64,000 nt of DNA from Hadesarchaea archaeon (GTDB lineage Archaea > Hadarchaeota > Hadarchaeia > Hadarchaeales > Hadarchaeaceae), in contig JAPDJH010000009.1 in assembly GCA_029259175.1 (NCBI GenBank), positions 57,610-121,609 of the forward strand, written 5' to 3'. The position numbers and the translations under genes were made by a program. The notes beneath the pieces are model-generated. The model was not told the origin of the DNA, did no database searches, and saw only the letters and a list, made by a program, of their open reading frames with translations. Positions 1 to 64,000 of this stretch are shown here, piece after piece; positions within the stretch are counted from its first letter, which is position 1; every line of letters begins with the position of its first letter.

Positions 1-170
1 GGATGAACTGGCATTGGTGCACCTTCGCTCTGCTGTGCTTGGAGCCTGCGGCGCAACTCACCGAGTTCTTGTTCGAGCTGTCGCTGACGGACGATTCCAC
101 CACGACCGAAGAGCATGAGGGCCAATAGAGCGATTATCACCAGCATCAGAAATATATCGACCAGCCACAT
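1..170 (-). CDS. Partial membrane-anchored coiled-coil protein (truncated by window edge)
   Basis: Minus-strand ATG at 170 after GGTGA RBS; reads MWLVDIFLMLVIIALLALMLFGRGGIVRQRQLEQELGELRRRLQ (TM then heptad-like); open to base 1. Confidence 0.65.
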   Translation of the reverse strand, partial: MWLVDIFLMLVIIALLALMLFGRGGIVRQRQLEQELGELRRRLQAQQSEGAPMPVH

Positions 171-264
171 ATCACCGCTCAACCTAACGCGTTGAAATTT
201 AAAAAGATGCGGGGTGAAAACGGGTAGGTTTTTATAGACCACTGCCCTAACTCTCTCGACCGCT

Positions 265-735
265 ATGCGTGTGGCTGTGCAAGGACTCGGGACCGTGCCA
301 ACCACTGTGCTCATGGTGCTAGAACAGGAGAAACCCGATGTCTGCTATGTGATATGTTCGGACTATCAGATGAACCACGTGGCAAAAGAAGCTGGGTTTG
401 AAAAACCAAATCGTGAGCTCATAAAGGAAAAGGCTGAGGAACTGGGAACAAAGATCGAGTTCAAGCTATGTGATGTTTTCAATCCAGTATCCGTTGGTAA
501 TGTCGTTGGTGAGATCCTCAACAAGCTAAACCCAAAAGAGGATGAGGTGGTGGTGAACTACACAGGAGGAACAGCAGTGGTACGACTGCTGCTGGGGACT
601 ATGGGCGTGGTGCTTTCAAGTATAATGAAGGCGAAGGTTGTATACGCGATAAGCTATTCAGAAGGAATGGAGATCTCTGAAGACCACACGGAAGCTTTGA
701 AAGCGATTTTCGAACGTCTCCGGATCATTAGCTAA
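265..735 (+). CDS. Stand-alone CARF-domain protein (CRISPR-associated Rossmann fold)
   Basis: N-terminal GLGTVPTTV...KPDVCYVICS and VVVNYTGGT resemble CARF motifs I and II; no effector domain in 156 aa. Confidence 0.6.
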   Translation: MRVAVQGLGTVPTTVLMVLEQEKPDVCYVICSDYQMNHVAKEAGFEKPNRELIKEKAEELGTKIEFKLCDVFNPVSVGNVVGEILNKLNPKEDEVVVNYTGGTAVVRLLLGTMGVVLSSIMKAKVVYAISYSEGMEISEDHTEALKAIFERLRIIS

Positions 736-741
736 CGGTCG

Positions 742-1989
742 GTGGCGGTCTTGTTTGTAAAGGAGTTGCGGTGCCTCCGATGCGGTCACCGGCACCGGCC
801 CGAGGATAAACCGTACGTTTGCGAAAAATGTGGAGGTAAAATCGAAGTTCAGTACGACTATGAGCAAATCAGAATATCTAGAAAAACTCTGGAAAAAAGA
901 AAAAGGGGTGTCTGGAAATACGTCGAACTCTTACCGGTAAGGAATCCAGATCGTGCTGTCACTTTAGGGGAGGGAGGTACTCCGCTCATCAAAGCCGCGC
1001 GACTCGGGAAAAAACTTGGACTCAAACATCTTTACCTCAAAGACGAAACCCGGAATCCAACGGGATCTTTCAAAGATCGGCTCATGACAGTTGGTGTGAC
1101 AAAGGTCTTAGAATTCGGAGCAAAAACGGTAGTTACGGCGTCCAGCGGAAATGCTGCTATTTCTCTCGCCGCATACGCTGCAAAAGCGGGACTCGAGTGC
1201 TACACCTTTGTGCCCGAACGTGCTCCCGAAAGCAAGCTGGCTCAGATTTCAATACACGGTGCAGTGGTGGTGAAAGTAAAGGAGAAAGAGCGGGGTGATC
1301 CCACGTATGAACTCATGATCGAGTCTTGGAAAAGATTTGGGTGGCATCCGATTCCGAGTGCTGGAGCGTTCAACCCCTACCACTGGGAGGGTATAAAAAC
1401 GCTGGCCTATGAGGTGTGTGAAGGTCTAAAATGGAGCTGCCCGGACTGGGTATTTGTGCCCACCGGAGCAGGAACTTTGCTGTCCGGGTGTGCAAAAGGC
1501 TTTTCCGAACTCAAAAGACTCGGCTTGACCAAAAACATGCCACGGATTGTCGCGGTGCAGGCAAAAGGGTGCGCTCCACTGGTACGGGCATTTAGGCAAA
1601 ACATCCCGTATGAGCGGATAGAAACTTGGAGAAAACCAAAAACTGTGGCTGGAGGGCTCATAGATCCGTTCCCGTGGGATGCCGACACGGCAATCGAAGG
1701 GATAAGACGCTCGGGAGGAGATGCCGTAGCGGTGAGCGATAAAGAGATCTTGCAAGCGGAAAAAGAGCTTGCACAAATGGAAGGTGTTTTTGCCGAGCCT
1801 TCGGGTGCCGCAGGGGTGGCAGGGTTGAAGGCGCTTATAGACGAAGGAAAAGTAGACGCCTCGGATACAGTGGTTGTCGAGGTAACGGGAGGGGGGCTAA
1901 AAGATGTGCAAACAGCGCTGGAGATCTCGAAACGGCCTAGAACGATTTCACCGTCCATTAAAGCGCTTTCCAAGCTCATCAAAATCTGA
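742..1989 (+). CDS. thrC: Threonine synthase (PLP, fold type II) with N-terminal Zn ribbon
   Basis: CxxC...CxxC, LGEGGTPL, NPTGSFKDR, ASSGNAA, EPSGAA, TGGGLK. Confidence 0.85.
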   Translation: MAVLFVKELRCLRCGHRHRPEDKPYVCEKCGGKIEVQYDYEQIRISRKTLEKRKRGVWKYVELLPVRNPDRAVTLGEGGTPLIKAARLGKKLGLKHLYLKDETRNPTGSFKDRLMTVGVTKVLEFGAKTVVTASSGNAAISLAAYAAKAGLECYTFVPERAPESKLAQISIHGAVVVKVKEKERGDPTYELMIESWKRFGWHPIPSAGAFNPYHWEGIKTLAYEVCEGLKWSCPDWVFVPTGAGTLLSGCAKGFSELKRLGLTKNMPRIVAVQAKGCAPLVRAFRQNIPYERIETWRKPKTVAGGLIDPFPWDADTAIEGIRRSGGDAVAVSDKEILQAEKELAQMEGVFAEPSGAAGVAGLKALIDEGKVDASDTVVVEVTGGGLKDVQTALEISKRPRTISPSIKALSKLIKI

Positions 1990-2004
1990 GCGTTCGGGGA
2001 AAGC

Positions 2005-2436
2005 ATGAATCGAAACATATACAGATTGCTAGCGCTGTTTGGGAGTATGTTGGCTTTGGTGGGCTTTTTCCAAGAGTGGATCACCATTAAAGCGTTCGGA
2101 CAGACCATTAGTTACTCCGGATGGTCGGCTATACAGAATGGGGCTCTTACCCCCTATTTCGAACTGCTAGGGGCGTTTTTTGGATTGCTGGCCGCCTTCT
2201 TATTGCTGGTGCGGCCGAGGCCTTATCTTAGGCTCTTGTTAATGATCACCGGAATGTTTGTGCTCATAGGGGTGGGTCTGGGAACTGCCGCATTGGAGTT
2301 AGAGCAAGCATTCGAATTTGAAAGCTTTGGAATTCTCGTAGGATGGGGATGGGGAAGCATCCTAACCATGGTGGGAGGAGTGATGCTTCTGATATCCTCT
2401 CTGGGTGTAGAACACATAGCAACTGCGTACTACTAA
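2005..2436 (+). CDS. Hypothetical 4-TM membrane protein
   Basis: Four hydrophobic segments; ...QEW...SYSGW... pattern. Confidence 0.7.
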   Translation: MNRNIYRLLALFGSMLALVGFFQEWITIKAFGQTISYSGWSAIQNGALTPYFELLGAFFGLLAAFLLLVRPRPYLRLLLMITGMFVLIGVGLGTAALELEQAFEFESFGILVGWGWGSILTMVGGVMLLISSLGVEHIATAYY

Positions 2437-2460
2437 AAAAAGGGAAAACTCTGGCCGGGG

Positions 2461-3513
2461 CTAACGCATTACCATAGCCATGACAGCTTTCTGAACGTGT
2501 AAGCGGTTCTCGGCCTCCTCGAAATAGAGCGAGCGCTCGTAGGAATCCAAGACCTCATCCGTTACCTCTTGGCCACGATCGGCAGGCCCGCAGTGCATGT
2601 AATAGGCGCGGTTGGTGACATCCAGCAGCTCGCGGGTGCAGATCCAGTCCTTGAACTGCTCCTGGTAGCGCTTGGCGCCCTCCTTGTCGACTTGGCTGTT
2701 GTGTGGTGGGAAGAAGCTCTTGGGAGACCATGCCTTGGGATAGACAAAGTCGGCGCCCTCGAAGGCTTCCTTCATATCGTTGACTATTTCAAAACTTCCC
2801 CCGTAGCGATCGGCGTTCTCGCGCGCGGCTTGGATAACGCTGTCTTCTAGCTCGAATCCCTTGGGGTGGGCCAAGACTACATCCATTCCGAACTGGGTGG
2901 TAATGAGGACTTCGCTCTGCGGAACCGCTAGAGGCTTGAGACCCCCTGAATAGGCGTAGGACACCACGAATTTCTTTCCTTGTAGATTTGGCTCAGCTTC
3001 GCGAGCTGCCATGATGTCCGCGAGAGCCTGAAACGGATGATAGAGATCATCCTCCATGTTGAGCACCGGAATGTCGGCCCACCGCGCGAATTCCTCTATG
3101 ATGCGATGTCCACGACCGATGACCCATTTTGCAGGATCTCCATAAATGCGTATGGCTATCGCATCACCATAGCGACTGAGCACCCGAGCAACGTCCGAGA
3201 TGGCCTCGGTGGCATAGGGGACCATGTCTTCTGGGAGAGTGGGAGTGTAGAGGTCATTCGGGCTAAGGAAGTGTCCGTGACCGCCGAGCTGATAAATGCC
3301 CGCCTCGAAAGAGTTCCTTGTGCGGAGGGAGCGATTATAGAAGATCATGAACAGCGTGCGACCGGATAGATAAGTGGTGGGTTCCCGTTTTCGAAAGCGT
3401 TGTTTGAGATCTGCTGCCGCGTCAAGGATCGCTTTGATTTCCTCTTGGGTGAAGTCTTGGGTGTTGAGGAAGTCCTTGCCGGCCATCCTCCCCACATACG
3501 ATGGTGTTGCCAA
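2461..3513 (-). CDS. Carbamoyltransferase of the OTCase superfamily, YgeW/knotted-like
   Basis: SLRTR carbamoyl-phosphate motif, HPFQALAD, YAYS..KPLAVPQ, YMHCGPADRG, EAENRLH. Confidence 0.85.
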   Translation of the reverse strand: MATPSYVGRMAGKDFLNTQDFTQEEIKAILDAAADLKQRFRKREPTTYLSGRTLFMIFYNRSLRTRNSFEAGIYQLGGHGHFLSPNDLYTPTLPEDMVPYATEAISDVARVLSRYGDAIAIRIYGDPAKWVIGRGHRIIEEFARWADIPVLNMEDDLYHPFQALADIMAAREAEPNLQGKKFVVSYAYSGGLKPLAVPQSEVLITTQFGMDVVLAHPKGFELEDSVIQAARENADRYGGSFEIVNDMKEAFEGADFVYPKAWSPKSFFPPHNSQVDKEGAKRYQEQFKDWICTRELLDVTNRAYYMHCGPADRGQEVTDEVLDSYERSLYFEEAENRLHVQKAVMAMVMR

Positions 3514-3646
3514 TTTTCCACCTGCTAATTCCAGAGAGCCCCTAAATTTAAAGGTGATGGTGCAGGACCGCTGGCCGCTGAGATCAGCTTACACGACCAA
3601 ATAAAGAACTCAAAAATGAATAAACCACCAAATTCCCAAAAGTAAT

Positions 3647-4330
3647 GTGACGTCAATGAAGCTCATTTATGATGGAAAGACAAAGCGGGTCTTTCGTCGC
3701 GGGCGATTCCTAGTTTTTCGCTTCAAGGATACTGTGCTCGGCCACTCTCCGGGTAAACCCGATCCGGGAGGAAACCGGGTTATTGGCCGTCTCCCAGGAA
3801 AGGCCGAGTTAGCCACTGCCACTGCCGTGTTTTTCTTCAAGCTTCTTCATGGCCATGGTATTCGCACTCACTTTGTCCGACAGCTTTCACCAATAGATAT
3901 CGAAGTTTTCAAAACAGAACCGATTCCGTTGGAAGTGATCTACCGCAAGTCTGCTTATGGGAGTTTCTTGCGCCGATATCGCGGTTTCGTGAAACCTTTC
4001 TGCAAATTGGATATGGTGGAATTCACGCTAAAAAGTGATGAGCTGGGAGATCCGCTGATAACTCGCTCGGCGATCGAGCGCCTTCGAATAGCCACCCAAA
4101 AAGAGCTCCAAAACATGGAGCAAACCACACGTCGCGCGGCGAGGGTTCTCGCTACAGCGCTTGCAGATCGGGGGCTTGAATTGGTTGATTTCAAGCTGGA
4201 GTTCGGACGTTACGCTAAGAGACTAATAGTGATCGATGCGCTCAACGCGGATTCGATGCGCGTGGCTGATAAGCGCAGACGGATTCTCGGTCACCGCGAG
4301 CTGGCACGTCGGCTGGGTGTAAGCAAATGA
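3647..4330 (+). CDS. purC: SAICAR synthetase
   Basis: YDGKTK, FKD, GIRTHF, IPLEVIYR, LVDFKLEFG, DSMRV. Confidence 0.85.
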   Translation: MTSMKLIYDGKTKRVFRRGRFLVFRFKDTVLGHSPGKPDPGGNRVIGRLPGKAELATATAVFFFKLLHGHGIRTHFVRQLSPIDIEVFKTEPIPLEVIYRKSAYGSFLRRYRGFVKPFCKLDMVEFTLKSDELGDPLITRSAIERLRIATQKELQNMEQTTRRAARVLATALADRGLELVDFKLEFGRYAKRLIVIDALNADSMRVADKRRRILGHRELARRLGVSK

Positions 4331-5055
4331 AAGTCATCGATACGCACGCACATCTGGAGGAGCTAAACGATGTACAACGGGCTCTTGCAGAAGCGCGCGA
4401 GGCAGGAGTGATAAAGATTGTTGGAGTTGGATCGGATAGCAAATCCAATCAACGAATACTAGCGCTTGCAAAACAGTTTTCTGAGATGGTTGTGCCAGCC
4501 CTCGGCCTCCACCCGTGGAATCTTGAACACGACCCAGCTGAGGAAATCAAATTCATTGAAGTTCACATCGATGAGTGCATCGCTCTTGGAGAAGTCGGGA
4601 TGGACTACTGGATCGATCGGGATCAAGAGCTCCAGCGAAGAACCCTCGAAACAATTCTGAAAATAGCTGTAGAACACGACAAACCTGCAATTCTTCACAG
4701 CCGGGGCGCGTGGCAGGACGTGTTCGAGCTCGTTCGGGAAAGTAATATAGAACGGGCGATCTTTCACTGGTACAGCGGACCAATAGACTTGCTTCACCAA
4801 ATTCTGGATTTAGGGTACTATATCTCCGCTACTCCAGCAGCCGAGTACAGTCGACACCACCAGCGCGCAATCGTCGAAACACCCATTGAGCGCATAGTGC
4901 TGGAAACCGATACACCGGTTAACTATCGGGGGATGGAAGCCAGGCCTGTGCACGTGCTTCGCAGTTTGAATGCGGTCGCAAAACTGAAGGAGCTCTCCCC
5001 GGAAGAAGTGGCTGAAATCACCACGCGTAATGCAATCCAGGTGTTTCGCCTGTGA
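4327..5055 (+). CDS. tatD: TatD-family hydrolase
   Basis: IDTHAHL, GLHP, GEVGMDY, LHSRGA, FHWYSG, ETDTP. Confidence 0.9.
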   Translation: MKVIDTHAHLEELNDVQRALAEAREAGVIKIVGVGSDSKSNQRILALAKQFSEMVVPALGLHPWNLEHDPAEEIKFIEVHIDECIALGEVGMDYWIDRDQELQRRTLETILKIAVEHDKPAILHSRGAWQDVFELVRESNIERAIFHWYSGPIDLLHQILDLGYYISATPAAEYSRHHQRAIVETPIERIVLETDTPVNYRGMEARPVHVLRSLNAVAKLKELSPEEVAEITTRNAIQVFRL

Positions 5056-5097
5056 AAAAGGCAAAAGTTATAACACCCCTATACTCACCTTCTAAAG

Positions 5098-5592
5098 ATG
5101 AACAAATCGAATGCTGACCAACGCGTGCTCCTCTACGATCCACAGCGTTGTACCGGTTGTCGTTGCTGCGAGATGGCGTGTGCCTATCAGAACTTCGGCT
5201 CGCTCACGCCAATAAAAAGCCACATCCGGATAATCGCGAGCGAGGATGGAATCCACCGCGATGCCGTGTACTGCTGGCACTGCGAGGAACCGGTGTGTGC
5301 CGCGGCATGTCCGGTGGATGCGATAGAAAAGGACGAGCGCACGGGCTGGGTGCGGGTGAATCCGCTTAAATGCATCGGCTGTCGATCGTGCACATATGCA
5401 TGTCCTGTGGCTGCCGCATGGTTCGATGAAGATCGGCGGACGGCTGCGAAGTGCACCTTCTGTGACGGGGATCCGCTCTGTGCCCGTTTCTGCTCGCCAC
5501 AAGCCATACGAGTCGCCACCCGAGCGGAGGCCTCAGCCGCGCTCAAACAAATTCTCGGAGGTGCCGCGAGTGGAGGCGGAACGAGTCCTTAA
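5098..5592 (+). CDS. Four-cluster [4Fe-4S] protein (DmsB/HydN/CooF-like)
   Basis: CTGCRCCEMAC, CWHCEEPVCAAACP, CIGCRSCTYACP, KCTFCDGDPLCARFC. Confidence 0.9.
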   Translation: MNKSNADQRVLLYDPQRCTGCRCCEMACAYQNFGSLTPIKSHIRIIASEDGIHRDAVYCWHCEEPVCAAACPVDAIEKDERTGWVRVNPLKCIGCRSCTYACPVAAAWFDEDRRTAAKCTFCDGDPLCARFCSPQAIRVATRAEASAALKQILGGAASGGGTSP

Positions 5593-6214
5593 AGCTGCTG
5601 GAGCAATCCAGGTGGTAAAAAAACGTGATCGAAAAGTGGAAGCCGCGATCAGGCCCGACCGTATACGGACGGTTGCAAGCAAGTTGTGTTCCCATGGCGC
5701 ACGTTTCATCATCATTGCCGCGGCGGATTCGGGGCTCGATATCGACTTGATCTATCACTTTGATTTGGATGGGCTAGTAGTTGCTGTAAAAACGAGAGTG
5801 CCTAAAGAGTCCCCAGAAATCGACTCAATAAAGGATATAGTGCCCGGAGCTGAATGGGCTGAGCGCGAAGCTTCAGATCTCTGCGGTGTACGCTTCCGCG
5901 GGGGCACAAACGAGCCATTGGTTCTTCCCAAAGAGGGTGCTCTGGAGACTCCTCCTCTCACGCGAGCGTTTCGGGTGCTGCCAGCCGAGGTGGCCCCCGT
6001 GGCGGAGTCCATTGCGAGCGTTGGGGCAACAGCCCCGCTGACTTCGCTTATGGAGCGCCGACGCCAAGAGGCAGGACTCGAGGCCAAAGCACCCATGGTC
6101 TACGCCACCGAAAAGGGGACTAAGGAATTGACAGAACTGATCAAGCAAGCCAGCTTCACCGAGCGCGGAGGGTTCGATCCCGAGCGTAAAAAGTTGAGAG
6201 GTGTGTACAAGTGA
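5570..6214 (+). CDS. NuoC/EchD-like hydrogenase subunit with HdrC-like C-terminal extension
   Basis: GTG at 5570 after GGAGGTG RBS; D..LIYHF, IDSI..I.PGAEWAEREASDLCGVRFRG = NuoC family; extra ~70-aa tail. Confidence 0.8.
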   Translation: MEAERVLKAAGAIQVVKKRDRKVEAAIRPDRIRTVASKLCSHGARFIIIAAADSGLDIDLIYHFDLDGLVVAVKTRVPKESPEIDSIKDIVPGAEWAEREASDLCGVRFRGGTNEPLVLPKEGALETPPLTRAFRVLPAEVAPVAESIASVGATAPLTSLMERRRQEAGLEAKAPMVYATEKGTKELTELIKQASFTERGGFDPERKKLRGVYK

Positions 6215-7080
6215 AGGAGTACGCTGTCTACTGGGGCTGCATGATTCCTCATCGTCTGCCCTCGATAGAAATCGCGGCCAGATATGTGCTCGAAAAGCTT
6301 GGTGTTCGGGTGCGCGAGGTTGAAAACTACACTTGTTGCCCGGATCCGATCATTGGGCGATTTATCGATAGAAAAACTGCCCTGACACTTTCTGCACGCA
6401 ATCTAGCACTGGCCGAAGAACTGGGTCCAGAACTTCTAGTTCTCTGTAATGGGTGCTTCGAGACACTGATCGAAGCCGTAGAGGCTCTGCACGATGAAAA
6501 CACGCGCACTGAAATTAACCAAATCCTAGAAAAAGTTGGCAGGAAATACCAAGGAGCTATACAAGTCCGCCACGTGGTAGAAGTGCTGCACGACGATGTT
6601 GGGCTAAACCGGATAAAAGAGGTCGTTCAGAAGCCATCGAGGGTCAAGCTCGCCGTCCACTACGGATGTCACCTTTTCCGCGAACCCAATGGTGGGGACA
6701 TCTGGAGGAAACCAAAACAATTCGAAGAGCTCCTGCGTGTGATCGGAGGCAATCCAGTACTGTGTGACCACAACAGGCTGTGCTGCGGTTTTCCGACGTC
6801 ACATGTGGATCCGGAGTATTCGTTGCGCATGAATCTGTTGCCTAAGATGCGGTGCTACAAACAACTAAAAATAGAAGCTGTGGTTACTGTGTGTCCAGCA
6901 TGCACCATTCAGATGGAAACTGGACAGCGCATGCTCCGCAAGTTTGGCTTGGAGACCTCCGTTCCGATAGTTCACTTGATGGAGCTCATGGCACTTGCTT
7001 TTGGAATGAGGCCCCAAGAGCTTTCGCTCAAGGTTCACCGCAGCCCCGTCGAGGATTTTGCTAGGAGGGTGTTCGGATGA
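6211..7080 (+). CDS. hdrB: Heterodisulfide reductase subunit B-like (two CCG domains)
   Basis: YWGC, TCCPDP, SARNLALAE, LCNGC, HYGCHL, LCCG, VCPAC. Confidence 0.9.
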   Translation: MKEYAVYWGCMIPHRLPSIEIAARYVLEKLGVRVREVENYTCCPDPIIGRFIDRKTALTLSARNLALAEELGPELLVLCNGCFETLIEAVEALHDENTRTEINQILEKVGRKYQGAIQVRHVVEVLHDDVGLNRIKEVVQKPSRVKLAVHYGCHLFREPNGGDIWRKPKQFEELLRVIGGNPVLCDHNRLCCGFPTSHVDPEYSLRMNLLPKMRCYKQLKIEAVVTVCPACTIQMETGQRMLRKFGLETSVPIVHLMELMALAFGMRPQELSLKVHRSPVEDFARRVFG

Positions 7081-8210
7081 GCGAAATCGCGCGCTACGGT
7101 CCATATCATCCCATCCACCTTGAGCCGGAGGTCTACGAGGTTCATGTTCGCGAAGGCAGGATTTCGGATGTACGTATCGAGCAGGGCTTCACTCACCGGG
7201 GGATTGAGCGCCTTCTAGAGCAGCAGTCAGTGAAGCACGGGGTTCTCTTGGCAGAACGGGTCTGCGGATTGTGCTCTCAGGCCCATGCGGAGGCCTACTG
7301 CACTGCGGTGGAAAACACGCTCAAAATCGAGCCGCCGGAGCGTGCGGCACATATTCGAACGCTTGCTTTCGAGCTCGATCGAATCCATAGCCACCTCATG
7401 TGGTTCGTGCTTTTGTTTCACTCCGTGCGCGACACTGAGGCATTAACCGTGGTGCTGAACCGGCGAGAACGGCTGATGGATCTAATCGAATCGCTGTTCG
7501 GGAATCGGGTTCACTTCTCCATCAACACTCCGGGTGGGGTAAAACGTGACTTGCCCGCAGATGCGGATCAGCTTGTGCGCCGAACGATGGAGCACGTGCG
7601 CAATCTCGCAGATTTCGTGAAAAACAAGGTAGAAGCGCACTCGCAACGACTGAGTGGAATCGGTGTATTGCCAAAAGAGAAAGCTAGAGCTTACGGGGTT
7701 GTAGGACCTGTGCTCCGCGGGTCGGGGATCGCCAGCGACATAAGGCGGGACGATCCGTATCTGATCTATGACGAATTGGAGTTTGACATCCCGACGGAGG
7801 ACTCCTGTGACGTACTGGGACGAACGCGTGTGCGGGTTGCCGAGCTCTACGAGTCCATCCGGATAGTTGAGCAGACCGTGAAAAGAATGCCGGTAGGCGA
7901 ACTCTCGGTGGAGTTCCCATTCCCGTTGACCAATGAGGACTGCGGGCGAGTGGAGGCTCCCCGTGGAGAGCTCATCTACTTCGCGCGGCTGAGGGGGACC
8001 AGCTTTCCGGATCGTGTGAAGCTCAGACCGCCCACCTATGTCAACGACCCAGCCGTCGCCGAGATGCTCAAAGGAGAACCACTTGAAAATCTGCCGCTAG
8101 TCCTCGAGAGCATCGACCGCTGCATTTCATGCACTAATCGCGTGACAGTAATTGATGAACAAAACGGGCATGTCAAAAAAATCTCGCTGGAGGATCTGGT
8201 GCGATGGTAG
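7077..8210 (+). CDS. Group 4 [NiFe]-hydrogenase large subunit
   Basis: GPYHP, GFTHRGIE, L1 RVCGLCSQAH, EAPRGE, L2 DRCISCTNR followed by a cleavable-type C-terminal extension. Confidence 0.9.
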   Translation: MSEIARYGPYHPIHLEPEVYEVHVREGRISDVRIEQGFTHRGIERLLEQQSVKHGVLLAERVCGLCSQAHAEAYCTAVENTLKIEPPERAAHIRTLAFELDRIHSHLMWFVLLFHSVRDTEALTVVLNRRERLMDLIESLFGNRVHFSINTPGGVKRDLPADADQLVRRTMEHVRNLADFVKNKVEAHSQRLSGIGVLPKEKARAYGVVGPVLRGSGIASDIRRDDPYLIYDELEFDIPTEDSCDVLGRTRVRVAELYESIRIVEQTVKRMPVGELSVEFPFPLTNEDCGRVEAPRGELIYFARLRGTSFPDRVKLRPPTYVNDPAVAEMLKGEPLENLPLVLESIDRCISCTNRVTVIDEQNGHVKKISLEDLVRW

Positions 8211-9061
8211 ATGAGCTCCGAGTATATCGGTTCAACGCGGGGTCGTGCAACGGTTGTGATATTGAGGTCGTCAGTGCTCTAGCGGAGCACTACGGTCTTC
8301 AAAACGTCCGGGTGGTAGAAGAGGTGGAAGAGGCAAACACCATGGTAGTTGTGGGTGTCGTAACGACGAAGACCGAGTCCCATCTGAGAGCAGCTTATGA
8401 AAAACTCCAAGATCCCAAGCTCGTTATTGCCGTGGGGACGTGTGCCGTTTCGAGTGGAGTGTTCGATGGCTCCTACAGTGTCCGGAATCCGCCTGAGACA
8501 TACATCCCAGTGAGAGCATATCTAAACGGGTGCCCCCCTAGCCCTCACTCGATCGTCTCAGCTCTCCGCGCCCTTATGGCCCGCCAAGACTCCGAGTGGA
8601 CAGCGCCCAAGGGCTACAGGGGATTGCCGGTGGTCGATGCCGAGAAATGCACCGCGTGCGGAGCTTGCGCTATCGCCTGTCCCGCTAGCGCTATCGAAAT
8701 CGAAGAAGCCGACGAAGGCAAAATCGTGCGCTACTTGCACGATCGCTGCATCAGTTGTGCCACCTGCGAGCTCGTGTGTCCGGAGGACGCGGTGAGGCTG
8801 AAGGAAGAGCGTCATCCGCTGGTGGCGGAACGAGAAAAAGCTAGGGTGGAAACGAAGTTCACAACGGTGCAGTGCCCGGTGTGTGGTAGTGGGCACATAA
8901 CGGAACGGCATCTGGACGTGATTGTTGAACGGCTGAAAGAAAAAGAGGCGCTGAAAGCCGCTGCTCAGGAACTGCGCGAGCGATCGAAGCTCGAGAGGAC
9001 TTGCAAGATAAGGCAGTTGGCTGTGGGCAAGCAATTGCTTTTTAAGCTCGGCTATGGATAA
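8204..9061 (+). CDS. Group 4 hydrogenase small subunit (NuoB-like) fused to 2x[4Fe-4S] NuoI-like domain
   Basis: GSCNGCDIE, GTCAVSSG, GCPP, then YRGLP..CTACGACAIACP, CISCATCELVCP. Confidence 0.9.
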   Translation: MVDELRVYRFNAGSCNGCDIEVVSALAEHYGLQNVRVVEEVEEANTMVVVGVVTTKTESHLRAAYEKLQDPKLVIAVGTCAVSSGVFDGSYSVRNPPETYIPVRAYLNGCPPSPHSIVSALRALMARQDSEWTAPKGYRGLPVVDAEKCTACGACAIACPASAIEIEEADEGKIVRYLHDRCISCATCELVCPEDAVRLKEERHPLVAEREKARVETKFTTVQCPVCGSGHITERHLDVIVERLKEKEALKAAAQELRERSKLERTCKIRQLAVGKQLLFKLGYG

Positions 9062-9090
9062 TCCATTTTGCGGCTGGGGGGAAGGACGAG

Positions 9091-10122
9091 ATGGCTCTCA
9101 AAACCGCTCGATCGCTTTTCGATCTTGTTGGAAATACTCCTCTTATCCGGATCAACAAGATACCCGAGCGCTGGGGGTTCGGAGATCTGGAACTCTACGG
9201 TAAGGCCGAGTTCATGAACCCCTCGGGTAGTCTCAAAGATCGTATCATCGCCAAAATCCTTTCGCAGGCAATGAAGGACGGCAGGTTGAAACCGGGGATG
9301 ACCATAGTGGAGAGCACGACGGGAAATACTGGGATCTCCACTGCCATGTTCGGTGCCCACCTGGGGCTGAAAGTCATGATTGTGATTCCGGCGGGCATGA
9401 GCGCTGAGCGGATGAAGACGTTGAAGGCCTTTGGGGCTGAAATCGTTCACGTTCCGGGAGGGGAATCGGATGTGGACTTGGCTGTGGAAAAGGCACGGGA
9501 GATCGCGAGGTCCGATCCGGATCGCTACTTTTTCGTTGACCAGTTCAACAATCCGGCCAACGCGGAGGCTCACTACGAAACCACGGGGCCGGAGATATGG
9601 GAGCAAATGGGGGGTAGGATAGATGCTTTCGTTGCGACCGCGGGGACCGGGGGAACCATCACGGGGGTCGGGAGGTATCTGAAGGAGCGGAACCCGCGCG
9701 TCAAGGTCTATGTCGCTGAGCCGGCCGAGTGCCCGCTGCTTTCCAAGCAGCGCTGGGGCAGCCACAGGATTGAAGGTATCGGGGACGGTTTCATTCCGTC
9801 GATTCTGGATCTCTCCGTTCTGGACGGGGTCATCACGGTGTCGTCCGATGAGGCGATCGAGATGACCCAGCAGCTGATCCGGGAGGAAGGGCTTTTCGTC
9901 GGGATCTCGAGCGGGGCCAATGTCAAGTGCTGTTTGAAGCTCCACCGGCGGCACCCTGAGCTCAGGCGGGTTGTGACCATGCTCAACGACCACGCGTTCA
10001 GGTACTTCTCCACGCGGCTTTTCGGTGTGAGAAAGGAGCTGAAGGTCCCGGAGCGGCCCCATCCGATCAGCGTCACCCCCGAACAGCGAAGACATCTCTC
10101 GCGGCTGGAAATCATCGAGTAA
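9091..10122 (+). CDS. PLP-dependent cysteine synthase-family protein
   Basis: VGNTPL, NPSGSLKDR, ESTTGNTG, QFNNPAN, GTGGT, HRIEGIG, GISSGAN. Confidence 0.9.
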   Translation: MALKTARSLFDLVGNTPLIRINKIPERWGFGDLELYGKAEFMNPSGSLKDRIIAKILSQAMKDGRLKPGMTIVESTTGNTGISTAMFGAHLGLKVMIVIPAGMSAERMKTLKAFGAEIVHVPGGESDVDLAVEKAREIARSDPDRYFFVDQFNNPANAEAHYETTGPEIWEQMGGRIDAFVATAGTGGTITGVGRYLKERNPRVKVYVAEPAECPLLSKQRWGSHRIEGIGDGFIPSILDLSVLDGVITVSSDEAIEMTQQLIREEGLFVGISSGANVKCCLKLHRRHPELRRVVTMLNDHAFRYFSTRLFGVRKELKVPERPHPISVTPEQRRHLSRLEIIE

Positions 10123-10262
10123 AAAACGTACGGGATGCTGACTCAAATTGCCTGAGGAGTCGATTGGCCACTGTACCATTTTTTTCAGATTTCGAAACGT
10201 CCGCAAACCACAGTCCCGTCAGCGATGGGGCTTAATACCGGGCGCTGCTTATCTTTTTCTGG

Positions 10263-10389
10263 GCCGGGGTAGCTCAGATGGTTAGAGCGCCAGACTCATA
10301 GCCTCGAAGCGCGGCTGTGAGTGCTGATCCCGCGAGATGATGGGTGAGAAATCTGGAGGTCGCGGGTTCGAGTCCCGCCCCCGGCACCA
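10263..10389 (+). tRNA. tRNA-Met(CAT), elongator type, with 50-nt intron (10301-10350) at 37/38; CCA encoded
   Basis: Acceptor GCCGGGG/CCCCGGC, anticodon stem CCAGA/TCTGG, TTCGAGT T-loop; BHB motif: CTCA(10295-98)/TGAG(10345-48) with TAG and AAA bulges. Confidence 0.95.
10301..10350 (+). ncRNA. Putative intron-encoded box C'/D' methylation guide targeting C34 of its own pre-tRNA
   Basis: GGCTGTGAGT (10313-22) complementary to ACTCATAGCC (10294-303, one G-U); CTGA at 10324-27; ATGATGG at 10337-43; the fifth nt upstream of CTGA pairs with C34. Confidence 0.65.
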
Positions 10390-10450
10390 TCCCGCTCACA
10401 AAACCATATCACCGTTTAAAAGAGGAAGAACTTTTGTTCACCAAGTGGAC

Positions 10451-11554
10451 TCATTCGCGTAAAACCTTCTGCAAAAACGGAAGTGAGACCAGCCCCACAA
10501 CAACAAACATCAGAAACGGTGCCGAAGGACCACACCAGTCAGCGATGACCCCACCAACGCCCGGGAAGATACCCCACCCGGCCATGCCCACGGAGTTGAA
10601 GATCCCCAGCACTAGCCCTGGACTGCTTCGCTCACCGAGCTTCGAAATGCTGCTGACCACCGCAGGGTAGACTGCACCCTCGGCCACGGCCAAAAGTAAA
10701 GAAAACAGTAGCAACACCGGGTAGGTGGTCGCAAGGGCGAGACCCAGCGAGACGAACGCGGACGCGCCTATACTCGCCACGATCATCCGCTTGGCCCCGA
10801 AGCGATCCGAGAGACCGCCGAGCGGTGCGAACACCACTCCTCTCACCACGGTAAACACAGTTATCAGCGTGCTGGCCTCGAACTCCGTGAGGCCCAGATC
10901 CACTACAGCATACGCTGGCAATAAGGTATGAAAAATCGCGACCACTCCGATGTAGATCAGAGTGGCAAAACACAGTGGAAGCAAGCGGACAAAATCGGGT
11001 CGTTTCAATACCCTGCGCGGCGGCTTGAACTCGGTCATCAGAACCGGAATTACCGAGCAGATTGCTAGCGCGGCGCTCCACAAGAAAACCCAACGAGCAC
11101 CAAACTCGGGATAAGCCCATCCAGCAAATATCGGACCGATACCAAACGCTGCGGCCCACGACGTCCCATAGAGACCCATAGCACGGCCGCGTTCGTGCTC
11201 GCCGGACAACTCGGCAATGGCCGTCTGCATGTTGACCCACACAGGTGCCTCAGCCAACCCCTGATAGAGCCGGACGAGCAAAAGCTGGGTCACGGAGCTG
11301 CAGAAGGTATAGAGATAGAAGGAGAATGAGGTCATGACATAACCAAGAACAATGAACCGTCTGCGGCCAAAGCGATCACCCAGCACGCCCGCTGGAATGG
11401 AAAAGATCACGTCAAAAATCACATACATCGTGCCTATTAGACCGATCTCTGTGTATGACGCCCCCAGCTCCTTCGCAGCATAGATGGGGAGCAACAGCGC
11501 CACCGCTCCCATCGCGAGAGATACCAAAAAGCTGCCGATAAGCAGACGGCGCAT
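10451..11554 (-). CDS. MFS transporter
   Basis: Motif A GVLGDRFGRR and GGLSDRFGAK, ERGRAMG; ~12 TM; start uncertain (ATG 11554 or GTG 11557). Confidence 0.9.
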   Translation of the reverse strand: MRRLLIGSFLVSLAMGAVALLLPIYAAKELGASYTEIGLIGTMYVIFDVIFSIPAGVLGDRFGRRRFIVLGYVMTSFSFYLYTFCSSVTQLLLVRLYQGLAEAPVWVNMQTAIAELSGEHERGRAMGLYGTSWAAAFGIGPIFAGWAYPEFGARWVFLWSAALAICSVIPVLMTEFKPPRRVLKRPDFVRLLPLCFATLIYIGVVAIFHTLLPAYAVVDLGLTEFEASTLITVFTVVRGVVFAPLGGLSDRFGAKRMIVASIGASAFVSLGLALATTYPVLLLFSLLLAVAEGAVYPAVVSSISKLGERSSPGLVLGIFNSVGMAGWGIFPGVGGVIADWCGPSAPFLMFVVVGLVSLPFLQKVLRE

Positions 11555-11606
11555 CACACCAATCTTTCCCGTTAGGTTAATACGTTTTTGAATCCATTCT
11601 CTCACG

Positions 11607-12284
11607 ATGTTGAAAACACCCATTGTGGTGGTGAACTTCAAGACTTATCCCGAGTCCACCGGCGAACGCGCGGTTCAGCTGGCAAAAATTATCGAACAGG
11701 TTGCACAGGATTACTCAGCGTCGGTTGCAGTGTGCCCACAACACGCTGACATATACCGGGTGTCCAGAGAAGTGAGTATTCCAGTTCTGGCACAACACGT
11801 AGATCCCCTCAAGCCCGGGCGAAACACCGGGTGGGTAACGCCCGCATCCGTAAAAGCGGCGGGGGCTGTGGGAACGCTGATTAACCACTCCGAGCACAAG
11901 ATTCCACACGACCAAGTAAAGCAAGTGGTGGATCTCTGCCGAAGCAAAGAGCTAGTCACCATCGTGTGCACGGCCGATGTGGAGGAGAGCAAAGGGCTGG
12001 CGGCACATTCGCCGGATTTCATAGCGGTAGAGCCTCCTGAGCTCATCGGGACCGGAATACCGGTGTCTAAAGCCAAACCGGAAATCGTGAGCGGTTCAGT
12101 AAAAGCCATTCAAGAGGTGAATTCATCTGTTCAAGTGCTGTGTGGGGCAGGAATAACTACCGGAGAAGACGTTGCGAAAGCTGTAGAACTCGGAACCGTG
12201 GGTGTGCTCGTCGCCTCAGGCATTGTGCGAGCAAAGGATCAGCGCGCAGCCATCGAAGACATGGTTCGCGCTCTCCCGAAGTGA
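11607..12284 (+). CDS. tpiA: Triosephosphate isomerase (archaeal type)
   Basis: VNFKTY, AQHVD, INHSE, AVEPPELIGTG, CGAGI, GVLVASG. Confidence 0.97.
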   Translation: MLKTPIVVVNFKTYPESTGERAVQLAKIIEQVAQDYSASVAVCPQHADIYRVSREVSIPVLAQHVDPLKPGRNTGWVTPASVKAAGAVGTLINHSEHKIPHDQVKQVVDLCRSKELVTIVCTADVEESKGLAAHSPDFIAVEPPELIGTGIPVSKAKPEIVSGSVKAIQEVNSSVQVLCGAGITTGEDVAKAVELGTVGVLVASGIVRAKDQRAAIEDMVRALPK

Positions 12285-12317
12285 TTTTAAGACTGTTCGC
12301 TACCCAAGGAGAATTGG

Positions 12318-12392
12318 GCCGCCGTAGCTGAGCCTGGTTACAGCGGCCGCCTTGTAAGCGGCAGATCGTGGGTTCAAATCCCACCGGCGGCT
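12318..12392 (+). tRNA. tRNA-Thr(TGT)
   Basis: GCCGCCG/CGGCGGC acceptor, GCCGC-CT-TGT-AA-GCGGC anticodon arm, GTGGG-TTCAAAT-CCCAC T arm; full CCA not encoded. Confidence 0.95.
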
Positions 12393-12394
12393 CA

Positions 12395-12625
12395 TTACAA
12401 CTTCTCCAACAGCTCAAAGAACCTCTCTCGGGTAAGCTCCGCCTCCCGGATTATCGCCCGCACGAGCGCTGGCTTGATCTCCCTATCCGGATGGACCGGG
12501 ATAACGGTACGCACGTTCTCTTTCATCAGGATAACGTGGGGACCCTTCCTCCTAACAATTCGAAATCCTTCATGGATCAATATCTTGATGAGCTTCTCAG
12601 CTGGAACAGGCCCGATTTTAGGCAT
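12395..12625 (-). CDS. hicA: HicA-family toxin
   Basis: LIKIL...GF...RRKGPHVIL...VIPVH..EI....I. Confidence 0.9.
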   Translation of the reverse strand: MPKIGPVPAEKLIKILIHEGFRIVRRKGPHVILMKENVRTVIPVHPDREIKPALVRAIIREAELTRERFFELLEKL

Positions 12626-12872
12626 GAACCTCTACTTTTTGTAATCCAACAACTGACTGCGCCATTTTGAGAACTTCTGATTTCTCCTCTTCATCAAGGG
12701 TTTCCAAGTAGAGTTCGATTGCCTCCTCAACATTTTTCATCAACTCTTCGAGCGTTTCGCCTTGCGTGTGGCACCCTGGCAGGGAAGGAACAAACGCCAC
12801 GTAACCGCCCGTCTCATCCTTTTGAACCACTACATCGAACATCAATCTCTTGGCCATGTCTTTCCCAACCAC
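12618..12872 (-). CDS. hicB: HicB-family antitoxin (short)
   Basis: GGYVAFVPSLPGCHTQGETLEELMKNVEEAIELYLE. Confidence 0.92.
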   Translation of the reverse strand: MVGKDMAKRLMFDVVVQKDETGGYVAFVPSLPGCHTQGETLEELMKNVEEAIELYLETLDEEEKSEVLKMAQSVVGLQKVEVHA

Positions 12873-12959
12873 TCTATGTAAACCAGAGTATAAAATCTAT
12901 GGGAAGTTCCAGCACGAGCAATCGTCCGTGTTTGACAAGCAGTAGGGAATAGACAAGAG

Positions 12960-13003
12960 GAATCTCTGTCCTTCCTCTTTCATTAAGACCACCGGCGGCT
13001 CCA
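12960..13003 (+). repeat. att-like repeat R1 (conserved arm + tRNA-Thr 3' end)
   Basis: GAATCTCTGTCCTTCCTCTTTCATTAAGA-CCACCGGCGGCTCCA. Confidence 0.9.
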
Positions 13004-13026
13004 CGAACACAGTAAATTATTTAAAT

Positions 13027-13046
13027 TTTGAAACAATTGTTTTAAA
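13027..13046. promoter_or_regulatory. Palindromic operator overlapping the promoter of the MNT-HEPN pair
   Basis: TTTG-AAACAATTGTTT-TAAA (perfect 12-bp core) directly before the ATG. Confidence 0.55.
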
Positions 13047-13047
13047 T

Positions 13048-13596
13048 ATGAAACATCTAGACGAAAAGGCTTTGAAGGTGCTCACCTACTTCTTTGAGAA
13101 CCCGCGAGAAGAAGTTTACCTGCGGGAACTGGCACGCCGGCTACGGATGAGCCCAGCAACTGTTATGCGAGCCCTACGTCTCCTCATTAGAGAAGGCTTG
13201 ATAACCAAGCGCCCGGAGAAGCACGCCACCTATTTCAAGGCCAACCTTAACCCATACTTCAGAGAGTTGAAGAAAGCGCATACGGTTTCCAAAGTCTTGC
13301 GCTCCGGAATTCTTGAACTCATCAACGAGAAATCGGTAGGTCTAAGTTCAATACTGCTCTACGGGAGCGCCGCTAAAGGCGAAGACGATCGGGGAAGCGA
13401 CTACGACTTTCTGGTGATTGCCGCAAGATGCGCCCTGAGAAGCAGTGAACTCTCGAAACTTCTAGGGAGAGAGGCCACCCTACAGGTCTTCGACGTGGCG
13501 GGCTGGAAACGAGTAGCAAAGCGAAACCGAGCATTCTACCTAGACGTTATAAGCAATTCCATTGTCCTTTATGGTGGAAAGCCGGTGATCGATTGA
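13048..13596 (+). CDS. wHTH + minimal nucleotidyltransferase (MNT) antitoxin
   Basis: YLRELARRLRMSPATV HTH; LYGSAAKGEDDRGSDYDFLV. Confidence 0.88.
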   Translation: MKHLDEKALKVLTYFFENPREEVYLRELARRLRMSPATVMRALRLLIREGLITKRPEKHATYFKANLNPYFRELKKAHTVSKVLRSGILELINEKSVGLSSILLYGSAAKGEDDRGSDYDFLVIAARCALRSSELSKLLGREATLQVFDVAGWKRVAKRNRAFYLDVISNSIVLYGGKPVID

Positions 13597-14033
13597 CGCT
13601 TAGGGATTGTCTTGCGCAAAGGAAGTTGCGCAGGATACGGCCGGATCCGCTCAAAGCCCGCAAATCGCTGGAAGCTGCGTCTGCAAAACTGAAAAAGGCC
13701 AAGGAACTCCTCGCCGATGAGCATTACGATGCAACCCTTCTGTACGCGTACACGAGCATGTTCAGCTCGGGAAGAGCTCTCCTTTACAAGGACGGCATCC
13801 AAGAGAAATCCCACTACTGTTTGGCTAGGTATCTAGAGGAGAGGTACGTGAAGAGAGGAAAGTTGAATCCAAAGATCATCACCTTCCTCGACTCTTTCCG
13901 TGAGGAGCGGCACGCGATAATGTATGGGTTCGAGGAGGTTGAAATCCGGCGCGAAGAGGCTGAGGAAGCCATCTCGGTTGCGGAAGAATTCCTTGGGAGA
14001 GCTAAAGAACTCGTGGGTAAGCGTACGCGCTGA
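13593..14033 (+). CDS. HEPN-domain protein (toxin)
   Basis: AY.SMF...RALL, KSH, REERHAIMYG; overlaps the MNT stop codon. Confidence 0.85.
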   Translation: MTLRDCLAQRKLRRIRPDPLKARKSLEAASAKLKKAKELLADEHYDATLLYAYTSMFSSGRALLYKDGIQEKSHYCLARYLEERYVKRGKLNPKIITFLDSFREERHAIMYGFEEVEIRREEAEEAISVAEEFLGRAKELVGKRTR

Positions 14034-14080
14034 ATGAAGAAGCTTGCTATTGCTTATCGTCTTTGGTTCTCTGCCGTGGT

Positions 14081-14123
14081 TTCTGTCCTTATACTTTTGA
14101 TAGGAAGCCCACTAGTGGCTCCA
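14081..14123 (+). repeat. att-like repeat R2 (degenerate)
   Basis: TTCTGTCCTTATACTTTTGATAGGAAG-CCCACTAGTGGCTCCA vs tRNA CCCACCGGCGGCTC. Confidence 0.75.
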
Positions 14124-14145
14124 CTATATTTTTTAATAAATAGTT

Positions 14146-14166
14146 AACTTAATATATAGTTAAGTT
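14146..14166. promoter_or_regulatory. Inverted-repeat operator upstream of cassette 3
   Basis: AACTTAA-TATATAG-TTAAGTT. Confidence 0.5.
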
Positions 14167-14186
14167 TTAGGAATAACGGTGTTGAG

Positions 14187-15104
14187 ATGTGGCCTGCTGA
14201 ATGGCTAGCAGAGAAATACTTTGAGATCAAAGAGCTGCCGCGAATAGTCGATCGAAACATGGTTGCAAAAATTTGGAAAACTAACAAAAACTACGCGAGT
14301 GTCACCTTGCACGAGATGCGCGAAGCTTTACTTATAGACAGATTGAAGAGAGGAGCATATCTATCGGTACCGCCTGAGAAATGGCTGCCGGTGCACTCGT
14401 TCCTGATGCGAACTCCAGAAATCGCTCCAGCTCTATCTAAACTATTACAGGACTCGATGAACGATATTGAGTGTCTGGTGCTCTATGGCTCGCGGATTTG
14501 GGGGGGAGATGAGCTAAGCGACTGGGATTTCTTCACCGTTGTTTCCTCCGAAAAGTCGAAGAATGCGATGAGGACCAAACTCCTCAAAATCAGGCAAACA
14601 AATCTTCGACTTGATGTGGAGATATTGTCTGTTCAAGACTTCGAGTTTCTCCTACGCAAAGACCCGATTTTTCTCAAACTCGTAGCGTGCGAGTGCAGGC
14701 CCATAGTAGATACTGGTATTCTTGGAATTGCCAAGGCAATCGAGATTAAACCAGAACACGTTGCCGTTGAAATGTTGGCCGCGAAAGAAAATATTCTACA
14801 GGGCATGGCATGCGCGCGACGAGGCGAAAGCAGTATCGCCTGCTACTGGCTCACCCGCGGGATCCGGCGAACGCTTGCTGCGGCCCTCTCCATGTGTGAA
14901 AACTTCTCCGGGAAAGCTTTGGAAGAGGAATTCAAAGCACGTTTTCCTCAGTATGAGCAACTTCGGGTGATCGTTAAAAAAATTGGCTTGGAACGAGAAA
15001 CACATATACCAAAAAAATTCCTTAGAGAACTTGTTAACAGAACAATAGTCGAGTGGGAACTGGTAGCAAAGGAGTTGCGCAGATGGGGAAAAAGCGCAAA
15101 ATAA
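14187..15104 (+). CDS. wHTH + nucleotidyltransferase + helical (HEPN-like) fusion
   Basis: LH.MRE..LI.RLKRG.Y wHTH; VLYGSRIWGGDELSDWDF MNT; helical C-terminus. Confidence 0.7.
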   Translation: MWPAEWLAEKYFEIKELPRIVDRNMVAKIWKTNKNYASVTLHEMREALLIDRLKRGAYLSVPPEKWLPVHSFLMRTPEIAPALSKLLQDSMNDIECLVLYGSRIWGGDELSDWDFFTVVSSEKSKNAMRTKLLKIRQTNLRLDVEILSVQDFEFLLRKDPIFLKLVACECRPIVDTGILGIAKAIEIKPEHVAVEMLAAKENILQGMACARRGESSIACYWLTRGIRRTLAAALSMCENFSGKALEEEFKARFPQYEQLRVIVKKIGLERETHIPKKFLRELVNRTIVEWELVAKELRRWGKSAK

Positions 15105-15340
15105 AGAAACCAGCAGCGCTTCTGGCACAAAGAAAAGCACACTTGCAACTTGCAGAGGAATTTTCCAAACTCGTACCAACTGAAGTAATTAAACATTGGG
15201 AAAAAGAGGCCGAGCGCTTCGAACGCGAAGCTAGACGGCTTATGACAGGGTTACCCACGAGCTACCTAGAAGAAATAGAAAAGATAAGTGATGAAGAAGC
15301 GAAAAAGCTCTTACGAAGGAAGCGAAAAGAGATAATCTAG
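15083..15340 (+). CDS. Small basic helical hypothetical protein (partner of the 14187 gene)
   Basis: ATG after GGAG; MGKKRKIKK...; overlaps upstream gene end; ends just before R3. Confidence 0.6.
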   Translation: MGKKRKIKKPAALLAQRKAHLQLAEEFSKLVPTEVIKHWEKEAERFEREARRLMTGLPTSYLEEIEKISDEEAKKLLRRKRKEII

Positions 15341-15353
15341 ACATTCGCGTAGC

Positions 15354-15400
15354 GAATCTTCTGTCCTTTACTTTCATTAAGGATCCCACCGGCGGCTCCA
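15354..15400 (+). repeat. att-like repeat R3 (conserved arm + tRNA-Thr 3' end)
   Basis: GAATCTTCTGTCCTTTACTTTCATTAAGG-ATCCCACCGGCGGCTCCA; 16 nt (15383-98) identical to 12378-93. Confidence 0.92.
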
Positions 15401-15417
15401 CAAAAAATAGTTTATAG

Positions 15418-15432
15418 GTAAGGATTTCTTAC
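15418..15432. promoter_or_regulatory. Inverted-repeat operator for the AbrB antitoxin
   Basis: GTAAG-GATTT-CTTAC immediately downstream of a TTTATA box. Confidence 0.5.
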
Positions 15433-15448
15433 ATTAATTAGTGATGGG

Positions 15449-15700
15449 ATGAAAGGAAGCGTGGTAAAAATTACCTCAAAAGGACAACTTACCCTCCCCG
15501 TGGAAATCCGGAGAGAGTTAGGGGTTAGGAAAGACGATTATCTTTACGTCACAAGAGCTGGTGAGCTAATTCTGATGAAGCGGATCGGAGTGAATCCTAA
15601 GGAAATTTTAGATACCTTTCAGCAAGTCGCAAAGGAGAGCGGGCTGACGAGAAAAGAACTAAACCGGGTCATCCGCGAGATCAGGCGGGCAAAAGAATGA
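15449..15700 (+). CDS. AbrB/MazE/SpoVT-family antitoxin (VapB-like)
   Basis: VKITSKGQLTLPVEIRRELGV. Confidence 0.92.
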   Translation: MKGSVVKITSKGQLTLPVEIRRELGVRKDDYLYVTRAGELILMKRIGVNPKEILDTFQQVAKESGLTRKELNRVIREIRRAKE

Positions 15701-16119
15701 ATAAAAAGCCAAGAGTTTTCTTGGACACGAACGTTTTGATATCGGGAATGGTATTCAGAGGAAACGAGAGGAAACTGCTGGACGCGATTATTGATAACCG
15801 ATTGAAACTGGTAATAAGCGACGATGTTTTGAACGAAACAGAAATGGTCTTCAGGAAAAAATTCCCGCAGCACCGTGTTCTTTTCCCGTTATTTTTGCAG
15901 CTCGTGAAGCACGAAAGAATACCGAGAAAAGCGTATAGAAAAGCCGAAAAGACATATTCTGGACTCCTCCGTGACAAAACAGACGCCCACATCCTTGCGG
16001 CCGCTGTCGTGGGCAAGTGCGATTATCTAATTGCCGGCGACAAAGAACTCCTTTCCCTGAAGAAAGTTGGTCTCACAAAAATAATTCAAACGTGGGAGTT
16101 GCTGAGAGAATTGAAATAA
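15697..16119 (+). CDS. PIN-domain toxin (VapC-like)
   Basis: VFLDTNVLISG, E, DKTDAHILAAA, LIAGDKELL. Confidence 0.92.
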   Translation: MNKKPRVFLDTNVLISGMVFRGNERKLLDAIIDNRLKLVISDDVLNETEMVFRKKFPQHRVLFPLFLQLVKHERIPRKAYRKAEKTYSGLLRDKTDAHILAAAVVGKCDYLIAGDKELLSLKKVGLTKIIQTWELLRELK

Positions 16120-16178
16120 ACGTGTGCTCTGTCTCCTCGCGCTTCAGCAAAAACTAAAAACCACACCACCCATCAGAA

Positions 16179-18305
16179 GTGTTGGTGAAGAGACTCGCTC
16201 TCCTAGCTGGAGCAATCCTCATCATTCTCGCCATGGCTCTCCACACTGGAGAAAAGAAGGGAGTTGAGCTGCCCCCGCCGGAGGAGAACCTCGTGCCTTC
16301 TCCATCCCAGCAAGGGCCCGCATGGGAAAACGAAATGGAAGAGATTTTGGTCCAAGTGTTCGAGAGCTCCTATCGAACGGCCGGGCCAGCAGTCGGAGAG
16401 TTCGAGAACGGGCAAGCAGCTGATCTCGTGCTTTTTCAACACGGGTTTGACAACTCCGGAGGCCCACTGAGCTTCAATCACCCCATGGGTCTGACAACCG
16501 ACGGGCAGAGACTGATCCTGGCAGACACGCGCAACAACCGCGTTTTGATCTGGAACGAACTGCCCGACTCAAACACCGTCCCCGACCTCGTGCTCGGCCA
16601 GCCTGATTTCTATCACAACGTTCCCGGCGACGGTTTGGACGAAATGAACTGGCCGGTGGGCGTGGCGACCGATGGCACCAGCCTCGCGGTCGCGGACACG
16701 ATGAACAACCGCGTTCTGGTCTGGCTCGACTTCCCCACCGAAAACGGAGAGCCAGCCGACCTGGCCATCTACGGTCCACCCGACCAGCCCATCGGTGGCC
16801 CTTGGGGCGTCTACTTCCTCGATAACAGATTCATAGTCGTGAGCACTTGGGGCAACTCGGGTGTCTACATCTGGAACCACATCCCCTCAGCCGATGAGCC
16901 ACCGGATCTTGTGCTCACGGGCGACGGAATGATGGGAACGCCGCGGCAGGTGTGGAGCGACGAACAAAGACTGGTCGTTGTGGATCACAACATCGCGCTC
17001 GAATCTGGGGGATCCCAGCCCGGCATGCTTTTCTGGCTGGACTTTCCGACTGCTGACGAGCCACCCGACTTTTACATGACCGGAATGCTGTGGGGACCAG
17101 CGATGGACCACCAGGGGCGCTTCATGGTGCTCAACAACTACGGCCTAGCGATATGGAACGATTTCCCCGCAGGACCGGACGACGAAGCAGATCTGGTCAT
17201 AGGCTCTCCAATGATTGCAGAGTGGATCAGGCGACAGGAGTACCGCTTCGACGATGGAGATGGATCGAGCATTGTTCCTGCGGGCGACCGGCTGTACATC
17301 TCGCTGTACAATGCCAACATGGTGGTCGGCTACCGGTCCTTGCCTGCTTCGCCGGACGATCTGCCAGACTTCGCCTTGGGATCGACGAGTATTTGGATAA
17401 ATCCGATGGAAAACAAGGGTTTCTTCGAGAACCCCGTTCCCGCCTCGGATGGGGAGCACCTCTTCGTGGCCAGCGGATTCAGCAGGCGTCTGTGCGTCTG
17501 GCGCAATATTCCCGATGAGAGCGGTGCAACCCCCGATGTGATCTACACGTTTCCAAATCTTGAGCCCACCAACGTTTGGGTGGAAAACGGAAAGCTGGCG
17601 CTCGGAACGAACAGCTCAATCGTCTACATCTGGAATCACTTGCCCCTAGCAGGCGAACTTCCAGATGTTGTTCTCAACCTAGAAAACATCTTTGCCCCTC
17701 CGGAGAGCGATTCAGCCGAAACCGGCATCATCCCCGTGTGGGTTTGCCTGGCCAAAAACCGGCTGTTCGTTTGGGAGGTCGGGGGGACGATTCTGGTGTG
17801 GAACGAGGTGCCCACAGAGCAAGAGGACCCGGATCTCGTCATCCCCACCGATCTCCCGATCTCGTGGCTGTGTGTGGACGACGATCGCCTAGTCGTTACG
17901 ACAAGGGACGATGAGGTCAGGGTGTATGACCTAATTGACCTCCTCTCCCTCCAGCCCCCGGCTACCGAAAAACTGAGCAAAGAGGGGGCTCCCCAGATCG
18001 AAAATGCTCTGCGTTTGGTATTGAGAAGGGATGCGAACAGGGAGGAGTTTAGAGCCCCCACCGGTGTCCACTCGCGAGAAAACAAGCTCTTGCTAGTAGA
18101 CCTAGAGCTGAGCGAGGTGTTTATCTGGAACGGATTCCCCACCCAGAACGACCAGCCACCGGACGCCGTTTTGGGGAGTAAAATGGAGTGGGCAACCAAC
18201 AGCAACACATTCTTCTGGCCAGCGATGGTGTGGTACGATGGAGACCACCTCTGGGTCGGGGAAACCAAATTCTCGAACAGACTTCTGAGATTCTCGCCCT
18301 CATAG
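16179..18305 (+). CDS. Secreted/membrane-anchored NHL-repeat-like beta-propeller protein
   Basis: N-terminal signal; repeated P.G..TDG..L..ADT.NNRVL.W..P......DLVLG units. Confidence 0.8.
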   Translation: MLVKRLALLAGAILIILAMALHTGEKKGVELPPPEENLVPSPSQQGPAWENEMEEILVQVFESSYRTAGPAVGEFENGQAADLVLFQHGFDNSGGPLSFNHPMGLTTDGQRLILADTRNNRVLIWNELPDSNTVPDLVLGQPDFYHNVPGDGLDEMNWPVGVATDGTSLAVADTMNNRVLVWLDFPTENGEPADLAIYGPPDQPIGGPWGVYFLDNRFIVVSTWGNSGVYIWNHIPSADEPPDLVLTGDGMMGTPRQVWSDEQRLVVVDHNIALESGGSQPGMLFWLDFPTADEPPDFYMTGMLWGPAMDHQGRFMVLNNYGLAIWNDFPAGPDDEADLVIGSPMIAEWIRRQEYRFDDGDGSSIVPAGDRLYISLYNANMVVGYRSLPASPDDLPDFALGSTSIWINPMENKGFFENPVPASDGEHLFVASGFSRRLCVWRNIPDESGATPDVIYTFPNLEPTNVWVENGKLALGTNSSIVYIWNHLPLAGELPDVVLNLENIFAPPESDSAETGIIPVWVCLAKNRLFVWEVGGTILVWNEVPTEQEDPDLVIPTDLPISWLCVDDDRLVVTTRDDEVRVYDLIDLLSLQPPATEKLSKEGAPQIENALRLVLRRDANREEFRAPTGVHSRENKLLLVDLELSEVFIWNGFPTQNDQPPDAVLGSKMEWATNSNTFFWPAMVWYDGDHLWVGETKFSNRLLRFSPS

Positions 18306-18309
18306 AAGC

Positions 18310-18378
18310 GGGTGTCCCGCGCCCGGTGGAACCTGAGCCATCGCCTCGTCTCCTCAGGCGCATGGCAGGCGCGGGCAT
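18310..18378 (-). ncRNA. Candidate archaeal box H/ACA guide RNA
   Basis: Minus strand CCCGCGCC-UGCCA-UGCGCC-UGA-loop-CGAU-GGCUCA-GGUUCCACCG-GGCGCGGG-ACA: basal stem, pocket, K-loop, ACA box; TTTTTAG about 25 nt upstream. Confidence 0.65.
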
Positions 18379-18495
18379 AGAAAATTTTTCTTTCTCACTA
18401 AAAAGGGTTACAAGTCTATAACACTGTCCACAAACATGCTGAGTATGATCCAGTCGTCTATAAGTGTAGTGTGCTCATCCGAAAGTATTCTGATC

Positions 18496-19296
18496 CTAAA
18501 AAGCTGATTCACACTTTAGACCTAGAACTTTAGATTTCCGCTCGATTTCTTTTTTTACACTTCTCCACCACTCTGGCGTTTGCAAGATCTTTTTTATCTT
18601 AGCAACTTCCTCCGCGCCAAATACTCGTTCAAGTCTCTCGAGCACACCCGTTTTTACGTTGAGCTTATCATACATCACATAACTTCCACTAGACTTGGCT
18701 TCTCGCAACACTTCTTCGATTTGCTCGGGCGAATCGTTCACACCTGGGATTATAGGGCCCAAGAACAGCCACGTCTCCACATTACGCTCTTTGAATTCCT
18801 TCAGAACCTGAACACGTGCATCGGGATCCGGCGCACGAGGTTCAATTTTAGAAACGACATCTGCATCCAGCGTGGTAACCGTCACGCCCACTTCGAATTT
18901 CTCCCCCCGGATAAGATCCCGATCGCGCAACACCAGATCAGATTTGGTCTGAATGCAAACACCAAAACCCGAATCGCGGAGAACCTCCAAACACCGTCTG
19001 GTAAGCTCCACCTCTTTTTCAATTGGCTGGTAGGGATCACAGACTGTAGAAACACCCACCACCCCCGGCCGCTTACGTCTCACTTCAGCCCTCAGCACCT
19101 CAGCCACATTCTCCTTAAGCCAAACATCCTGTCCCCACCTCTCCACCAGTTCGGCATCTCTCAGAATAGCTGGAGAGTAACAGTAGAGACAGCCGTGCTC
19201 ACATCCGCGATAGGGATTAAGAGCATAATCCAGTCCCGGAAGTCCGCTTTTCGATAGCGCGCTCTTGCACCGCATCAGGTGGTACCTTGCTTTCAT
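18496..19296 (-). CDS. Radical SAM protein, SplB/spore photoproduct lyase-like
   Basis: LNPYRGCEHGCLYCY, DPYQP.E, TKS, EP.AP. Confidence 0.9.
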   Translation of the reverse strand: MKARYHLMRCKSALSKSGLPGLDYALNPYRGCEHGCLYCYSPAILRDAELVERWGQDVWLKENVAEVLRAEVRRKRPGVVGVSTVCDPYQPIEKEVELTRRCLEVLRDSGFGVCIQTKSDLVLRDRDLIRGEKFEVGVTVTTLDADVVSKIEPRAPDPDARVQVLKEFKERNVETWLFLGPIIPGVNDSPEQIEEVLREAKSSGSYVMYDKLNVKTGVLERLERVFGAEEVAKIKKILQTPEWWRSVKKEIERKSKVLGLKCESAF

Positions 19297-20609
19297 GTCA
19301 AGAACTCCGTTATTCGTTTTTGATGTAAAACACGCCTAAGCATCCAACTGTGCTTTATCCATTCTCCAAGAGGAATAGTCAGATGGCTCATAGCATGCTC
19401 CAACGCCTCGCGTAGAGTGTCAAACCGTGCTGGTTTCTGCCGCACCATCGCCCTCACACTTTCTCTAACATTCCACACGCCCACCGGCAATATATATCCG
19501 GGATGAATCTCACGCAACACCAGCACCGCAGCCTGACGTTTTTCTCTTACCAGCTGCTCACACACGGCCAACCTGCAAGAATAGTAACATCCTCCCACTT
19601 CGGGATAGGTCGTTCTCCCCCAATACTCTTCGTAGTCTCCCATCATCGCTGGTTTAGCGGCAAATCTGTCCGGATTCCATGTGGTCCCCGGAAACCAGGC
19701 CTCTATCCACTCGTAACTCCAGCTCTCAGGAAAGAAGATCCCGACAAATCGATTATCAAGGTGGCGAAAAGCGTAGACCCTGTACTCATCGATCACCGGA
19801 TAGGTCTTCACCTCGTCCATCAACCGCTGGGACACGATCGAGTCCACGGCAGTTATGCTCCAACGTGTTGGAACTAGACGTCTGCGCTCTTGGACTCCAA
19901 ACATCCCGAGACTAAACGCGCGCTGAATCCTGCTGATCTCAACCCCCTGCGAATACAGCTCCCAAACGGCGTCCGCGGCTTTGAGATCCCGGTCATAAAA
20001 CGTCCGCTCGAGCTTGTGATCGGAACCACCCACACTCGCTCGAAAGCTGCGCATGGGGGCTGAAGGGCCAAAAGGAGGGATCTCATTTCCGAGTGTCAGA
20101 ACTGCACTTGGTTTGCGTTCTAAAACCAGCTCGGCATCCGCAGGAGTGCGGCTAAGCAACATCTCTTGAAGTGTCTCAAGAATGCGGCTACCCGTAGCCG
20201 CATCACGAACATCAGCGCGTGTTTTTCCGCGAATCAGCGAAAAACGAAAATCAATTATTTCCTGAATGTCACGGCCAAGCCATTGCTCGGGAGTATCAAG
20301 TATCGATGTATCCCCCCTTATTGGCGGAACCATTGGCCCTACTAAAACCTTCGGATATCCTATTCGGCCTACAAAGACTCCTGGAGGGCTCGATCCTTCT
20401 ACTATCGAGGAATTGATTTTCAATGATGTTTTCACAAGCGAGCGGGCGCGGGCAAGAACTGGGCAACGCAGCTTGCCGCATAACATGCGCCCGCCCTTGC
20501 AGTGCAAACACACCGCACCGGAACGCGTGCTCACCACTTTGAAACTCGTGAGTTCCCGAGCGATGTTCGATGGAACAACATCGGCGAGCCAGCTCATAGC
20601 CCGATTCAT
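19293..20609 (-). CDS. nreA: Nre-family DNA repair protein with C-terminal PIP box
   Basis: C..CKG...LCG..CP, SPPGVFVGRIGYP, LVPTRWSITAVD, PVGVWNVRE; terminal QKRITEF. Confidence 0.92.
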   Translation of the reverse strand: MNRAMSWLADVVPSNIARELTSFKVVSTRSGAVCLHCKGGRMLCGKLRCPVLARARSLVKTSLKINSSIVEGSSPPGVFVGRIGYPKVLVGPMVPPIRGDTSILDTPEQWLGRDIQEIIDFRFSLIRGKTRADVRDAATGSRILETLQEMLLSRTPADAELVLERKPSAVLTLGNEIPPFGPSAPMRSFRASVGGSDHKLERTFYDRDLKAADAVWELYSQGVEISRIQRAFSLGMFGVQERRRLVPTRWSITAVDSIVSQRLMDEVKTYPVIDEYRVYAFRHLDNRFVGIFFPESWSYEWIEAWFPGTTWNPDRFAAKPAMMGDYEEYWGRTTYPEVGGCYYSCRLAVCEQLVREKRQAAVLVLREIHPGYILPVGVWNVRESVRAMVRQKPARFDTLREALEHAMSHLTIPLGEWIKHSWMLRRVLHQKRITEFLT

Positions 20610-20742
20610 GCGCTGCCCCTCTCTTCCTACGTGTCACCAAACTTTGTTTATTTCTTCACACCACACCAAAAATAATCCATCTGCGCGTTAGGGCCACCGT
20701 ATAGGTCTTATACATCGAGAATCCTCTTTTTTCTTGGTTTGA

Positions 20743-21750
20743 ATGATCGACTACGATCTCGAACCCCACACAGTCGCCCGATTTTTGAAACAACACCGAG
20801 CAAAGCGAGTAGGAATCCAGCTCCCAGCCGGTCTGCGCCCTTTCTGGCCCAAGATCGCACACACCGTGCGCAAAAGTGGTTCCACACCTTTATTCCTCAA
20901 AACGTGCTATGGTGCATGCGACCTCGCGGATCTCCAAGCCAAACAACTCGGATGTGATGTGCTCCTGCACTACGGTCACGCAGATATGGGGCTTCCGACC
21001 CTAGTTCCAACCCTCTATGTTGAAGCCCGCGTGAAGAGAATCACGCTGGGAGCCATAGGGCTCTTCGCCAAACGAGTCCACGGGTCCCGGATCGGTCTCT
21101 TCACGACCGTACAGTATGTCGAACATCTCCCACGGATTGTAGAAAAACTGAGGGAACTCGGTTTGAAGCCAGTCATTGGAAAACCCGGGCCCAGGACCAA
21201 GTACCGCGGCCAAGTGCTGGGTTGTGATTTCAGTTGTGTCAAACAGATATCAAAAAAATGTGAAGCTTTGCTTTACGTCGGGACGGGAAGATTTCATCCT
21301 CTCGGGTGTGCAATCGCGACTCGCAAGCCCGTGTATATCGCCAATCCGCTCACAGGAAAGCTAAGCCAAATCGGTGGCTTGAGCGAGTTTCTTCAAAGCC
21401 GCAAAGCCGCCATTTCTAAAGCTGCTAGTGGCCGTCGGTTCGGTGTGATAGTCTCAACCAAGCGAGGACAAGCCCGTTATGCGTTGGCCCTCCAATTGGT
21501 GGAAAAGCTTATCACCAATAGAAGAACCGCAGAGCTCGTAGTACTTGACGAGGTACTTCCAGAACACTTAGCTGATTATTCCTTCGACGCCCTGGTGTGT
21601 ACGGCCTGTCCTCGCATACCGATCGATGATTCTCCGCGATACGAAGTACCACTGCTAACCCCTTTCGAGCTTTCCGTCATGCTAGGAGAACGTCCGCTCG
21701 AGGATTACCAAATGGACGAAATCGTGCGAACAGATTTTGGAAAGATTTAA
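20743..21750 (+). CDS. dph2: Diphthamide biosynthesis enzyme Dph2
   Basis: QLPAGL, CYGACD, HYGH, GQVLGCD, GRFHP, TACPRI. Confidence 0.93.
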   Translation: MIDYDLEPHTVARFLKQHRAKRVGIQLPAGLRPFWPKIAHTVRKSGSTPLFLKTCYGACDLADLQAKQLGCDVLLHYGHADMGLPTLVPTLYVEARVKRITLGAIGLFAKRVHGSRIGLFTTVQYVEHLPRIVEKLRELGLKPVIGKPGPRTKYRGQVLGCDFSCVKQISKKCEALLYVGTGRFHPLGCAIATRKPVYIANPLTGKLSQIGGLSEFLQSRKAAISKAASGRRFGVIVSTKRGQARYALALQLVEKLITNRRTAELVVLDEVLPEHLADYSFDALVCTACPRIPIDDSPRYEVPLLTPFELSVMLGERPLEDYQMDEIVRTDFGKI

Positions 21751-21782
21751 GCCTTCTAGAAGCAGGGGAGTATGGGACAAGC

Positions 21783-22361
21783 ATGGAAGTCAAGACCGGA
21801 GACTTTGTTCTGCCAGGAGACTTTCTAGCCACGGCAGAAGAATTCGTGCCTGGAGAAGGAGCTTACGAAGAGAACGGAAACATCTACTCGTCAACAGTTG
21901 GAATGGTGCTGGTAGATATCCGCACCAAAAAAATCTCCGTGTTCCCCAAAACCAAAACACCACCAACTCTGAAAATCGGAGATATCGTGATCGGACGAGT
22001 AGAAGAGGTGCGTGACCAATTTCTAACGGTTTCCATCGCCGCTCTCGTGGGAAATGAAAACAGAGAACTGCCGCCACCGAGGCTGGCCCTAATTCATATC
22101 TCCAAGGTTCAAGCGGGCTTTGTTAAGGATTTGAGTAAGCTTTTCAAGCCAGGAGACATCATCAAAGCGAAGGTTCTGAATGCGCAACCAGAGTTAATAC
22201 AGCTCACCACCATCGGGAGGGAGCTCGGCGTGCTCGTTGCTTTCTGCTCCCGTTGCCGCTCCCCTCTAGATCGAGAAGGGAACAAGTTGAGATGTCCTTC
22301 GTGCGGATCGGTCGAGACCAGAAAGCTGTCCGTGCACTACCGACAGGAAGTAGCAAAATGA
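21783..22361 (+). CDS. csl4: Exosome subunit Csl4
   Basis: VLPGD...EEF.PGEG, S1 domain, C-terminal Zn ribbon with ETRKLS. Confidence 0.93.
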   Translation: MEVKTGDFVLPGDFLATAEEFVPGEGAYEENGNIYSSTVGMVLVDIRTKKISVFPKTKTPPTLKIGDIVIGRVEEVRDQFLTVSIAALVGNENRELPPPRLALIHISKVQAGFVKDLSKLFKPGDIIKAKVLNAQPELIQLTTIGRELGVLVAFCSRCRSPLDREGNKLRCPSCGSVETRKLSVHYRQEVAK

Positions 22362-22558
22362 AAAAGCAACTCACCATCAAAACCGGAAGTCTAGCTCAGA
22401 TGATCCAGACGCTTGAGAAACTGGAGACCCTCAACGTGGATTTAGACGCCGAAGGGAGAGGAAAAACCATCACTCTCACCCTATACGGCGACAAAGCAGA
22501 CATCAAACGCGCGCTCCACAAGTTGCGCCAGATCCGCGAATCGAGCAAGGATTTATAA
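22358..22558 (+). CDS. Small hypothetical protein (possibly DUF2067 N-terminal-like)
   Basis: ATGA overlap with csl4 stop; 66 aa; syntenic position between csl4 and rpoL. Confidence 0.6.
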   Translation: MKKQLTIKTGSLAQMIQTLEKLETLNVDLDAEGRGKTITLTLYGDKADIKRALHKLRQIRESSKDL

Positions 22559-22590
22559 AAACCGGGTTGGAGTGAAGGAAGGGGGTCCTC

Positions 22591-22875
22591 GTGGAAATAG
22601 AAGTAGTAAAAAAGGAAAAAAACGACCTAACACTACGAATCGAAGGTGAAACCCACACGCTGATGAATCTCCTGTGCTCCGAACTTTACGCGGACGATAG
22701 CGTGAAAGTCGCGTCCTACACCCTCGAACATCCGTTGACACGGGTGGTACTGTTTCATTTGAAAACGGCTGGCAAATCGCCTGAAAAAGCTCTCAGCTCT
22801 GCTACCGACAGGATCGTCGAAAAGCTGGAGGAACTGAAAAAGGAATTTCAGACAAAACTGAAAAGGCGCGAATAA
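22591..22875 (+). CDS. rpoL: RNA polymerase subunit L (Rpo11)
   Basis: IEGETHTLMNLL, ASYTLEHPL. Confidence 0.95.
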   Translation: MEIEVVKKEKNDLTLRIEGETHTLMNLLCSELYADDSVKVASYTLEHPLTRVVLFHLKTAGKSPEKALSSATDRIVEKLEELKKEFQTKLKRRE

Positions 22876-22912
22876 AGTTTTACATCTCTGCGTTCAACTC
22901 TTTTACGATCCC

Positions 22913-23503
22913 ATGCGCCACTTTCACATCAAGCCAGAAATCCGAGTGCTAGGGGTTGACGACGGACCCCATAGTGGTTCTCATCCGGTGCCACTAGTGG
23001 GGGTCGTGTTTCGGGGTAATCGATGGTTTGAGGGGATTCTAAAAACCGAAATCACGAAAGACGGGATGGACGTCACCGACAAACTTATCGAAATGGTGAA
23101 AACAAGCCGACAGTTGGGGCAGCTCCGTATCATCATAACTGATGGAATCACGTTTGCAGGGTTCAATGTGTTGGATATTCGCCGAGTTTTTAATGAACTT
23201 GGTCTTCCCGTCATAGCCGTTTCACGCACTAAACCCAACATGCGAGATATCAAAAAAGCACTCAAGAATCTGCCCGATTGGCCAAGGAGATGGGACATCA
23301 TCCGGCGCTCCGGTAAAGTCTACGCCCTCAGGCCTCTCAGGGGCACTCGTCCGATATATGTCCAGCCAATGGGGATTGATCGAAAAACCGCCAAACAAAT
23401 CGTTGAGCACACGCGTGGACGAAGTTCTATTCCCGAACCTGTGCGTGTAGCTCATATGGTCGCAACTGCAATAGTGAGAGGGGAAAGTCATGGCGGGGCA
23501 TAA
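22913..23503 (+). CDS. DUF99-family (EndoV-like) protein
   Basis: IRVLGVDD, DGMD.T, GITFAGFNV, IPEPVRVAH. Confidence 0.9.
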   Translation: MRHFHIKPEIRVLGVDDGPHSGSHPVPLVGVVFRGNRWFEGILKTEITKDGMDVTDKLIEMVKTSRQLGQLRIIITDGITFAGFNVLDIRRVFNELGLPVIAVSRTKPNMRDIKKALKNLPDWPRRWDIIRRSGKVYALRPLRGTRPIYVQPMGIDRKTAKQIVEHTRGRSSIPEPVRVAHMVATAIVRGESHGGA

Positions 23504-24089
23504 ACTCCTACGCAAATTAGCCAGCTGGTTAACTCGTCATTCGACTGTGAAAGAAATAGTCGAAACCGTTCTCTTTATAGTGGCCCTTTATTTTCTCATC
23601 GTCGGCGTTCTGATTCTTGCGTTCAACACCTCCTCTTACTGGATGGGGGTGGTTTCCAACAGTATGAAGCACGAAGAGTGGGTGGACTGGAAGCTGTATT
23701 TCCAAGATCAAAGCATGCGCCAATTTCTGCTCAGTCAGTCGAACCTCGAGTACATAAGCGAACAAGACCACCTCTACGACCCCGACCATTTTCCAATTCA
23801 AGGAGGATTCACGCGAGGAGACCTGTTAGTGATTCGCGGTGTAAACTCCATCTCGGAGATATCCGTGGGTGATGTAATCATCATCGAAAGACCAAACGAC
23901 ATCCCACTGACTCACCGGGTTTTCGCTGCTTGGGAGGAAAACGGGAAGATAAGATTTACGACGAAGGGCGATTACAATTCGTATTTGCTTAGCGACGACA
24001 TGATAGTTTATCCGGAGCAGATAATCGGCAAAGTGGTTTATGTAATACCAAAGCTCGGAAACATATCCGTGTGGTTCCAGGGGAGATGA
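23490..24089 (+). CDS. Signal peptidase I (Sec11-type)
   Basis: TM, VVSNSM, GDL, THRV, TKGDYN, IIGKV..IP..G. Confidence 0.9.
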   Translation: MAGHKLLRKLASWLTRHSTVKEIVETVLFIVALYFLIVGVLILAFNTSSYWMGVVSNSMKHEEWVDWKLYFQDQSMRQFLLSQSNLEYISEQDHLYDPDHFPIQGGFTRGDLLVIRGVNSISEISVGDVIIIERPNDIPLTHRVFAAWEENGKIRFTTKGDYNSYLLSDDMIVYPEQIIGKVVYVIPKLGNISVWFQGR

Positions 24090-24093
24090 ATCC

Positions 24094-24483
24094 ATGCGAA
24101 AACCAGCCGTTACTGTGGACATCATAATAAGAACTCCGAGAGGGGTGGTGCTGGTAAAGCGAAAAAATCCGCCTTTTAAAGGCATGTGGGCGCTTCCTGG
24201 AGGGTTTGTGGAGTACGGAGAGCGGGTGGAAGACGCCGCCGTCCGAGAAGCTCTGGAAGAAACTGGCCTCAAAATCCGGTTGAAAAAAGTTGTCGGAGTG
24301 TATTCAGACCCAAATCGTGATCCGCGAGGGCACGTGATCAGCATATGTTTCCTCGCAGAGCCCAGCGGAGGCGCCCTGAAAGCGTCCACTGATGCGATGC
24401 GGGTAAAAACCTTCAAGAAAATCCCTTGGAAAAAGTTGGCCTTTGACCATGCCAAGATTTTAAAGGATGCGGGATTTAGGTGA
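24094..24483 (+). CDS. NUDIX hydrolase (ADP-ribose pyrophosphatase-like)
   Basis: WALPGGFVEYGE...AAVREALEETG, RDPRGH, AFDH. Confidence 0.95.
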   Translation: MRKPAVTVDIIIRTPRGVVLVKRKNPPFKGMWALPGGFVEYGERVEDAAVREALEETGLKIRLKKVVGVYSDPNRDPRGHVISICFLAEPSGGALKASTDAMRVKTFKKIPWKKLAFDHAKILKDAGFR

Positions 24484-24487
24484 TGAG

Positions 24488-24796
24488 ATGCAGCGGACTT
24501 GTCCGAAGTGTGGCGGAATTATGGGATTGAAAAAATCTGAGGATAAAACACTTCTCGTGTGCATGCGATGTGGACATGTTGAAGAAGCGAAGAAGCCTGC
24601 TGAAAAGAAAACTGCAGAAGTCCCGGTGATTGAATCACCAACAGAGAAGGCCCTCCCCACGACCAAGATCGAATGTCCTAAATGTGGCAACGATAAAGCC
24701 TTTTGGTGGATGCAGCAGACCAGATCGGCCGATGAGCCCAGCACCAGATTTTACAAATGCACCAAGTGCGGCCATGTGTGGCGAGAATATGCGTGA
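24488..24796 (+). CDS. tfs: Transcription factor S
   Basis: Two Zn ribbons; QTRSADEP acidic dyad. Confidence 0.95.
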   Translation: MQRTCPKCGGIMGLKKSEDKTLLVCMRCGHVEEAKKPAEKKTAEVPVIESPTEKALPTTKIECPKCGNDKAFWWMQQTRSADEPSTRFYKCTKCGHVWREYA

Positions 24797-24805
24797 GGTG
24801 AAGAA

Positions 24806-25153
24806 ATGAACGCTACGGCTTTCCGGATTTCAGGAAAACTTCGAGACATCAGGGAAATACGAGTCGAAGATAAACGCGTCACAGTCGTGGGCATAGTGGT
24901 CGCGAAAGACGAATCCAGCATCATGATTGACGACGGCACTGGACAGGCGGCTGTTATCTTTGACAACCCGCGGTGGCTGGAAAACGTAGAGGTAGGTTCC
25001 GTTGTAAAGGTGATGGGAACACCACTTGAAGCTGAGGGAGGAATGGAGATCCACGCAGATTTGCTCCAGCGGATGAACGGATTGGACTTGAAACTATACC
25101 GGAAAGCCAGGGAAGAATTAAAAGAACTGGAACGAGAGATAAGAGGGGATTGA
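24806..25153 (+). CDS. OB-fold protein, RPA3/RPA14-like small subunit
   Basis: I.EI....RV..VG.V, IDDGTG.A, G.VV.V.G, I.A...Q....DL..Y plus C-terminal helix. Confidence 0.7.
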   Translation: MNATAFRISGKLRDIREIRVEDKRVTVVGIVVAKDESSIMIDDGTGQAAVIFDNPRWLENVEVGSVVKVMGTPLEAEGGMEIHADLLQRMNGLDLKLYRKAREELKELEREIRGD

Positions 25154-25154
25154 T

Positions 25155-25901
25155 ATGGTTAGAGTTTCGATGAGTGAACCCAAGGTTTGGAAGACGTTTG
25201 TAAGCTCTGTAACGGCGCTTATCGAAGAAGCGGCTTTCGTGTTTAGCCCAGAGGGGGTCAGAATGAAGGCCATGGATCCGTCCAAAATATCCTTGGTGGA
25301 GTTCGAACTATCGCCCAAGGCCTTTGACGAGTTCAATGTGAAGGAAAAAACAGTAGTCGGAATAAAACTCACGGAATTTGAACGTGCTCTTTCTCGTATG
25401 AAATCCAAGGATCAGCTCATTCTAGATGTTGATACTGAAAAAAACCGCTTAAACCTCGTCTTCAAAGGCGCATCCACAAGACGGCTCGGAATTCCGCTCC
25501 TAAGCATGGAAGAGGAGGAACTCCCAGAACCCAAGCTCTCCTTCGCAGCAAAGGTCGTAGTTAGGGCTGAAGTGCTGAAGGATGGTCTCAAAGACGCCGA
25601 AATGATAGCTGAAAACGTGCGGCTCAGTGCAGATAAAAAGAGCTTCTCGCTAACAGCTGAAAGCGATCGTGGGAGCAGCGAGCTCGTGTTGTCGACCGGG
25701 GACGAGGGGCTCATCTCCTTAGAAGTTAGTGAGCCCGCGACCGCGATTTACAGTGTGAGATATTTGAAAGACATGACCAGCGGTGCATCGGCATCGGACA
25801 ACATAACCCTCAAGTTTAGCACAGATCTGCCCCTCGAGATCGATTTCAATGTGGAAAACGGCAAGTTTAGGTATCTGCTCGCCCCACGTGTCGAGGCTTA
25901 A
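25155..25901 (+). CDS. pcn: PCNA sliding clamp
   Basis: AMDPSKISLV, YS..YL, D.PL, YLLAPRVE. Confidence 0.97.
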   Translation: MVRVSMSEPKVWKTFVSSVTALIEEAAFVFSPEGVRMKAMDPSKISLVEFELSPKAFDEFNVKEKTVVGIKLTEFERALSRMKSKDQLILDVDTEKNRLNLVFKGASTRRLGIPLLSMEEEELPEPKLSFAAKVVVRAEVLKDGLKDAEMIAENVRLSADKKSFSLTAESDRGSSELVLSTGDEGLISLEVSEPATAIYSVRYLKDMTSGASASDNITLKFSTDLPLEIDFNVENGKFRYLLAPRVEA

Positions 25902-25937
25902 CCCTCGTCTATTAGAAGATCTAGACCGAGTCTGTAG

Positions 25938-27203
25938 ATGGGTGGTTTGGTGCTCCTGCCCGAATACGCTGCTGTATTAAACCCCTTTAGCGAGGAAGGT
26001 CGAAAAATCGCAAGCAACGCTCCACCCTTTGAACAAATGCCAGAGGAAACCATCAAAACTGCTATCGAGCGAATAAAGTGGAGCGGGCGCGAAGCGATAG
26101 TTGAGCCCACTGCACAATCTATCGAGCGCGAGATCCACTCTTTCTATCTCATGTGCCAATCGCTTGCGGCTGTTTGCCATCCCTACTCAGCAGAGACCCA
26201 GTACGCACGGGAGAGTGTAAAGAAAGTTCTGAAATATCGGCTTTACGACCTTTTCAGGAAAGGTGAGGGCGAATTCTGCCTCAAAACCATTGGTCGAGCC
26301 CTCAATCTGCTGCCCCTCGAGGAGTTCATCAAGCAAAGGAAAGAACTACCCGAATCTGATTATTACCGCCTGAGAGATTTGCGGATGAAAAAGGACGGGG
26401 TGGAAGAAGTGGATCCACACTTACTCCAACAGTTTCTCCCCAAATGGGCTGTGAAGTGGACCGACGTAGGAATCGTGTTCAAACACAACCGAGCTAATCT
26501 CACGGATTTCTACTTGATCGATGGATGGATGATACTCACTCTGAGGGATCTGTGGGATCTTTACGCCGAGCTCATAGGTGACCAGACAGAGGAATACATC
26601 CAGACGGTGTACGAGCGAATGACCGACCGGGGGAAACCCGAAAGACTCGTAAAAATAGGAGAACAAATCGCGCGTCAAATTCCAAAAACCGTTGAAAGAC
26701 TGCCTGGTGTGCGCGGAGTGGCGGGAAAGCTGAACCCAGAATACTTTCCTCCGTGCATACACAACGTGCTGCGCGGAGTGGGCAGCGGACTCCGAAACTT
26801 TGCCATAGTGATGTTGCTCACACCGTTTCTCTCATATGCTAGAATCGCCCCCTCAGGCAAACGAGGGGACAAAATATCTGACTTCATTCAAAATATTTCA
26901 GTCATCACCGAAGAAATCGTGCCAATAATAATGAAAGCCGCTGAGCGATGCAATCCTCCCCTGTTCTCAGACCAGCCACAGGAAAAAGCCAACATTTTTT
27001 ACCATATGGGTTTTGGAATGACAATCGCCCCGAGACTGCAGGACGCCGGAAGATCGAAGTGGTATATGGTGCCAAACTGTGCGAAGATACAAGCAGTTGC
27101 GCCCCCTCTTTGCCAGCCAGATGAACTCTGCAAGAAAATCAAAAACCCACTCACTTATTATTTCCGTAAAAAAGCTGAAGCGCTGAGGAGGAGATCTCAA
27201 TGA
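25938..27203 (+). CDS. priL: DNA primase large subunit
   Basis: FPPCI...L.G..SG.RN, CNPPL, PNC.KI, KNPL.YY. Confidence 0.9.
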   Translation: MGGLVLLPEYAAVLNPFSEEGRKIASNAPPFEQMPEETIKTAIERIKWSGREAIVEPTAQSIEREIHSFYLMCQSLAAVCHPYSAETQYARESVKKVLKYRLYDLFRKGEGEFCLKTIGRALNLLPLEEFIKQRKELPESDYYRLRDLRMKKDGVEEVDPHLLQQFLPKWAVKWTDVGIVFKHNRANLTDFYLIDGWMILTLRDLWDLYAELIGDQTEEYIQTVYERMTDRGKPERLVKIGEQIARQIPKTVERLPGVRGVAGKLNPEYFPPCIHNVLRGVGSGLRNFAIVMLLTPFLSYARIAPSGKRGDKISDFIQNISVITEEIVPIIMKAAERCNPPLFSDQPQEKANIFYHMGFGMTIAPRLQDAGRSKWYMVPNCAKIQAVAPPLCQPDELCKKIKNPLTYYFRKKAEALRRRSQ

Positions 27204-28165
27204 TCATGCGCCCAGCCACGCCAGAGGAAATAAAAAGATTCTACAGGGAGGAATGGAACAAAAAAGATTTGCCCGATTTTATCACCCACACCTTATCTCT
27301 CCGCGAATTCGGATTTGATTTGGATGGCTCAGGACCAAGTCACCGATACAACCAATTCCTGACACTCGAACAGCTAGAGGAGTTCCTCAGGGTCAGAGCA
27401 CCATACTCGGCCTACGCCAGCGTGGCCCTCTACGAAAATCCGAGAAAACGGGAAGGGTGGTTAAAGGCCGATCTCGTTTTCGATATAGATGCAAAGGATT
27501 TGCCCGTAAAGCCATGCGGGTGTCCAAAAGGACAAGTTTGCTACAAATGTATCGAGCAGGCAAAGCAAGTAGCCCTCGAGTTCGCAGATGTGCTACGCCG
27601 AGACCTCGGTTTTCGACAAATAGTTTTTGTCTACTCTGGTCGTGGTTTTCACATCCGCGTCCTCGACGAGTTCGCGATGCGACTTGAGCACAACGAAAGA
27701 CAACAATTGGTCTCCTATGTCACGGGGGCGGTTGTACCAACAGATCTCTCCCTTGCTCTTGGGTATTCCAAGGTCTTCCGCGAAAGAGCCGCCAAACTTC
27801 TTCGACTGATGAACGAAGAAAAACTCCGAGAGGTCGTCAAACGTAGAGCTTTCAAAAATTTGCTTCGGTTCAAGGATCAAATTGTTCAGTATTTACTGGA
27901 AGGACGAGTTGATGACATCCTTAGCCTGGAGGGCATTGGCGCGGGCACGTTGGAAGCACTTCTAACAGGGCTCGCAAGGATAAACTCAGAATTCACGGAC
28001 GGAAAGGTCACTGTGGACACCAAGCGCATTTTGAGACTGCCCTCGAGCTTACACTCTGGAGTCAGCCGCAAGTGCATGGTCATAAAAAATCTGGATTCCT
28101 TTACTCCTGACGATGCAGTTCCGCGTTTTCTCCTGGAGGCTGGTGGTAAAGATGCTCAACATTGA
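27200..28165 (+). CDS. priS: DNA primase small subunit
   Basis: REFGFD, LVFDIDA, YSGRGFH, D.KVTVD.KRILRLPSSLH. Confidence 0.95.
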   Translation: MIMRPATPEEIKRFYREEWNKKDLPDFITHTLSLREFGFDLDGSGPSHRYNQFLTLEQLEEFLRVRAPYSAYASVALYENPRKREGWLKADLVFDIDAKDLPVKPCGCPKGQVCYKCIEQAKQVALEFADVLRRDLGFRQIVFVYSGRGFHIRVLDEFAMRLEHNERQQLVSYVTGAVVPTDLSLALGYSKVFRERAAKLLRLMNEEKLREVVKRRAFKNLLRFKDQIVQYLLEGRVDDILSLEGIGAGTLEALLTGLARINSEFTDGKVTVDTKRILRLPSSLHSGVSRKCMVIKNLDSFTPDDAVPRFLLEAGGKDAQH

Positions 28166-28703
28166 AGAATTGGCCAAAATCTATCAAAAGGAACTGCAGA
28201 CCCCTCACTTGCTTGAACTTCCGGATGACTTCTTCGAAAAAATCGGGAAGTATCTAGTAGCACTTGAACGCGAGCAGAAGGGAGCAGAAGGGCTCAAAAA
28301 AGAACTGGTTCAAGAACAGCTCCGAGAAACCGCCTTGCTGCTCGATCTGCTCTACCAAGCCCGAATGGTAAAGGCGATGATTCAGCTGGCCACGGGAGAA
28401 ACGCCTGACACTCTCATCGCCAAAGAGCGCAACGGATTCTTAGAGATAAAAAGGGTCTTGGGCGAGCTCCACACCTTTTATGAGCGGGGTGTGGTCGAGA
28501 AAAAGGCCTTAATGGCACCCATCAGTACCAATCGAGTTCTCGTCATTTTCCAAACCGACCTCAAAGAAAAAATCTTGGGAGTGGACGCCAAGGTGTATGG
28601 CCCCTTCAAGACCGGAGACGTGGTGAATTTACCTGCCCCCAACGCAGAACTCCTGTTGAGACACGGGATCGTGAAGAAAATCAAGATAGGGGGAGAAGAG
28701 TAA
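28152..28703 (+). CDS. GINS15-type replication protein
   Basis: L..LP.DFFE.I..Y, R..K, I.GVD.K.YGPF..GDVV.LP..NA..L. Confidence 0.88.
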   Translation: MLNIEELAKIYQKELQTPHLLELPDDFFEKIGKYLVALEREQKGAEGLKKELVQEQLRETALLLDLLYQARMVKAMIQLATGETPDTLIAKERNGFLEIKRVLGELHTFYERGVVEKKALMAPISTNRVLVIFQTDLKEKILGVDAKVYGPFKTGDVVNLPAPNAELLLRHGIVKKIKIGGEE

Positions 28704-28753
28704 CAACTGTTTTTATTACTGGATGGTGAAATAATGGGAGCGGGGGAAGGGAG

Positions 28754-29032
28754 ATGAAACTGCCCAAAAAAGTGCGCACCTACTGCCCAAACTGCAAAAA
28801 ACACACTCAGCACACAGTCACTCAAGTAAAAAAACGGACTGCCCGCGCCCTAAGCTGGGGTCAGAGACAATTCGCTCGCGTAACGGCCGGGTACGGAAGT
28901 CAGCCGCGCTCGGAGCAGAAGAGATTTTTCAAAACAACGAAAAAGATTACTCTACTGTTCCGGTGCAGTGAGTGCGGCAAAGCACATCCACGAAAGGGGT
29001 TCAGATCCAAGAAAGTAACGTTTGGTGAATAA
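28754..29032 (+). CDS. rpl44e: 50S ribosomal protein L44e
   Basis: [28 protein letters not shown]. Confidence 0.97.
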
Positions 29033-29033
29033 T

Positions 29034-29210
29034 ATGAAAGCAAAACGAAGCAAGTTTCTACGAGTTCGGTGCACTGGATGCGGAAACGAACAGATAGTAT
29101 TCAGTCACGCGAGCACGATCGTTAGATGCCGGGTGTGCGAGAAAACATTGGTCATTCCACGGGGTGGAAAGGCGGAAATCAAGGGAGTAATTCTTGGTGT
29201 GGTGAGCTGA
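29034..29210 (+). CDS. rps27e: 30S ribosomal protein S27e
   Basis: [22 protein letters not shown]...L..P.GGKA. Confidence 0.97.
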
Positions 29211-29211
29211 G

Positions 29212-30009
29212 TTGGTAAAACGCAAAAAGGAATGGCCCACCGTGGACGAGCTCGTTCTATGCACTGTGAAAGAGGTCTTCGATCAGGGGGCATTCGTAAC
29301 TCTGGATGAGTATGGTGGTAAAGAGGGCATGGTTCACATCTCAGAAGTAGCATCTGGATGGATAAAGAATATTAGAGACCACGTGCGTGAAGGACAAAAA
29401 GTTGTCTGTCGGGTCCTGACTGTGCATCCAGAGCGCAACATTGTAGATCTATCCATCAGGCGTGTCAAGGACAGCGAACGAAGATGGAAGGTGGAACGCT
29501 TCAAGCTCGAACAAAGAGCTGAGAAGTTGTTGGAGCTAGCAGCCAAGAAAATGAAAAAAAGTCTGGACAAGGCTTACGAAGAAGTAGGCTTTCTCCTTCA
29601 AGACGAATTCGGCGATCTTTACGCAGCGTTTGAAGCAGCAGCACAGGATCCCAAGGCGCTCGAAAAGGTGCTTGGGAAAAAGAAAAAATGGAGCAAAGTC
29701 CTCACTGAGCTGGCCTCTTCCTTGGTAAAGACCCCAATTTACAAGATAGTGGGAGAGCTCACCCTTACTGTTCCAGCCCCCAATGGGGTTGATATCTTGC
29801 GCGACGCCTTTCTAACTACACGTAAAACGTGTACAAAGGGCGACGTAAAAGTAGACTTCTATACCGTGGGGGCTCCGCGATATCGGATAGAAGTATCGGC
29901 GCCCTCCTACAAAGAAGCTGAAAACATCATGCGGCAGGCGGTGGAATCGGTTATCTCGAAAATAGAGTCTGCCGGCGGTCGGGGAGAGTTCCAGAGGGAA
30001 ACAAAATGA
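29212..30009 (+). CDS. eif2a: Translation initiation factor aIF-2 alpha
   Basis: S1 domain [28 protein letters not shown]; GAPRYRI. Confidence 0.96.
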
Positions 30010-30167
30010 AGATGATGAAGTGCCGCTCATGCAATACGTACACGTTCAAAGAACTCTGCCCCAGGTGTGGGAAAAAAACATCTAGCCCCCATCCGCCGCG
30101 GTTTTCGCCCCACGACCCGTATGGTAAATATCGCAGAAAACTGAAAGAAGAAAAGGGGATGCTCTGA
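30006..30167 (+). CDS. nop10: H/ACA RNP protein Nop10 (not in ORF track)
   Basis: [22 protein letters not shown]...[17 protein letters not shown]. Confidence 0.95.
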
Positions 30168-30931
30168 TGAAAACCACCATGCTTCAGCTGCTAGAGAAAC
30201 CTCGCTTGCAGAAACCGGTGCTGATAGAAGGATTGCCGGGAATGGGCCATGTGGGCAAACTAGCAGTGGAACATCTGGTTAATGAACTCCACGCTGTAAA
30301 GTTTGCAGAAATATACTCGCCCTACTTTCCCCACCAAGTGGTGATTCAGCGAGGAGGGATAATGCGCCCACTGAAGAACGAACTTCACTATGCGAGCAAG
30401 GACGATGTCGACTTCATTTTCTGGACGGGAGATGTGCAACCGCTCGTATCACAAGGCCACTACCAAGTCGTGGAGAGAGTACTAGACGTGGCGTGGGATT
30501 TGGGAGTGAGAACCACATTTACACTTGGAGGATTCGCCACTGGAAAGTACGAAGAAAAAAGACCAGCCGTCATTGCACTTGGAGACCCAGAACTCGTGCG
30601 TCTGGCCCAGCAACACGGAGCCACGACCGAAATGAGCGGCGGTCCAATTATTGGTGCTGCGGGCCTCCTGCTAGCGCTCGGACAGTCGAGAGGAATGAAA
30701 GGGCTCTGTTTGCTGGCTGAAACACCGGGAATAATGGTCGACCCAAGAGCCGCCACAGTGGTGCTGGAAGTACTTCTACCCATACTGCAAATCAAGGTGG
30801 ACTTGGCCAACCTAGAACACCACGCTCGGCTAACTCAGGGAATGATCAAGCGCTTGAAAAAAGAGATGGAGCGCCGGATTCTGCGTGAACACAAACCGCC
30901 AGAAGAGGAAGAACCCTCCTATATCGGATAA
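30167..30931 (+). CDS. Proteasome assembly chaperone (PAC2) family
   Basis: IEGLPGMGHVGKLA, S..FP.QV, GD.Q, TLGG, IIGAAGLL, DP.AA. Confidence 0.9.
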   Translation: MKTTMLQLLEKPRLQKPVLIEGLPGMGHVGKLAVEHLVNELHAVKFAEIYSPYFPHQVVIQRGGIMRPLKNELHYASKDDVDFIFWTGDVQPLVSQGHYQVVERVLDVAWDLGVRTTFTLGGFATGKYEEKRPAVIALGDPELVRLAQQHGATTEMSGGPIIGAAGLLLALGQSRGMKGLCLLAETPGIMVDPRAATVVLEVLLPILQIKVDLANLEHHARLTQGMIKRLKKEMERRILREHKPPEEEEPSYIG

Positions 30932-30949
30932 ACAACGGGGAGGATAACC

Positions 30950-32182
30950 CTGGAAATCCACCACGCGGATCTCCACATTCATTCAAAGTACTCGGGAGGC
31001 ACATCTGCACGGATGGAGTTAAAAACGATCGCTCAACAAGCCCAGCTAAAGGGATTATCGATTGTTGGAACGGGCGACGCTTTACATCCCCTGTGGTTAA
31101 ACAGTATCAAATCTGAACTTCAAAAAGCAGGGGACGGAATTTTTGTTTATCCGGAGCTTCGGACAAAATTTGTGCTAACGACTGAAGTGGAGGACAAAAA
31201 TCGTGTGCATCACCTGATATTGATTCCAAACGAAGGGATTGCGGAGGAGCTGAGAATCCTCTTCTCCAAATGGTCAGATGACATAGATCAGGAAGGGCGC
31301 GCATCACTTCGACTTGGCGCTCCAGAAATCACAGACATGGTGGTGGAACGAGGATGTCTGATTGGACCAGCTCATGCTTTCACACCTTGGACAAGCATGT
31401 ACAAAGAGTTTAACAGTCTGGAAGAATGTTATAAAGACGCTGCACGGAAGGTAAGTTTTCTAGAGCTAGGACTGAGCGCAGATACAGACATGGCCGATCG
31501 AATCCCCGAGTTGCACGGCCTCACCTTCCTCTCATGTTCGGACGCTCACAGTCCTTGGCCGGACAAGTTGGGGCGAGAATTCAATCGTTTTGAGATCCAT
31601 GAGGTGAGTTTTTCCGAAATAGACAAGGCAATCCGGCGCCAAGGAGGGAGAAAAATTTCGCTAAACGTGGGGTTCGATCCGCGCCTCGGAAAGTATCACC
31701 GGACTGCCTGTACGCGATGTTTTAAGCACTACGCTCTCGAGGAGGCTCAAAAAGTGCATTGGAGATGCACGGAGTGCGGAGGGCTAATAAAGAAGGGAGT
31801 ATGGGATCGTGTGAACGAACTCGCACACACAGAATCTCCGATTCATCCCGACCACCGGCCTCCGTACCTCCGAATCGCGCCACTTTCCGAAGTGATAGCG
31901 TTGGCAATAGGCGAATCAAATCCGCACACACCAAAAGTGCAATCGCTATGGGAAACCCTCGTCAGCGAAATCGGTGATGAAATATCGGTTCTCGTGGATG
32001 CGGACGTAGAAACTATTGAAAAAATCAGCGAACGGCGAATTGCCTTGGTGATAAAAGCTTTTAGGAACGGTAATCTAGAGGTCGTGGCAGGCGGAGGAGG
32101 AAAGTATGGGCAACTCGGACTTCCTCCAGAACTCCGACAAAAACTTGTACCGCAAAAAACACTGTTGGAGTTTGGACTATGA
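30950..32182 (+). CDS. PHP-domain TIGR00375/EndoQ-like protein with Zn finger; probable CTG start
   Basis: HADLHIHSKYS lies upstream of the listed ATG 31013; GTGD..HP, PAH.FTPW, ELGLSAD, SDAHS, LGRE, GKYH. Confidence 0.85.
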   Translation: MEIHHADLHIHSKYSGGTSARMELKTIAQQAQLKGLSIVGTGDALHPLWLNSIKSELQKAGDGIFVYPELRTKFVLTTEVEDKNRVHHLILIPNEGIAEELRILFSKWSDDIDQEGRASLRLGAPEITDMVVERGCLIGPAHAFTPWTSMYKEFNSLEECYKDAARKVSFLELGLSADTDMADRIPELHGLTFLSCSDAHSPWPDKLGREFNRFEIHEVSFSEIDKAIRRQGGRKISLNVGFDPRLGKYHRTACTRCFKHYALEEAQKVHWRCTECGGLIKKGVWDRVNELAHTESPIHPDHRPPYLRIAPLSEVIALAIGESNPHTPKVQSLWETLVSEIGDEISVLVDADVETIEKISERRIALVIKAFRNGNLEVVAGGGGKYGQLGLPPELRQKLVPQKTLLEFGL

Positions 32183-32349
32183 GAGTGAACGGTAATTTGT
32201 GTGTGAGATGCGGAGCATGCGTAAGTGTGTGCCCATTTGACGCCATCGAAGCAACTGATGGAACGGTAGCGCCCAACGAGCGGTGCACGGACTGCGGAAT
32301 ATGTAAACAGCTGTGTCCCATGGGGGCGATAGAAATTGGTGAAAAATGA
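32179..32349 (+). CDS. 2x[4Fe-4S] ferredoxin (not in ORF track)
   Basis: CVRCGACVSVCP and CTDCGICKQLCP; 56 aa; directly upstream of GGR. Confidence 0.9.
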   Translation: MRVNGNLCVRCGACVSVCPFDAIEATDGTVAPNERCTDCGICKQLCPMGAIEIGEK

Positions 32350-33523
32350 ATACGATGTTGTAGTTGTCGGAGCAGGTCCGGCTGGTTCAACCGCAGCCTA
32401 CTCGGCTGCAAAGATGGGAGCCAGCGTACTGGTTCTCGATAGGAGGCGAGAACTCGGGATTCCAGTTCAGTGCGGAGAAGCGCTTGCCGAAGATGTGTTG
32501 AAAGAATTGGGAATAAAGCCAGACCCCGCCTGGGCTGTTAACAAAACAAACGCTGTGAAAATCGTTTCGCCTGGAGGGATTGAAGTCCGGATATCGGAAA
32601 GGGCTGGAGGCAAAGTGGGTTATATCCTGAACCGGAAAATATTCGACAAGTTTTTGGCACTTCGGGCAGCAGATGCGGGGGCCGATGTGATGGCCGGCAC
32701 GTTTGTTTATGGACTGATCCAAGAAGACGGAAGACCGGTAGGGGTAAAGGCGTCTGCGCCAGGACAGCGAATGGAGATCCGGTGCAAAGTGCTAATAGCG
32801 GCCGATGGGGTCGCATCCAGGATAGCGAGATGGGCGGGGATGAAAACCACCCTGAAGCTGGATGACATCGAAACTTGTGCGCAGTTCCAAATGGTGGGAG
32901 TAAAGCTCGAAGCACCCAATCTGTTAGAATTTTATCTAGGAAGCCACATCGCCCCTGGAGGATATGCGTGGGTTTTCCCCAAATCGGAAAACTATGCCAA
33001 TGTGGGACTCGGAGTTCTAGCGAGTAGAGCTCAGCGCAGACCCATCGAATACCTGCAGGAGTTCGTGAAACGAATGCCGAATCTTCAGAGTGGAAAAATA
33101 GTAGAAATAAATGCGGGAGGAGTGCCCGTGTGCGGACCACTGGACAACACGGTAAGGGACGGTTTGCTGGTGGTGGGAGACGCTGCCAGACAGGTGAATC
33201 CTCTGACGGGAGGAGGAATAGATTCCGCCATGCGTGCTGGAAACATTGCAGGCGAAGTTGCCGCTAAAGCCGTGGCTGAAGGGGACGTATCGGAAAAGCG
33301 ATTAAAGGAATATGACAAGCGATGGCGAGAAGCTATGGAAAAACGATTACAGCGCTATCTCAAAGCCAAGGATGTGCTACTGTCTCTCTCAGATGAGGAG
33401 TTAGACAAACTCGCCAAAGTGCTGAGCAAGGTGGACTTCGATCGCATCAGTCTCACCGATATGCTGAAGGTGTTAGTTAAAGCCAGCCCAAAACTGCTCT
33501 GGAAGCTCAAGGGATTGCTGTAA
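32336..33523 (+). CDS. Digeranylgeranylglycerophospholipid reductase (GGR family)
   Basis: VVGAGPAGS, PVQCGE, PGGYAWVFPK, GDAA.QVNPLTGGGI. Confidence 0.92.
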   Translation: MVKNEYDVVVVGAGPAGSTAAYSAAKMGASVLVLDRRRELGIPVQCGEALAEDVLKELGIKPDPAWAVNKTNAVKIVSPGGIEVRISERAGGKVGYILNRKIFDKFLALRAADAGADVMAGTFVYGLIQEDGRPVGVKASAPGQRMEIRCKVLIAADGVASRIARWAGMKTTLKLDDIETCAQFQMVGVKLEAPNLLEFYLGSHIAPGGYAWVFPKSENYANVGLGVLASRAQRRPIEYLQEFVKRMPNLQSGKIVEINAGGVPVCGPLDNTVRDGLLVVGDAARQVNPLTGGGIDSAMRAGNIAGEVAAKAVAEGDVSEKRLKEYDKRWREAMEKRLQRYLKAKDVLLSLSDEELDKLAKVLSKVDFDRISLTDMLKVLVKASPKLLWKLKGLL

Positions 33524-33556
33524 AAAAACCATTATGAACCTCAGAGCACAGTCTGT

Positions 33557-34261
33557 TTGATGAGGGTCGCGGCAGTTTCTGACGTGCACGCTCCTCAGTA
33601 CTTGGAGCTATTCGTGCGCGCGCTGGACGTAATGCCCGATCCCGATCTTCTTCTGCTAGCTGGCGACATGGTGCTAAAGGGAGACCACTCCCAGCTGGGC
33701 AAAGTGGTGGAAGCCATCAGAGCCAAATACGACGGACCCATCTTTGCCGTTTTCGGCAACGAAGAGTATGACCAATACGTCCAAGAGTTTCTTGAATACG
33801 AAGAAATCCGCTGGCTGCAAGATGAAAGTGTGGTAGTCAACATCGGTGGGCTCGACATCGGAATCGTTGGCTCCAGAGGATCGCTAGACAGACCCACTTT
33901 CTGGCAGCGGACTCACGTTCCAGGGATAAACACTGTTTACAGAGAACGAATCCACAAAATTGACAGACTCTTGGGTGCTCTCCGGAGCAAAATAAAAATA
34001 GTGATTACTCACTACTCACCCACATATGCGACGCTAGTGGGTGAGCGAGAAAAATCGTGGAGTGAGATGGGAAGCAAGAAGCTTGAGCGGGTCATTAAAC
34101 AGCGGCAGCCGGATCTCTGGGTTCACGGGCACATTCATAACGGGAAAAAACTGGAAGTCCAAATCGGGCGCACGCTTGTAGCGAACGTGTCATTGCCCGC
34201 ACGTGGTGGAATTTTCACCGTTGAGCTTCCGAGAAAAGTGGGGCTGGAGGCCTTCGTATAG
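33557..34261 (+). CDS. Metallophosphoesterase (calcineurin-like)
   Basis: SDVH, AGD, GNEE, THY.P, HGHIH. Confidence 0.9.
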   Translation: MMRVAAVSDVHAPQYLELFVRALDVMPDPDLLLLAGDMVLKGDHSQLGKVVEAIRAKYDGPIFAVFGNEEYDQYVQEFLEYEEIRWLQDESVVVNIGGLDIGIVGSRGSLDRPTFWQRTHVPGINTVYRERIHKIDRLLGALRSKIKIVITHYSPTYATLVGEREKSWSEMGSKKLERVIKQRQPDLWVHGHIHNGKKLEVQIGRTLVANVSLPARGGIFTVELPRKVGLEAFV

Positions 34262-34264
34262 GGG

Positions 34265-35584
34265 CTATGGGGTGAGTCTGCGACGATCTCGGGGAAAAAG
34301 AACACATTCGCGGATGTTCTCCCGACCCGTTAGCACCATGGTAAGTCTGTCGAGGCCCAGACCCCAGCCAGCGTGGGGCGGCAAACCGTAGCGGTAGCTG
34401 AGCAAGTGAGACTTGAAGCTCTCTGGATTGAGACCCTTTGACTTGAGCTGCCTCACCAACAGATCATGCTGGTGTATACGAGTGCCGCCGGACGCGAGTT
34501 CCAGCCAATCATACATAAGATCAAAAGACTCCGAGAGCTTTGAATCCTCTTCTTTTGGCATCGTGTAAAAAGGTTTGATCGCGAGAGGCCAATCAGTGAT
34601 AAAGTAAGCACCGCCCACGAGTTCTCCCAACTTTCGCTCTGCAGGAGTTGGGAGATCCTCCCCCCACCGAATCTTCACTCCCGCCTTTTCCAAGATCTGC
34701 AGAGCCTCTGTGTAAGTGATGCGCGGAAAAGGTGTTTTTGGAACCTCCAAGCGGTGATCTAACGTTTCCAATTCAGAGCCGCACCTATCAGCAACCGCTT
34801 TGAAAGCGCGCACGATCAAGTCTTCTAAGATGTCCATCACATCGGAAGCCGTCGCGTAAGCAACCTCGATATCTACAGAGATCGCCTCGTTCAAGTGGTG
34901 AGTCGTGTCGTGCTCTTCCGCCCGGAAGATGGGTCCGACCTCAAAGACACGCTCAAAGGCTCCTGTAAGTACCTCCTTGTAGAGCTGTGGACTCTGACTC
35001 AGAAAGGCCTCGCGTTCAAAGTACGAGATGGGGAAGAGAGCCGCCCCACTTTCAGTGGCCGTGGCGACTATTTTTGGGGTGTGAACTTCGACGAATCCGA
35101 GGGAAAGTAAACGTTCGCGAATTGCTTGGAGTGCCACATTTTTTATTCGAAATATGGCCCGGACTTCCTGTCTGCGAAGATCCAATGCCCGAGCGTCCAA
35201 CCGCGTATCCAAGTTGGCCTTGACCCGTCCAAGCGGATCCAATGGTAAGGGCGTTTCGGCCAAGTTGAGAATCTTGATTTCAGAAGGAACTACTTCGACT
35301 CCTCGAGGAGCCTGGGAAGCCCTAACAACTTTACCGCGAACCGCCACGGAGCTCTCTTGGGTAAGCTTGGAAATCTGGTCGAGAATCGCTTGGGGGGTTT
35401 TTTGCTTGGGCGCCGTTACCTGAACAAAACCGCTCACATCGTGAAGGATGAAGAATTTTATTCCTCCCAAGTCGCGGATATCTCCAACTCGGCCCATCAC
35501 CACAACTTCTTCTCCTTCCATCTCGGGCCGGATATCTGCTGCTTGGTGCGTCCTCCGCCAGTCACCTAGACGGGCAACGGTCAT
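34265..35584 (-). CDS. aspS: Aspartyl-tRNA synthetase (probably non-discriminating)
   Basis: ATG 35584 after GAGGTGA; RDLGG, QSPQLYK, FRAE, GLPPHAGWGLG.DR, LFPRD; Pro in the L1 loop (APRGVE). Confidence 0.95.
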   Translation of the reverse strand: MTVARLGDWRRTHQAADIRPEMEGEEVVVMGRVGDIRDLGGIKFFILHDVSGFVQVTAPKQKTPQAILDQISKLTQESSVAVRGKVVRASQAPRGVEVVPSEIKILNLAETPLPLDPLGRVKANLDTRLDARALDLRRQEVRAIFRIKNVALQAIRERLLSLGFVEVHTPKIVATATESGAALFPISYFEREAFLSQSPQLYKEVLTGAFERVFEVGPIFRAEEHDTTHHLNEAISVDIEVAYATASDVMDILEDLIVRAFKAVADRCGSELETLDHRLEVPKTPFPRITYTEALQILEKAGVKIRWGEDLPTPAERKLGELVGGAYFITDWPLAIKPFYTMPKEEDSKLSESFDLMYDWLELASGGTRIHQHDLLVRQLKSKGLNPESFKSHLLSYRYGLPPHAGWGLGLDRLTMVLTGRENIRECVLFPRDRRRLTP

Positions 35585-35636
35585 GGGCTCACCTCGCCAC
35601 GAAAATTCTAGACCGTGGTTTATTAGGCATTCGCAT

Positions 35637-37303
35637 TTAGAACTTTTTGACCTGAAGGTTGAAGAGCTCGCGCACGCGCTGCAGGGTGTCGGCCTCAGCC
35701 GATGATTTGTCTTCCCGGATCTTCGTGATGCGGGCGAAGCGGAGCGCCATCCCACACGGATACTTCGGGCTCCGCTGAATCTCGTTGTACGCCACTTCGA
35801 CCACCACTTCCGGCTTTACCCAGATTCGTCTGCCTTCCTCGGAGATCTTCAGCTCCTGCAACCGCTTTGTCATCCACTGGATCTCCTCATCGGTGAGCCC
35901 CTTGAAAGTCTTCCCAACAATCTCGAACTTTCCTGTCTCAGCATCCAGAGCAGCCAGATAGTAATCGGAAAGCCAGCGATGACGGCGCCCGTATCCGTAC
36001 TCCGCTCCCACTATCACCAAATCGAGTGTCTCCATCGTTGGTTTGACTTTGAGCCAGTTCTTTCCTCTCACCCCTGCAGTGTAGGGGGCATCCAGCTTCT
36101 TTGCCACCAGTCCCTCGTGCCCCAATTGGATAGCCTGATTCAGAAAACGCTCGCCCTCTGCGGAATCAGAGACCACGAGCTGCGGCGAAAGCGGAATCGA
36201 ACCAGCTATTTCGGCCAGTTTTTGCCGGCGCTCGTGATAGGGGCTGTCAACAAGTGGTTCTCCGTTCAGATAAAGCAGGTCAAATAGATAGAGCTGGAGA
36301 GGGATCTCTTTAACCAGCGCTTCTATCCCACGCTCGCGTCTGAAACGGTGAAGAAGAATCTGGAAGGGCCTGGGGCGCCCGGCACTATCGACGGCGATCA
36401 CTTCTCCCTCCACGATCGCCTCAGTCGCTGAGAGCTCTTGCTGAACCAGCTGTGCTATATCGGGCATGCTTGATGTAACATCGGCCATCCTGCGGCTGAA
36501 TATCCGCACGGCAGTATCGCGCTTGTGGATCTGCACGCGGGCCCCGTCGAACTTGAATTCGAGAGCCGTGCGGCCACCGTGGATTTCCAGACACTCCTTA
36601 ATGGAGCGCGCGGTTTGGGCAAGCATGAAGCCCACAGGGGTGAACAGCTCAGGTCTAACCTTCTGTAGACCTTGGACGCCTTCCTGGGACGCAATCAAAG
36701 CAACGCGCGCAATATCCCCGATAAACGTTCGCGCGCGCCTAACAAGGTCTTCCGGCACTGCGAACGCGCGGGCTATTGCCTGCTCGACCATGCCCTCTCT
36801 GAAGCCCGTACGCATTTCACCCACTATTACCTTGGTGAGGTACTTCGCTTCGAGAGGAGTGGCTCTCGCAAAAAGGCCTTCGAGCAAGCGCTCTTTCCGC
36901 TCCCGCGCTTTCGGGCCTTTCGCCTCGGCGACTTTCACAAGAATTTGAAAGGCTCCGGTGATATCCATTGGGTGTTCCACGAGGGGGCGTTGCTTGCGCT
37001 TGTGGGTTTCAAAAACTTGTCGAACGGCCTCACCTAGGTCACCAGATTCTCTAAAAGCCCGAAAGAGATCCCCCTCGGACGCGCCGGAAACACGCAAGAC
37101 CACGTCGCGCACCGTTGCCCAGCTCACGTTCAGCTTGACAGCAGAGTGCGGTAGAAAGGGCTGACCCAGAAGCATGCGTATGGCTGGCTCGAGTTCTGGA
37201 GCGGATACTCGACACAAAAATCTGAACACAGCTCGACCATCTCTGTGCGCTTGGTGGTAGATGCCAAGTGCTCCAGGAGGCAGGCAAGATCCGAGAACCT
37301 CAT
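35637..37303 (-). CDS. lig: ATP-dependent DNA ligase (1-nt frameshift near 37216-37229)
   Basis: EFKFDGARVQ, EGE, FD, EGLVAK, WLKVK, LRF.R; N-terminus MRFSDLA...STTKRTE starts at 37303 in a different frame. Confidence 0.9.
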
Positions 37304-37364
37304 CAACAAATTATATTTTGAACCAAAAAATCACTATTTCGGATAAACGGGGTCGGAGGAGACG

Positions 37365-40034
37365 ATGAAAGACTTGCTGCGGAGAATTCAGAAAGACCGG
37401 GTTTTGTTGCTTGCTTGCGTAGTGCTGGCACTAATCGTCGGGGGCTCGCTCGCGCTCCGGCTTTCGGTGACTCTGGGCTACTGGCTCCCGCTGGGGCGCG
37501 ATGGTCCTTACAACTTCTTTCATTCCAACTACCTGCTTGACCACTACCCTCACATGCATAGCAGAGAAGTGCCCGGGTTCTTCCACTTCGCCGCATGGGT
37601 AATGGGTGCTCTGTCGGTGCTCGGGGTTTCGCGAATCACGGCATTCGATATAGCTACAGCTTTGGCCTCTGGGTTAGTGGCCATAACGACTTTTCTGATG
37701 ATGAGGCGCCTAACTAAAAACTCTTGGATAGCCCTGATGGCGGCTTTCCTGTCGGCGTTTCTCCCTGCCAATCTCAGACTAATGGGCGAACTCCAGAAAA
37801 ACGCATTTGGAGTCACTCTCATGCCGCTCAGCGTTCTCTTCTTTTGGAGAAGTTTGGAAAGCGAGAGCAAACTCGATATGATAGTGACTGGCATACTGCT
37901 GGGCGTGGTTGGACTCACCCACCAGCTAGCCTTCGGCACGCTGGCAATCGCTTATGTCACCTATCTCGGAGTGTTGATGGCGTACAGGAAACGCATCCCG
38001 TGGAAAGAAATCAGAATTGTTGCAATCATAGGCGTTGTCGCGGCTTTGATTTGCGGGTGGTACTACTATGGGGCGATAAGCGGTGCTGAAAGTCTGGCTG
38101 GAGAATCCGGTCCCGCCCCTGCCCAAGAAGGCCCTGCCATTTACAGATTTTACGACGAGTATATGGGCCGGATGTTGTTGTTTTTCTCGCTTGTTGGACT
38201 TGGAGTTGGAATTTTGCGGAGGAGGAAAAGTGATCTTTTCTTAATCGCTTGGTGGCTCAGCGCTCTCGCAATGGCCCAACCGTGGGTCTCCAGCGAATAT
38301 CAATGGAGGTTTGCGATCATGCTTGGAATGCCCACCGCCCTGCTGGCTGCAGTAGGGATCATAGATGGTATCGGTGGATTGTTGGAAAGCAAACCGTTCG
38401 CAAGGATTGGGAAATCTCACAGCCACCTTGTTCAGAAAGGAATTCTAGGTGGCGTAGTCATTTTTGTTGTCCTAGTGCAAACCTGTTCTGCCCATTATTA
38501 TGCATGGAACGGAGAGATGCTCCAGCCTTTGATCACTATGGAGGAATATGAGGCACTGGTGGAATTCAAGGAAAACTTTGGAGAAGTACCCGTCTTCGGA
38601 ACCGGAGAGGGAATTGGGCTCTATTGGCCCGATGCCGTGGGGCTTCTAGGAACCATTCAGGCGGGAGAAATAACACGGTCGCTTTCTGAAATGCTAAAAT
38701 GTCCGGGAGTTACAGCACTGGAGCTCGCCACTGAATGGTATCAGAAAGAGCAGGAAGCCGGAAATACCATCTACGCTATAACCAGACCTAGCGAGGCTAC
38801 TATTCTTGAAGATCAGCAATACTTTGTGCGAGTTTTTGAGAAGAACGGACTGGTAGCGTATTCGCTCAGCGACAACTTCATTCCGCCAGCCAGTGCTTAC
38901 ACTTCTCATCAGCTCTATGGCGAACCTCTGCCCCCGGCGGAACCGGGAGAACCGACAATCTTACACGTGTTGTTGTTTCCGATCTACCTCCTGCAGGGTG
39001 GGTTGAGATTTATAATTGGAGTTCCCCTGACCGTCTTCATTTGGGTTTTGGCCTTTTCTCTGGGTGCTGAGGTGCTACGGAAGTTCCTTTCACCAGCGGC
39101 GATGAAGCAAGCACGGTTGGGAGTTGTAGCGCTTCTCCTGATAGCCGGATTGGTCTTTCTAACCACGCTCCCGAATTCTGGAGAAAAAGGAGGGGCCCCG
39201 CCGCCAGGAGAGATGCCGCCGCCAGAGGCTCCTCCCCCGCCTGAAGGCGCCCCATTCCTCTTAACCGCTCGCTCGGCCGACGGCATCCACTGGACAAAAG
39301 ACCTCCAAGCGATAGCTTACGACGCGTCAGTCCCAGACGCTGTTTTTGATGGAGAAAACGTACGAGTATACTATTCCAAGTGGGAAGGAGGACTGGGGGT
39401 GCTGGTCTCGAAAGACCTCATTCACTGGACGGAAAAGGAAGTGAGCATTTCCGGACTACCGGAGGGCCATGGTGCAGTCGATCCCGATGTAGTGATCCTG
39501 CCCGACGGACGCTATCGGATGTACTATTACGAGCCATCCTCAATAGTGGGAGATCCGGCACTGCTGCCAGGCCCCCATGTTATTGCTTCTGCCATTTCAG
39601 ACGACGGGTACACGTTTGTTCGAGAGTCAGGCGAGCGTTACTCGCAAGAAGGAATAACTGACCCCGAGGTGATTCGGACGAACGGGGAGTGGCGAATGTT
39701 CTGTTGCACCAGCGGTGAAGTGCTGATAAGCGCTGTATCATATGACAACGGTCTGAGTTTCGCTTCTGGAAACGAGCTCCCCGTAAAAGGGGTAGCTCCG
39801 TGTGCTGTAGCTGTGGATGGAGGATATCGCATGTACTATCACCGCGGAGGGGATCGGCCAGCGATCTACTCGGCTTTCTCACCAGACGGAATCACGTGGA
39901 CTAAAGAAGGCGTATGTCTCGAAGCTGGAAGTAAAGGAGAACCTGACGAGGCAGGAGTAGAAGCTCCCACAGTGGTGCAACTCTCTTCTGGGGAGTACCT
40001 GATGGTCTATCAGACGCGAAAAATAACAGAATAA
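37365..40034 (+). CDS. Multi-TM GT-C-like membrane protein with C-terminal extracellular beta-propeller (glycosidase-like)
   Basis: LR...GRDGPY loop after TM1, >10 TM, Pro-rich linker, repeats DP.V...DG.YRMYY / S.DG..W. Confidence 0.65.
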   Translation: MKDLLRRIQKDRVLLLACVVLALIVGGSLALRLSVTLGYWLPLGRDGPYNFFHSNYLLDHYPHMHSREVPGFFHFAAWVMGALSVLGVSRITAFDIATALASGLVAITTFLMMRRLTKNSWIALMAAFLSAFLPANLRLMGELQKNAFGVTLMPLSVLFFWRSLESESKLDMIVTGILLGVVGLTHQLAFGTLAIAYVTYLGVLMAYRKRIPWKEIRIVAIIGVVAALICGWYYYGAISGAESLAGESGPAPAQEGPAIYRFYDEYMGRMLLFFSLVGLGVGILRRRKSDLFLIAWWLSALAMAQPWVSSEYQWRFAIMLGMPTALLAAVGIIDGIGGLLESKPFARIGKSHSHLVQKGILGGVVIFVVLVQTCSAHYYAWNGEMLQPLITMEEYEALVEFKENFGEVPVFGTGEGIGLYWPDAVGLLGTIQAGEITRSLSEMLKCPGVTALELATEWYQKEQEAGNTIYAITRPSEATILEDQQYFVRVFEKNGLVAYSLSDNFIPPASAYTSHQLYGEPLPPAEPGEPTILHVLLFPIYLLQGGLRFIIGVPLTVFIWVLAFSLGAEVLRKFLSPAAMKQARLGVVALLLIAGLVFLTTLPNSGEKGGAPPPGEMPPPEAPPPPEGAPFLLTARSADGIHWTKDLQAIAYDASVPDAVFDGENVRVYYSKWEGGLGVLVSKDLIHWTEKEVSISGLPEGHGAVDPDVVILPDGRYRMYYYEPSSIVGDPALLPGPHVIASAISDDGYTFVRESGERYSQEGITDPEVIRTNGEWRMFCCTSGEVLISAVSYDNGLSFASGNELPVKGVAPCAVAVDGGYRMYYHRGGDRPAIYSAFSPDGITWTKEGVCLEAGSKGEPDEAGVEAPTVVQLSSGEYLMVYQTRKITE

Positions 40035-40045
40035 CAGTGCCCGGG

Positions 40046-40609
40046 CTATTTTTTCTCCCCCACATAAACAAAGAGCTGGATTTGGCCTTCTCTTCCAGCG
40101 GGGCGCACAAGTCCACGTTTTATGAGCTTTCTAACATAACGCTCGACTCTGCGCTGAGGAACACGGATCTCTTCGGCAAGATCAGGAATCGTGAAAGCAG
40201 GACGTGTCGAAATGTATTCGAGTATCTCCTGCATGATCGCTCTGCGGGTTCGCTTCACTCTGGTTCTTGGTTCTGAGCGATAGATACTGAGTCTTGCAGT
40301 GAAGACACCGAGTCCAATTCCGACCAAAATTCCGAGCACGATAAAGGTGACAAGAAAGATTGCCGATTTTGAAACATCTGTCGGAAACACGACGGGAGGG
40401 GTACTCCCTCCGCCCCCAGTGGAGCCAGAAGTCGGCGTGGTTCCACTCTCATTGGTGCCTACTGACTACCCCACAAGCGAATTCTCCACCGAGTTGTCTG
40501 CTGGGATTCCTTCACCATGCAAGAAGTATTGCGATCCAGCATACCACATTCCACCTATTCCCAAGAAAATCAGAGCTAGGAGCAGACTGGCCTCGTATAC
40601 CGGTCTCAC
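40046..40609 (-). pseudogene. Signal/TM-linker-TM-HTH protein interrupted by in-frame TAG (40466-40468)
   Basis: GTG 40609 frame MRPVYEASLLLALIFLG...SLVG*SVGTNESGTTPT continues in frame into ORF 40046-40390 (TM + wHTH). Confidence 0.6.
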
Positions 40610-40681
40610 ATTTTATTTTACCCAGTATTCAGTTGTAACTCTGCTCTCAAAGTCAAAAAAATAAAAATAGAGGGCACGGGC

Positions 40682-40963
40682 TTACTTGCTCAGAGTAATC
40701 TCAATGGTCGAGACGTTAGCCGTGCCGCTCTCGCCTTGCACTTGCTCGGTTCCAATGGCAATGTTCTGCACGTTGAGGTTCTGCATGAAGCGGTTGCGCA
40801 GGATCTCGGCGACATCCACTGCCCTGCTGATGGCCTTACCACGTGCCTTGATGGTCACTGTGTTAGCGCCCTCGTTGAACTGGGTGATGGCTGCGAGCAC
40901 ATAGTTCATCACTGGCTTGTTGCCCACATAAACCACATTTTCGGTCTGTTTCGCTTCAGCCAT
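40682..40963 (-). CDS. albA: Chromatin protein Alba
   Basis: [36 protein letters not shown]. Confidence 0.98.
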
Positions 40964-41082
40964 GGGATCCCTCCTCTATCTTTGTCGTTGTGTGTATGCT
41001 GGGAGTTTTTAAATACCTTTCGTGAACCCGGCTTCGATCTTTGTCGATGAACTGCCAAAGCTATGTAAAAAACTGAAAAACC

Positions 41083-41865
41083 CTACTCCTCAATCCTCCG
41101 CTTGAGGAAGTAGCCTTCCGGGTCAATCTCGCGAAGAAGCTTAAGATCCTCAGCGCTCGGCTCCTGCATTGTTTTGACCTCTTTAGGAATAATCAGCTCA
41201 AAACCCACTTTGTCCTGGATATCCTCCGGAGTGAGCCCTGGAGCAACTTCCAGTAGCATCATCCTCCGAGTTCGCTTATCGTAACCGAAGAGTGCTTGGT
41301 GAGTTATCACACGGTATGGTCCGGCACCCATCACGCCCGCGCGTTCACGGTAATCGGGAGAACCATCACCAAAACCTATTGAAGTAATGAAGTCCACGCG
41401 CTCCACGAATCGGCGTTTTTCCAACGGCATGATGACTATGGTGCGCTCGCAGCTGGCCGCCATCGCCCCGGCCCCCCCGCTGCCCGGAAATCTCACCTTG
41501 GGCCGGGTGTAGTCATCACCTATTATGGTAGAATTCACGTTTCCGTACATGTCGATCTGTGCGCCGCCGATAAACGCATAGTCCGCGATTCCCCGCTGGG
41601 TGAGCTCAAACGCCTGGCACATTCCCTTCAGAAAGCAGGCCCGATTAGCTGCCCGGGTGTCGCCGACTGAAAGAGGCAGGCCGAGTTCCAAAATGGGGGC
41701 CAGCGACCCTGCCTCGAAGATCATCAACAAATTGGGCGCGTGAGTCATCTGAGCGTGCAGTGCGGAGATGATGGGAAGACCTGTCCCTACGAAAACGATT
41801 GTGTTGTCCTCGAGGACCTGGGAGCCCGTGAAGGCAATCATCTCATAGGGGTTGTAGTCCGCCAT
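41083..41865 (-). CDS. Family I CoA-transferase beta subunit (GctB-like)
   Basis: FVGTGLP, IFEAG (catalytic Glu position), GGAQIDMYGNVN, GSGGA, VDFITS.G. Confidence 0.9.
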   Translation of the reverse strand: MADYNPYEMIAFTGSQVLEDNTIVFVGTGLPIISALHAQMTHAPNLLMIFEAGSLAPILELGLPLSVGDTRAANRACFLKGMCQAFELTQRGIADYAFIGGAQIDMYGNVNSTIIGDDYTRPKVRFPGSGGAGAMAASCERTIVIMPLEKRRFVERVDFITSIGFGDGSPDYRERAGVMGAGPYRVITHQALFGYDKRTRRMMLLEVAPGLTPEDIQDKVGFELIIPKEVKTMQEPSAEDLKLLREIDPEGYFLKRRIEE

Positions 41866-41875
41866 CGGGCTCACC

Positions 41876-42925
41876 TCACACCAGCAAGGGTTGTCCGCCG
41901 TCCAACATGCGGGCCCGCTTCAGATCCTCGGGCGGGATCTTCCGTATGAAGTCGTCGTGATCCTCACATTCGAAGATGTACTTGTTGTAGTACTCCTCGA
42001 GCTTGTCTTTTTTTCCAGTCTTTCTGAACTCCTCGCAGGCGCTTCTGAACAGTCTTATGTGGGCCATGTCGAACCAGTAGAATCCATACACGGCACCCGG
42101 ATAGGCTCCGTAGGGCTGGTGCACGATTGCATCAACCACTGGAAAGGGGATCTCCGTGAGATTGGGGAACTGGCGGATCGCTTTACCTGCAATCATCTTC
42201 TCGGTTGTCACGATAGTGTAAGTGGAGGCCATGGCGATTTCTGGGCAAGTGCAGTAAGGACCAAAAATCCGACAATTTCCGTACTTGTCGGCCCCTTGGA
42301 CATGAATGATGCCCACATCGGGATGGCAGGCGGGAACCACGTAGACGTTTTTTCCCGTGAAAGGACACTCAATCATTTTGCCGCGATTGGTCAGCTCCAT
42401 ATCGGTGCCTCCCATATCGCGCACGGGAAGAAACGGCACTCCCATCGCCCCGGCTTTGAACCTAGCAGCCATTCCGTAATTCGAATAATCGTCTATCTCG
42501 ATCATTCCATTCTGGGCAAGATAGCGGAAGAGAGGGGCAAGTCCGATGACCTCGTAGGCCCACCACGCCATCTCGGCACGGCGGATAGACAGGTGATTCT
42601 CATCCAAAATCATAGCGCCCGCTAGGTACTCTGCCGTCAAGGACTGTGACTGGAAGGAAAGAGTGAGATTCTTGGCCCCCTGCCGGATGATTTCGTGAAC
42701 GATCGCTATGGGCACACGAGTATTTACGAATCCGCCAATCCCGAGATTTATCCCGTCCTTAACAAATTTTTTCACAGCGTCTTTGAGCGTCATGCGCTTA
42801 TCTCTGATCCCCTTCGGCTTGGATGCTAGGATTTTTCGAGCCTCTTCCGGCGATGGGCCCCACCACTCGAACTTGCGCTCATACGGCTTCAGCTGTGAGA
42901 TGTCTCGGATTCTGGACTCCGCCAT
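41876..42925 (-). CDS. Family I CoA-transferase alpha subunit (GctA-like)
   Basis: VKDG..LGIGGF, AGAMGVPFLP, GTD, CPFTG, HVQ.AD.YGN. Confidence 0.9.
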   Translation of the reverse strand: MAESRIRDISQLKPYERKFEWWGPSPEEARKILASKPKGIRDKRMTLKDAVKKFVKDGINLGIGGFVNTRVPIAIVHEIIRQGAKNLTLSFQSQSLTAEYLAGAMILDENHLSIRRAEMAWWAYEVIGLAPLFRYLAQNGMIEIDDYSNYGMAARFKAGAMGVPFLPVRDMGGTDMELTNRGKMIECPFTGKNVYVVPACHPDVGIIHVQGADKYGNCRIFGPYCTCPEIAMASTYTIVTTEKMIAGKAIRQFPNLTEIPFPVVDAIVHQPYGAYPGAVYGFYWFDMAHIRLFRSACEEFRKTGKKDKLEEYYNKYIFECEDHDDFIRKIPPEDLKRARMLDGGQPLLV

Positions 42926-42926
42926 C

Positions 42927-44318
42927 TCACCACCCATATCTCTCAACAAAGGATTTGAGCGCTTTGGTGAAGCACAGCATGGGGGCCCTCAGCACTCCGA
43001 AGCCGACAGTCCCATAGCCCGGTTTCTTGTGGGCCACCCCCGTGTTGATGAACGGCAGAATTCCCGTGTCCACCACTTTCCGCAGGTCGATGCACCGCGG
43101 TGTTCCCTCGAAGTTCAGGAACGGAATCGAGAAGCTCTTGTCCTTCACCAAGCATATTTCGGCCATTTCCTTCGTATATTCCGCTGCAGCCGTTGCGGTT
43201 CCTCCAACCACCTGAACCACCGCTGGGGCGGTAGCGGAGGCAAAACCGCCGAACCCTGCCGTTTCCATGATTGCACTGTCCCCGATATCCGGATTTGCAT
43301 CTTCCTCTTTGAACCCGGGAAAGAAGAGGGTCTTCGGAACCTCGGCTGGGGCAGTGAACCACTCGTCATCCAGCCCACTTACCTTGATTCCAAAATCGGT
43401 CCCGTTTCTCGCCAGCACCGTGACCACCGTGCTGTGCTTTATCCGATGACCAGCGTCCATCATCGCTTTTGCAGCTGCCATGGCCGGATTGAGAAAGAAG
43501 AGAAAGTTCTCTCCCATGAAGCGCATCACCTCAGCCTTTTCTTTCTCGCTGAAGCCAGTCTGGGCAATGAAGGGGGCAAGCTGTTTCAGAAAGAGCAAGC
43601 TGGATGCCACGTTTCTGCAGTGGAGCTCGTCTCCCATGTGAAGCGCCTGGGCCATGATCGCTTTCAGGTCAATAGGGCCGGAAAGCTTCAAGGCCTCTTT
43701 CAGTACTGGACCGAGGGTTTGCTCCATCCACTTCAATCTTTTAATGGTCTCGTCGCCGTAGGCCCCGTAACGCAACACTTTTCCAAGCCCCTCGTTGAGG
43801 TTGGAGTAGTAGCGCTTTCCATTGTTCTCCACGATAAAGACGGGCATGGAGGGAGAGATCACCCCCGCCATCGGTCCGACGCTGTCGTGGTCGTGGCACG
43901 GGGCGAATTTGATTTCTCCGCTCTTGGCAATACGTTCGGCTTCTTCAACATTTTTTGCGCGTCCCTCATAGATTAGAGCCCCCATGATCGCGCCCTTGGT
44001 CGGTCCCGACATCCGCTCCCATTCGATTGGCGGGCCGGAGTGCAGGTACGTGTCCTCATCCATTTTCGGGATGACTTCCTTCGCGGTGCCGATTCCGATC
44101 AGTTTCGGGCTGGCGGCAAGGATTCGCTCAACGGCTTTTTGGTTCGCCTCGTCCACCTCTGGGCGCTCCAGTTTCTCAAGCAGTTTTGCGAGTTCGGGAT
44201 CCCCTCCAGCCGGTGGCCTCCATTCAACGTGAACGGCTTCCGCGCGCTGGAGTTTCAGGTCCTCATAGAAGGAGCGCAACCCCACGTTGATTATCTTGAG
44301 ACGTTCCGGCAGCCTCAT
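42927..44318 (-). CDS. YlbE/DUF1116 (AllG-like) protein with N-terminal FdrA-tail domain
   Basis: LHSGPP, PCH.H..VGPMAG, NEG.GK.LR.GA, MGDELH.RN, ARNG..FGI, D.GDSAI.E, INTGVAH. Confidence 0.9.
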   Translation of the reverse strand: MRLPERLKIINVGLRSFYEDLKLQRAEAVHVEWRPPAGGDPELAKLLEKLERPEVDEANQKAVERILAASPKLIGIGTAKEVIPKMDEDTYLHSGPPIEWERMSGPTKGAIMGALIYEGRAKNVEEAERIAKSGEIKFAPCHDHDSVGPMAGVISPSMPVFIVENNGKRYYSNLNEGLGKVLRYGAYGDETIKRLKWMEQTLGPVLKEALKLSGPIDLKAIMAQALHMGDELHCRNVASSLLFLKQLAPFIAQTGFSEKEKAEVMRFMGENFLFFLNPAMAAAKAMMDAGHRIKHSTVVTVLARNGTDFGIKVSGLDDEWFTAPAEVPKTLFFPGFKEEDANPDIGDSAIMETAGFGGFASATAPAVVQVVGGTATAAAEYTKEMAEICLVKDKSFSIPFLNFEGTPRCIDLRKVVDTGILPFINTGVAHKKPGYGTVGFGVLRAPMLCFTKALKSFVERYGW

Positions 44319-45877
44319 AGCTTATCCCACACTCCTCCTCTGGTTGCTATCAAGGCCGCCATCCGAACGGCCTGTGCGTTGGACGGCATAACCACCACCC
44401 CTGCCTCCTCCAGTTTTTCCCGTTGCCTGCTCAGCCGTTGCGGATCTCCCTCGGTTCCACATACAGAAGCCACTACTGAAAGATATCTTCCCTCTTTTTC
44501 CGCGATTTGCTTAGCTTCCTTGATGGCCCCAACCAACTCTCCCGCCGGATCTAGGTTGGCACCGATCCCGAGAACCACATCTAGCAGGATGACCGCGACT
44601 TCCGGATCTCTGGCCTCTTTCAGAATTCGCTCGCGCCTGAACCTGAAGTCGATCATCGGATGGGGAACGCCGCGGACGAACTCCTCAGTCCCCATGTCCA
44701 CACAAGTGTGAGCCCGGCTTTCCCGCCCGCTTTTCAGTTTCAGTCGCGGTTCGAGCGCGACGTTCGAGTACACGTCTCCAATCAGGTCACGCAAAAGCAG
44801 GAGTGCTTCGGCACAAAGCGTCCCCCCCGAGAACAGTCCTCGGATGTATTTCTGCTCCGGTTTCAATCGCCTGCTCTCAGTTTCAACGAGCTCACGGACC
44901 TTCTCCTCCGGCAGGGTGAACTTGGTCTCGCTGGGTTTCTCGTTTCTCAGGATAGCCATCGCTTTCCGAGCCGCGTCCTCTAGGGTGATGGCCGGAACCA
45001 ACCCTGCCTGCTCGACCAGCTTAGGATCTCCTCCAATGAAATTAACGACCACCGGTTTGCCACACTCTTTTGCAACCTGCAACACTTTTTCGGCGACTTT
45101 GGGCGAGGGCGGTTTGGAAATGAGCACGATGACTTTCGTGTTTGGATCCTCCTGCAGGGCGCGGAGACCCGTCAGCATGGTGATCCCTCCAACCTCGTCG
45201 GAAAGGTCGTGGCTTCCGGTTCCAATCGCGTGCGTGATACCCACCTCGTCAAGAATGGAAGAAACTTCTTGAATGCCGGTTCCTGCAGCCCCCACAATCC
45301 CTACCGGCCCCTGTCGCACGACGTTGGAAAAACCCAACCCGATTCCTCCGATGATCGCGGTTCCGCAGTCGGGACCCATCACGAGCAATCCTCGTTCCTG
45401 CGCATACTTCTTCAGTCGGACCTCTTCCTCGATCGGGACGTCGCTGCTGAACACCATCACGTGCTTTCCGGCTCTCAGCGCACGCATGGCCTCTCGCGCA
45501 GCGAACTCCCCGGGTGTAGAAATGAGCACGAGGTTGGCATCCGGTATGTTCTCAATCGCGGCCTTTAGCGTTTTGTAGGTGACTTCTTTCACCTCGGCCT
45601 CCGCCTCAGCTTCTAGAATTTGCTCGGCTTCTGATATCGCCTTCTGAGCGGCATCCTCACTCTCGGCATCGACCACTATTATGAGATCGTTTGGTCCAGC
45701 TTTCTCCATTTCTTCCATGTAAAGTCCGGCATCCTTTAACAGTTCCTTGTTGTTGTCGGTTCCCATCATAACCGAGGCTTTGCGAACTCCTGCCTTGCTC
45801 TCGAGTTCTGTAGAAACTCTCATCAGAACGACAGAGTCTCGATAGTCCCCTTTTCTAATGTTACACTTGAGTACCAT
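44315..45877 (-). CDS. fdrA: FdrA (AllF-like) acyl-CoA synthetase-like protein
   Basis: Y.DSV.LM, MMGT..N, MGPDCGTA, GTG.QE, ISKPP, GLFSGGTL, PHPMID, GTE.DPQ. Confidence 0.92.
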   Translation of the reverse strand: MVLKCNIRKGDYRDSVVLMRVSTELESKAGVRKASVMMGTDNNKELLKDAGLYMEEMEKAGPNDLIIVVDAESEDAAQKAISEAEQILEAEAEAEVKEVTYKTLKAAIENIPDANLVLISTPGEFAAREAMRALRAGKHVMVFSSDVPIEEEVRLKKYAQERGLLVMGPDCGTAIIGGIGLGFSNVVRQGPVGIVGAAGTGIQEVSSILDEVGITHAIGTGSHDLSDEVGGITMLTGLRALQEDPNTKVIVLISKPPSPKVAEKVLQVAKECGKPVVVNFIGGDPKLVEQAGLVPAITLEDAARKAMAILRNEKPSETKFTLPEEKVRELVETESRRLKPEQKYIRGLFSGGTLCAEALLLLRDLIGDVYSNVALEPRLKLKSGRESRAHTCVDMGTEEFVRGVPHPMIDFRFRRERILKEARDPEVAVILLDVVLGIGANLDPAGELVGAIKEAKQIAEKEGRYLSVVASVCGTEGDPQRLSRQREKLEEAGVVVMPSNAQAVRMAALIATRGGVWDKL

Positions 45878-46189
45878 CCGGGCCAGCCTCCACTTTTTAT
45901 CGTTTTAGTATTTTAAAAAACTGGCTGAGGTTCCGTGGTACTTCGAAAAATCGAATTGGAGTTGATGGTACGAGTCCGGTTCGTCGCGGCATCGATTTGA
46001 AGGAAACAGAATACTGTAGGGAAGAAGAGTAAACGATGTGCTGACTAGAAATACTGCCTGTGTCTTGTGTCCGTTGGTTATATTCGCGTGAACGGCTTTC
46101 TAGCTGACTAAATAAATAAACAACAGAAAGCACTGGACTCTTCGAGCAATCGTGGAATTTTTTAACCACGACGCACACAAGAGTTTGGT

Positions 46190-48526
46190 TTGATGCCTGA
46201 ATACTCCTATGTCGGGAAGGAAGTCCCGCGCCTCGATGCGGTTGAAAAAGTCACTGGGGCGGCGTTGTACACCGCAGATTTGAAGTTTCAAGGCCTTCTC
46301 TACGCCCGGTTGCTCAAGAGCCCGTATGCTCACGCCAAGATAGTTCGGATCGACACGTCGAAGGCCGAGCGCCTACCAGGAGTTCACGCGGTTTTGACTG
46401 GTGAGGAGATTCCCTATCGCTTTGGCATTTACATGTCCGACAAATACATGCTGGCGTACAAGAAGACTCGATACGTGGGGGAGCCGGTGGTCGCGGTTGC
46501 AGCCGAGAGCGAGGAGCTCGCGGAAGAGGCTGCTGAGCTCATAGAAGTGGAGTACGAAGAACTCCCTGCCGTTTTTGATCCCCGCGAGGCCCTCAAAGAG
46601 GGAGCTCCGCTGGTGCACGAAGGTTTGGATGAGTACCTCCACGCGCCGTTCATTTTCCCCAAAGCCGGCACCAACATAGCCAATCATTTCAAGCTTCGGA
46701 AAGGCGATGTTGAGAAGGGGTTCAAAGAGGCGGATGTGATCGTTGAGAACGAATTCACGCAGCCGATGGTTCAGAACGTCCAAATGGAACCGCACGTGAG
46801 CATAGGGCAGTGGCATCCAAACGGCCGCATCGATGTGTGGACCAGCGCTCAATCCCCGTTTGCGGTCCGTTACCTCTTAAGTGTGGGTCTGGGCGTTCCT
46901 TTGCATCGGATAACGGTGCGGGTTCCGTTTCTGGGTGGCGGATTTGGCGGAAAGGCCGGTCTCCATTGGGAGCCGCTGGTAGTACTCCTATCGCGCAAGG
47001 CTGGGGGAAGGCCGGTCAAGCTGCTGATGACCCGCGAGGAGGAATTCAACACAGCTGCGGTTCGGCAGGGCATGTACGCGCGCATAAAAACGGGAGTGAA
47101 GCGCGATGGCAGGATTACCGCTGAGGAAATCTTGTACATTTGGGATTCCGGCGCGTATGCGGACTACGCGGTCAACATCGCGCGAGCGGCCGGTTATTCC
47201 TGCACCGGACCGTACGACGTCCCCAACGTCAAGTGCGACAGTTTGACGGTTTACACAAACCACCCCTACGGAACCGCCTACCGGGGTTTCGGCCACGTGG
47301 AGTTCCACTGGGCGACCGAGCGTCAGATGGATCTGGTGGCGAGGGAGATCGGAATGGATCCGCTCGAATTCAGACTTAAGAACGCCGCTTTGCCTGGAAA
47401 AGTTACACCGACAGGCGAGGTGTTGGCCGACGACTGTGGCCGCGTCGATCAGTGTTTGAAAGCGGTGGCGGAGGAGTTGGGGTGGGGCAAGCCGAGAGAA
47501 AAAAGAACCGAGAACGGCAAGCTGCAGGGGATCGGGATTGCTGCTCTCTGGAAAGCTCCGGCCATGCCCTCATATACGTCCTCGTCGGCAATCGTGAAGC
47601 TCAACGAAGACGGCACGGTTCTTCTCTCGCTGGGTCTCACCGAGATGGGCCAAGGAACCGAGACGGCGTTTGCCCAAATGGTCGCTCAGGAGCTCAAAAT
47701 CCCGCTGGAAAAAGTGAACGTTGTGCGTGAGCGGAACACCGACACTGCTCCGTACTCCTGGCAAACCGTAGCCAGCCGTGGCACGTTCATGGACGGAAAC
47801 GCTGTCCTCAGGGCGGTGGACGATTTGAAGCGGAAAATCAAGGAAACCGCGTCGGATCTCTTGGGCTATCCGCCGGAGTCCATAGCGATAGCAGACGGTT
47901 ATGCGTTCGTTGCACGCGAGCCGGACAAACGGGTTTCGCTTGCGCAAATCGCAACGTGCGGGGTGCTGCCGGATGGGCGCGGGGTTCGGGGTCCCCTGCT
48001 GGGCTATGGCTATTACACCGCGGAGGGCCTAACGTTCCTGGATCCGGAAACGGGTCAGGGGCGGCCCGCTCTGATGTGGACTTTCGGAGCGCAGGGGGCT
48101 GAAGTGGAGGTCGACCCCGAAACGGGCGATCTCCGGATTCTCAAGGTTGCCACCGCGTTGGACTTGGGGAAGGCTCTGAACCCGCTGCTCGTGAAGGGGC
48201 AAATCTATGGCGGGGTGGTTCAGGGGCTAGGGACGACAGTTATGGAAGAGTTCATCTTCGACGAGAAGGGGCGGCTGCTAAACAACAATCTGACCGATTA
48301 CAAAATATTTAGGACTCAGGATATTCCAGACAAGTTCGTTCCTATTCTGATTGAGAACCCGCAGCGCAACGCTCCTTACGGAGCGAGAGGAATCGGGGAG
48401 CACCCGACGATTGGAATTGCAGCCGCGGTCGCCAATGCCATTTACGACGCGACGGGAGTGGATTTCTTCGATCTTCCGATCACGCGCGAGCGTTTGTGGA
48501 AAGGTTTGAAGGGGGTGAAAAAGTGA
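46190..48526 (+). CDS. Xanthine dehydrogenase/CoxL-family molybdopterin-binding subunit
   Basis: R.DA.EKVTG, GGGFGGK, AYRGFG loop (not form-I CODH AYRCSFR), EMGQG, GIGE. Confidence 0.92.
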   Translation: MMPEYSYVGKEVPRLDAVEKVTGAALYTADLKFQGLLYARLLKSPYAHAKIVRIDTSKAERLPGVHAVLTGEEIPYRFGIYMSDKYMLAYKKTRYVGEPVVAVAAESEELAEEAAELIEVEYEELPAVFDPREALKEGAPLVHEGLDEYLHAPFIFPKAGTNIANHFKLRKGDVEKGFKEADVIVENEFTQPMVQNVQMEPHVSIGQWHPNGRIDVWTSAQSPFAVRYLLSVGLGVPLHRITVRVPFLGGGFGGKAGLHWEPLVVLLSRKAGGRPVKLLMTREEEFNTAAVRQGMYARIKTGVKRDGRITAEEILYIWDSGAYADYAVNIARAAGYSCTGPYDVPNVKCDSLTVYTNHPYGTAYRGFGHVEFHWATERQMDLVAREIGMDPLEFRLKNAALPGKVTPTGEVLADDCGRVDQCLKAVAEELGWGKPREKRTENGKLQGIGIAALWKAPAMPSYTSSSAIVKLNEDGTVLLSLGLTEMGQGTETAFAQMVAQELKIPLEKVNVVRERNTDTAPYSWQTVASRGTFMDGNAVLRAVDDLKRKIKETASDLLGYPPESIAIADGYAFVAREPDKRVSLAQIATCGVLPDGRGVRGPLLGYGYYTAEGLTFLDPETGQGRPALMWTFGAQGAEVEVDPETGDLRILKVATALDLGKALNPLLVKGQIYGGVVQGLGTTVMEEFIFDEKGRLLNNNLTDYKIFRTQDIPDKFVPILIENPQRNAPYGARGIGEHPTIGIAAAVANAIYDATGVDFFDLPITRERLWKGLKGVKK

Positions 48527-49368
48527 TTCCGAAATTCGACTACCACGCGCCGACCACGATCGACGAAGCCGTTGAACTTCTAAACACGCTGGAAGACGCG
48601 CGCGTTTTCGCGGGAGGAACGGATCTCTTCGTCCTCATGCGCGACCGACTGGTCAGGCCGAAAAACCTGATCGATTTGAAGCAGATAAGCGAACTCCAGC
48701 AGATCTCCTTTGATGAACGAAACGGCCTGAGAATCGGGGCAGCCGTCACTTTTGCGGAAATTCTGCGGTCAGAGGTGGTGAAAGACAGGTTCAGAGTTTT
48801 GTGGGATGCTGCCAGCGTTCTCGCAGATCCGGTTCTCAGAAATCGAGCGACGATCGGGGGAAACATCTGCAACGCCTCGCCCGCGGCCGATAGTGCTCCC
48901 GCTCTGCTGGTCTTGGATGCGGTTGTGGAGGTTGCAGGGGAAAGGCCGCGGGAAATCCCGATTGGAGAGTTCTTCACGGGTGTGAAACGAACAGCGCTCA
49001 AGCCAGGGGAATTCGTGCGAGCCGTGAGAATTCCCACACCGCCTCCGGGATCCAAAGGTCGTTACTACAAATGGGGTCGGACGCGGGGAGAAGACTTGGC
49101 GATCGTAGGGGTGGCCATCCAAGTGAACGGTGAAAAGGATGTGAGAGTTGCGCTGTCCTCGGTCTACAAAACGCCGATCAGGATTGGCGCGGTTGAAAAG
49201 ATTTTCAAAGAAGGAGGCCCCGTCGAGGAAAAGATAAAAAGAGCCGTCGAAGCCGTGAGATCCAACATTTCGCCCATCACTGATGTGCGGGGGAGCAAGG
49301 AGTACCGGGTTCACATGGCGGGGGTGCTCACGGAGCGCGGGTTGCGAGAGTTATTGGAGGTGAAGTGA
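48523..49368 (+). CDS. XDH/CoxM-family FAD-binding subunit
   Basis: F.YHAP.T..EA, AGGTDL, RNRATIGGNI.NASPAAD, PI.DVR.S.EYR. Confidence 0.92.
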   Translation: MIPKFDYHAPTTIDEAVELLNTLEDARVFAGGTDLFVLMRDRLVRPKNLIDLKQISELQQISFDERNGLRIGAAVTFAEILRSEVVKDRFRVLWDAASVLADPVLRNRATIGGNICNASPAADSAPALLVLDAVVEVAGERPREIPIGEFFTGVKRTALKPGEFVRAVRIPTPPPGSKGRYYKWGRTRGEDLAIVGVAIQVNGEKDVRVALSSVYKTPIRIGAVEKIFKEGGPVEEKIKRAVEAVRSNISPITDVRGSKEYRVHMAGVLTERGLRELLEVK

Positions 49369-49851
49369 GTGTCGAAACACAGAATTTCGCTGAAGGTGAA
49401 CGGGCGGCTCCACGAACTCGAGGTGGAGGCAAACAAGACCCTGCTGAGATTGTTGCGGGAGGACCTCGGACTCACGGGGACGAAGTGCGCGTGCGAGCGG
49501 GGCGATTGCGGGTTGTGCACGGTTTGGCTCGATGGGAAGCCCGTGAAATCGTGTTTGGTGCTGGCGGTGGAAGCCGATGGGCACGAGATCACGACCATTG
49601 AAGGGCTGGCGCGCGACGGAAAGCTCACACCGGTGCAGCAGAAGTTCGTGGAGCACGGAGCTGTTCAGTGCGGGTTCTGCACGCCGGGAATGATCATGGT
49701 CGCCGAAGCGTTTCTGCGCGAGAATCCCAATCCAACGGAGGAGGAAGTGAAAGAGGCTTTGGGTGGCGTGCTGTGCCGGTGCACGGGCTATCGGCAGATC
49801 ATAGACGCTGTTCTGGACGCCGCGAAGGAGATGAGAAAAGCTAGCACCTGA
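49369..49851 (+). CDS. XDH/CoxS-family [2Fe-2S] subunit
   Basis: GTK..CERGDCGLCTV, SCL, QCGFCTPG, LCRCTGY. Confidence 0.95.
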   Translation: MSKHRISLKVNGRLHELEVEANKTLLRLLREDLGLTGTKCACERGDCGLCTVWLDGKPVKSCLVLAVEADGHEITTIEGLARDGKLTPVQQKFVEHGAVQCGFCTPGMIMVAEAFLRENPNPTEEEVKEALGGVLCRCTGYRQIIDAVLDAAKEMRKAST

Positions 49852-49896
49852 CGAGGGCTACAATCTAAAAAAATAAAAAAACGGGGCCGAGGGGTT

Positions 49897-50721
49897 TTAC
49901 TCCTCGGCTATCATCGCAACCACTCGGCACCAAGCCGATTCTCCGCCCTCGAACTTCACCGGCAGGCAACTGATGATGCAACGGCGGTTCTGCAACTCTG
50001 GGGCTGAAATCTGGCCGCCAAGGTTCTCCAAGTGAATGCAGTCGTGCGGGAAGAGGGCGTTGTGGGTGAGCTGGTAGTCCTCGGGCGGGAAGAGCTTTTC
50101 GAGGTTCTCCTTGCCGAACTTCTCCTCGGCCTTGCGGCGGACGCGCTCGCAGTGCCCAAACGTCCCCTTACCCAAAAAGCGGCCAATGGGCAGGTTCATG
50201 GGATGGTCGGTGGAGACGGCGTCGACGCCCCATATCTTGATGCGCTTCTTAAGTAGCCACTTCACCATGCGACGGTCGGCTCCCGGGTGGTAGTGGATGT
50301 AGCGCTCCTCGTCGGGCTCCGAACCACCATAGCCGTAGCGATGCCAACCCGTGTGGAGGATGAGGATATCGCCCTCGCGCACCTCCACGCGCTTCTCTAT
50401 CATCTCGGGGGTATAGATGGCAAGGTCGTCCATCTCGTCGGTGAGGTCAACGATGACGCCCGGGCCGCATGCCCACTCGATGGGGATTTCGTCGATTGTT
50501 TTGCCGCGGGTGAGGAAGTGGCGCGGGCCGTCGAGGTGGGTTCCGATGTGGATGGAGCTCTGGATGTACTGGGCGTTGACACCGTGCTCGGGCTTGCGCT
50601 TGAAATACTTGATCTCGAAGGGCGGGTAATAGGGCCAGAAGGGGGTGTGGATGCCGAGCGGCTGCGAGAGGTCGTAGAGCTTCACCTTTCCCTCGTCGAA
50701 GAGCTTCAACAGCGGGTCCAT
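49897..50721 (-). CDS. Cyclase-family (kynurenine formamidase-like) metal hydrolase
   Basis: DLSQP, HIGTHLDGPRH, GDIL.LHTGW, GVD..STD, ENL. Confidence 0.92.
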   Translation of the reverse strand: MDPLLKLFDEGKVKLYDLSQPLGIHTPFWPYYPPFEIKYFKRKPEHGVNAQYIQSSIHIGTHLDGPRHFLTRGKTIDEIPIEWACGPGVIVDLTDEMDDLAIYTPEMIEKRVEVREGDILILHTGWHRYGYGGSEPDEERYIHYHPGADRRMVKWLLKKRIKIWGVDAVSTDHPMNLPIGRFLGKGTFGHCERVRRKAEEKFGKENLEKLFPPEDYQLTHNALFPHDCIHLENLGGQISAPELQNRRCIISCLPVKFEGGESAWCRVVAMIAEE

Positions 50722-50827
50722 TCGAACAGCCTCCCGGTGCAGGATTGGAGCGTCGGATTATAAGGGTTGTGGGAGTATGCCACGCAAAAAAATTTTTAAG
50801 CGAAGGCGAAGGTTTGGGTTGGTTGCC

Positions 50828-51850
50828 ATGAGACAGACCCCCTATTTCAAGGAGCGTGTGAAAGCCGTTGAGGTTGGATCCAAATCGATTTCCCAGCTCC
50901 TGCGCGAGATGGGCGATACTGGTTTTCAGGGGCGCAAGCTCGGGGAAGTGGTGGACGTCTGGGAGGAGATGATAAACCAAGGGGATCGCTTGCTCATCAT
51001 GCTGGGCTACGCGGGATCGATGAGCACCACCGGGATGTGGCGCATCATCTGCTGGCTCATCGAGAACCGGTATATCGACGTGCTGGTGTCGACGGGGGCC
51101 AACATCTCGGAAGACATCTTGGATGCCATGGGTGCGGGCTACTGGAAGGGGCACCACTTAGTCGACGACGAGGATCTGCTGCGCCACAAGATCGACCGCT
51201 TCTACGATGTGTTCGCGGACGAGCTGGAGTACCGCAAGATGGAGGGGCTCATTGAGGAGTTCATCATGGGGCTGGACGAAAGCCGCGTGTACACGACGCG
51301 CGAGTTCCTGTTCAAGTTCGGGCGCTTCCTGCACGAGCGCGGGATCCATTGTATTCTCTCTGCTGCGTACGAGCACCGAGTTCCTGTGTACTGCCCCGCA
51401 CTCGTGGACAGCGGGTACGGGGTCGCGGCGTTCACGGCCAGCACGCGGGGGAAGCACATCCGCGTGGACATGATGGAGGACTTTAGAGAACTCACGCGCG
51501 TGGTGGATCGCGTAGGGCGGAGCGGCGTGGTGTACATTGGGGGAGGAGTCCCCAAGGACTTCGCACAGCTCGTCACGGTCTGCCGCGATCTCATGCACGG
51601 CGGGGAGATCGCGTACCCGCACGAGTACGCCATCCAGATCACCACGGACTCTCCCCAGTGGGGAGGGCTCAGCGGCTGCACGCTCGAGGAGGCCATAAGC
51701 TGGGGGAAGACCTCGGCGACGGGGCGTAACGTGACGTGCTACTGTGACGCTACGATTGCGCTGCCGCTGGTGGCGCACGCGCTGTTCGAGCGAGTCGGAA
51801 AGCCGAGGCGGGGGCCGGACCTGAGCGATGTGTGCGAGCGCGAGCCCTGA
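50828..51850 (+). CDS. Deoxyhypusine synthase-family protein
   Basis: GFQG, STGAN, CPALVDS, IGGGVPK, TTD.P.WGGLSGC...EAISWGK; ATG 50828 preferred. Confidence 0.88.
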   Translation: MRQTPYFKERVKAVEVGSKSISQLLREMGDTGFQGRKLGEVVDVWEEMINQGDRLLIMLGYAGSMSTTGMWRIICWLIENRYIDVLVSTGANISEDILDAMGAGYWKGHHLVDDEDLLRHKIDRFYDVFADELEYRKMEGLIEEFIMGLDESRVYTTREFLFKFGRFLHERGIHCILSAAYEHRVPVYCPALVDSGYGVAAFTASTRGKHIRVDMMEDFRELTRVVDRVGRSGVVYIGGGVPKDFAQLVTVCRDLMHGGEIAYPHEYAIQITTDSPQWGGLSGCTLEEAISWGKTSATGRNVTCYCDATIALPLVAHALFERVGKPRRGPDLSDVCEREP

Positions 51851-51888
51851 CACCTCCAGTATAAAAATGAGGAAAATCCGGTGAGCAT

Positions 51889-52038
51889 ATGACAAAGCGG
51901 AGGACTGGGCAGAAGCGCCCTTCACGAAAACCCAAGGGCAGAAAGAAGAGGCTCCTAGTTGCGGGAGCAGTTGCGGCGGGGGCTGTGGCTGGTGGTTATC
52001 TGATCTACAGGCGGGGGCGGAAACGCAAAAGATTTTAA
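51889..52038 (+). CDS. 49-aa highly basic single-TM microprotein (not in ORF track)
   Basis: TATAAAAA 51860-67, GGTGAG RBS; MTKRRTGQKRPSRKPKGRKKRLLVAGAVAAGAVAGGYLIYRRGRKRKRF. Confidence 0.7.
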   Translation: MTKRRTGQKRPSRKPKGRKKRLLVAGAVAAGAVAGGYLIYRRGRKRKRF

Positions 52039-52063
52039 CACGGTTGACTCCATCCTGAAGTGA

Positions 52064-52140
52064 GCCGGGGTGGCAGAGCGGCTAATGCGGCGGACTGCAG
52101 ATCCGCTTTTTCGCCGGTTCAAATCCGGCCCCCGGCTCCA
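52064..52140 (+). tRNA. tRNA-Cys(GCA), CCA encoded
   Basis: GCCGGGG/CCCCGGC, GCGGA-CT-GCA-GA-TCCGC, GCCGG-TTCAAAT-CCGGC, U73. Confidence 0.95.
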
Positions 52141-52174
52141 ATGACCACAACAAGACGATAGATAACGCGACCAC

Positions 52175-52507
52175 CTATCCACCAAGCATCTTAGATATTT
52201 TCTCCTTCAGCTTAGGGACATCTTCTTTCACGATCTTCCAGACGTTTGCGTAGTCGACTCCGAAATACTTATGCACGAGTACGTTTCTAAGCCCAGCAAT
52301 GTGCTTCCATGGAACTTCACTGTGTCTGTCTTTTACGTGCTCCGGCACATTCTTTGCGGCCTCTCCGATGATTTCGAGGCTTCTCACAATTGCCCTTTTC
52401 AGCGTTTCGTCCTTCACGAAATCTTCGAAACTTTTTGCCTTCAATGCGTTTTCGATATATTCACATTCATCCAGCATGTGCTTCAAGAAGGGCTTGTAAT
52501 CCTTCAC
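52175..52507 (-). CDS. HEPN/DUF86 toxin (HepT-like)
   Basis: AIVRSLEIIGEAAK, PW..IAGLRNVLVH.YFGVD. Confidence 0.93.
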   Translation of the reverse strand: MKDYKPFLKHMLDECEYIENALKAKSFEDFVKDETLKRAIVRSLEIIGEAAKNVPEHVKDRHSEVPWKHIAGLRNVLVHKYFGVDYANVWKIVKEDVPKLKEKISKMLGG

Positions 52508-52821
52508 GCGAACACCACTTCCCGCTCCACGTAAGGCTTTATGTAAGGGCTTATCGCGCCGACCGAGACCAAGTCGACTTTTCTCCCCAGCTTCCGCTCG
52601 AGAAATTCCATCAAGTCGAAAAACTTGAGCCCTATGGGTTCGGAAAATTCGACGAGGATGTCCACATCGCTCTTTCCCGTCTGCTTCCCCCTGACGATCG
52701 ATCCGAAAACCCCTATCCTCGCGACCTTGTACTCCCGCGCCAAGATTGGCTCCAGTTCTTTCAAAGTTTTAATCACCGCCTCGAGCTCGGGATTTCGTTC
52801 CACCATTTCAAACACCCACAT
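52504..52821 (-). CDS. Minimal nucleotidyltransferase antitoxin (MntA-like)
   Basis: IGVFGSIVRG.Q...SDVDILVEF, LGRKVDLV; start may be ATG 52806. Confidence 0.93.
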   Translation of the reverse strand: MWVFEMVERNPELEAVIKTLKELEPILAREYKVARIGVFGSIVRGKQTGKSDVDILVEFSEPIGLKFFDLMEFLERKLGRKVDLVSVGAISPYIKPYVEREVVFA

Positions 52822-52899
52822 TCAGTTGGAGCCGCCCGTTATTAATTGTTCAAGATTGGGATTTCTCGTTGGTTCGCTCTGCGATTCTGCTTTTCCCCG

Positions 52900-52917
52900 A
52901 ATCCGGCCCCGGCTCCA
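52900..52917 (+). repeat. Direct repeat of tRNA-Cys 3' end (attR-like)
   Basis: AATCCGGCCCCGGCTCCA vs tRNA AATCCGGCCCCCGGCTCCA (1-nt deletion). Confidence 0.9.
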
Positions 52918-53031
52918 AACACGCTGGTTTCATTTTCCTTTCTTGAAGCCACAATGTTCCGATTTAACAAATTCAGCTTAAAATGGTCTCAGAACAAAAG
53001 TTTCACGTATGGGGTGAGAAATGGGAGAGAA

Positions 53032-53706
53032 TTGGAACTAATTCTCTGGACAATTTTCATAGCAGGAGTGTTGAAAGCCTACCTGCTACCAGCGATAGCG
53101 TTGGTAACAGGAATAGGGTTCATTCACATTCCCGACTGGATAAGCACGCCGGGGATAGGACACGCGATGACCGTCTGTATGGGCATCCTTCCGCTGGTTG
53201 GGATCATAGATTTCTATTCTCGCGGCGGGCGGCTGGAGAGAAGAAAACCGAAGAAGATCCACCTGCTCTTCTTGGTTCTGATGTTTCTTGGAGCCTTGCT
53301 TGCCCCTCTAGAAAGGATTCTGGTAAGGGGCGATGAAGTTTCCCAAGTGCTTTGGACTCTTTCAGACACGCTGCCTTCCGGAATCGCTTTCGGATTGCTC
53401 GTCCCCTTTTATAAACTCGAGAAGGAGAAAAGGCTATTATCCTTTCTGTTCTTCTTTGCGCTCACCTACATTACTGTCCCCGCAGCAGCAACAGTTAAAA
53501 TCTTGAATCCTTCACTCTCCGGTTTTCCAACGTACGAAACGCCCTTTTATCTGGACGCTTGGTTCTGGAGTGACATGATCGTCAACATAGGGGTGGGCGT
53601 CTTCTTGATTTGGAGTATTTTAAATGAGCATCTCCTTAGGAAGAGGACAACCACAAGGGTTCGCCGAGCGGGTGTTGCAGGGTTCGGTAAAGGGCGGAGA
53701 ACTTAG
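53032..53706 (+). CDS. Multi-TM hypothetical membrane protein
   Basis: About 6 hydrophobic segments; C-terminal WFWSD motif shared with 55417-56079; start uncertain (TTG 53032). Confidence 0.65.
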   Translation: MELILWTIFIAGVLKAYLLPAIALVTGIGFIHIPDWISTPGIGHAMTVCMGILPLVGIIDFYSRGGRLERRKPKKIHLLFLVLMFLGALLAPLERILVRGDEVSQVLWTLSDTLPSGIAFGLLVPFYKLEKEKRLLSFLFFFALTYITVPAAATVKILNPSLSGFPTYETPFYLDAWFWSDMIVNIGVGVFLIWSILNEHLLRKRTTTRVRRAGVAGFGKGRRT

Positions 53707-53719
53707 GAGAGGTGCAGAA

Positions 53720-55387
53720 ATGAATCCCGCGCACCAAAGGCTCGTCATGGGTCTCTCGGGCTTCGTGGCTTTTGCCTTGCTAGTACCAGCATGCTTTCAA
53801 GTGGTCGCGTTCTACGCGCTCTCCGAAAACTGCCGATACGACTTTAGTGGCCCACACGACTTCTGGATGGATCCGACGTGGACGGTTGCGAGCGAGAACG
53901 GGAACCCAGTACTCAGAGGAGAAAATGAGGGATTCGCATTTTTTCCAAAGGAAACTCCAAAGGAAAATAAGCGGACGAAAGACCTCCTGCCCACCCCCAC
54001 CGAGCTTGCCGGGCTAGAAGTAAGGATAGAACTCGAGAGAGGATTCACCTGCGTTTCGTGGGTGGGCAGAAACCAAAAGCTCTCCTTAGTTCTTCATCCA
54101 GCCGCGCTGGAGGTGGAGCGGTGGTCTGGCGATGAACTCGTCGAGTGGCACTCCTACCCCGCAGATTTTTCGCTCGGTCGGTGGCACAGCTTGCAGTTGT
54201 CAGTCCGAGACTTGGATTTCTACATAAAACTAGATGACAACCAAACAATAGAGGTAGAAAACGCGTTTTGGGCCCGAAAGGTGAGTTTCGAGGCGTGCCC
54301 CTCCGATGTGGGCACGGTGGTCTTGATAGACAACTTCGAGGTCTGCTTCCATAAGCCCCCGGTTGTTCAATCTCTCCTTGCGGATCTCGCGATCGTCGGG
54401 CGGATGCTTGCCTATATGGGACTTTTCCTCCTGTTAATCTTTGGACTGTTCAAAATCAAGCCAAGATATGGCTTCTGGGCCGCTCTCGCTCTGATCACTG
54501 CCCTGCTCTCCGAGCGCCCGACGCTTTTCTTCAGCAGGCCACTGGATTTGGGCTTTATCCTCGGATACCTCTTCTACTTCTTCTACAGCTTCATAACATA
54601 CGACTTGGTTTGGAGCAGCAACAGAACTGACCTAGGAACTCTTCTGCTCGTCGGAGCTCTCGTAGGGTGTTTCCTAAGCTTCGGCAGGTGGGGCGTGTCG
54701 CCGGGTTTGGTTGCGAGATTCTCCGTTGTCTCGATTACTCTTCCGTTGGTTATGCTCGACTCTTTTACCCCGAATCCCGAAGTGAGGGTTCCTCCCTGGG
54801 CCAACACCTTGCTCGGAGGCCGGCGGTGGCGGTGGACTCTAGCGCTCATTATGCTCGCACTCTTGTACTCGGCATATTGTGCGATAGGTCTGATCGTTTC
54901 TGACCTCTGCTTTCACCTCTCGTTGGTTGTCATGGCCGGAGAACTCATCCTAGTCTATCTGCTGGCCCTGCTCATCATTTCGAAAGGCATGAGCCTGAGG
55001 GAGTTCCTGCCCACTAGGCGTGAGCGAAAAGTCCTCTTCTCGGCTCTAGGAGTGGCTTATCTTTTTTCATCGGCATACCTGTTGCGCACGTCACTGACCG
55101 CATCTGCCTCGCCCTCTGAACTCATGCTCATGAATTTCGGCCCCTTTGTGCTCATGTTTTCCTTGCTACTCGCGTGCACGCGCTCGAGGTTAAGAAAACG
55201 AGTCCGTATGCGCGAAAGACTGAAGCCTCGCTCGCTGCTGGTCTGGCTTCCCTTGCTACTGCTGTTTGCCTCCCTTGTATCGCTCGTTCCTCCCTTGGTG
55301 GTGCTCGTCCCAATCGAGATGTTTTTGGTACAGGTGGGAGGCATCGGGCTAATAGCATGGCTGCTGCTAGACACGCGAAGGCTGTGA
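53720..55387 (+). CDS. Membrane protein with extracellular lectin/DUF1080-like domain and ~12 TM
   Basis: ATG after GAGGTG; YDFS...W...G.WH.L.L.V...IDNFEV beta-sandwich pattern, then hydrophobic region. Confidence 0.6.
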   Translation: MNPAHQRLVMGLSGFVAFALLVPACFQVVAFYALSENCRYDFSGPHDFWMDPTWTVASENGNPVLRGENEGFAFFPKETPKENKRTKDLLPTPTELAGLEVRIELERGFTCVSWVGRNQKLSLVLHPAALEVERWSGDELVEWHSYPADFSLGRWHSLQLSVRDLDFYIKLDDNQTIEVENAFWARKVSFEACPSDVGTVVLIDNFEVCFHKPPVVQSLLADLAIVGRMLAYMGLFLLLIFGLFKIKPRYGFWAALALITALLSERPTLFFSRPLDLGFILGYLFYFFYSFITYDLVWSSNRTDLGTLLLVGALVGCFLSFGRWGVSPGLVARFSVVSITLPLVMLDSFTPNPEVRVPPWANTLLGGRRWRWTLALIMLALLYSAYCAIGLIVSDLCFHLSLVVMAGELILVYLLALLIISKGMSLREFLPTRRERKVLFSALGVAYLFSSAYLLRTSLTASASPSELMLMNFGPFVLMFSLLLACTRSRLRKRVRMRERLKPRSLLVWLPLLLLFASLVSLVPPLVVLVPIEMFLVQVGGIGLIAWLLLDTRRL

Positions 55388-55416
55388 GACGGTTGGATTT
55401 TAAAGTCGGGACAGGG

Positions 55417-56079
55417 ATGGTTCTAGAGAGAATGCGGGGACTCATCAACCGCCTGTTCGCCGCATCCTTCATCCTGATCATTTTGGCGTGGATGGTCCGG
55501 CAGGTTCAGTTTGCGGTTGAGCAAGGATGGGTCCCGCCTGTGCACCCCTCGCTCGTGGCGCTCGTGATGTACGGCACCTTCATGATTGGCTACTCGATCC
55601 TCGTCGTGGGGCTGCTGACTGAGCTGCGAAGACCGACGCTCAGTTTTGCGCTACACCGCAATTGGCGCTGGCTGGCGTGCGGCGCCTTCCTCCTCGGGAT
55701 TTTCGTCCTCATAAACACGGTCCAAGCCATCGAGATGCACGACAGGCCCGAGTTCCTCAAGCAGTGGGTGCTCGACAGCGTGTGCATGGAGTCCAGCTCC
55801 TTTTCCCTGCTGTTCGGCATTCTCTTCATGACCCGCTCGACCCCGCAGCGCTCGCCGGGCTATCGCCTGATGCTGCTGGGAGCCGCACTCTTCGTGCTGA
55901 TCAATCCCTTCCCGGCTTACATCACGAGCGCTCTCGGCTTCTATCTCGGAGGGCCCGAGGAGTACAAACACTTCTGGACCGAGACCGTCCCCACCCTGTG
56001 GTTCTGGTGGGACTTCCTGTCGGAGCTCGTGATCCTCGTTGGTGCGCTTTGGCTGTTGAGGAGAGGAAAGAAAGCCTAA
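55417..56079 (+). CDS. Multi-TM hypothetical membrane protein
   Basis: About 6 TM; EL.RPT...RN and WFWWD motifs. Confidence 0.7.
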   Translation: MVLERMRGLINRLFAASFILIILAWMVRQVQFAVEQGWVPPVHPSLVALVMYGTFMIGYSILVVGLLTELRRPTLSFALHRNWRWLACGAFLLGIFVLINTVQAIEMHDRPEFLKQWVLDSVCMESSSFSLLFGILFMTRSTPQRSPGYRLMLLGAALFVLINPFPAYITSALGFYLGGPEEYKHFWTETVPTLWFWWDFLSELVILVGALWLLRRGKKA

Positions 56080-56118
56080 CCCCCGATGGATTAACCGCCT
56101 TGTCAGCGAGAGGTGTTC

Positions 56119-56274
56119 TCAGCGCTTTTTCCTACGCGAACCCGCGGCCGTCGCGATCAGCCCGCCGATGAGCACTAAGACAATCCACAGCTGTTCTTCC
56201 GTAGCGGCGAACATCGCAATGCCCGCGAGCATTATCAGCAGGCCCACCGCCGCCACAACCGTTAGGGCTTTCAG
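56119..56274 (-). CDS. Small 2-TM protein, probable CTG start
   Basis: GGGGGTGA RBS then in-frame CTG AAA GCC; two hydrophobic segments, basic tail. Confidence 0.55.
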   Translation of the reverse strand: MKALTVVAAVGLLIMLAGIAMFAATEEQLWIVLVLIGGLIATAAGSRRKKR

Positions 56275-56372
56275 ACACTCACCCCCGTTCCTCCTGCGCT
56301 TCGGGAGGCTTAAACTTGGTGGTGGAAAACGCAAGAGACTAAAATCGCGTCTCGGAGTAGAAGAGGGGCTCG

Positions 56373-57152
56373 ATGAAGCGAGTGCTGGTGGCCATCCCCG
56401 CTATCGGAATCTTCGCGCTCGCGGGAGCGGCCGGGCTGATTTACTCAGCTGAGGATCCGCACTGGGGGCTGGGCCTCCAAGTCGTCAGCACGTTTGTTAC
56501 TCTTCTCCTGTGCTCCGCGTACTTTCTCGTGCCCCCAAAGCGTCGGCTCGGGTGGTACCGGACCCTGATGGCTTGGGCGGCCGTGCTGATGTTCAGCTAC
56601 GTGCTATCGACAGTAATTCCTGGAACCACGCCCTACGAGATGGGCACGAGAGACGTGGCAAAGGTTCTTCCATGGTTTTTGGTTCCGGTAGCACTCATCG
56701 TATTTCCCATCTGGCTTATCTTCACCTTGTTCTATCTGATGTTCGCGAGCGAGGCAATACGGCCCACCGCTGGTCTCGATTTGAACCGGAATAAGTTTCT
56801 TTATTCGCTTGCTGTGCTCGGAATTTTGTTCGGCTTTCTGAACGGTCTCCAAGTGTTTCCCGGGGAGTGGGGTCCTCTGGGTCTCAACGAGACTGCCATC
56901 TTGGGAATGGTCTACGGCTTCCTCCTGCTCCTGCGCCCGCCGCAGCGGCTCAACCTGCTGATCGCGATCGTAATGGGATTTTTCCTGCCCGTCTACGTGG
57001 TGGGACCGCCCGGGTTGAACACGGGTTTCCGGCCCGCCTTTCAGTTCCTCTGGGGTGAACCGCTCAACCTCGGGGCGCTCACCGACGTAATGATCACGCT
57101 GGCCTTCTTCCCGGCCTCTGTGTGGCTCCTCAGGCGCAGGAAAAGGCGATGA
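56373..57152 (+). CDS. Multi-TM membrane protein, paralog of the C-terminal half of 61554-63092
   Basis: WYR..W...IPG..PY, E..RP, G.LGLN.T.ILG, LGA.TD.M shared. Confidence 0.75.
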   Translation: MKRVLVAIPAIGIFALAGAAGLIYSAEDPHWGLGLQVVSTFVTLLLCSAYFLVPPKRRLGWYRTLMAWAAVLMFSYVLSTVIPGTTPYEMGTRDVAKVLPWFLVPVALIVFPIWLIFTLFYLMFASEAIRPTAGLDLNRNKFLYSLAVLGILFGFLNGLQVFPGEWGPLGLNETAILGMVYGFLLLLRPPQRLNLLIAIVMGFFLPVYVVGPPGLNTGFRPAFQFLWGEPLNLGALTDVMITLAFFPASVWLLRRRKRR

Positions 57153-57153
57153 G

Positions 57154-59307
57154 ATGAAAGGACTGGAAGGGAAGTATGCGGGATTGAGCATCTCCGGTGG
57201 ACTCCTGATTTTGTTCTTGCTGGTGGTTGTATGGTTGGTAGCATTTTTCCTCCTCAGGCGGCAGATGAGACGAAAAACCCTCCTGATCGCGCTCACCATT
57301 TTCTCTATAACTTTCCTCGGGGCGACGATCGGAGTGCTTTCAAATCCCCTGATCTCTGGCGTTGACGCCCCATACTACCCCTATGCAGTTCGCGAGTTTC
57401 TGCAGGGCAGGCCGCTTCCCGAACCTTACCAGCCGGTGGCTTTTTACACGGCTGCGGCGTTTTCAGTTCTGACCAACGACCTCACGCTTGGGACGAAAAT
57501 CGCTCAGGCTCTATTTTTCCCACTGATGGTGTTGTCGGCTTTTATCCTGATACACTATCTGACAAAAAATGACCGGATTTCGCTCATAGTGACAGCCGTG
57601 TATGCACTCATGAGTTGTGCTTTGTCGGCCAAAGTGGGAATCCTCAAAAACATGGCCGCGATGGCGCTGATGCCTCTCTTCTATCTCTTCTTCATCAAGT
57701 TCATCCGGGGGGAGGGAAAGACACTCGATTTCAAGGTCTTGCGTTTGAACCAGAACTTTATTCTCTCGATTGTGCTCTTCGGCCTTTTGGCGGCAAGTCA
57801 CTTTCTGACCACCGGCTTCGTATTCATAACGGTCGTGGCCCACGTGATGTTTCAGTTGGGATACCATCGAACACTTCCACTTCGGGAGTTGAAGTTCTTG
57901 GGAATCCTCGTTTTGCTCATCTTGGCTGGGATGACTTCGGCTTCTCTCAGAGAGAAAGTCATCGGTACCACGAACGCTTTTGCTGAGAGCCAGCCGGTGC
58001 CGGACAGCCTCTTTCCTTTCACTCTTACAGGAGTGGGGGTTCCCGGAACCGCTTTTCTCCCCTTCATTCTCGTTGGCTTCATTGGGTTTTTCTTGGTACT
58101 CGCGCGCCGTGATAGATCAGTTTATCCGCTGGCCGTTGCCTTGCTCGCAGGGATGGTGTGCGCCCAGCCATGGGTGATAGATCCTGAGTATTCCTTCAGA
58201 TTTGGGGTTCTTACAATGACTGTGATCGTTCCTCTTGTCGCTTTTGGGGCCACTATCATAGCTGGAAGACACAGGAAGCTCTCGATGGGACTCGTCGGTA
58301 CACTGGCTGCTTTTGCAATAGGGATGTTTATAGGACTCGGGCTCATCGCCGGAGCAGTAGGACCGGGATTCCTTTCCGTGGAGAAATGGGAGTTCTCGGC
58401 CGGGCTCAGAGAGCAGCTCCCGAAGAACTGTGTTCTCGTGGCTGGGCACTCGGAGTACTTCTTTGACTTTGAGTACTGGGACGACCTGATTCTCGGCCGG
58501 AATGTCGAGCACCTGTGTTCTGAGGATGAGGCTCCTCTACCGCTGGAAGAGGCGGCAAAGAGGTTGATAGATAAACAGTATGATTTTCAACAAAGATGTT
58601 TGCTTTTAATTCCAATAGAGGTTGTCGAAAATGAAAATTTGGATAAATTTGGTTTGGAGAACACGGGGATTCAGAACTCAAAAACGGCGGTTTTGGAGCT
58701 GAAGAGTTCCATCGCCGCTTTAACGGATCTGGGCGATGAGATACCCATCGACTCCGCGGTGCTGGTGGCATTGCCCGAGCTCGAAAATGAGGAGTGGGCG
58801 TATCAATCGCTGAGAAATCGCGAAGTCGAGCTGGGGAGTCCGATTCCTTGGGAAAACTTGTCAGATGAGCTGGAAATGCGCGAGAACGAGAGAGGAAAGC
58901 TGTGCTTATACCTAACGGAAGCTTGGCGGGCGGAGAACTTGGATGCGGACAACCTCGGGATCGAAGCGGTGGCGGCGAACGAGCTTTATGTCGTTTTCCG
59001 CTTGGAGAACACTCAATATTGGGAAAGCGCTGAGTGGGAAAACCTTCCCATCTGGCCCACCCATGAGGAACCGCGGCGGCTCACGGCTGAAGTCAGGGTC
59101 AACCCAAACCCGCTCTTCGCTTTCATTCTTCTTCCGATCGAACTCTCACAGGTGCTCTACGGGACGCCTGCATATGGGGTCGTGAAGCTCCTGGTAGCAG
59201 TGCCGCTCACGGTCGGGCTGATCGGGCTGCTGCTCCGGCTCTGCGCTGACGGGTGGACACGGTTCTCGAGGAAGACCTCGGGGCGAAAAAGAAAAGGAAA
59301 ACTGTGA
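57154..59307 (+). CDS. GT-C-like multi-TM protein, paralog of 37365-40034
   Basis: GVDAPYY, KN....LMPL, SH.L..G, AQPWV..EY..RF, LLPI....VPLTV. Confidence 0.65.
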   Translation: MKGLEGKYAGLSISGGLLILFLLVVVWLVAFFLLRRQMRRKTLLIALTIFSITFLGATIGVLSNPLISGVDAPYYPYAVREFLQGRPLPEPYQPVAFYTAAAFSVLTNDLTLGTKIAQALFFPLMVLSAFILIHYLTKNDRISLIVTAVYALMSCALSAKVGILKNMAAMALMPLFYLFFIKFIRGEGKTLDFKVLRLNQNFILSIVLFGLLAASHFLTTGFVFITVVAHVMFQLGYHRTLPLRELKFLGILVLLILAGMTSASLREKVIGTTNAFAESQPVPDSLFPFTLTGVGVPGTAFLPFILVGFIGFFLVLARRDRSVYPLAVALLAGMVCAQPWVIDPEYSFRFGVLTMTVIVPLVAFGATIIAGRHRKLSMGLVGTLAAFAIGMFIGLGLIAGAVGPGFLSVEKWEFSAGLREQLPKNCVLVAGHSEYFFDFEYWDDLILGRNVEHLCSEDEAPLPLEEAAKRLIDKQYDFQQRCLLLIPIEVVENENLDKFGLENTGIQNSKTAVLELKSSIAALTDLGDEIPIDSAVLVALPELENEEWAYQSLRNREVELGSPIPWENLSDELEMRENERGKLCLYLTEAWRAENLDADNLGIEAVAANELYVVFRLENTQYWESAEWENLPIWPTHEEPRRLTAEVRVNPNPLFAFILLPIELSQVLYGTPAYGVVKLLVAVPLTVGLIGLLLRLCADGWTRFSRKTSGRKRKGKL

Positions 59308-59484
59308 GCGAATCCAGTTTGCTGGGGCGGGAAGAGATTCTGGGTTGCCCCGATGCTTCCGGTTGTTTTGGCGGCTGGCAACCCCTGTACGAGGATTCTC
59401 TTCTGAGTCTGTCGTGCAAGCTTGTTTTCTGCCTGTGAGGTTTCAACTCTGCAGATTTTATAGAGCGTACGCCGACATTATTTC

Positions 59485-61557
59485 GTGAAAGTCCACGCTG
59501 CTACGCTAACCGTTACGCTCTTGGTGTTCACGCTACCGGTTTGTGCCGCCGAGGATCTGGTGGTCGGGAGCGGGGACACGCTGGTCATAGAGAACGAGAC
59601 GCGCGTGATCGAGGGCAGCATCATCTTGGAACAGGATTCCACCCTGATCATCAGGGACTCGGACATCACGGTCAACAGCCACTACAAGAACCAGTACTGG
59701 GTGCGGGTGGGGTCGGGCGCAACCCTGCTCGTCGAGGGCTCGGTGCTACGCGAGGGCCCCGTCCCGAACTTGCCCGTGCTCGGGTCGTTCGGCGGGATCG
59801 AAAACTTCAGGTTCGGCGAGACAGTCATCGAGCCGGAGGAGGGTGCGCAGGTCGTCCTCAGGAACTCCACTTCAGAACTGCGCATAGGGCCGGGGGAGGG
59901 GAGTTCGGTGGTGCTGGAGTCCTCGTACCTTTCGATCCTCTTCTGGAGGTCGCTCCCCTCGGTGAGCACCACGGTGGAGAACTCGGGCATTCAGATGATA
60001 CACATCTGGCTGAACGGAGAGAACGGGGAAAACGTGGAGCTCGTTGGGCTCCGCGGCGGGGAAGAGCTGGATCTCGATCTCTCGGTTGAGGGGGCGAGTC
60101 TAGCGGTCGAGAACTCTTGGGTGGGAAGGTACTCGGTAGCCCTCTGGATGGGCTATCCGAATGCCGATTGTAGAAAACATGTGGTGATCAAGGATTCGGA
60201 GCTGAGCGAAATCTTTGCCGTTTTTCCAAAGGGCTCCGAAGTCAGGCTCTGGGGGATAGGCCCCGGCTTCTTCGAGAACTGGAACATGCACGACAACATG
60301 GAGGAAAATGGTGTTCCGTGGAGCTTGTGCTTGGAAAACGTTTCGCTGGAGAAATGGAAGCTTGATTTCCACGGGACGGCGGAGATCGAGGACTCGCGCT
60401 TTCATTTGGACACGTGGGACCGGGCTGAGGTCACGGTGAGGCGCTCGACCATCGTCTCCAATCACCACACGCGCGGAGGGCACATCAGGTTCATAGACTC
60501 CGTCGTTTCCGATCGGGAGGACCATCCCACCGGGGTCCGCCTTCTTTACCAACCGTTCACGGAAAACTACGATCCTGTCTACGTGTATGAGTTCGAGAAT
60601 TCTGCGCTTGGCCCCTATGCCGAGTTCGAGTTTACGGATGACAACATTGCGTGCGAGTTCCGCGGAGAGCTCGAGATGCTGGTTCCGCCGGAGCTCATCC
60701 ACTGGTTCGGAGGAACGGTCGGGCGGGAGTTCCCGATCGCGGTTGTGGATGCAAACGGGAAGCCGGTAGCGGGTGCGAAGCTCGAACTCTGCACACAGAA
60801 CAATCAGCTGGTCTGGGAGGGAGAGACGGGCGAGGACGGGAGCACGTCTGTGACCTTGGTGTTCGGAAAGGACAACTATGAGCAGAAGTTCGAGCTGAAG
60901 TGCTGGTTTGAAAATGAGGAACTTCAGACGACGCTCAGTTTCTTCAGCTCCACTCCAATCATCTTGGCGTCAGAGGGCGTCCTAGAGAAGGAGAGTATTA
61001 AGCTGTGGGAGATCACGGCCGCGTTGAGACCAACTATGATTATCCTACCTTTAGTTGCTTTTTTACTTGCTTTGCGTGCTCAACGTAGAAGGAAGCGACC
61101 AGTAGATGTTTTTGGATCATTTCCGGTTTGGATTATGACTACAACATGCTGGTACGCTCCCATTTACGATACGGTAATAGGCCCATTAACTGGTTTGGGA
61201 ATTATGTTTCCGGGCACCTTTGCTCTCTTCATATACCCTCTTGTTACCGTTTTACTAGTAGCATTTTTCTACGGTACAGGATATCTTTGGAAGACAGGAC
61301 AACGAGCGTTAGCGGTGGCATCAGTGATCGCTCTAAATCTATATGTTTCGTTTATTTCTGATTATTCGGCAAACACAACGCTTGACTGGATGGTTCGCCA
61401 CCTCGTGATTGGTTCTGTGTGCTTTCCTCTTCTGTTTCTCGGGGTCATGTGGGCCACTAAGAACTGGAGACGAAGAATCGTGTTGATCCTTTCACTCGTC
61501 GGGATCTTGGTGGTTGGAAACTGTATTTCAGGAGCGGCTTTTGGCAAGGGGGTGTGA
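59485..61557 (+). CDS. Secreted beta-rich domain + carboxypeptidase-regulatory-like domain + C-terminal 6-TM module
   Basis: Signal peptide; VVDANGKPVAGA...G.T..DG; TM module duplicated in the next gene. Confidence 0.7.
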   Translation: MKVHAATLTVTLLVFTLPVCAAEDLVVGSGDTLVIENETRVIEGSIILEQDSTLIIRDSDITVNSHYKNQYWVRVGSGATLLVEGSVLREGPVPNLPVLGSFGGIENFRFGETVIEPEEGAQVVLRNSTSELRIGPGEGSSVVLESSYLSILFWRSLPSVSTTVENSGIQMIHIWLNGENGENVELVGLRGGEELDLDLSVEGASLAVENSWVGRYSVALWMGYPNADCRKHVVIKDSELSEIFAVFPKGSEVRLWGIGPGFFENWNMHDNMEENGVPWSLCLENVSLEKWKLDFHGTAEIEDSRFHLDTWDRAEVTVRRSTIVSNHHTRGGHIRFIDSVVSDREDHPTGVRLLYQPFTENYDPVYVYEFENSALGPYAEFEFTDDNIACEFRGELEMLVPPELIHWFGGTVGREFPIAVVDANGKPVAGAKLELCTQNNQLVWEGETGEDGSTSVTLVFGKDNYEQKFELKCWFENEELQTTLSFFSSTPIILASEGVLEKESIKLWEITAALRPTMIILPLVAFLLALRAQRRRKRPVDVFGSFPVWIMTTTCWYAPIYDTVIGPLTGLGIMFPGTFALFIYPLVTVLLVAFFYGTGYLWKTGQRALAVASVIALNLYVSFISDYSANTTLDWMVRHLVIGSVCFPLLFLGVMWATKNWRRRIVLILSLVGILVVGNCISGAAFGKGV

Positions 61558-63092
61558 GCATCAAGCTGTGGGAGATCACGGCCGCTCTGAAACCGACCGT
61601 GTTTCTTCTGGTTATGGTCATCTTTTTGCTTGCGTTGCGTGCCCAGCGAAGGAGAAAACAAACGCTTGACCTCTTCGGTCCGTGGCCGTTTTGGGTCGTG
61701 GCCGCGACGTACTGGTACGCGCCGATCTACGATACGGTGATCGGACCACTGTCTGGTTTTGGCGTCATGACCCCGGCTGCCCTGCCCTTCTTAGCGTACG
61801 TTGGCTTTGCCTTGATTATGGCGGCGCTCTTCTACGCTGCCGCATATTGGTGGAGAACTGGGCGTCGGGTGCTGGCATTGGCGCTCGTGATTGGGCTGAA
61901 TCTCTACGGCTCGACGGTTTTCGATTACCACGAGGGGGCGACGCTCGGGTTCATGGCGCGCCATCTCGTGAACGGCTCCGTGGGCTTTTCTCTTCTGTTC
62001 CTCGGGATCCTGTGGGCCCGCGAGAGTTGGCGCCGGAGGTACGCGTTGGTTCTCTCACTCATCGGAATATTCGCGATTGGAAACAGTATCACGGGCGCCG
62101 TTCTTCAGACTGGAGAAGCGCTCACGTATGTGGCTCCCTTCTTCGCGATATTGGTCATCCTCGGTGTTCTGATCACTCGCGGACAACACGTTGGAAAGAA
62201 AGTAAAGGGAGGAATAGGTCTCACAAAGGTGAATTGGAAGCTCGTCTTGGCGATCGTTCTCCCAGTTCTCGTATCGGTCGCTTGCGCGTTCGTCATTTAC
62301 AGCCGTGGCGGCGAGTGCGAGGAAAGAGCCAAGTACGCACTACCACTCATGATCACGCTCTACGCGTGTTCCTCGGTCCTCGTTGTCCGGCGGAAGGAGC
62401 TCTGGTATCGGGCGTTCCTGGTGTGGTATCTGGTGGTGATGGGGAGCTTCACGGCGGCGTTTCTCATTCCGGGGATGGAACCCTATGGATACGTGATCGA
62501 AGCAGGGAAGGGGCTTGGCCTCTCCGGGGGTGCGCTCGCGTTGTTCGTAGCAATAAACCCCATGGTGGTTTGGTACTACGGCTACTGCTTGGTTGGGATT
62601 AAGGAACTCCTGAGGCCATCGACGGCTTTAAAGCCAAATCGTGTTAGGGCAGTACACGTGTTGTGTCTGGTGGCAGTAACGGGCGGGACGCTCAACGTGC
62701 TGGCCTCGGCTGGCGGATTCAACGGATGGCTGGGTCTGAACGACACGGTGATTTTGGGAACGATGTGGGGGACGCTCTACTGGTTCCGACCTTGGAAGTG
62801 GTTCACGCGGATCCACTTGGGCCGGTTGCTCCTAAACGTTATTTATGTGTTTCCAGCGATGCTTTCAAGCCAAGCGGGAATCATGATTGGGAGTTTGGGG
62901 GGCTATATGGCCTTAGGAGCGTGGACGGATCTGATGGCGATCAATGGTGTGGCCTCAGCGGGTATTCTGCTGTCGGTGCAGGAGAGAGGGCCACGTTGGA
63001 AAAAGGTGGGGTGGATCGCGGTGCTGTTGCTGATGGTGGGAGCTCCGATTTTGAACATCTTGGCCTACTTGGCTGGTGCGGGACCGTCATGA
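61554..63092 (+). CDS. Two-module polytopic membrane protein
   Basis: N-half matches the C-terminal module of 59485; C-half is homologous to 56373. Confidence 0.75.
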   Translation: MSIKLWEITAALKPTVFLLVMVIFLLALRAQRRRKQTLDLFGPWPFWVVAATYWYAPIYDTVIGPLSGFGVMTPAALPFLAYVGFALIMAALFYAAAYWWRTGRRVLALALVIGLNLYGSTVFDYHEGATLGFMARHLVNGSVGFSLLFLGILWARESWRRRYALVLSLIGIFAIGNSITGAVLQTGEALTYVAPFFAILVILGVLITRGQHVGKKVKGGIGLTKVNWKLVLAIVLPVLVSVACAFVIYSRGGECEERAKYALPLMITLYACSSVLVVRRKELWYRAFLVWYLVVMGSFTAAFLIPGMEPYGYVIEAGKGLGLSGGALALFVAINPMVVWYYGYCLVGIKELLRPSTALKPNRVRAVHVLCLVAVTGGTLNVLASAGGFNGWLGLNDTVILGTMWGTLYWFRPWKWFTRIHLGRLLLNVIYVFPAMLSSQAGIMIGSLGGYMALGAWTDLMAINGVASAGILLSVQERGPRWKKVGWIAVLLLMVGAPILNILAYLAGAGPS

Positions 63093-63093
63093 G

Positions 63094-63669
63094 CTAGTAA
63101 AGAACCCCGATGACCAAGAGCAAGGGGATTTCGACGGCTGCCCACAGAAAAGGGTTCCAAACCATGACTTTGCTTCCATCAAGCGGTGGGATGGGAAGGA
63201 GGTTGAAAAACGCCAGCCATAGGTTGATGTAACTCCCGAGGATTCCCATTAAACCGAGCATCCCGCCAAGATAGGTTAGCGGGAAGAATGCACACGCCAC
63301 TCCGATGTTTGTCAAAGGACCGGCCAAGCTTATCAGGCCCCCCTGTTCTACCGTAATGAAGGGTGCGAGGATCACCACCGCACCGGGGGCTGCAAAGATA
63401 ATCCTCCCGCCTGAGAGAAGTCCGGCGACCAGCGCCAGCAGCAAACCGAGATTCCAAGCTCGGTAAACTGAGAAAAAGCCGAACCGAGCAGCCATCGACT
63501 TGTGGGCGAACTCGTGGGCTAGAAAGCCGACTAGCAGCGGAAAGACCACAACTGCCAGCCGCTCGGCCACTTCGGAGAGCGGTCGAAAGCCGATTCCTGA
63601 AATCGCGATTGCCAGTACCGCCACTGAAAGCAAGATCTGTTCGATTTCGGACTTCATGAATCGTGGCAT
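63094..63669 (-). CDS. M50 (site-2 protease-like) metalloprotease
   Basis: HEFAH, AAPGAV, ISLAGP.TN, FNLLPIPPLDGSKV. Confidence 0.92.
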   Translation of the reverse strand: MPRFMKSEIEQILLSVAVLAIAISGIGFRPLSEVAERLAVVVFPLLVGFLAHEFAHKSMAARFGFFSVYRAWNLGLLLALVAGLLSGGRIIFAAPGAVVILAPFITVEQGGLISLAGPLTNIGVACAFFPLTYLGGMLGLMGILGSYINLWLAFFNLLPIPPLDGSKVMVWNPFLWAAVEIPLLLVIGVLY

Positions 63670-63714
63670 CGCATCAGGATATCTTTATTACCGCTCTCCT
63701 TTTATTCACGGTGG

Positions 63715-63999
63715 GTGGAGATGGAAATCCTGCTGGACGAAATGTACACCGGGCTCAAGCCGTTTCTGGAAGCACTCGGTTGGAAGGTCTCGAGCGTGGA
63801 AGACGTCGGGCTTAAGGGAGCGGCGGACAAGGAGGTCGTCGAGTACGCGGAGCGGCACGAGATGGTCCTGGTAACGCAGGAGCACAAGGTCGTGGGGCTG
63901 GCGAGGCTCAAGGGGATTGGGTGTGTCTTCGTGGGGCCGGCGGAGGTCGCACGGGTGATCGACGGTAAGCTTAGAGAGTTGGAAAAAGCCGGGAAGTGA
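63715..63999 (+). CDS. DUF5615 PIN-like protein
   Basis: ILLDEM, L...GW.V, GLKGAAD..V...A......LVT. Confidence 0.8.
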   Translation: MEMEILLDEMYTGLKPFLEALGWKVSSVEDVGLKGAADKEVVEYAERHEMVLVTQEHKVVGLARLKGIGCVFVGPAEVARVIDGKLRELEKAGK

Positions 64000-64000
64000 T

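Follow-up and report, generated by a model that had tools for sequence, protein, structure and literature searches.

A NuoC-type hydrogenase subunit encoded in the archaeal DNA analyzed here, a stretch of 64 kb that we call the window, ends in about 75 residues that profile comparisons identify as homologous to the HdrC C-terminal segment. The gene belongs to a five-gene cassette, arranged in the order four-cluster ferredoxin, NuoC-arm protein, HdrB, [NiFe] large subunit and NuoB–NuoI fusion. In our estimation, the cassette probably encodes a soluble, non-bifurcating H2:disulfide oxidoreductase, built from the NuoC-arm scaffold, HdrB and parts resembling those of formate hydrogenlyase, and this suggests that these non-methanogenic archaea couple H2 oxidation directly to the reduction of a disulfide. 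Gene clusters combining group 4 [NiFe]-hydrogenases with HdrB are already known, having been proposed from metagenomes; we know of no earlier work showing how the two hold together. Since a scaffold subunit is fused to the HdrC segment, the protein provides Rosetta-stone evidence for a physical hydrogenase–HdrB complex.

Architecture of the NuoC-arm protein

The fusion protein is encoded on the forward strand, with the NuoC (30-kDa, HycE-N-like) domain at positions 5561–5977, assigned by PF00329, AF2 and Foldseek, and the HdrC-type C-terminal arm, 78 residues plus the stop, at 5978–6214, assigned by profile searches and hhalign. The 60-residue peptide quoted in the preliminary description matches this frame letter for letter from 5978, and is followed by 18 further residues and a stop codon at 6212–6214. 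The ATG at 5396, where the program-made open reading frame starts, lies within the upstream ferredoxin gene. We place the start at the GTG at 5561 because an identical public protein (P0001) has 217 residues; the GTG at 5570 is a possible alternative.

The Pfam model Complex1_30kDa (NuoC, PF00329) matches residues 27–135 of the 214-residue form with 63.6 bits (cut-off, 22.5), and, as the match stops at residue 135 of 214, the tail is located C-terminal to the NuoC domain, where it had been placed. NuoC/FpoC models match all 17 family members. In the AF2 monomer model, pLDDT values of 80–93 are found across residues 11–110 of the NuoC domain, and the top Foldseek matches are HycE (7z0s_E), MBS (6u8y_K) and Mbh (6cfw_K). 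Only NuoC-type chains were retrieved in this way; the arm was modelled at low confidence, and the Foldseek result is therefore silent on any likeness to HdrC. The NuoC domain is cofactor-less and is presumed to serve as the anchor on the [NiFe] large subunit. To our knowledge, the NuoC domain packs on the NuoD-type large subunit in every complex-I-type module. According to the abstract of PMC7050243, complex assembly has key determinants in the NuoC-like domains of HycE and NuoCD. In public records, the NuoC-arm proteins are named ‘NADH-quinone oxidoreductase subunit C’, ‘Ni,Fe-hydrogenase III component G’ or hypothetical.

Homology of the arm to the HdrC C-terminal segment

The tail had been described by eye as following the HdrC C-terminal pattern, and the tail profile, the HdrC model and hhalign bear this out as homology over about 75 residues. 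Taken singly, the sequence scores are weak: the tail alone retrieves HdrC 5odc_C from the PDB sequences (residues 123–182 of 184) at E = 3.5e-4, the NCBIfam HdrC model TIGR03290 matches the window protein at E = 0.0037 (profile positions 84–142 of 144), and the best single-sequence PDB match of the tail is a designed ankyrin repeat protein. These scores would leave room for a chance or compositional similarity, with the tail being an unrelated linker. However, in the matches to designed ankyrin repeats (4hb5_A and similar, with the tail as the query) no stretch passes alone, and they are repeat-driven; the same holds for the TAL-effector repeats matched by the whole protein. A profile built from the 17 tails matches the PDB chains 5odc_C (7.1e-11), 8rvu_c (1.8e-9), 8rvv_C (2.1e-9) and 9sfi_E (1.8e-8), followed by the HdrC chain 7bkb_C at 0.08 and the first match outside HdrC at 0.21, and the HdrC region matched by the tails is always the last ~65 residues. 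In the opposite direction, TIGR03290 matches 16 of the 17 family members at E ≤ 0.1, the best at 1.3e-7. The profile–profile check that had been suggested, performed as hhalign of the full-length family against HdrC, gave 98.5% probability and E = 1.8e-15, pairing family columns 143–214 with columns 102–173 of the 178 of the HdrC alignment. The searches are thus concordant both ways, from the tails to HdrC, from the HdrC model to the family and by hhalign, and a chance origin, to which we assign a practically negligible probability, is refuted. The arm shares with bona fide HdrC arms the residues G, P, R, GL, PP, E, F and G-F/Y-D.

The NuoC-arm protein is nevertheless not an HdrC. While the last ~65–70 residues of HdrC (5odc_C, 8rvu_c, 9sfi_E; TIGR03290) are homologous to the arm, HdrC begins with a 2×[4Fe-4S] ferredoxin domain, and the window protein has the NuoC domain in that place. 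The absence of the HdrC Fe-S domain, also pointed out in the preliminary description, is clear: Pfam detects no Fer4-type domain (Fer4_8/Fer4_17, with two [4Fe-4S] Cys motifs) in the NuoC-arm protein, which has two Cys in total, neither invariant across the family. Bona fide HdrC-type matches, by comparison, have eight invariant Cys (C39, C42, C45, C49, C83, C86, C89 and C93). The whole protein scores 17.3 bits on TIGR03290, far under the curated cut-off of 160, which is passed by 6 of the 10 HdrC-type matches of canonical length. Pfam, the tail profile and hhalign show the protein to be a domain fusion of NuoC with the HdrC C-terminal segment, as had been proposed.

Subunits and conservation of the cassette

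The hdrB gene (6211–7080, forward strand) is adjacent to the arm gene, as had been noted, and its GTG start overlaps the arm-gene stop by 4 bases. In hdrCB operons, hdrC stands immediately before hdrB, and the arm gene takes the same position immediately 5′ of hdrB. The 289-residue HdrB has two CCG domains (Pfam CCG twice, TIGR03288, AF2). Its score on TIGR03288 (E = 6.7e-75, 252 bits) is under the 345-bit equivalog cut-off, which stands for the CoM-S-S-CoB specific enzyme, and the substrate therefore need not be CoM-S-S-CoB. All 17 sequences compared share ten invariant Cys (C10, C42, C43, C79 and C82; C153, C191, C192, C228 and C231), which form two C..CC..CxxC motifs, five Cys per CCG domain, for non-cubane [4Fe-4S] clusters. 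The AF2 model (pLDDT 90.2) superposes on 5odc_B with a TM score of 0.92 and an rmsd of 2.1 Å. HdrB is predicted to be the catalytic disulfide reductase subunit.

The [NiFe] large subunit (7077–8210, forward strand; Pfam Complex1_49kDa and NiFeSe_Hases) has the Ni-Fe motifs RVCGLCSQAH and DRCISCTNR, with equivalents in all 14 complete large subunits examined. With these two CxxC motifs and closest PDB matches to HycE (7z0s_E, 8.1e-63) and MbhL (6cfw_L, 6.6e-59), it is the large subunit of a group 4 [NiFe]-hydrogenase. The 285-residue fusion of a NuoB-like small subunit and a NuoI/HycF-like 2×[4Fe-4S] domain (8204–9061, forward strand; Pfam and PDB matches) comprises Oxidored_q6 at residues 15–124 and Fer4 at 142–198. 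Its N-terminal part matches MbhJ (7.8e-23) and HycG (4.5e-18), and residues 134–268 match HycF (1e-14). A NuoB-like part with one proximal cluster joined to a NuoI/HycF-like two-cluster part, the Cys being read from the translation, likewise marks the enzyme as a group 4 [NiFe]-hydrogenase. The catalytic motifs of HdrB and the large subunit are intact in sequence, and the partners look functional.

The ferredoxin at the 5′ end of the cassette (5098–5592, forward strand; 164 residues) is of the four-cluster HycB/DmsB type, with Pfam Fer4_7 and Fer4_11 and four Cys motifs read from the translation. Its NCBIfam matches to HybA, DmsB and HydN are all under cut-off, and in the PDB it matches the AOR Fe-S subunit (8c0z_C, 1.2e-28), HycB3 (7qv7_A, 3.7e-16) and HycB (7z0s_B, 1.2e-12). 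We considered and rejected the idea that it is the Fe-S domain of an HdrC split off by insertion of NuoC: its type is different, it is closest to the AOR Fe-S subunit and HycB, and its Fer4_8 score is only 18.2 bits against a cut-off of 27, whereas HdrC-type proteins have Fer4_8/Fer4_17.

Among the 18 related loci, which come from Hadarchaeota, Bathyarchaeia and others, 17 keep the cassette arrangement, its host lineages being Hadarchaeota, Bathyarchaeia and Asgard-labelled MAGs. Each locus has a single arm, and at 16 of 17 loci the four-cluster ferredoxin is encoded 5′ of the NuoC-arm gene; at the remaining locus (L016), no ferredoxin was found in the 453 bases ahead of that gene. A canonical HdrC was found neither in the locus flanks nor in the window. 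No hydrophobic stretch is present in the five cassette proteins (maximum 19-residue Kyte–Doolittle mean, 1.48), and no NuoH-type or antiporter-type membrane genes conserved beside the cassette were found in the gene cluster. The neighbours of the cassette, in the window and at other loci, appear housekeeping-like when judged by eye from sequence, without a family scan, and no methanogenesis genes were found among the 37 further window proteins scanned.

Constraint on the arm and predicted docking of HdrB

Conservation within the protein is highest in the tail, whose 78 of the 217 residues contain 25 of the 46 invariant columns. In the AF2 monomer model, pLDDT is below 50 at residues 125–158, and the arm shows only two short helices (162–170 and 184–203), with block mean pLDDT values of 58–70. 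Such poor order in the monomer is to be expected if the segment adopts its fold on a partner. In the solved HdrABC structures, HdrB is reportedly wrapped by the HdrC C-terminal segment, and by analogy we regard the arm as a predicted HdrB-docking segment. Because the linker between the arm and the NuoC domain is short, the NuoC domain might occupy the position of the HdrC ferredoxin domain.

An objection is that in HdrC the clusters feed electrons to HdrB, and these are absent here; HycB-like or NuoI-like clusters at electron-transfer distance would have to substitute for them. The tail could also descend from HdrC and have lost HdrB binding, now acting within the hydrogenase module as a strap that crosses the large subunit or else the NuoI-like domain, in the manner of the C-terminal extensions of some complex I NuoC subunits, with HdrB held through other contacts or unattached. 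NuoC subunits with C-terminal extensions are indeed known, the first arm residues run straight on from the NuoC PL[RGT]K segment, and the arm–HdrB interface is a prediction only. However, the arm retains the residues common to bona fide HdrC arms and is under the strongest constraint in the protein, and it occurs with hdrB directly 3′ in all 17 loci with an arm-bearing NuoC, while both arm and hdrB are missing at L018, the only locus with a plain NuoC. We therefore judge loss of HdrB binding to be distinctly unlikely.

The proposed complex

In the docking arrangement that we favor, the NuoC domain (the first ~135 residues) would pack on the large subunit, and the HdrC-type arm (the last ~75 residues) would hold HdrB, the product of the next gene. 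Electrons would pass along the hydrogenase Fe-S chain to the HycB-like four-cluster ferredoxin, which would act as a wire to HdrB, although the order of the Fe-S chain and the direction of the reaction are inferred. Electron supply through NuoI-like or DmsB-like clusters, as proposed in the preliminary description, would fit the relatives of these subunits in formate hydrogenlyase. As the cassette encodes neither membrane subunits nor HdrA, ion pumping and bifurcation would both be beyond the complex on its own.

A soluble H2:disulfide reaction without energy conservation would be physiologically odd, and the arm may dock HdrB in a complex other than a simple H2:disulfide reductase. The HycB-like subunit could exchange electrons with a ferredoxin or another partner, a thiol or sulfur donor could serve for H2 production, or the complex could unite with HdrA-type or membrane modules encoded elsewhere. 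Such functions are compatible with the HdrB score, as the substrate is not fixed by sequence, with the second NuoB/NuoD or NuoB/NuoC set close to the cassette at two loci (L002 and L012), and with related published clusters, which include antiporters, CdhA, SdhA or GcvH (PMC9723716). On the other hand, translational coupling links the five genes, which form a self-contained set, the conserved neighbours at other loci have the housekeeping-like appearance described above, and neither HdrA nor HdrC nor a membrane subunit was found in the window. These alternatives are, in our view, rather unlikely.

Comparison with known systems

Among the closest known systems are the HdrB-interacting [NiFe]-hydrogenases of group 4, namely Ehd (Methanomethylicia), Ehe (Culexarchaeia), Drh (Methanocellales) and Ehg (Nezhaarchaeia) (Kohtz et al. 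2022, PMC9723716), of which Drh is the ‘disulfide-reducing hydrogenase’ (PMC6046458). As far as the cited accounts extend, these systems and the cassette alike have a group 4 large-subunit gene co-located with hdrB and a proposed function in H2 oxidation coupled to disulfide reduction, and Drh, like the cassette, is without an antiporter subunit. They differ in that the cassette is devoid of membrane subunits, in that its ‘HdrC’ part is only the NuoC-fused arm, and in the lineages, the cassette being found in Hadarchaeota, Bathyarchaeia and Asgard-labelled MAGs. In Bathyarchaeia Family-4.3, hdrB2 is described within an ‘fpo operon’ (Qi et al. 2021, PMC8407382). The genes described there probably belong to the same cassette, which was interpreted in that work as a set of fpo genes into which hdrB had been inserted. 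The cited portion of that account is silent on the NuoC/FpoC tail and the Ni-Fe site.

In E. coli, the soluble formate hydrogenlyase arm (HycB, HycE, HycF, HycG and FdhF; 7z0s) has four Hyc subunits with relatives in the cassette, where HycE-N and HycE-C are two genes, HycG and HycF are fused, and the ferredoxin is HycB-like. HdrB stands in the position of the formate dehydrogenase, held, as predicted, by the NuoC-fused arm, and HycC and HycD are without counterpart. MvhAGD–HdrABC of hydrogenotrophic methanogens likewise couples H2 to disulfide reduction at HdrB, but its group 3c hydrogenase, HdrA flavin, HdrC clusters and bifurcation to ferredoxin are all absent from the cassette.

Distribution and significance of the arm

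A search with the arm profile among 1.84 billion representatives matched 68, of which, according to Pfam, 16 are NuoC+arm and 16 HdrC-type Fer4+arm proteins, while 28 are, by length, small proteins of 34–100 residues without a Pfam match. Four of the 68 matches (P0020, P0043, P0056 and P0071) were discarded as repeat proteins unrelated to the arm, and P0034, a 142-residue open reading frame with arm and CCG, was rejected as a true fusion, since it looks like an L010-like locus that has been copied with a frameshift. Of the small proteins, 25 were examined, and 15 of these have the NuoC C-terminal motif [YFH]P[LW][RKE][KR] at their start. A FastTree phylogeny of 75 arm segments resolved three groups, NuoC-fused, PLRK-type stand-alone and HdrC; given ~75 columns and a midpoint root, the tree was used for the groups only, and no order of events was drawn from it. 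One cluster of small arm proteins with the NuoC motif comes from Methanomethylicota and Culexarchaeia, and hydrogenases with ‘HdrBC’ have been proposed for lineages of these two groups in the cited part of PMC9723716. Our literature searches retrieved no description of the NuoC-arm fusion or of arm-only ‘HdrC’ proteins bearing the last motif of NuoC.

These observations lead us to the tentative view, held with somewhat less than even confidence, that HdrB docking resides in a portable module, the HdrC C-terminal segment, which was moved to NuoC, yielding in non-methanogenic archaea a soluble, non-bifurcating H2:disulfide oxidoreductase free of HdrA and HdrC, and that the ~92-residue ‘HdrC’ of Methanomethylicia and Culexarchaeia, in which the terminal NuoC motif persists, is the same module. 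If so, a single NuoC-anchored docking mode would be common to every HdrB-linked group 4 hydrogenase, and a concrete structural model would be at hand for Hdr-type enzymes plugging into complex-I-like modules. The fusion predicts that HdrB is positioned at the C-terminus of NuoC. One would then expect HdrB to be released on loss of residues 140–217, the HycB-like subunit to feed electrons in place of the HdrC clusters, and H2-driven disulfide reduction to proceed without flavin and without a membrane. The arm-only proteins are labelled ‘heterodisulfide reductase subunit C’ in public records, although they lack the Fe-S domain, and the present analysis corrects the annotation of these as well as of the NuoC-arm proteins.

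Five overlapping genes encode a soluble hydrogenase-like cassette

Five overlapping genes on the plus strand span positions 5098–9061 of the window, with successive overlaps of 32 (or 23), 4, 4 and 7 bases. The first (5098–5592, +) encodes a HycB/DmsB-type ferredoxin with four Cys motifs (Pfam Fer4_7 and Fer4_11), whose best PDB sequence matches are the AOR Fe–S subunit (8c0z_C, E 1.2e-28), HycB3 (7qv7_A, 3.7e-16) and HycB (7z0s_B, 1.2e-12). The second (5561 or 5570 to 6214, +) encodes a NuoC/30-kDa domain followed by a C-terminal tail, and the third (6211–7080, +) encodes HdrB, with two Pfam CCG domains. The fourth (7077–8210, +) encodes a [NiFe] large subunit of group 4 that has both Ni–Fe motifs, and its closest solved relatives are HycE (8.1e-63) and MbhL (6.6e-59). 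The fifth (8204–9061, +), by Pfam and PDB matches, fuses a NuoB-like small subunit (MbhJ, 7.8e-23; HycG, 4.5e-18) to a HycF/NuoI-like two-cluster domain (residues 134–268; HycF, 1e-14). None of the five proteins contains a hydrophobic stretch, the maximum 19-residue Kyte–Doolittle mean being 1.48. Elsewhere the window encodes archaeal housekeeping functions, among them PCNA, primase, aIF2-alpha, exosome Csl4 and Dph2.

For the NuoC fusion, we place the start at GTG 5561 because an identical public protein, P0001, has 217 residues. The ATG at 5396, chosen by the ORF lister, was rejected, as it falls within the ferredoxin gene. The NuoC domain occupies residues 27–135 of the 214-residue form (Pfam, 63.6 bits).

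Two extensions were observed at the hydrogenase end of the cassette. The large subunit carries 22 residues beyond its DRCISCTNR motif (8142–8207; 14–26 in relatives), resembling the part cleaved off HycE in maturation, as described in passages of PMC7050243; no maturation protease or hyp gene was detected among the window proteins scanned. The last ~80 residues of the NuoB–NuoI fusion (8816–9061) bear a CPVC motif beyond the two-cluster domain, with a weak match to a Zn-ribbon (PaaD; E 0.066).

The tail of the NuoC fusion is related to HdrC

On sequence grounds, the 78-residue tail (5978–6214, +) is related to the C-terminal segment of HdrC, and all the tests run agree. The preliminary description had recognized an HdrC-like pattern by eye, and the consensus lines indeed share the G, P, R, GL, PP, E, F and G-F/Y-D positions; the peptide that it quoted matches the translation exactly from 5978, and a further 18 residues lead to a stop at 6212–6214. 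As a single sequence, residues 140–198 align with positions 84–142 of the 144 in the NCBIfam HdrC model TIGR03290 (E 0.0037), and the same model matches 16 of the 17 family members at E ≤ 0.1 (best 1.3e-7). A phmmer search of the PDB sequences with the tail retrieved residues 123–182 of the 184 in HdrC 5odc_C (E 3.5e-4). A profile of the tail alone, made from the window together with 16 related loci, matched four distinct solved HdrC sequences (7.1e-11, 1.8e-9, 2.1e-9 and 1.8e-8) and a fifth (0.08), each time within the last ~65 residues of HdrC, and the first match to another protein came at 0.21. The PDB and NCBIfam tests are independent. Profile–profile comparison of the full-length family with HdrC (hhalign) gave 98.5% probability and E 1.8e-15, pairing family columns 143–214 with HdrC columns 102–173 of 178. 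The HdrC side consisted of ten HdrC-type proteins of canonical length, all matching TIGR03290 and six of them above its cut-off; since these came from the tail-profile protein search, the comparison is not independent of that search.

As also proposed beforehand, the Fe–S domain of HdrC is missing: the fusion protein has two Cys residues, neither invariant, and no Fer4 match. All 17 homologues (215–223 residues) retain the tail, and the last 78 of the 217 residues hold 25 of the family's 46 invariant columns. In the monomer model, the NuoC domain is predicted with confidence (pLDDT 80–93), residues 125–158 fall below 50, and the arm forms only two short helices, in blocks of mean pLDDT 58–70. 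Such a model is what a partner-dependent arm would be expected to look like, and by itself it proves nothing.

The adjacent HdrB matches the NCBIfam model TIGR03288 at E 6.7e-75, its 252 bits lying under the 345-bit cut-off. All ten cluster-binding Cys residues are kept in 17 of 17 sequences, and the predicted structure (pLDDT 90.2) superposes on 5ODC HdrB with a TM-score of 0.92 and an rmsd of 2.1 Å. The C-terminal segment of HdrC is said, from the work of Wagner and colleagues in 2017, to wrap HdrB.

The arm and hdrB occur together across related loci

A single scan of species-representative genomes yielded 18 loci, whose contents were established by tblastn with the proteins of the window. 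Seventeen of these (L001–L017) encode NuoC with the arm and hdrB immediately downstream, while the eighteenth, from Chloroflexota, has a plain NuoC beside NuoD, with neither arm nor hdrB. Among the 17 arm loci, the upstream ferredoxin is present in 16 (the 453 bases that L016 offers before the NuoC gene gave no match), the large subunit in 16 (L006 stops within hdrB), and the NuoB and NuoI parts in 13 (contig ends truncate L006, L010, L011 and L015); these parts are separate genes in L016 and L017. The Ni–Fe motifs occur in all 14 complete large subunits examined, a count covering the loci other than L006, L010 and L015, which are cut, and L017. Most record titles name Hadarchaeota; five name Bathyarchaeia or Bathyarchaeota, and Nitrososphaerota, 'uncultured archaeon' and 'Hodarchaeaceae' appear once each. 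The window's own upstream genes are syntenic with those of L001, a Hadarchaeum MAG. Conserved neighbours elsewhere resemble, by eye, an eIF-2B-like protein, an Lrp-type regulator, a tRNA-guanine transglycosylase and a SAM synthetase, and to judge from these likenesses look unrelated to the cassette.

Several loci show individual features. L004 (JASEJC010000001.1) bears the title Candidatus Hodarchaeaceae, an Asgard group in the NCBI taxonomy. At least seven gene families of its flanks recur in matching order in loci titled Hadarchaeota, the proteins of L004 are 56–64% identical to those of the window, and its label or binning may be wrong. In L004 (10582–12116) and L016 (3186–4217), the gene for the large subunit and those for NuoB/NuoI, which abut elsewhere, are ~1–1.5 kb apart. 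A gene of ~89 residues (DPETG..VVDMGMI..PGCPL), resembling by eye a DUF59/MIP18-type Fe–S assembly domain, lies directly 5' of the ferredoxin gene in four loci (L005:7159–7428, L006:933–1166, L009:5088–5357 and L013:7032–7298); the window has no copy. A second NuoB/NuoD/NuoI-like set (L002:2135–5349) and a NuoB plus plain NuoC (L012:12149–12929) lie a few kb from the cassette, so these two genomes also have a further module of complex-I type close by. In L017 a frame change breaks the arm (8001–8511; tblastn segments 8001–8393 and 8434–8511), and the public protein P0034 is a 142-residue ORF that starts in mid-arm, crosses a shifted stretch and enters the beginning of HdrB. Each case looks like a frameshift where the arm meets hdrB, whether from sequencing error or real.

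The arm as a module in other proteins

No second arm was found elsewhere in the 64-kb window. The tail profile retrieved 68 matches from 1.84 billion representative proteins (E ≤ 1e-3; domains by Pfam). Sixteen are NuoC plus arm, and 16 are Fer4_8/Fer4_17 plus arm, of the HdrC type, some with N-terminal extensions of up to 338 residues. One is P0034, an arm fragment running into a CCG domain, and four, unrelated repeat proteins, were discarded. The other 31 have no Pfam domain; three are HdrC-like by eye (P0054, P0065 and P0078) and 28 are small (34–100 residues). MAGs labelled Odinarchaeota, Asgardarchaeia and Bathyarchaeota contain NuoC–arm fusions as well, under the annotations NuoC, 'Ni,Fe-hydrogenase III component G' or hypothetical.

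We examined 25 of the 28 small proteins, omitting the three shortest (P0044, P0052 and P0085). The motif [YFH]P[LW][RKE][KR] starts 15 of them, including P0081 (YPLMK), and aligns with the PL[RGT]K segment closing the NuoC domain of the fusion, which in turn aligns with 'PLRKDF' of solved NuoCD. All 12 small proteins tested matched the HdrC model at positions 78–144 only. One cluster comes from Methanomethylicota and 'Candidatus Culexmicrobium thermophilum'; others bear the source name 'heterodisulfide reductase subunit C'. Judging by these alignments, we read the small proteins with the start motif as the end of NuoC plus the arm, that is, as probably the same NuoC-anchored arm on a separate polypeptide.

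Proposed function and relation to known hydrogenases

The fusion and the homology put forward in the preliminary description hold, while the tethering of HdrB and the electron path belong to a mechanism that we infer. HdrC usually supplies the arm and the feeding clusters together. Unlike there, the N-terminus of the arm in the fusion joins a cofactor-less domain, and the geometry of electron entry is a real difficulty for the mechanism. In the proposed scheme, H2 would be oxidised at the Ni–Fe site, and electrons would pass through one, two and then four cubane clusters to the pair of non-cubane clusters in HdrB, if the Fe–S chain has this order and reach. HdrB would be kept in position by contact with the NuoC arm. 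As a soluble H2:disulfide oxidoreductase, the complex would neither bifurcate nor pump ions. The substrate of its HdrB would be a putative disulfide, which, given the sub-threshold HdrB score and the non-methanogenic setting, need not be CoM-S-S-CoB. The H2 potential is about −414 mV. That of the heterodisulfide is given in excerpts of PMC12054007 as −138 mV, newly revised to −281 mV. Judged by these potentials, the reaction would be downhill.

In its parts list the cassette equals the soluble arm of formate hydrogenlyase: counterparts of HycB, of HycE (split in two) and of HycG and HycF (fused) are all present, and HdrB takes the position of formate dehydrogenase. Passages of PMC7050243 list FdhH, HycE, HycG, HycF and HycB as the soluble part of that enzyme and describe the NuoC-like domains of HycE and NuoCD as key determinants of complex assembly, in keeping with a role in docking.

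The notion of a group 4 hydrogenase that works together with HdrB is already known. In the portions available, Kohtz et al. 2022 (PMC9723716) describe as 'HdrB-interacting' Ehd and Ehe (with 'HdrBC' and an antiporter), Drh of Methanocellales (without antiporter) and Ehg, with an 'Ehd-like' clade that takes in Bathyarchaeia; Drh appears in excerpts of PMC6046458 as a putative disulfide-reducing hydrogenase, and Qi et al. 2021 (PMC8407382, in part) place hdrB2 within the 'fpo operon' of one Bathyarchaeia family. The main text of Kohtz et al. contains none of the words HdrC, NuoC, Hadarchaeota, Hadesarchaea and truncated. Literature searches, including full text, with the best matches judged by title and abstract, returned no published account of the NuoC–HdrC-arm fusion. 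Likewise not found in print were the absence of any HdrC Fe–S domain, the wholly soluble five-gene form, and the NuoC motif starting arm-only 'HdrC' proteins.

Other features of the window

For nine consecutive ORFs at 52390–63669 (151–717 residues, the last on the minus strand), NCBIfam gave no match at E ≤ 1e-5. The stretch at 41083–49851, with no relation to the NuoC–arm finding, holds a CoA-transferase-like gene cluster with an FdrA-like acyl-CoA synthetase, and a three-subunit molybdoenzyme of the xanthine dehydrogenase family (XdhA/B/C-like), whose subunits all score under the equivalog cut-offs.

Follow-up and report, generated by a model that had tools for sequence, protein, structure and literature searches.

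The 50-nt intron of a tRNA-Met gene, found in the 64-kb window (the whole stretch of DNA analysed, 64,000 nucleotides), probably serves as a one-motif C/D guide of the C'/D' type that would direct methylation of the gene's own wobble C34 to Cm34, in competition with the fold used for splicing. Guides within tRNA introns have so far been treated as a peculiarity of tRNA-Trp, and a survey placed the Cm34 guide for tRNA-Met in a separate gene (PMC2584109).

The tRNA-Met gene and its surroundings

The Rfam tRNA model (RF00005) reports a tRNA at 10263-10386 with a score of 63.4 bits, the anticodon CAU and an insertion of about 50 nt after position 37; ARAGORN, as run in this analysis, missed the intron-containing gene at 10263-10389. 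Counts of tRNAs based on ARAGORN alone would run too low for genomes with such intron-containing tRNAs. By its acceptor stem, GCCGGGG, the gene falls in the elongator-type class of the sampled loci, and not in the class with GGGCCC, which is probably tRNA-Ile(CAU); from this acceptor-stem class we infer that the isotype is elongator Met. The features of the gene and its intron, all on the plus strand, are these:

10232..10237: TTAATA, a candidate TATA-like element about 26-31 nt 5' of the tRNA start (by eye)
10263..10389: elongator-type tRNA-Met(CAU) gene with CCA encoded (Rfam RF00005 and sequence read-back)
10263-10300: 5' exon (sequence read-back)
10290-94/10352-56: anticodon stem CCAGA/UCUGG with the loop CUCAUA; C34 is 10297
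10294..10303: target strand ACUCAUAGCC, A31 to A37 plus the first three intron bases (pair table)
10301..10350: 50-nt intron at the canonical 37/38 site (insertion in the Rfam alignment; BHB-constrained fold)
10304..10312: connector between target and guide, 9 nt, a hairpin loop if pairing is in cis (sequence and fold)
10310..10314: CGCGG, pairing with CCGCG 10330-34 in the splicing fold (BHB-constrained fold)
10313..10322: putative guide GGCUGUGAGU, spacer positions 11 to 2 upstream of D' (pair table)
10323: unpaired spacer base G (sequence read-back)
10324..10327: box D'-type CUGA, one base 3' of the guide (sequence read-back)
10328..10336: K-loop spacer UCCCGCGAG, with a 2-bp mini-stem (U28-A35, C29-G34) before the bulge GAU (stem test)
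10337..10343: box C'-like AUGAUGG, nine bases 3' of CUGA (sequence read-back)
10345..10348: UGAG, the 3' strand of the BHB central helix and rival of the guide for CUCA (constrained fold)
10351-10386: 3' exon (sequence read-back)
10387-89: encoded CCA (sequence read-back)

Judged from its sequence, the neighbourhood of this gene is ordinary archaeal chromosome. The window encodes hydrogenase-type subunits, a PLP enzyme, an MFS transporter, triosephosphate isomerase, PCNA, primase, L44e and eIF2-alpha, and the triosephosphate isomerase is 66-71% identical to proteins of Hadarchaeota MAGs and up to 81% identical to others. At 5396-9061 lies a hydrogenase/complex-I-like module comprising a 30-kDa subunit, a CCG-domain protein, a 49-kDa/NiFe large subunit and a 20-kDa subunit fused to 4Fe-4S domains. 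Towards the end of the window, just after a tRNA-Cys (52064-52140), nine consecutive plus-strand ORFs of 94-717 aa occupy 52390-63089 without a Pfam match at E up to 1e-5; this block could be integrated or lineage-specific. [quoted passage not shown]

12618-12869, minus strand: HicB-like antitoxin (domain scan)
13048-13596: protein with HTH and nucleotidyltransferase, followed by a HEPN protein at 13593-14030
15449-15697 and 15697-16116: MazE-like/PIN pair

Guide duplex, kink motif and splicing fold

A pair table made by script joins the guide (10313-22) to the target (10294-303) through ten of ten possible pairs, with a single G-U at U36. Pairing takes in every spacer position from 2 to 11 upstream of CUGA and stops at mismatches at positions 1 and 12, with C34 facing position 5. 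Crystal structures of active C/D RNPs likewise have a duplex capped at 10 bp, formed by nucleotides 2-11 of a 12-nt spacer, with spacer nucleotides 1 and 12 unpaired with the substrate (PMC9670817); in the extent of its duplex, and in its target lying at the fifth base upstream of D', the intron corresponds to a canonical C/D sRNA. The initial annotation had described this complementarity across the exon-intron junction with its one G-U, the CUGA one nucleotide later, the AUGAUGG at K-loop spacing and the fall of the N+5 rule on the wobble base, and all of these were borne out, the first by read-back and pair table together, the boxes by read-back of 10324-27 and 10337-43, and the last by the pairing of position 5 with 10297. 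Of the ten target bases in the duplex, seven belong to the exon and would be found in any tRNA with the loop ACUCAUA. When the whole pre-tRNA is folded, the MFE structure holds the guide helix and not the BHB (z = -2.7); the intron folded alone has no significant structure (z = 0.62).

The likelihood of such an arrangement arising by chance was estimated from 200,000 mononucleotide and 200,000 dinucleotide shuffles of the first 42 intron bases, the BHB strand being held fixed. Helices through C34 that reached 10 bp or more turned up in 735 of the mononucleotide and 1,145 of the dinucleotide shuffles (0.4-0.6%), and ones of 9 bp or more accompanied by CUGA at the offset in 2/200,000 and 28/200,000, respectively. 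In the 64-kb window, both strands taken together, the target can pair over at least 8 bp through C34 with 81 sites; among the best 25 of these 81, ranked by length, NUGA stands at the offset in the intron's own site only, and no other, separate free guide against the same target was found in the window. The motif UGAGUNNUGA occurs three times in the window, against 1.7 expected.

The bases on either side of the K-loop spacer have the makings of a kink. Numbering them by the last two digits of their window positions, and applying the box C/D rule by eye, G39-A27 and A40-G26 are possible tandem sheared pairs, followed by U41-U25 and G42-C24. At the level of sequence, the intron therefore has the internal D'/C' pair, able to form a K-turn or K-loop, of a canonical C/D sRNA. 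It lacks the terminal elements of that class, box C RUGAUGA and box D CUGA: no box C was seen by eye 5' of the guide, and the intron offers no usable terminal C/D pair. Nor is the architecture bipartite, with two motifs and two spacers of about 12 nt, as the intron has one motif and one guide. A regular expression for the full C-D'-C'-D layout had no match in the 64-kb window, and the Rfam C/D families had none in the window's tRNA region at E up to 10. Only G 10344 stands between box C' and the BHB strand. Two possible partners for a second kink were rejected by eye: neither UCGA 10304-07 nor GUGA 10344-47 has a proper stem beside the G-A pairs, and the latter clashes with the BHB helix.

The same intron is an archaeal BHB intron, with a 4-bp central helix and two 3-nt bulges at the splice sites. 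In the constrained fold, CUCA 10295-98 pairs with UGAG 10345-48 at all four central positions, and the bulges are UAG 10299-301 and AAA 10349-51. As the guide helix and the BHB both use CUCA 10295-98, they are mutually exclusive; furthermore, the CGCGG/CCGCG pairing of the splicing fold shares 2 nt with the guide and also involves the K-loop spacer. The BHB-constrained fold also pairs AUGAUGG with the intron 5' end (CCUCG with UGA-U-GG), meaning the motif is sequestered in the splicing fold, and the needs of splicing could partly explain its presence. The initial annotation had read these exclusive pairings as a fold switch. The exclusion itself stands, but the energetic argument for a switch is unspecific: the gap between the MFE and BHB-constrained folds is 6.4 kcal/mol in the window and 0-7 kcal/mol in 29 other introns, such that this measure does not single out the four introns sharing the design from the controls, and it was set aside as a sign of switching.

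Comparison with other tRNA-Met introns

Genome contigs were scanned with a broad exon-only tRNA pattern, yielding at least 121 loci, an arbitrary mix of which about half are bacterial. Approximately 59 of the at least 121 loci listed are archaeal by title, and none among the matches listed is titled Hadarchaeota. An intron at 37/38 was parsed in 29 of the archaeal loci listed, 27 by script and two (L024 and L091) by hand, with L030 (incomplete) and L081 (insertion elsewhere) left out. Setting aside the five with the GGGCCC acceptor stem leaves 24 elongator-type introns to be compared. Intronic pairs were counted by script, since the MAFFT alignments A1 and A2 misplaced the intron starts.

In 25 of these 29 listed loci the longest intron helix that includes C34 is of 3-6 bp, representing the BHB strand or short chance helices. 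Internal helices of 9-10 bp through C34 are present in the other four (L024, L044, L107 and L111). L111 was rejected, as its 9-bp helix has CCAG at the offset and no D' box. The layout of the window intron is consequently shared by 3/24 listed elongator-type introns, from an Aenigmatarchaeota (L024), a Micrarchaeota (L107) and another archaeal locus (L044), and the guide with its D' box is absent from the remaining 21. At the N+5 offset these three introns have AUGA, CUGA and UUGA in L024, L107 and L044, respectively, and the offset of C34 from NUGA is identical in all three and in the window (4/4 genomic cases). Rfam confirmed the tRNA identity of the loci sharing the layout. The motif UGAGUNNUGA was found in four of the at least 121 loci listed, namely in these three introns and in one bacterial flank.

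The duplexes of L024 and L107 cover exactly spacer positions 2-11, with 1 and 12 mismatched, as in the window; in L044 pairing is confined to positions 2-8 and a wobble at position 1. About 3 to 6 nt separate target and guide in these three introns, and pairing in cis would close loops of about 3 to 9 nt over the four genomic cases. The first three intron bases (i1 to i3) pair with spacer positions 9 to 11 (p9 to p11) as follows:

i1:p9: G-C in the window, A-U in L024, A-U in L107
i2:p10: C-G in the window, G-C in L024, G-C in L107
i3:p11: C-G in the window, U-G in L024, G-U in L107

These intronic pairs show compensatory change in L024 and L107 relative to the window; as L024 and L107 share two of the three pair states, the number of independent events is few. 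As to the alignment of tRNA-Met introns from related archaea, put forward in the initial annotation as a check on conservation, the comparison supports the guide reading by the layout in three distant archaea and the covariation in two of them, with no Hadarchaeota among the matches listed.

The kink was assessed by requiring a stem directly after D', a 3-nt bulge NAU and then GA, with 100,000 shuffles per intron. Stem length, bulge with the bases that follow it, and the number of shuffles reaching the observed stem were:

Window: 2 bp, GAU GAU, 5,534/100,000
L024: 7 bp, AAU GAU, 506/100,000
L107: 6 bp, UAU GAC, 191/100,000
L044: 4 bp, GAU GAU, 2,180/100,000

The motif in the window is the weakest of the four, and its final box C' base is G, not A. 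Its 2-bp stem is not significant alone, and from its sequence the motif is best called a K-loop. AUGAU stands at the matching place in L024 and L044, and AUGAC in L107; the U-U position (U41-U25 in the window) is kept in L024 and L044, and is C-U in L107.

The Thermococcaceae intron L062, a negative control, has no such guide, consistent with the literature. Searches by tblastn with the proteins neighbouring the window gene found no shared synteny at the listed loci, and exon identity likewise failed to single out relatives among them. An Rfam search of eight loci at E up to 0.1 matched no archaeal C/D family in the introns; the sole row of CD-box type, a weak match to Fungi_U3 lying on the other strand of L094, scored 20.8 bits (gathering threshold 95, E = 0.037).

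Several of the sampled tRNA-Met genes have peculiarities of their own. That at L024:182-339 (minus strand) has an extra insertion in the T-arm region, apparently a second intron. The archaeal genes at L094:144-336 and L111:149-339 have introns of 118 and 116 nt with similar starts and ends, and no D' box at the C34 offset. In the thaumarchaeotal L081, the 5' half closely resembles that of the window gene, with no 37/38 intron and a short insertion after the 3' strand of the anticodon stem.

Three other explanations have to be weighed against a self-directed guide. The hairpin and kink motif may be real, and bind L7Ae, yet serve as a folding or timing device rather than as a methylation guide, by masking the anticodon and the 5' splice site, by delaying or ordering splicing, or by protecting the excised intron. 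The mutual exclusion of the guide helix and the BHB would suit such a device, as would the significance of the kink-turn geometry in L024, L107 and L044, the poor fit of a lone motif to the two-motif rule for specific methylation (PMC1635284), and the stability of the tRNA-Met intron RNA of Nanoarchaeum equitans, reported without a predicted target (PMC3491384). However, a masking helix need not stop exactly at spacer positions 2 and 11, and has no need for C34 to lie five bases from NUGA, an offset kept in every genomic case; we consider this account unlikely. The second attributes the layout to chance acting within constraint: the BHB demands a UGAG-like complement to CUCA, a second copy of which could have come about by duplication, with CUGA and AUGAUGG incidental or serving the outer BHB helix. 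It draws on the frequency with which shuffles alone reach 10 bp through C34, on the pairing of AUGAUGG with the intron 5' end in the BHB-constrained fold, on the insignificant kink stem of the window, and on the three occurrences of UGAGUNNUGA there against 1.7 expected. Yet the frequency drops to 2-28/200,000 once CUGA is required at the offset, the layout recurs in three independent introns, all of them with kink-turn stems and two with compensatory pairs, and the N. equitans RNA has it too (PMC3491384); we consider coincidence unlikely as well.

The third explanation is that the excised intron guides modification of another substrate, either rRNA or another tRNA with a CAU anticodon, the match to its own junction being secondary. 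The excised N. equitans intron accumulates as free C/D sRNAs do (PMC3491384), and the exonic majority of the paired target bases would be met in any tRNA with the same loop. Nevertheless, the pairs at i1 to i3 change in step with the first bases of the intron itself, a sign that the unspliced precursor is the target. No rRNA lies in the window, and we judge a foreign substrate highly improbable.

A self-directed Cm34 guide and its relation to known systems

If the intron is a guide for its own C34, L7Ae would bind the D'/C' kink motif and recruit Nop5-fibrillarin, and the ribose of C34, opposite position 5, would be methylated to Cm34 on the unspliced precursor. The guide could pair in cis, closing a 9-nt hairpin loop, or with the target of a second molecule. 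The guide duplex would then open, CUCA would re-pair with UGAG 10345-48, and the endonuclease would cut. Because the duplex occupies the CUCA needed by the BHB, it would have to open before cutting, and methylation would hence come ahead of splicing, making this intron a test case for the ordering of the two steps. Once spliced out, the intron may survive as a small RNP that acts on further precursors, a possibility suggested by the abundance of the N. equitans intron. No fibrillarin, Nop5 or L7Ae domain was found among the 72 window ORFs scanned, so the methylation machinery is assumed rather than seen.

The main difficulty for this reading is the single motif, as a fully single-site RNP is reported to be active but non-specific (PMC1635284). 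The minimal single-motif guide proposed in the initial annotation is strengthened by the three introns of the same order and offset, with compensatory pairs in L024 and L107, and weakened by the reported requirement of two motifs for specificity (PMC1635284). One speculation is that specificity would be restored if two molecules paired reciprocally on a single Nop5 dimer. A broader and tentative proposal, to which we give a low probability, is that natural 'half' C/D guides exist across DPANN and a Hadarchaeota-like lineage, gaining their specificity as two precursor or intron molecules pair reciprocally, each guide holding the anticodon loop of its partner, and so rebuild the two-fold symmetric architecture of the Nop5 dimer. 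If true, these introns would be living examples of the half-unit that may have given rise to bipartite C/D RNAs, and the methylation and splicing of tRNA-Met would form a built-in two-state switch. A natural one-motif guide would also be a test case for whether the two-motif specificity rule is absolute.

Among known systems, the C/D guide in the intron of pre-tRNA-Trp was reportedly described by Clouet-d'Orval in 2001 and Singh in 2004, and the free Met guides, Haloferax sR-tMet and Pyrococcus sR49, are separate genes with two motifs. In the literature covered, no earlier mention was found of a tRNA-Met intron acting as the guide for Cm34 in its own tRNA. The survey describes the tRNA-Trp guide as always intronic, and the Cm34 guide of pre-tRNA-Met as a separate sRNA, 'always exonic' (outside the intron), in every surveyed genome (PMC2584109). 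Similarly, the introns mentioned as hosts of C/D sRNAs in two further papers are those of tRNA-Trp only (PMC3218864, PMC7994747). The initial annotation gave the tRNA-Trp intron guides and the separate Haloferax sRNA as background, but omitted the C/D-like RNA from the Met intron of N. equitans (PMC3491384).

The window intron resembles that of euryarchaeal tRNA-Trp in having its guide in an intron at 37/38, a duplex spanning the junction, position 34 as its target, and the necessity for methylation to come before splicing (PMC2584109, PMC7994747, PMC4090602). It is a BHB intron at that site pairing across the junction to position 34, as in the tRNA-Trp type, and differs in lacking the second guide, for position 39, and the combination of C/D and C'/D' motifs: the tRNA-Trp intron is about 100 nt long, with both motifs and guides for 34 and 39 (PMC2584109, PMC7994747, PMC4090602), whereas that of the window has one motif and one guide. 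With the free guides sR-tMet of Haloferax and sR49 of Pyrococcus it would share the target nucleotide and a duplex that uses intron bases of the precursor, although these are separate genes and the window guide lies inside the intron (PMC2584109). Cm34 of tRNA-Met is guided on the intron-containing precursor in Haloferax, as is predicted in Pyrococcus, and as this duplex takes in intron bases, methylation comes before splicing there as well (PMC2584109).

Two further likenesses concern architecture. Engineered single-site ('hemi') C/D RNPs, with one kink motif and one guide, assemble and methylate in vitro, but lose site specificity, for which two motifs are needed (PMC1635284); the window intron is a natural one-motif candidate, where the engineered RNP is reported as non-specific in its choice of site. 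The limitation of the duplex to 10 bp at spacer positions 2-11 is shared with the bipartite guides that are free of C/D (PMC9670817).

[quoted passage not shown] Its box D matches the consensus and its box C departs from it by one change; a hairpin of six G-C pairs is also present. The target is given as 'no prediction', and C34 goes unmentioned (PMC3491384). Read by eye, the printed intron starts with GC and has a guide ending UAUGAGC, one base, CUGA, CCC-GAAA-GGG and GAUGAU, and the fifth base upstream of CUGA is a G able to face C34. It thus shares with the window an elongator tRNA-Met host, the order of guide, one nucleotide, CUGA, short hairpin or loop and (N)AUGAU, and an intron beginning with GC that is matched by the 5' part of the guide. 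The two differ in length, 66 nt against 50 nt, and in what follows box C: the N. equitans RNA has the six-G-C hairpin there, which is absent from the 7 nt of the window intron, as from the 14 nt of L024 and L107. Accumulation has been shown for the N. equitans RNA, and the window intron is known from sequence alone. On this likeness, we place the window intron among the sparsely described tRNA-Met intron RNAs of the N. equitans type, of which it would be a shorter member than the published example. The layout is now seen outside Nanoarchaeota, and together with L024, L044 and L107, the window intron gives RNAs of this type a precise and testable target, their own C34.

Follow-up and report, generated by a model that had tools for sequence, protein, structure and literature searches.

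A tRNA-Thr gene and four toxin-antitoxin cassettes

The window, by which we mean the whole 64-kb stretch of DNA analysed, contains a tRNA-Thr(TGT) gene followed by four small cassettes of toxin-antitoxin (TA) type. The features are listed below, with coordinates and strand.

12318..12393, plus strand: tRNA-Thr(TGT), the anchor, on the attL side
12395..12872, minus strand: cassette 1 (HicAB; Pfam), which reads toward the tRNA
12395-12625, minus strand: hicA (Pfam E 6.6e-16)
12618-12872, minus strand: hicB (Pfam E 5.5e-13)
12960..13003, plus strand: element 1, with arm at 12960-12988 and core at 12989-13003 (CCACCGGCGGCTCCA)
13004..14033, plus strand: cassette 2 (wHTH-MNT/HEPN), with an AT-rich promoter/operator and a palindrome at 13020-13053
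13048-13596, plus strand: wHTH and nucleotidyltransferase (wHTH-MNT; Pfam)
13593-14033, plus strand: HEPN (Pfam E 3.4e-17)
14081..14123, plus strand: element 2, with arm at 14081-14108 and core at 14109-14123, the core having three transitions (CCGGCGG to CTAGTGG)
14124..15340, plus strand: cassette 3, comprising a promoter region, a 305-aa MNT-like protein and a 95-aa partner
14187-15104, plus strand: 305-aa MNT-like protein (Polbeta match below the Pfam cut-off, E 2.4e-4)
15053 or 15083 to 15340, plus strand: 95-aa partner (no family match)
15354..15400, plus strand: element 3, with arm at 15354-15382; 15383-15398 is identical to the terminal 16 nt of the tRNA
15401..16119, plus strand: cassette 4 (AbrB/PIN), comprising a promoter, then AbrB/MazE, then PIN; right boundary undefined
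15449-15700, plus strand: AbrB/MazE antitoxin (Pfam)
15697-16119, plus strand: PIN toxin (PIN_3; Pfam E 2.1e-18)
16127..16150, plus strand: putative degenerate arm, unconfirmed
16179..18305, plus strand: NHL-repeat protein, 708 aa
18496..19296, minus strand: radical-SAM gene, which natively flanks the tRNA on the right in relatives

The original prediction placed four TA-type modules behind tRNA-Thr, with the tRNA as anchor, and our annotation bears this out. ARAGORN and Rfam both call the tRNA, with the same ends. HicA/HicB, MNT/HEPN and AbrB/PIN exceed Pfam cut-offs and are type II or type VII TA modules. Cassette 3 is a candidate module, with an MNT-like core only. In profile comparison, the 305-aa protein aligned with MNT at 92.9% probability. 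Its C-terminal domain had no Pfam match, a 0.13% probability of being HEPN in profile comparison, and weak matches in the PDB. An AT-rich promoter/operator of its own opens each cassette and is conserved alongside the cargo in other genomes. Cassette 1 is inverted relative to the array and, as noted previously, the hicA stop codon is close to the tRNA end, with a gap of 1-2 nt. The array has a GC content of 46.9%, compared to 53.2% for the window.

Cassettes 1 to 3 are each closed by an arm followed by a copy of the tRNA 3' end, covering its final 15 bases, at the positions first proposed. The repeated core is the terminal 16 nt of tRNA-Thr(TGT), at 12378-12393. The exact 13-mer CCACCGGCGGCTC occurs at three sites in the 64-kb window (12381, inside the tRNA, 12989 and 15386) and a variant with three substitutions is at 14109. 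The arms, of approximately 30 nt, align and have TCTGTCCTT..CTTT.. in common ahead of the core. At the junction with hicA, the CCA encoded by tRNA-Thr(TGT) is gone (..GGCTCA joined to TTACA). Among the Thr-type tRNAs of relatives examined, 13 of 14 end in GGCTCCA. No second core was found within the stretches fetched behind 13 of the 14, where CCA is encoded.

A search for the arm consensus, proposed originally, was productive inside this genome but not outside it. The arm plus core pattern has three matches across the 1.3-Mb genome, all at the tRNA-Thr(TGT) locus, and controls gave none. The strict pattern had no match in 64 further genomes from the same order, or in metagenome, genome and viral collections. 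The arm family is therefore small and fast-diverging, and arm relatives in other genomes were located solely via the cargo proteins. The degenerate arm claimed to follow cassette 4 was not substantiated; it has only CTCTGTC in common with the arms. Homologous AbrB/PIN cassettes, in genomes G011 and G015, have a conserved promoter and similarity that stops right at the stop codon.

Beyond cassette 4, the NHL-repeat gene is also extra relative to genomes G004 and G034 and, from this comparison, could represent an older component of the island. In the same two genomes, among 20 loci of relatives, the radical-SAM gene abuts the tRNA (gap within ~25 bp). Together with the encoded CCA and single core of 13 Thr-type tRNAs, this points to an empty state in relatives.

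Discrete cassettes recur behind tRNA genes of distant relatives

We compared cassettes across Hadarchaeota. As had been claimed, they are discrete, recombinase-free units, and they are shared between families at identities far above those of housekeeping genes. In G042, from another family, an MNT cassette encoding a protein 87% identical lies directly after the CCA of tRNA-Thr, while TIM is only 53% identical. In G049, from a third family, HicA (84%), HicB (96%) and MNT (92%) are encoded behind tRNA-Thr(CGT), and the radical-SAM protein is 50% identical. HicAB also sits between two Thr-type cores in G024; the HicAB homologues of G049 and G024 are 84-96% identical to those of cassette 1 at the amino acid level. 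G022 has an MNT/HEPN cassette (68-72% aa) in tRNA-Ser(GGA), where the end of this tRNA is present as a direct repeat of 16 nt bounding the cassette, together with a T-arm-like arm. The downstream flank of the orthologous tRNA differs in G015. Finally, the cassette 3 gene pair is conserved in four other genomes and, in one, is directly after tRNA-Pro(GGG).

The left end of cassette 2 is conserved from immediately past CCA in G042 and G022. In all cases, the left boundary is formed by the promoter of the operon itself, which lies 13-38 nt away from the repeat. On the right, the arm type of element 2 closes MNT/HEPN here and HicAB in G049 and G024. The suggestion that one arm type accompanies different cargoes is thus supported. 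Cassette content and order, for which a comparison between genomes was called for originally, differ from one genome to another; so the finding that would speak against mobility, the same order in all relatives, was not obtained. The newest cassette was proposed to be nearest the tRNA. This fits with G042, where the MNT cassette is at the tRNA; here, HicAB intervenes. On this sequence evidence, the comparison favours mobile units over a local relic. Cassettes of this deep-sea archaeon recur behind tRNA genes of distant relatives and so look like recombinase-free miniature mobile elements.

The idea that tRNA-Thr is a special site did not hold. Targets also include Ser, Val, Ile, Phe, Lys, Leu and Pro tRNAs, and the 3' end of one protein gene. 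The repeats are between 15 and 55 nt in length, differing by target. At this genome's tRNA-Thr(CGT), direct repeats bound AbrB/PIN, with the TA operon as sole content. Repeat-bounded units containing HicAB alone are found in G015 (at a tRNA), G021 (tRNA-Val) and G001 (tRNA-Ile). MNT/HEPN units with repeats of 24-55 nt occur in Micrarchaeota, Thermoplasmatota and one Thermodesulfovibrionia bacterium. We counted 14 repeat-bounded units. All contain a TA operon alone, and none showed an integrase gene or a piece of one; HMM searches for integrase covered this genome's array, with no match.

Linkage to tRNA genes was also assessed for related TA loci generally. In this genome, 7 of 10 are no more than 2 kb behind a tRNA, a zone accounting for 6.2% of the DNA (binomial P 3.7e-7). 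In relatives, linkage is partial. Using ARAGORN, tRNAs were found at 7 of 18 HicB loci, 5 of 29 MNT loci and 1 of 8 loci for the 305-aa MNT-like protein; the figure for integrase loci, as a comparison, was 3 of 29.

Candidate helpers and competing explanations

As predicted, there is no recombinase in the array: PF00589 (E<=1), PF16795 and PF00239 all lack matches on its contig. Genome-wide, PF16795 has no match, and PF00589 matches are confined to contigs C1 and C2, each adjoining another tRNA gene. The stand-alone tyrosine recombinase that was to be sought did not emerge: each gene of this type in the genome adjoins another tRNA gene, leaving no stand-alone candidate IntI. Candidate integrases are at C1:118694-119956 in this genome and, in G004, on contig C16 beside tRNA-Thr(GGT). 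The 3' end of the latter tRNA carries the identical core, with the integrase next door. The tRNA-Gly of this genome harbours a 14-kb integrase-bearing element with an attR built likewise, from a diverged T-arm and then an identical 3' end. Neither PF00589 nor PF16795 has a match in G049, G024, G011, G001 or G003. Despite this, the first four hold such cassettes. Among all of these genomes, no integrase tied to the cassettes was identified.

We lean, with a little more than even confidence, towards serial site-specific accretion of non-autonomous mini-cassettes, resembling the cis-mobilisable elements called CIMEs, with integrase supplied in trans. Each unit is a self-contained TA operon that has a promoter of its own, together with a cassette-borne arm of ~30 nt. 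The free, presumably circular, cassette would hold a single copy of the tRNA 3' end (T-loop/acceptor region), serving as attachment core. By recombining with the tRNA gene, this core would rebuild a working tRNA (attL) and push the earlier 3' end outward as arm plus core (attR). Repeated insertion at the regenerated tRNA would then stack cassettes, the newest being proximal. At the tRNA-Thr(TGT) 3' end, at least three and probably four cassettes would have arrived in this way. The reaction would most likely be catalysed by a tyrosine integrase acting in trans, from integrase-bearing elements at tRNA genes of the same lineage. Note that finding the same cargo at many targets, with repeats of 15-55 nt, would call for many integrase specificities or another mechanism. 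Also weighing against this reading are the lack of integrase matches in four cassette-bearing genomes, the confinement of the strict arm pattern to this genome, the partial tRNA linkage in relatives and the decay evident in the G049 array. As for the original reading, of a non-autonomous cassette family, its discrete, recombinase-free units, their horizontal spread and reshuffling within Hadarchaeota, and the shared arms stand, while the likeness to integrons amounts to analogy, and the circular intermediates, trans-acting integrase and sequence of insertions are inferred.

An alternative, which we regard as rather unlikely, is that the array is a graveyard of larger integrated plasmids or viruses. 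The cassettes would be leftovers after deletion of multi-kb integrase-bearing elements, TA pairs being retained because their loss is harmful, and sharing between genomes would reflect transfer of the larger parents. Remnants at archaeal tRNA genes are indeed a standard finding, with 13 insertion events that left remnants at tRNA genes described in PMC3718332. Tandem reuse of att sites is known (excerpt of PMC6563490) and CIMEs are defined, in the sections of PMC5704250 available, as decayed elements that retain attL and attR. Furthermore, the G049 array has deletions that fuse cassettes, and an IS insertion, so decay also occurs; the HEPN gene of G042 is truncated. Against this, all 14 repeat-bounded units have only a TA operon, the left boundary is constant, and one arm type serves different cargoes. 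No carrier of MNT or HicB was present in the viral collection. Metagenome relatives of MNT numbered two loci; one, from a G049-like strain, has the same array without the IS. Neither the viral collection nor the metagenome match examined provides a parent element with these operons. The original prediction recognised that the arm might be decayed integrase coding sequence. This is not apparent: there is no integrase HMM signal and no reading frame common to the arms. Plus-frame peptides resemble one another only in stretches where the DNA does too, indels put elements 1 and 3 into different frames, and the minus frames of element 2, and of the G049 and G024 arms, run into stops.

Alternatively, the cassettes might spread among related genomes independently of any recombinase, by homologous recombination, with the strongly conserved tRNA gene and short tRNA-derived repeat as portable homology. 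Circles would arise by recombination between repeats and re-enter via a single crossover. We judge this quite improbable. Several cassette-bearing genomes do lack detectable tyrosine or SSV-type integrases, and repeats that vary in length by target would follow naturally were the repeat no more than the homologous stretch itself. TGT, CGT and GGT tRNA-Thr genes also have an identical Thr core, and HicAB is present at both TGT and CGT genes. Moreover, donor-like and recipient-like lineages share one sample, where the G049-like variant has ~170x coverage and this organism ~15x. However, 15 bases is very short for homologous recombination, and neither the first insertion at a new target nor a switch from Thr to Ser tRNAs is explained. 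The arms also resemble diverged T-arms adjoining the crossover point, and this genome's integrase-bearing 14-kb element has such an arrangement too.

A true integron-type platform, in which a dedicated integrase would use the tRNA end for attI and the 45-bp elements for attC, is highly improbable. Short cassettes arranged in arrays and sharing a repeated boundary element would fit, and TA cassettes are typical of chromosomal integrons. Further likenesses are the ordered, small, single-operon cassettes, a related closing element, cargoes that differ under one boundary type, and probable entry of new cassettes at one end (available part of bioRxiv 10.1101/2022.02.06.479319, which also reports integrons, including attC clusters, in Hadarchaeota). 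Conversely, none of the three elements, on either strand, folds as single-stranded DNA into an attC-like hairpin (z -0.49 to -1.29). The GTTRRRY boundary motif occurs no more often than expected (4 found, 4.95 expected) and Rfam matches nothing but the tRNA. No IntI-type recombinase is beside the array. Cassettes have their own rather than a common promoter, one is inverted, and the array is anchored on a tRNA gene whose own 3' end supplies the core.

Comparison with known systems and significance

A close parallel is with CIMEs and tandem accretion in streptococci (passages of PMC5704250), where integration genes are absent, attL and attR are kept, and elements stack through site-specific recombination at a target gene 3' end; mobilisation relies on the integrase of another element. 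The present cassettes are likewise bounded by attL/attR repeats of the target 3' end, with no integration genes inside. They differ in being archaeal, 0.5-1.3 kb in size, and made up of a TA operon only with its own promoter; no helper element was identified. Recurrence of the same minimal units at several tRNAs, and in several families, points to a class that is maintained and not to products of chance decay.

Archaeal tRNA-integrated plasmids and viruses, with 'suicidal' integrases of SSV type, also target tRNA 3' ends, create direct repeats and reuse sites in tandem (portions of PMC7253208 and PMC4158269). In contrast, the present cassettes have no intact integrase gene and no flanking int(N)/int(C) fragments. 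We considered an SSV-type integrase remnant and rejected it, on the basis of the Pfam searches above and the arm translations, which lack a common frame, two having stops. The smallest integrated element of Thaumarchaeota described in an excerpt of PMC6563490 is 2.6 kb and encodes an integrase. The same excerpt covers tandem casposon insertions, where one site is hit repeatedly and a short duplicated target lies between units. Unlike casposons, the present array has no Cas1 in it or nearby and repeat length differs across targets. A casposon, or transposon with target-site duplication, was discounted; no cassette has an inverted-repeat pair at both ends and the duplication length is not fixed.

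TA modules are highly mobile. To our knowledge, their vehicle outside integrons, plasmids and transposons is unclear. A large comparative survey documents TA mobility, including MNT-HEPN insertions into syntenic loci (accessible text of PMC2701414); in a term search of that text, direct repeats, tRNA genes and integrases did not come up. Similarly, neither 'tRNA' nor 'direct repeat' was found by term search in the text of a 2026 study of bacterial TA acquisition (PMC13617665). In the literature searched, which lay outside supplementary files and subscription journals, we found no description of integrase-free TA cassettes like these. We tentatively raise the possibility that TA operons in Hadarchaeota, and beyond them the wHTH-MNT/HEPN family in general, are distinct minimal 'att-cassettes'. 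These would carry only a mimic of a tRNA or gene 3' end, use any recombination offered by the cell or a passing element, and pile up behind tRNA genes as a tRNA-anchored counterpart of integrons. If so, they would be a long-missing vehicle for horizontal mobility of TA modules. Repeat-bounded, TA-only units, which recur at the 3' ends of tRNAs and genes in archaea and also in at least one bacterium, would make that vehicle concrete and testable. They would also show that archaeal tRNA-linked 'remnants' can be maintained mini-elements and not debris.

The array itself has been seen in two studies, a 3231-nt contig from the other study covering 12318-15548 with eight differences. No circle junction or same-species empty site was seen in the assembled contigs. 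Logan contigs contain two joints, 12900>13062 (X4) and 12982>13419 (X9), with short sides of 29-30 nt; the first is explained by the diverged G049-like variant.

Gene content and closing elements of the array

The original prediction placed HicAB, MNT/HEPN and AbrB/PIN modules 3' of tRNA-Thr (MNT, nucleotidyltransferase antitoxin). Pfam confirmed this gene content, with the MNT match of the third cassette falling below threshold. The features are as follows.

Features of the array and its flank
12318-12393, tRNA-Thr(TGT) (ARAGORN and Rfam)
12395-12625, minus strand, HicA (Pfam)
12618-12872, minus strand, HicB (Pfam)
13048-13596, winged-helix and nucleotidyltransferase protein, wHTH-MNT (Pfam)
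13593-14033, HEPN partner of wHTH-MNT (Pfam)
14187-15104, 305-aa protein (sole Pfam match Polbeta nucleotidyltransferase, under the cut-off)
ending at 15340, 95-aa protein without a Pfam family
15449-15700, AbrB/MazE antitoxin (Pfam)
15697-16119, PIN_3 toxin (Pfam)
18496-19296, radical-SAM gene, directly behind the tRNA in the related genomes G004 and G034

In profile comparison, the core of the 305-aa protein aligned with MNT at 92.9% probability. Its C-terminal third had no explanatory match in Pfam, the PDB or a profile comparison with HEPN. An operator-like palindromic motif lies at 13020-13053, upstream of wHTH-MNT. Such a palindrome precedes every wHTH-MNT gene at loci L092, L091, L089, L164 and L176, from Hadarchaeota to a bacterium, and is probably an autoregulation site of the winged-helix domain.

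Cassettes 1 to 3 each close with an element, said to consist of an arm and a copy of the tRNA 3' end (the core). These elements are real. The 13-mer CCACCGGCGGCTC has exactly three copies in the window, within tRNA-Thr(TGT), at 12989 and at 15386; a fourth core copy, at 14109, carries three substitutions. The arm is common to the three elements (alignment A1), and the arm and core pattern has three matches in the whole 1.3-Mb genome, all at the array, with no control matches. The degenerate arm proposed 3' of the fourth module, at 16127-16150, was not confirmed. Its sole likeness to the other arms is CTCTGTC, and similarity between homologous AbrB/PIN cassettes stops directly past the stop codon. 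Hence, we left it out of the element count.

The tRNA-Thr(TGT) gene ends in GGCTCA, followed by TTACA. At the hicA junction of relatives G049 and G024, GGCTCCA is followed by 8-9 nt before the hicA stop. Therefore, about 9 nt, including the encoded CCA, have been lost at the source genome's junction. Note that CCGG reads CTAG in two decayed core copies, at 14113-14116 and at about 107,385 on contig C2 of the source genome, 1343 nt behind tRNA-Val(TAC). Such a change would be expected if a methylated inner C were deaminated on each strand, or if selection acted against a CCGG site.

The window belongs to contig C5 of a genome assembled in 23 contigs and 91% complete. Contigs from other data exclude an assembly artefact: one of 3231 nt, from a different study, covers 12318-15548 and differs at 8 positions, while one of 43.7 kb, from another run, covers 13581-19500. 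A 2x-depth contig of another study (run X10) has an extra A in arm 3, at 15368.

In 20 relatives, we retrieved the sequence that follows the gene for triosephosphate isomerase (TIM). ARAGORN called a Thr-type tRNA in 14, of which 13 end in GGCTCCA; none of the 14 loci had a second 3'-end copy within the fetched stretch. The radical-SAM gene lies about 25 bp or less behind the tRNA in G004 and G034, so 12394 to about 18495 is extra relative to those genomes. This stretch takes in a 708-aa NHL-repeat gene. GC content is 46.9% in the array versus 53.2% in the window. The NHL-repeat protein (16179-18305) has a signal-like N-terminus. Its gene separates the array from the native radical-SAM flank, and we found no repeat marking its boundaries.

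Cassettes in other Hadarchaeota

The cargo proteins were searched against 65 genomes of the order. Rather than the identical order named beforehand as the contrary outcome, we found that order varies in G042, G049 and G024. In G042, of another family (TIM 53% identical), tRNA-Thr(TGT) with CCA is followed immediately by the wHTH-MNT cassette (87% at the amino acid level). Nucleotide similarity begins within a few bases of CCA, and the HEPN gene is truncated after residue 61. G049 represents a third family, with a radical-SAM protein at 50% identity, and has tRNA-Thr(CGT) with an identical 3' end. Behind it lie HicA (84%), HicB (96%) and an arm of the cassette 2 type, whose partial core joins directly onto codon 5 of MNT. 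About 1 kb of inserted sequence breaks this MNT (92%), and an AbrB-like gene follows where HEPN would be. In G024, two Thr-type cores enclose HicAB (82% and 94%), which is closed by a cassette 2-type arm; tRNA-Ser(CGA) stands on one side of this block and a degraded tRNA-Thr(CGT) on the other. The arm type that closes MNT/HEPN in the source genome thus closes HicAB in G049 and G024. Other targets are also occupied. G022 has an MNT/HEPN cassette (68-72% at the amino acid level) inside tRNA-Ser(GGA), where 16 nt of the tRNA's end are repeated at the cassette borders and the arm resembles a diverged T-arm. In G015, the repeat on either side of an MNT/HEPN-type cassette is 55 nt long and comprises the final codons of a small gene whose product ends in Gly-Gly. 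From these five genomes, we conclude that cassette content and order vary.

The insert in G049 (contig C1, locus L088, 9170-10240) carries transposase-like open frames and splits the MNT gene. A G049-form array without it occurs on metagenome contig L158. In run X4, a G049-like variant reached about 170x depth, and the source organism about 15x; this abundant variant also lacks the insert. The degraded tRNA of G024 (contig C4, locus L104, reverse strand 2000-2085) had no ARAGORN call, and consists of the 5' half and anticodon arm, 19 unrelated bases and a Thr-type core.

Toxin-antitoxin operons behind tRNAs and other gene ends

Using the array proteins as phmmer queries, we found related toxin-antitoxin modules at 10 loci of the source genome. 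Seven of them fall in the 6.2% of the DNA that lies no more than 2 kb behind the 3' end of a tRNA (binomial P 3.7e-7). Among these seven are AbrB/PIN behind tRNA-Thr(CGT), with a decayed core at its close, HicAB behind tRNA-Phe, HEPN/MNT behind tRNA-Lys and MNT/HEPN behind tRNA-Leu. On contig C3 (179841-180421), a fragment starting at +18 behind tRNA-Phe matches the tRNA-Leu genes in their 3' end and downstream flank; HicAB comes next. Here, a core has been transferred from one tRNA type to another tRNA.

Among relatives, the 3' end of a tRNA marks the borders of HicAB units, 0.52-0.68 kb in size, in G015, G021 (tRNA-Val) and G001 (tRNA-Ile), and G004 has the 305-aa/95-aa pair behind tRNA-Pro. 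Linkage to tRNA is not universal: ARAGORN called a tRNA at 7 of 18 HicB loci, 5 of 29 MNT loci and 1 of 8 loci of the 305-aa family, compared with 3 of 29 integrase loci. These counts are lower bounds because intron-bearing tRNAs are missed, as at 10263-10386 and in locus L152. The former, on the plus strand, scores 63.4 bits with Rfam and has no ARAGORN call.

Outside the order, we fetched 25 MNT relatives and scanned 23. Apart from the Hadarchaeota cases above, four are operon-only units of 1.1-1.27 kb at non-tRNA sites, with repeats of 24-57 nt.

MNT operon-only units outside Hadarchaeota
Micrarchaeota locus, repeat of 24 nt
Thermoplasmata locus, repeat of about 57 nt, imperfect
Thermoplasmatota locus, repeat of 24 nt
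Thermodesulfovibrionia bacterium, repeat of 35 nt, perfect

Integrases and the origin of the cassettes

By sequence comparison, the data show the anatomy of the cassettes and their horizontal spread. Both bear on the movement of toxin-antitoxin modules; the mechanism is our proposal. We favour, with modest confidence, serial and site-specific integration of non-autonomous mini-cassettes, for which an integrase would be supplied in trans. What we infer are the circular intermediates, the integrase and the order of insertion. As predicted, the array is integrase-free, since profile searches with PF00589, PF16795 and PF00239 gave no signal within it. The three tyrosine-recombinase genes of the source genome all adjoin other tRNAs. 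In one 14-kb integrase-bearing element, at tRNA-Gly(TCC), the attR has the build of the cassettes' elements, a diverged T-arm and then an identical 3' end. In G004 (contig C16), an integrase 45% identical to one in the source genome lies directly behind a twice-interrupted tRNA-Thr(GGT) with an identical core. This G004 integrase and the one at 118694-119956 on contig C1 of the source genome are candidate enzymes. Given these two loci, a trans-acting integrase is plausible.

The main rival holds that the cassettes are decay products of larger elements, the textbook reading for tRNA-linked remnants as treated in parts of PMC3718332 and PMC5704250. We consider this unlikely. It fits poorly with 14 repeat-bounded units holding a toxin-antitoxin operon only, and with arms swapped between cargoes. 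Homologous recombination via the tRNA-derived repeat is more doubtful still. It would account for variable repeat length and for integrase-free hosts (PF00589 and PF16795 had no matches in G049, G024, G011, G001 and G003), but leaves new targets unaccounted for. A true integron, the strict sense of the original "integron-like" label, is ruled out by attC-fold, GTTRRRY-motif, Rfam and PF00589 tests.

The closest known systems to the mini-cassettes we favour are cis-mobilizable elements with tandem accretion, integron arrays and integrated archaeal elements. For Thaumarchaeota, PMC6563490 reports a minimum size of 2.6 kb among integrated elements, and that smallest one has an integrase. Term searches found no mention of direct repeats, tRNA genes or integrases in the text of the main toxin-antitoxin survey (PMC2701414), nor of direct repeats or tRNA genes in a 2026 study of toxin-antitoxin acquisition (PMC13617665). 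In the openly accessible main-text literature, we found no description of integrase-free toxin-antitoxin cassettes bounded by target 3' ends.

Two integrase loci of the source genome merit description. The tRNA-Gly(TCC) element spans 147003-161070 of contig C2, with the tRNA-end repeat at 161057. Its 616-aa integrase open frame passes antisense through the tRNA, and the integrase gene itself may contain the att site. On contig C1, a 446-aa integrase (27748-29205) lies directly behind tRNA-Met. The 3' end of tRNA-Met has just one further copy, at 6758 on contig C10, so an integrated element may connect the two contigs.

Follow-up and report, generated by a model that had tools for sequence, protein, structure and literature searches.

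A HepT/MntA-like toxin-antitoxin operon bounded by copies of the tRNA-Cys 3' end in Hadarchaeota: a candidate non-autonomous att-flanked cassette

In the 64,000-nt stretch of archaeal chromosome analysed here (the window), an intact tRNA-Cys gene is followed by an insert of about 0.78 kb that carries direct repeats of the 3' part of the tRNA gene at both ends and whose only cargo is a pair of genes resembling the HepT/MntA toxin-antitoxin (TA) system (Table 1). Because its far end is a copy of the tail of the tRNA, which is the footprint of site-specific integration, the insert appears to be a stripped-down relative of a well-known kind of mobile element. We propose, with moderate confidence, that it is a non-autonomous, att-flanked TA cassette that would have been placed by site-specific recombination in a core that spans the T-loop to the CCA end, by an integrase acting in trans, and that would be stabilised by its TA pair. 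This is the best-supported reading of the locus, and it is favoured by the direct repeat, the compact TA cargo, the presence of the same unit in another, second genome, an empty site in a relative of that second genome and the conservation of the distal site. An array of TA modules behind the tRNA-Thr gene of the same window is a parallel that supports it.

The initial annotation had described a tRNA-Cys gene followed by a DUF86/MNT pair alone and then by an 18-nt copy of the tRNA 3' end, the whole measuring 780 bp, and this description was borne out by ARAGORN and Rfam for the tRNA, by Pfam for both genes and by a distance of 777 nt between the end of the tRNA and the end of the repeat. The repeat (52900-52917) is identical to positions 52122-52140 of the tRNA minus one C of the C-run and, as the next base (A) matches too, the tRNA tail and the repeat agree at 19 of 20 positions with one gap. 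None of 1000 dinucleotide-preserving shuffles of the 2 kb downstream equalled the score of this repeat (16.5, against a shuffle maximum of 13.0). The 18-mer of the displaced core occurs a single time in the window; when up to three mismatches were allowed, at least one match to it was obtained in 5 of 100 whole-window shuffles. No further core copies were detected inside the insert or within 2 kb beyond it (487 and 435 of 500 shuffles, respectively, were as good as the best candidates), and a search of the region and of the corresponding locus in the second genome against Rfam, with E values up to 1, returned the tRNA only, plus a spurious sub-threshold antisense match. Between the repeats lie two minus-strand genes, which overlap by 4 nt, and spacers of 34 nt and 93 nt. 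The GC content of the insert is 0.485, compared with 0.532 for the window, and falls in the lowest 9% of 760-nt windows.

Table 1. Features of the tRNA-Cys insert and of the tRNA-Thr array (positions in the window; L010 is the homologous locus in the second genome)
Feature	Position	Strand	Evidence or remark
tRNA-Cys (GCA), intact, CCA encoded; target gene, attL side	52064-52140	+	ARAGORN; Rfam 59.5 bits
Proximal 20-nt core copy, T-loop through CCA plus one base	52122-52141	+	
Left spacer, 34 nt, tRNA end to HepT stop codon	52141-52174		L010 homology begins at 52161
HepT-like (DUF86/HEPN) RNase toxin gene, predicted, 110 aa	52175-52507	-	Pfam PF01934, E 4e-32
MntA-like minimal nucleotidyltransferase (MNT) antitoxin gene, predicted, 100 aa	52504-52806	-	Pfam PF01909 (NTP_transf_2), E 1e-14
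Arm block 1, operon upstream region, AT-rich TATA-like box	52807-52848	-	31/43 columns identical to L010
Exact 10-mer of the tRNA-Thr repeat R1/R3 core, inverted	52827-52836	-	
Unconserved arm middle, internal neutral reference	52849-52867		5/19 columns identical to L010
Arm block 2, 32 nt directly 5' of displaced core	52868-52899	+	27/32 identical to L010
Displaced tRNA 3'-end copy (attR-side core), one C of C-run missing	52900-52918	+	
tRNA-Thr	12318-12393		Followed by four compact TA-type modules
tRNA-Thr module: HicA/HicB			
tRNA-Thr module: wHTH-MNT (MNT fused to winged helix-turn-helix domain) plus HEPN pair			
tRNA-Thr module: 305-aa Polbeta-type nucleotidyltransferase with 95-aa ORF			
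tRNA-Thr module: MazE/PIN			
tRNA-Thr site R1	about 12944-13003		
tRNA-Thr site R2	about 14062-14123		
tRNA-Thr site R3	about 15342-15400		

The two genes of the insert resemble the HepT/MntA type VII TA system in their pair of domains, in the antitoxin-first gene order, in the 4-nt overlap and in both signature motifs, which we take to be R-x4-H(-x-Y) for HepT and G-S-x10-D-x-D for MntA. In this system MntA AMPylates HepT, which is a growth-arresting RNase. The predicted toxin scores 110.8 bits against a Pfam cut-off of 23.5, its gene overlaps the stop codon of the MNT gene by 4 nt, and its translation shows the stretch R-N-V-L-V-H-K-Y (R-x4-H-x-Y); the translation of the MNT gene shows a G-S-x10-D-x-D stretch. 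The MNT open reading frame extends to 52821, where the ATG is not conserved in the second genome, and comparison of the two sequences places the likely true start at 52806. The closest solved structure to the MNT protein is that of a minimal nucleotidyltransferase (PDB 1wot, E 2.5e-8), and a sequence search of the PDB with HepT gave no matches. The pair differs from the type VII system in that HepT has no PDB relative by sequence and in that both proteins score below the NCBIfam equivalog cut-off of 60 (HepT_toxin, 49.9 bits; MntA_antitoxin, 46.4 bits), and it is therefore a member of the HepT/MntA family at the Pfam level only.

Both genes are, as judged from the comparison with the second genome, under purifying selection, with dN/dS values of about 0.1 (0.11 for MNT over 100 codons and 0.07 for HepT over codons 1-88). 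Since the synonymous differences (pS) amount to 0.31 for MNT and 0.58 for HepT, these low ratios indicate that the TA pair has been kept functional over a long divergence. Relatives of the MNT protein are abundant (2300 at E 1e-10 or better), and those that are close are few: besides the window's own cluster, five proteins share 82-91% identity with it and the rest share 71% at most. With so few close relatives, the unit does not look like a high-copy mobile element.

The second genome is represented by a Hadarchaeota MAG scaffold (L010), whose tRNA-Cys scores 59.5 bits in Rfam and is 98.8% identical to that of the window by blastn over the 81 nt that span it. Positions 52161-52918 of the window align to positions 2289-3047 of L010 with 83% nucleotide identity, including the arm and the displaced core, and the encoded proteins share 91% (MNT) and 84% (HepT) of their amino acids. 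In the displaced core of L010 (3028-3048), a T-to-C change stands in place of the missing C. The alignment is confined to the tRNA and the cassette, and the outer flanks of the two loci are unrelated. Near codon 88, the HepT gene of L010 is frameshifted, perhaps through an error of assembly. The stretch from the tRNA to the cassette of L010 measures at least 270 nt, a scaffold gap of N10 included, and, because the left boundary thus differs from that in the window, the unit may be the surviving end of something larger. In addition, the flank that follows the tRNA in L010 (about 95 nt plus 37 nt, or about 130 nt) is repeated after the displaced core with 81-84% identity; the scaffold may join two alleles at this point, or the insert there may be larger. 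An extra decayed core to the left of the L010 cassette was considered and rejected, as 569 of 1000 shuffles gave a match as good.

A third locus, L057, possesses both of the L010 flanks, that upstream of the tRNA and that following the core, at about 75% and without the cassette, and its tRNA runs straight into the post-core flank and a helicase gene. By this sequence comparison, L057 is an empty-site relative of the L010 lineage. The wider distribution of the arrangement was surveyed by scanning genome contigs with the Cys core (including an optional base), which returned at least 119 stretches, 80 of them with 2-kb flanks. The matches to the 18-mer that were listed are mostly bacterial chance matches without a tRNA, and among the matches listed there are at least 24 archaeal tRNA loci, 19 of which are titled Hadarchaeota, Hadesarchaea or Hadarchaeum. 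Downstream duplicates were sought in the 12 archaeal loci among the matches listed that extend at least 1.3 kb beyond the tRNA; 12 other archaeal loci, with 632 nt downstream or less, are uninformative with respect to a 780-nt insert. A copy of the tRNA tail was found in one of the 12 loci among the matches listed, namely L010 (score 18.5, against 7-10 for the others), and when 79 ORFs from 14 loci among the matches listed were searched with Pfam, TA domains were found in L010 only, the rest being housekeeping genes. As the duplicate and the TA cassette occur together in one of 12 loci among the matches listed, the pattern is not general at tRNA-Cys. Likewise, tblastn of 14 window proteins against the 24 archaeal loci listed matched MNT and HepT of L010 only, and a comparison of 46 window proteins with the 119 loci listed gave no match. 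The context of the tRNA-Cys in the window, between the deoxyhypusine synthase (DHS) gene and a membrane-protein gene, is shared by no locus among the matches listed, and the window's own empty site was not seen.

Alignment with L010 divides the arm that precedes the displaced core into two conserved blocks and an unconserved middle (Table 1). Beyond the core, the outer flank is identical to L010 at 22 of 54 positions. The displaced core itself matches at 15 of 19 ungapped columns of the MAFFT alignment, and when the gap in the C-run is placed by eye, a single gap and a single substitution are left over 20 columns. Taken together, block 2 and the core differ from L010 at 7 of 52 columns when aligned with the gap and at 9 of 51 columns without it, in comparison with 14 of 19 in the middle block (Fisher p 2e-5), and at the lowest neutral estimate this conservation corresponds to a binomial p of 0.003 to 0.02. 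Judged from two sequences only, either selection acts on the distal site of about 50 nt or the integration in each lineage postdates the divergence of the cassettes, and in either case the distal site would have been in use. A role in regulation is another possible reason for this conservation. Block 2 is a putative recombinase-binding arm, and the AT-rich box of block 1 a putative promoter. The 10-mer within block 1 has four exact copies in the window, compared with 0.22 expected, a number reached in none of 100 shuffles, and the homologous stretch of L010 matches it at 8 of 10 positions.

Three tRNAs were identified in the window by Rfam. One of these (10263-10386) contains an intron, is missed by ARAGORN and has no cassette behind it, and the other two are tRNA-Cys and tRNA-Thr. 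The three sites in the tRNA-Thr array are each about 48 nt long; in each, an arm of about 30 nt that is not tRNA sequence precedes 13-16 nt of the tRNA-Thr tail. The similarity of their arms was equalled in 0 of 2000 shuffles for R1 and R3, in 2 of 2000 for R2 and R3 and in 57 of 2000 for R1 and R2, and by this measure the arms are truly related. A candidate fourth site behind the PIN gene (about 16121-16165) was rejected, given that 78, 395 and 1170 of 2000 shuffles were as good when it was compared with R1, R2 and R3, respectively. The array is the sole part of the window with a GC content below 0.47. Two of the three window tRNAs, tRNA-Cys and tRNA-Thr, thus show the pattern of TA-only modules delimited by copies of the tRNA tail.

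It had been suggested that the same TA mini-element strategy acts at more than one tRNA and that the pyrimidine-rich stretch before the Cys repeat resembles the one before R2. The first suggestion holds insofar as the modules at tRNA-Thr are separated by copies of the 3' end of that tRNA, but the arms at the two tRNAs are not significantly similar, and the second does not rise above the level of chance. Shuffled sequences did as well in 586 of 2000 cases when whole spacers were aligned and in 324 of 2000 cases with 45-nt arms, and 501 of 18,280 sampled 26-mers of the window give an alignment with the R2 string that is equally good or better. When the Cys arm was compared with each of the Thr arms, 937, 324 and 314 of 2000 shuffles were as good. 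As the Cys arm does not resemble the Thr arms significantly, there is no evidence of one family of sites, or of one recombinase, serving both tRNAs.

The remainder of the window is an archaeal chromosome segment with genes for Nre, DHS, PCNA, primase, an intron-containing tRNA and the like. No integrase, recombinase or transposase was found by Pfam among 71 of its ORFs, those of the insert included, or by comparison of the unassigned ORFs with NCBIfam and PHROGs. A 384-aa ORF beside the intron-containing tRNA, considered as a possible integrase, is a frame that lies antisense to a gene for a PALP (pyridoxal-phosphate-dependent enzyme) at 9091-10122. An integrase split in the manner of SSV was also considered; the minus-strand ORFs that cover the two cores are just 76 and 42 aa long and, when joined by eye, yield a frame of roughly 45 aa, and this possibility was therefore rejected. 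The insert and the tRNA-Thr array had no match to plasmid and phage collections by blastn, and no autonomous relative was found there.

Taken as a cassette, the insert could have arisen as follows. Site-specific recombination inside the core of about 20 nt that extends from the T-loop to the CCA would have brought DNA carrying a self-contained HepT/MntA (type VII) operon into the 3' end of tRNA-Cys. The incoming copy of the core would now complete the tRNA-Cys, and the former tail would have been shifted 777 nt downstream. The site of recombination would likely be the distal site of about 50 nt, made up of the 32-nt arm and the core. As it encodes no recombinase, the cassette could move only with the help of an integrase acting in trans, which could come from a larger element with the same target, as is the case for bacterial CIMEs. 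Once inserted, the TA pair could act as an addiction module against loss of the insert, with MntA neutralising the HepT RNase. The type of recombinase, its supply in trans, present-day mobility and the addiction role are all features that we infer, and mobilisation in trans is purely so, given that no integrase with tRNA-Cys as its target was found.

The main rival to this reading is that the unit is the dead remnant of a larger virus or plasmid, which would have integrated at tRNA-Cys and been deleted down to the TA operon plus the distal att copy, the operon surviving because loss of a TA pair is counter-selected, and the unit would no longer be, and perhaps never was, mobile by itself. We consider such a history possible but rather doubtful. 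Few-gene remnants and successive integrations at one tRNA are known from the Sulfolobales, as described in two reports (PMC3119797; PMC3718332). In L010, additional DNA and a scaffold gap intervene between tRNA and cassette, and the two loci differ in their left boundary; moreover, the close MNT homologues are few (five at 82-91%), no integrase is present in the window and no mobiliser is known. Against this, the distal copy left by a dead element should decay neutrally, whereas block 2 and the core exceed the adjacent spacer and the synonymous sites in conservation. Fragments or pseudogenes of an integrase are also absent, with minus-strand ORFs of just 76 and 42 aa over the cores. Finally, the five modules at the two tRNAs each consist of one operon with short spacers, an outcome not readily produced by random deletion.

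Homologous recombination offers another way to place the operon next to the tRNA, either by bringing in foreign DNA with a tRNA-Cys and the cassette, anchored on the tRNA and its flank, or through a local segmental duplication, so that the repeat would be a by-product and not an att site. The near identity of the tRNA (98.8% over 81 nt) in two genomes whose flanks do not align is what such an exchange could leave behind, and the duplication in L010 does exceed the core, by the approximately 95 nt plus 37 nt of flank that are repeated with 81-84% identity. However, that flank duplication sits at the N10 gap, where the scaffold may join two alleles, and in the window the duplication ends at the end of the tRNA plus one base, with no flank repeated. 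The conserved non-tRNA arms at tRNA-Thr would likewise not be produced by recombination on the tRNA, and we regard this explanation as improbable. That the match to the tRNA tail is accidental, with an ordinary chromosomal TA pair in between, is very hard to believe: the match is short (18-20 nt) with an indel and TA pairs are very common, as the 2300 MNT relatives attest, but none of the 1000 shuffles reached its score and L010 has a displaced core at the homologous position.

It is textbook knowledge that elements insert at tRNA genes and leave decayed remnants there. Surveys of archaea detect integrated elements through their integrases, and integrase-less units of less than 1 kb are consequently invisible to them. 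In our search of the literature, no description of TA-only cassettes bounded by a tRNA tail was found for archaea, which is not proof of absence. If the units described here are real mobile cassettes, they would account for the spread and accumulation of TA pairs beside archaeal tRNA genes and, in a phylum that is known solely through metagenomes, they would indicate a recombinase that acts in trans on very small substrates. If they are relics, the parts of an integrated element that persist longest would be its TA operons and the att site next to them.

Several known systems bear comparison with the insert. In the Sulfolobales, two reports describe few-gene remnants at intron-less tRNA genes as well as successive integrations at one tRNA, and propose that introns protect tRNAs (PMC3119797; PMC3718332); this last idea fits the empty intron-containing tRNA of the window, with n = 3 tRNAs. 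Integrated elements of archaea are also described as forming tandem arrays in a further source, where the smallest integrase-bearing cryptic element measures 2.6 kb (PMC6563490). Like the elements described in these sources, the insert has the 3' end of an intron-less tRNA as its target, a fragment of the tRNA duplicated at the far end and few genes, and there is tandem reuse (PMC3119797; PMC3718332; PMC6563490). It is unlike the Sulfolobales remnants, which stem from viruses and plasmids integrated by tyrosine recombinases, in that it contains no integrase gene or fragment and has one intact, selected TA operon as its sole cargo. It further differs in its size of 0.78 kb, far below the 2.6 kb given in PMC6563490, and in having a distal site that is conserved between two genomes.

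Bacterial CIMEs are defined, in a report on streptococcal ICE/IME islands, as elements that have lost or lack integration and transfer genes and keep attL and attR, and they take part in tandem accretion (PMC5704250). The insert shares these properties, as both att sites are kept and no genes for integration or transfer are present, and it resembles the CIMEs of that account in residing at the 3' end of its target gene and in that tandems with other elements are possible (PMC5704250). CIMEs occur in bacteria and can be traced to the ICEs or IMEs from which they derive, whereas the insert is archaeal, smaller than 1 kb, limited to a TA pair and without a known parent, and its mobilisation is conjectural.

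The gene cassettes of integrons are single-operon units with a recombination site at one end, are arrayed at a fixed entry site and frequently have TA pairs as cargo. The units described here are similar in that each is a single operon with one terminal site, in that they are arrayed beside a fixed entry site and in that their cargo is of the TA type. They are unlike integron cassettes in that no IntI, attI or Pc is present within 64 kb, in that the core is the tRNA's tail and in that the sites do not fold like attC; the DNA folded no better than shuffles into attC-like hairpins at all five sites (z -1.0 to +0.7). The absence of IntI and attI from the window and the shuffle-like folding of five of five sites rule out their identity as integron cassettes. 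A broader view, which we put forward tentatively and consider unlikely, is that Hadarchaeota possess an integron-like cassette system without an integron, in which TA cassettes of less than 1 kb would be exchanged at the 3' ends of intron-less tRNAs. Each single-operon cassette would end in a site of about 50 nt composed of an arm and the tRNA tail, and the integrase responsible for capture and stacking would be encoded elsewhere. In these terms, the tRNA-Cys insert would be one such cassette, and the four-module array at tRNA-Thr a stack.

A cassette array, in the sense of toxin-antitoxin modules stacked behind a tRNA and divided by tail-copy sites, is better supported at the tRNA-Thr locus than at tRNA-Cys. 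At tRNA-Thr, three related sites of approximately 48 nt each, consisting of an arm and a tRNA-Thr tail, separate four modules. This locus is also the GC minimum of the window (0.469). The resident tRNA-Thr does not encode CCA and ends ...GGCTCA, with the HicA stop codon 2 nt further. All three displaced copies terminate ...GGCTCCA. A single C separates resident from displaced copy at tRNA-Thr, and the same is true at tRNA-Cys.

The 0.78-kb HepT/MntA insert behind tRNA-Cys contains, in inverted orientation, the exact 10-nt core common to tRNA-Thr sites R1 and R3. This 10-mer has four exact copies in the window, where 0.22 would be expected by chance; a ferredoxin-like gene contains one of these copies. 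In the copy within the insert, 8 of 10 positions are matched by its homologue in L010, the scaffold of a second Hadarchaeota genome with a tRNA-Cys cassette, arm and displaced core. The copy in the insert may have been left over from a time when the cassette was part of a Thr-type array, or it may have arisen by chance.

The L010 locus itself can be read in more than one way. Approximately 130 nt of the flank following the tRNA occur on both sides of the cassette, the two copies being 81-84% identical, and an N10 scaffold gap lies between the two copies; the scaffold is either a chimera of filled and empty alleles or the carrier of a larger, more complex insert. The L010 HepT gene changes frame near codon 88 and its C-terminus goes on in another frame, so that the gene is either truly inactivated or wrongly assembled at this point.

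Several tRNA-Cys context types occur in the phylum, with ThiI/Thi4 upstream or ThiS/ThiF around the gene, and none of them matches the window context, in which deoxyhypusine synthase lies upstream. In one Hadesarchaea MAG, two tRNA-Cys genes (loci L095 and L113) lie on separate contigs with differing neighbourhoods. Between deoxyhypusine synthase and tRNA-Cys in the window, a very basic 49-aa ORF with a hydrophobic middle had no family match. The seven ORFs in a row downstream of the insert are possibly membrane or surface proteins; they matched no Pfam, NCBIfam or PHROGs family, save for one weak match to bMG3, the bacterial alpha-2-macroglobulin MG3 domain.

Features of the window and of the L010 scaffold
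Sequence	Position	Strand	Feature
Window	10263-10386		Third tRNA, 124 nt, with intron; Rfam match, missed by ARAGORN
Window	12318-16175		tRNA-Thr and four compact TA-type modules downstream: HicAB; wHTH-MNT + HEPN; 305-aa nucleotidyltransferase + 95-aa ORF; MazE-PIN
Window	12385-12397		Resident tRNA-Thr tail
Window	12989-13003, 14108-14123, 15385-15400		Displaced copies of the tRNA-Thr tail
Window	51889-52038		49-aa ORF
Window	52827-52836	-	10-mer, just upstream of MNT gene
Window	52954-63092		Seven mostly large ORFs, 169-717 aa
L010	2020-2129, 3048-3304		Flank copies
L010	2306-2634	-	HepT gene

Behind the intron-containing third tRNA, neither a cassette nor a tail duplicate was found. Introns have been proposed to shield archaeal tRNA genes from integration (PMC3119797, PMC3718332), and the bare state of this gene agrees with that idea, although the comparison covers n = 3 tRNAs.
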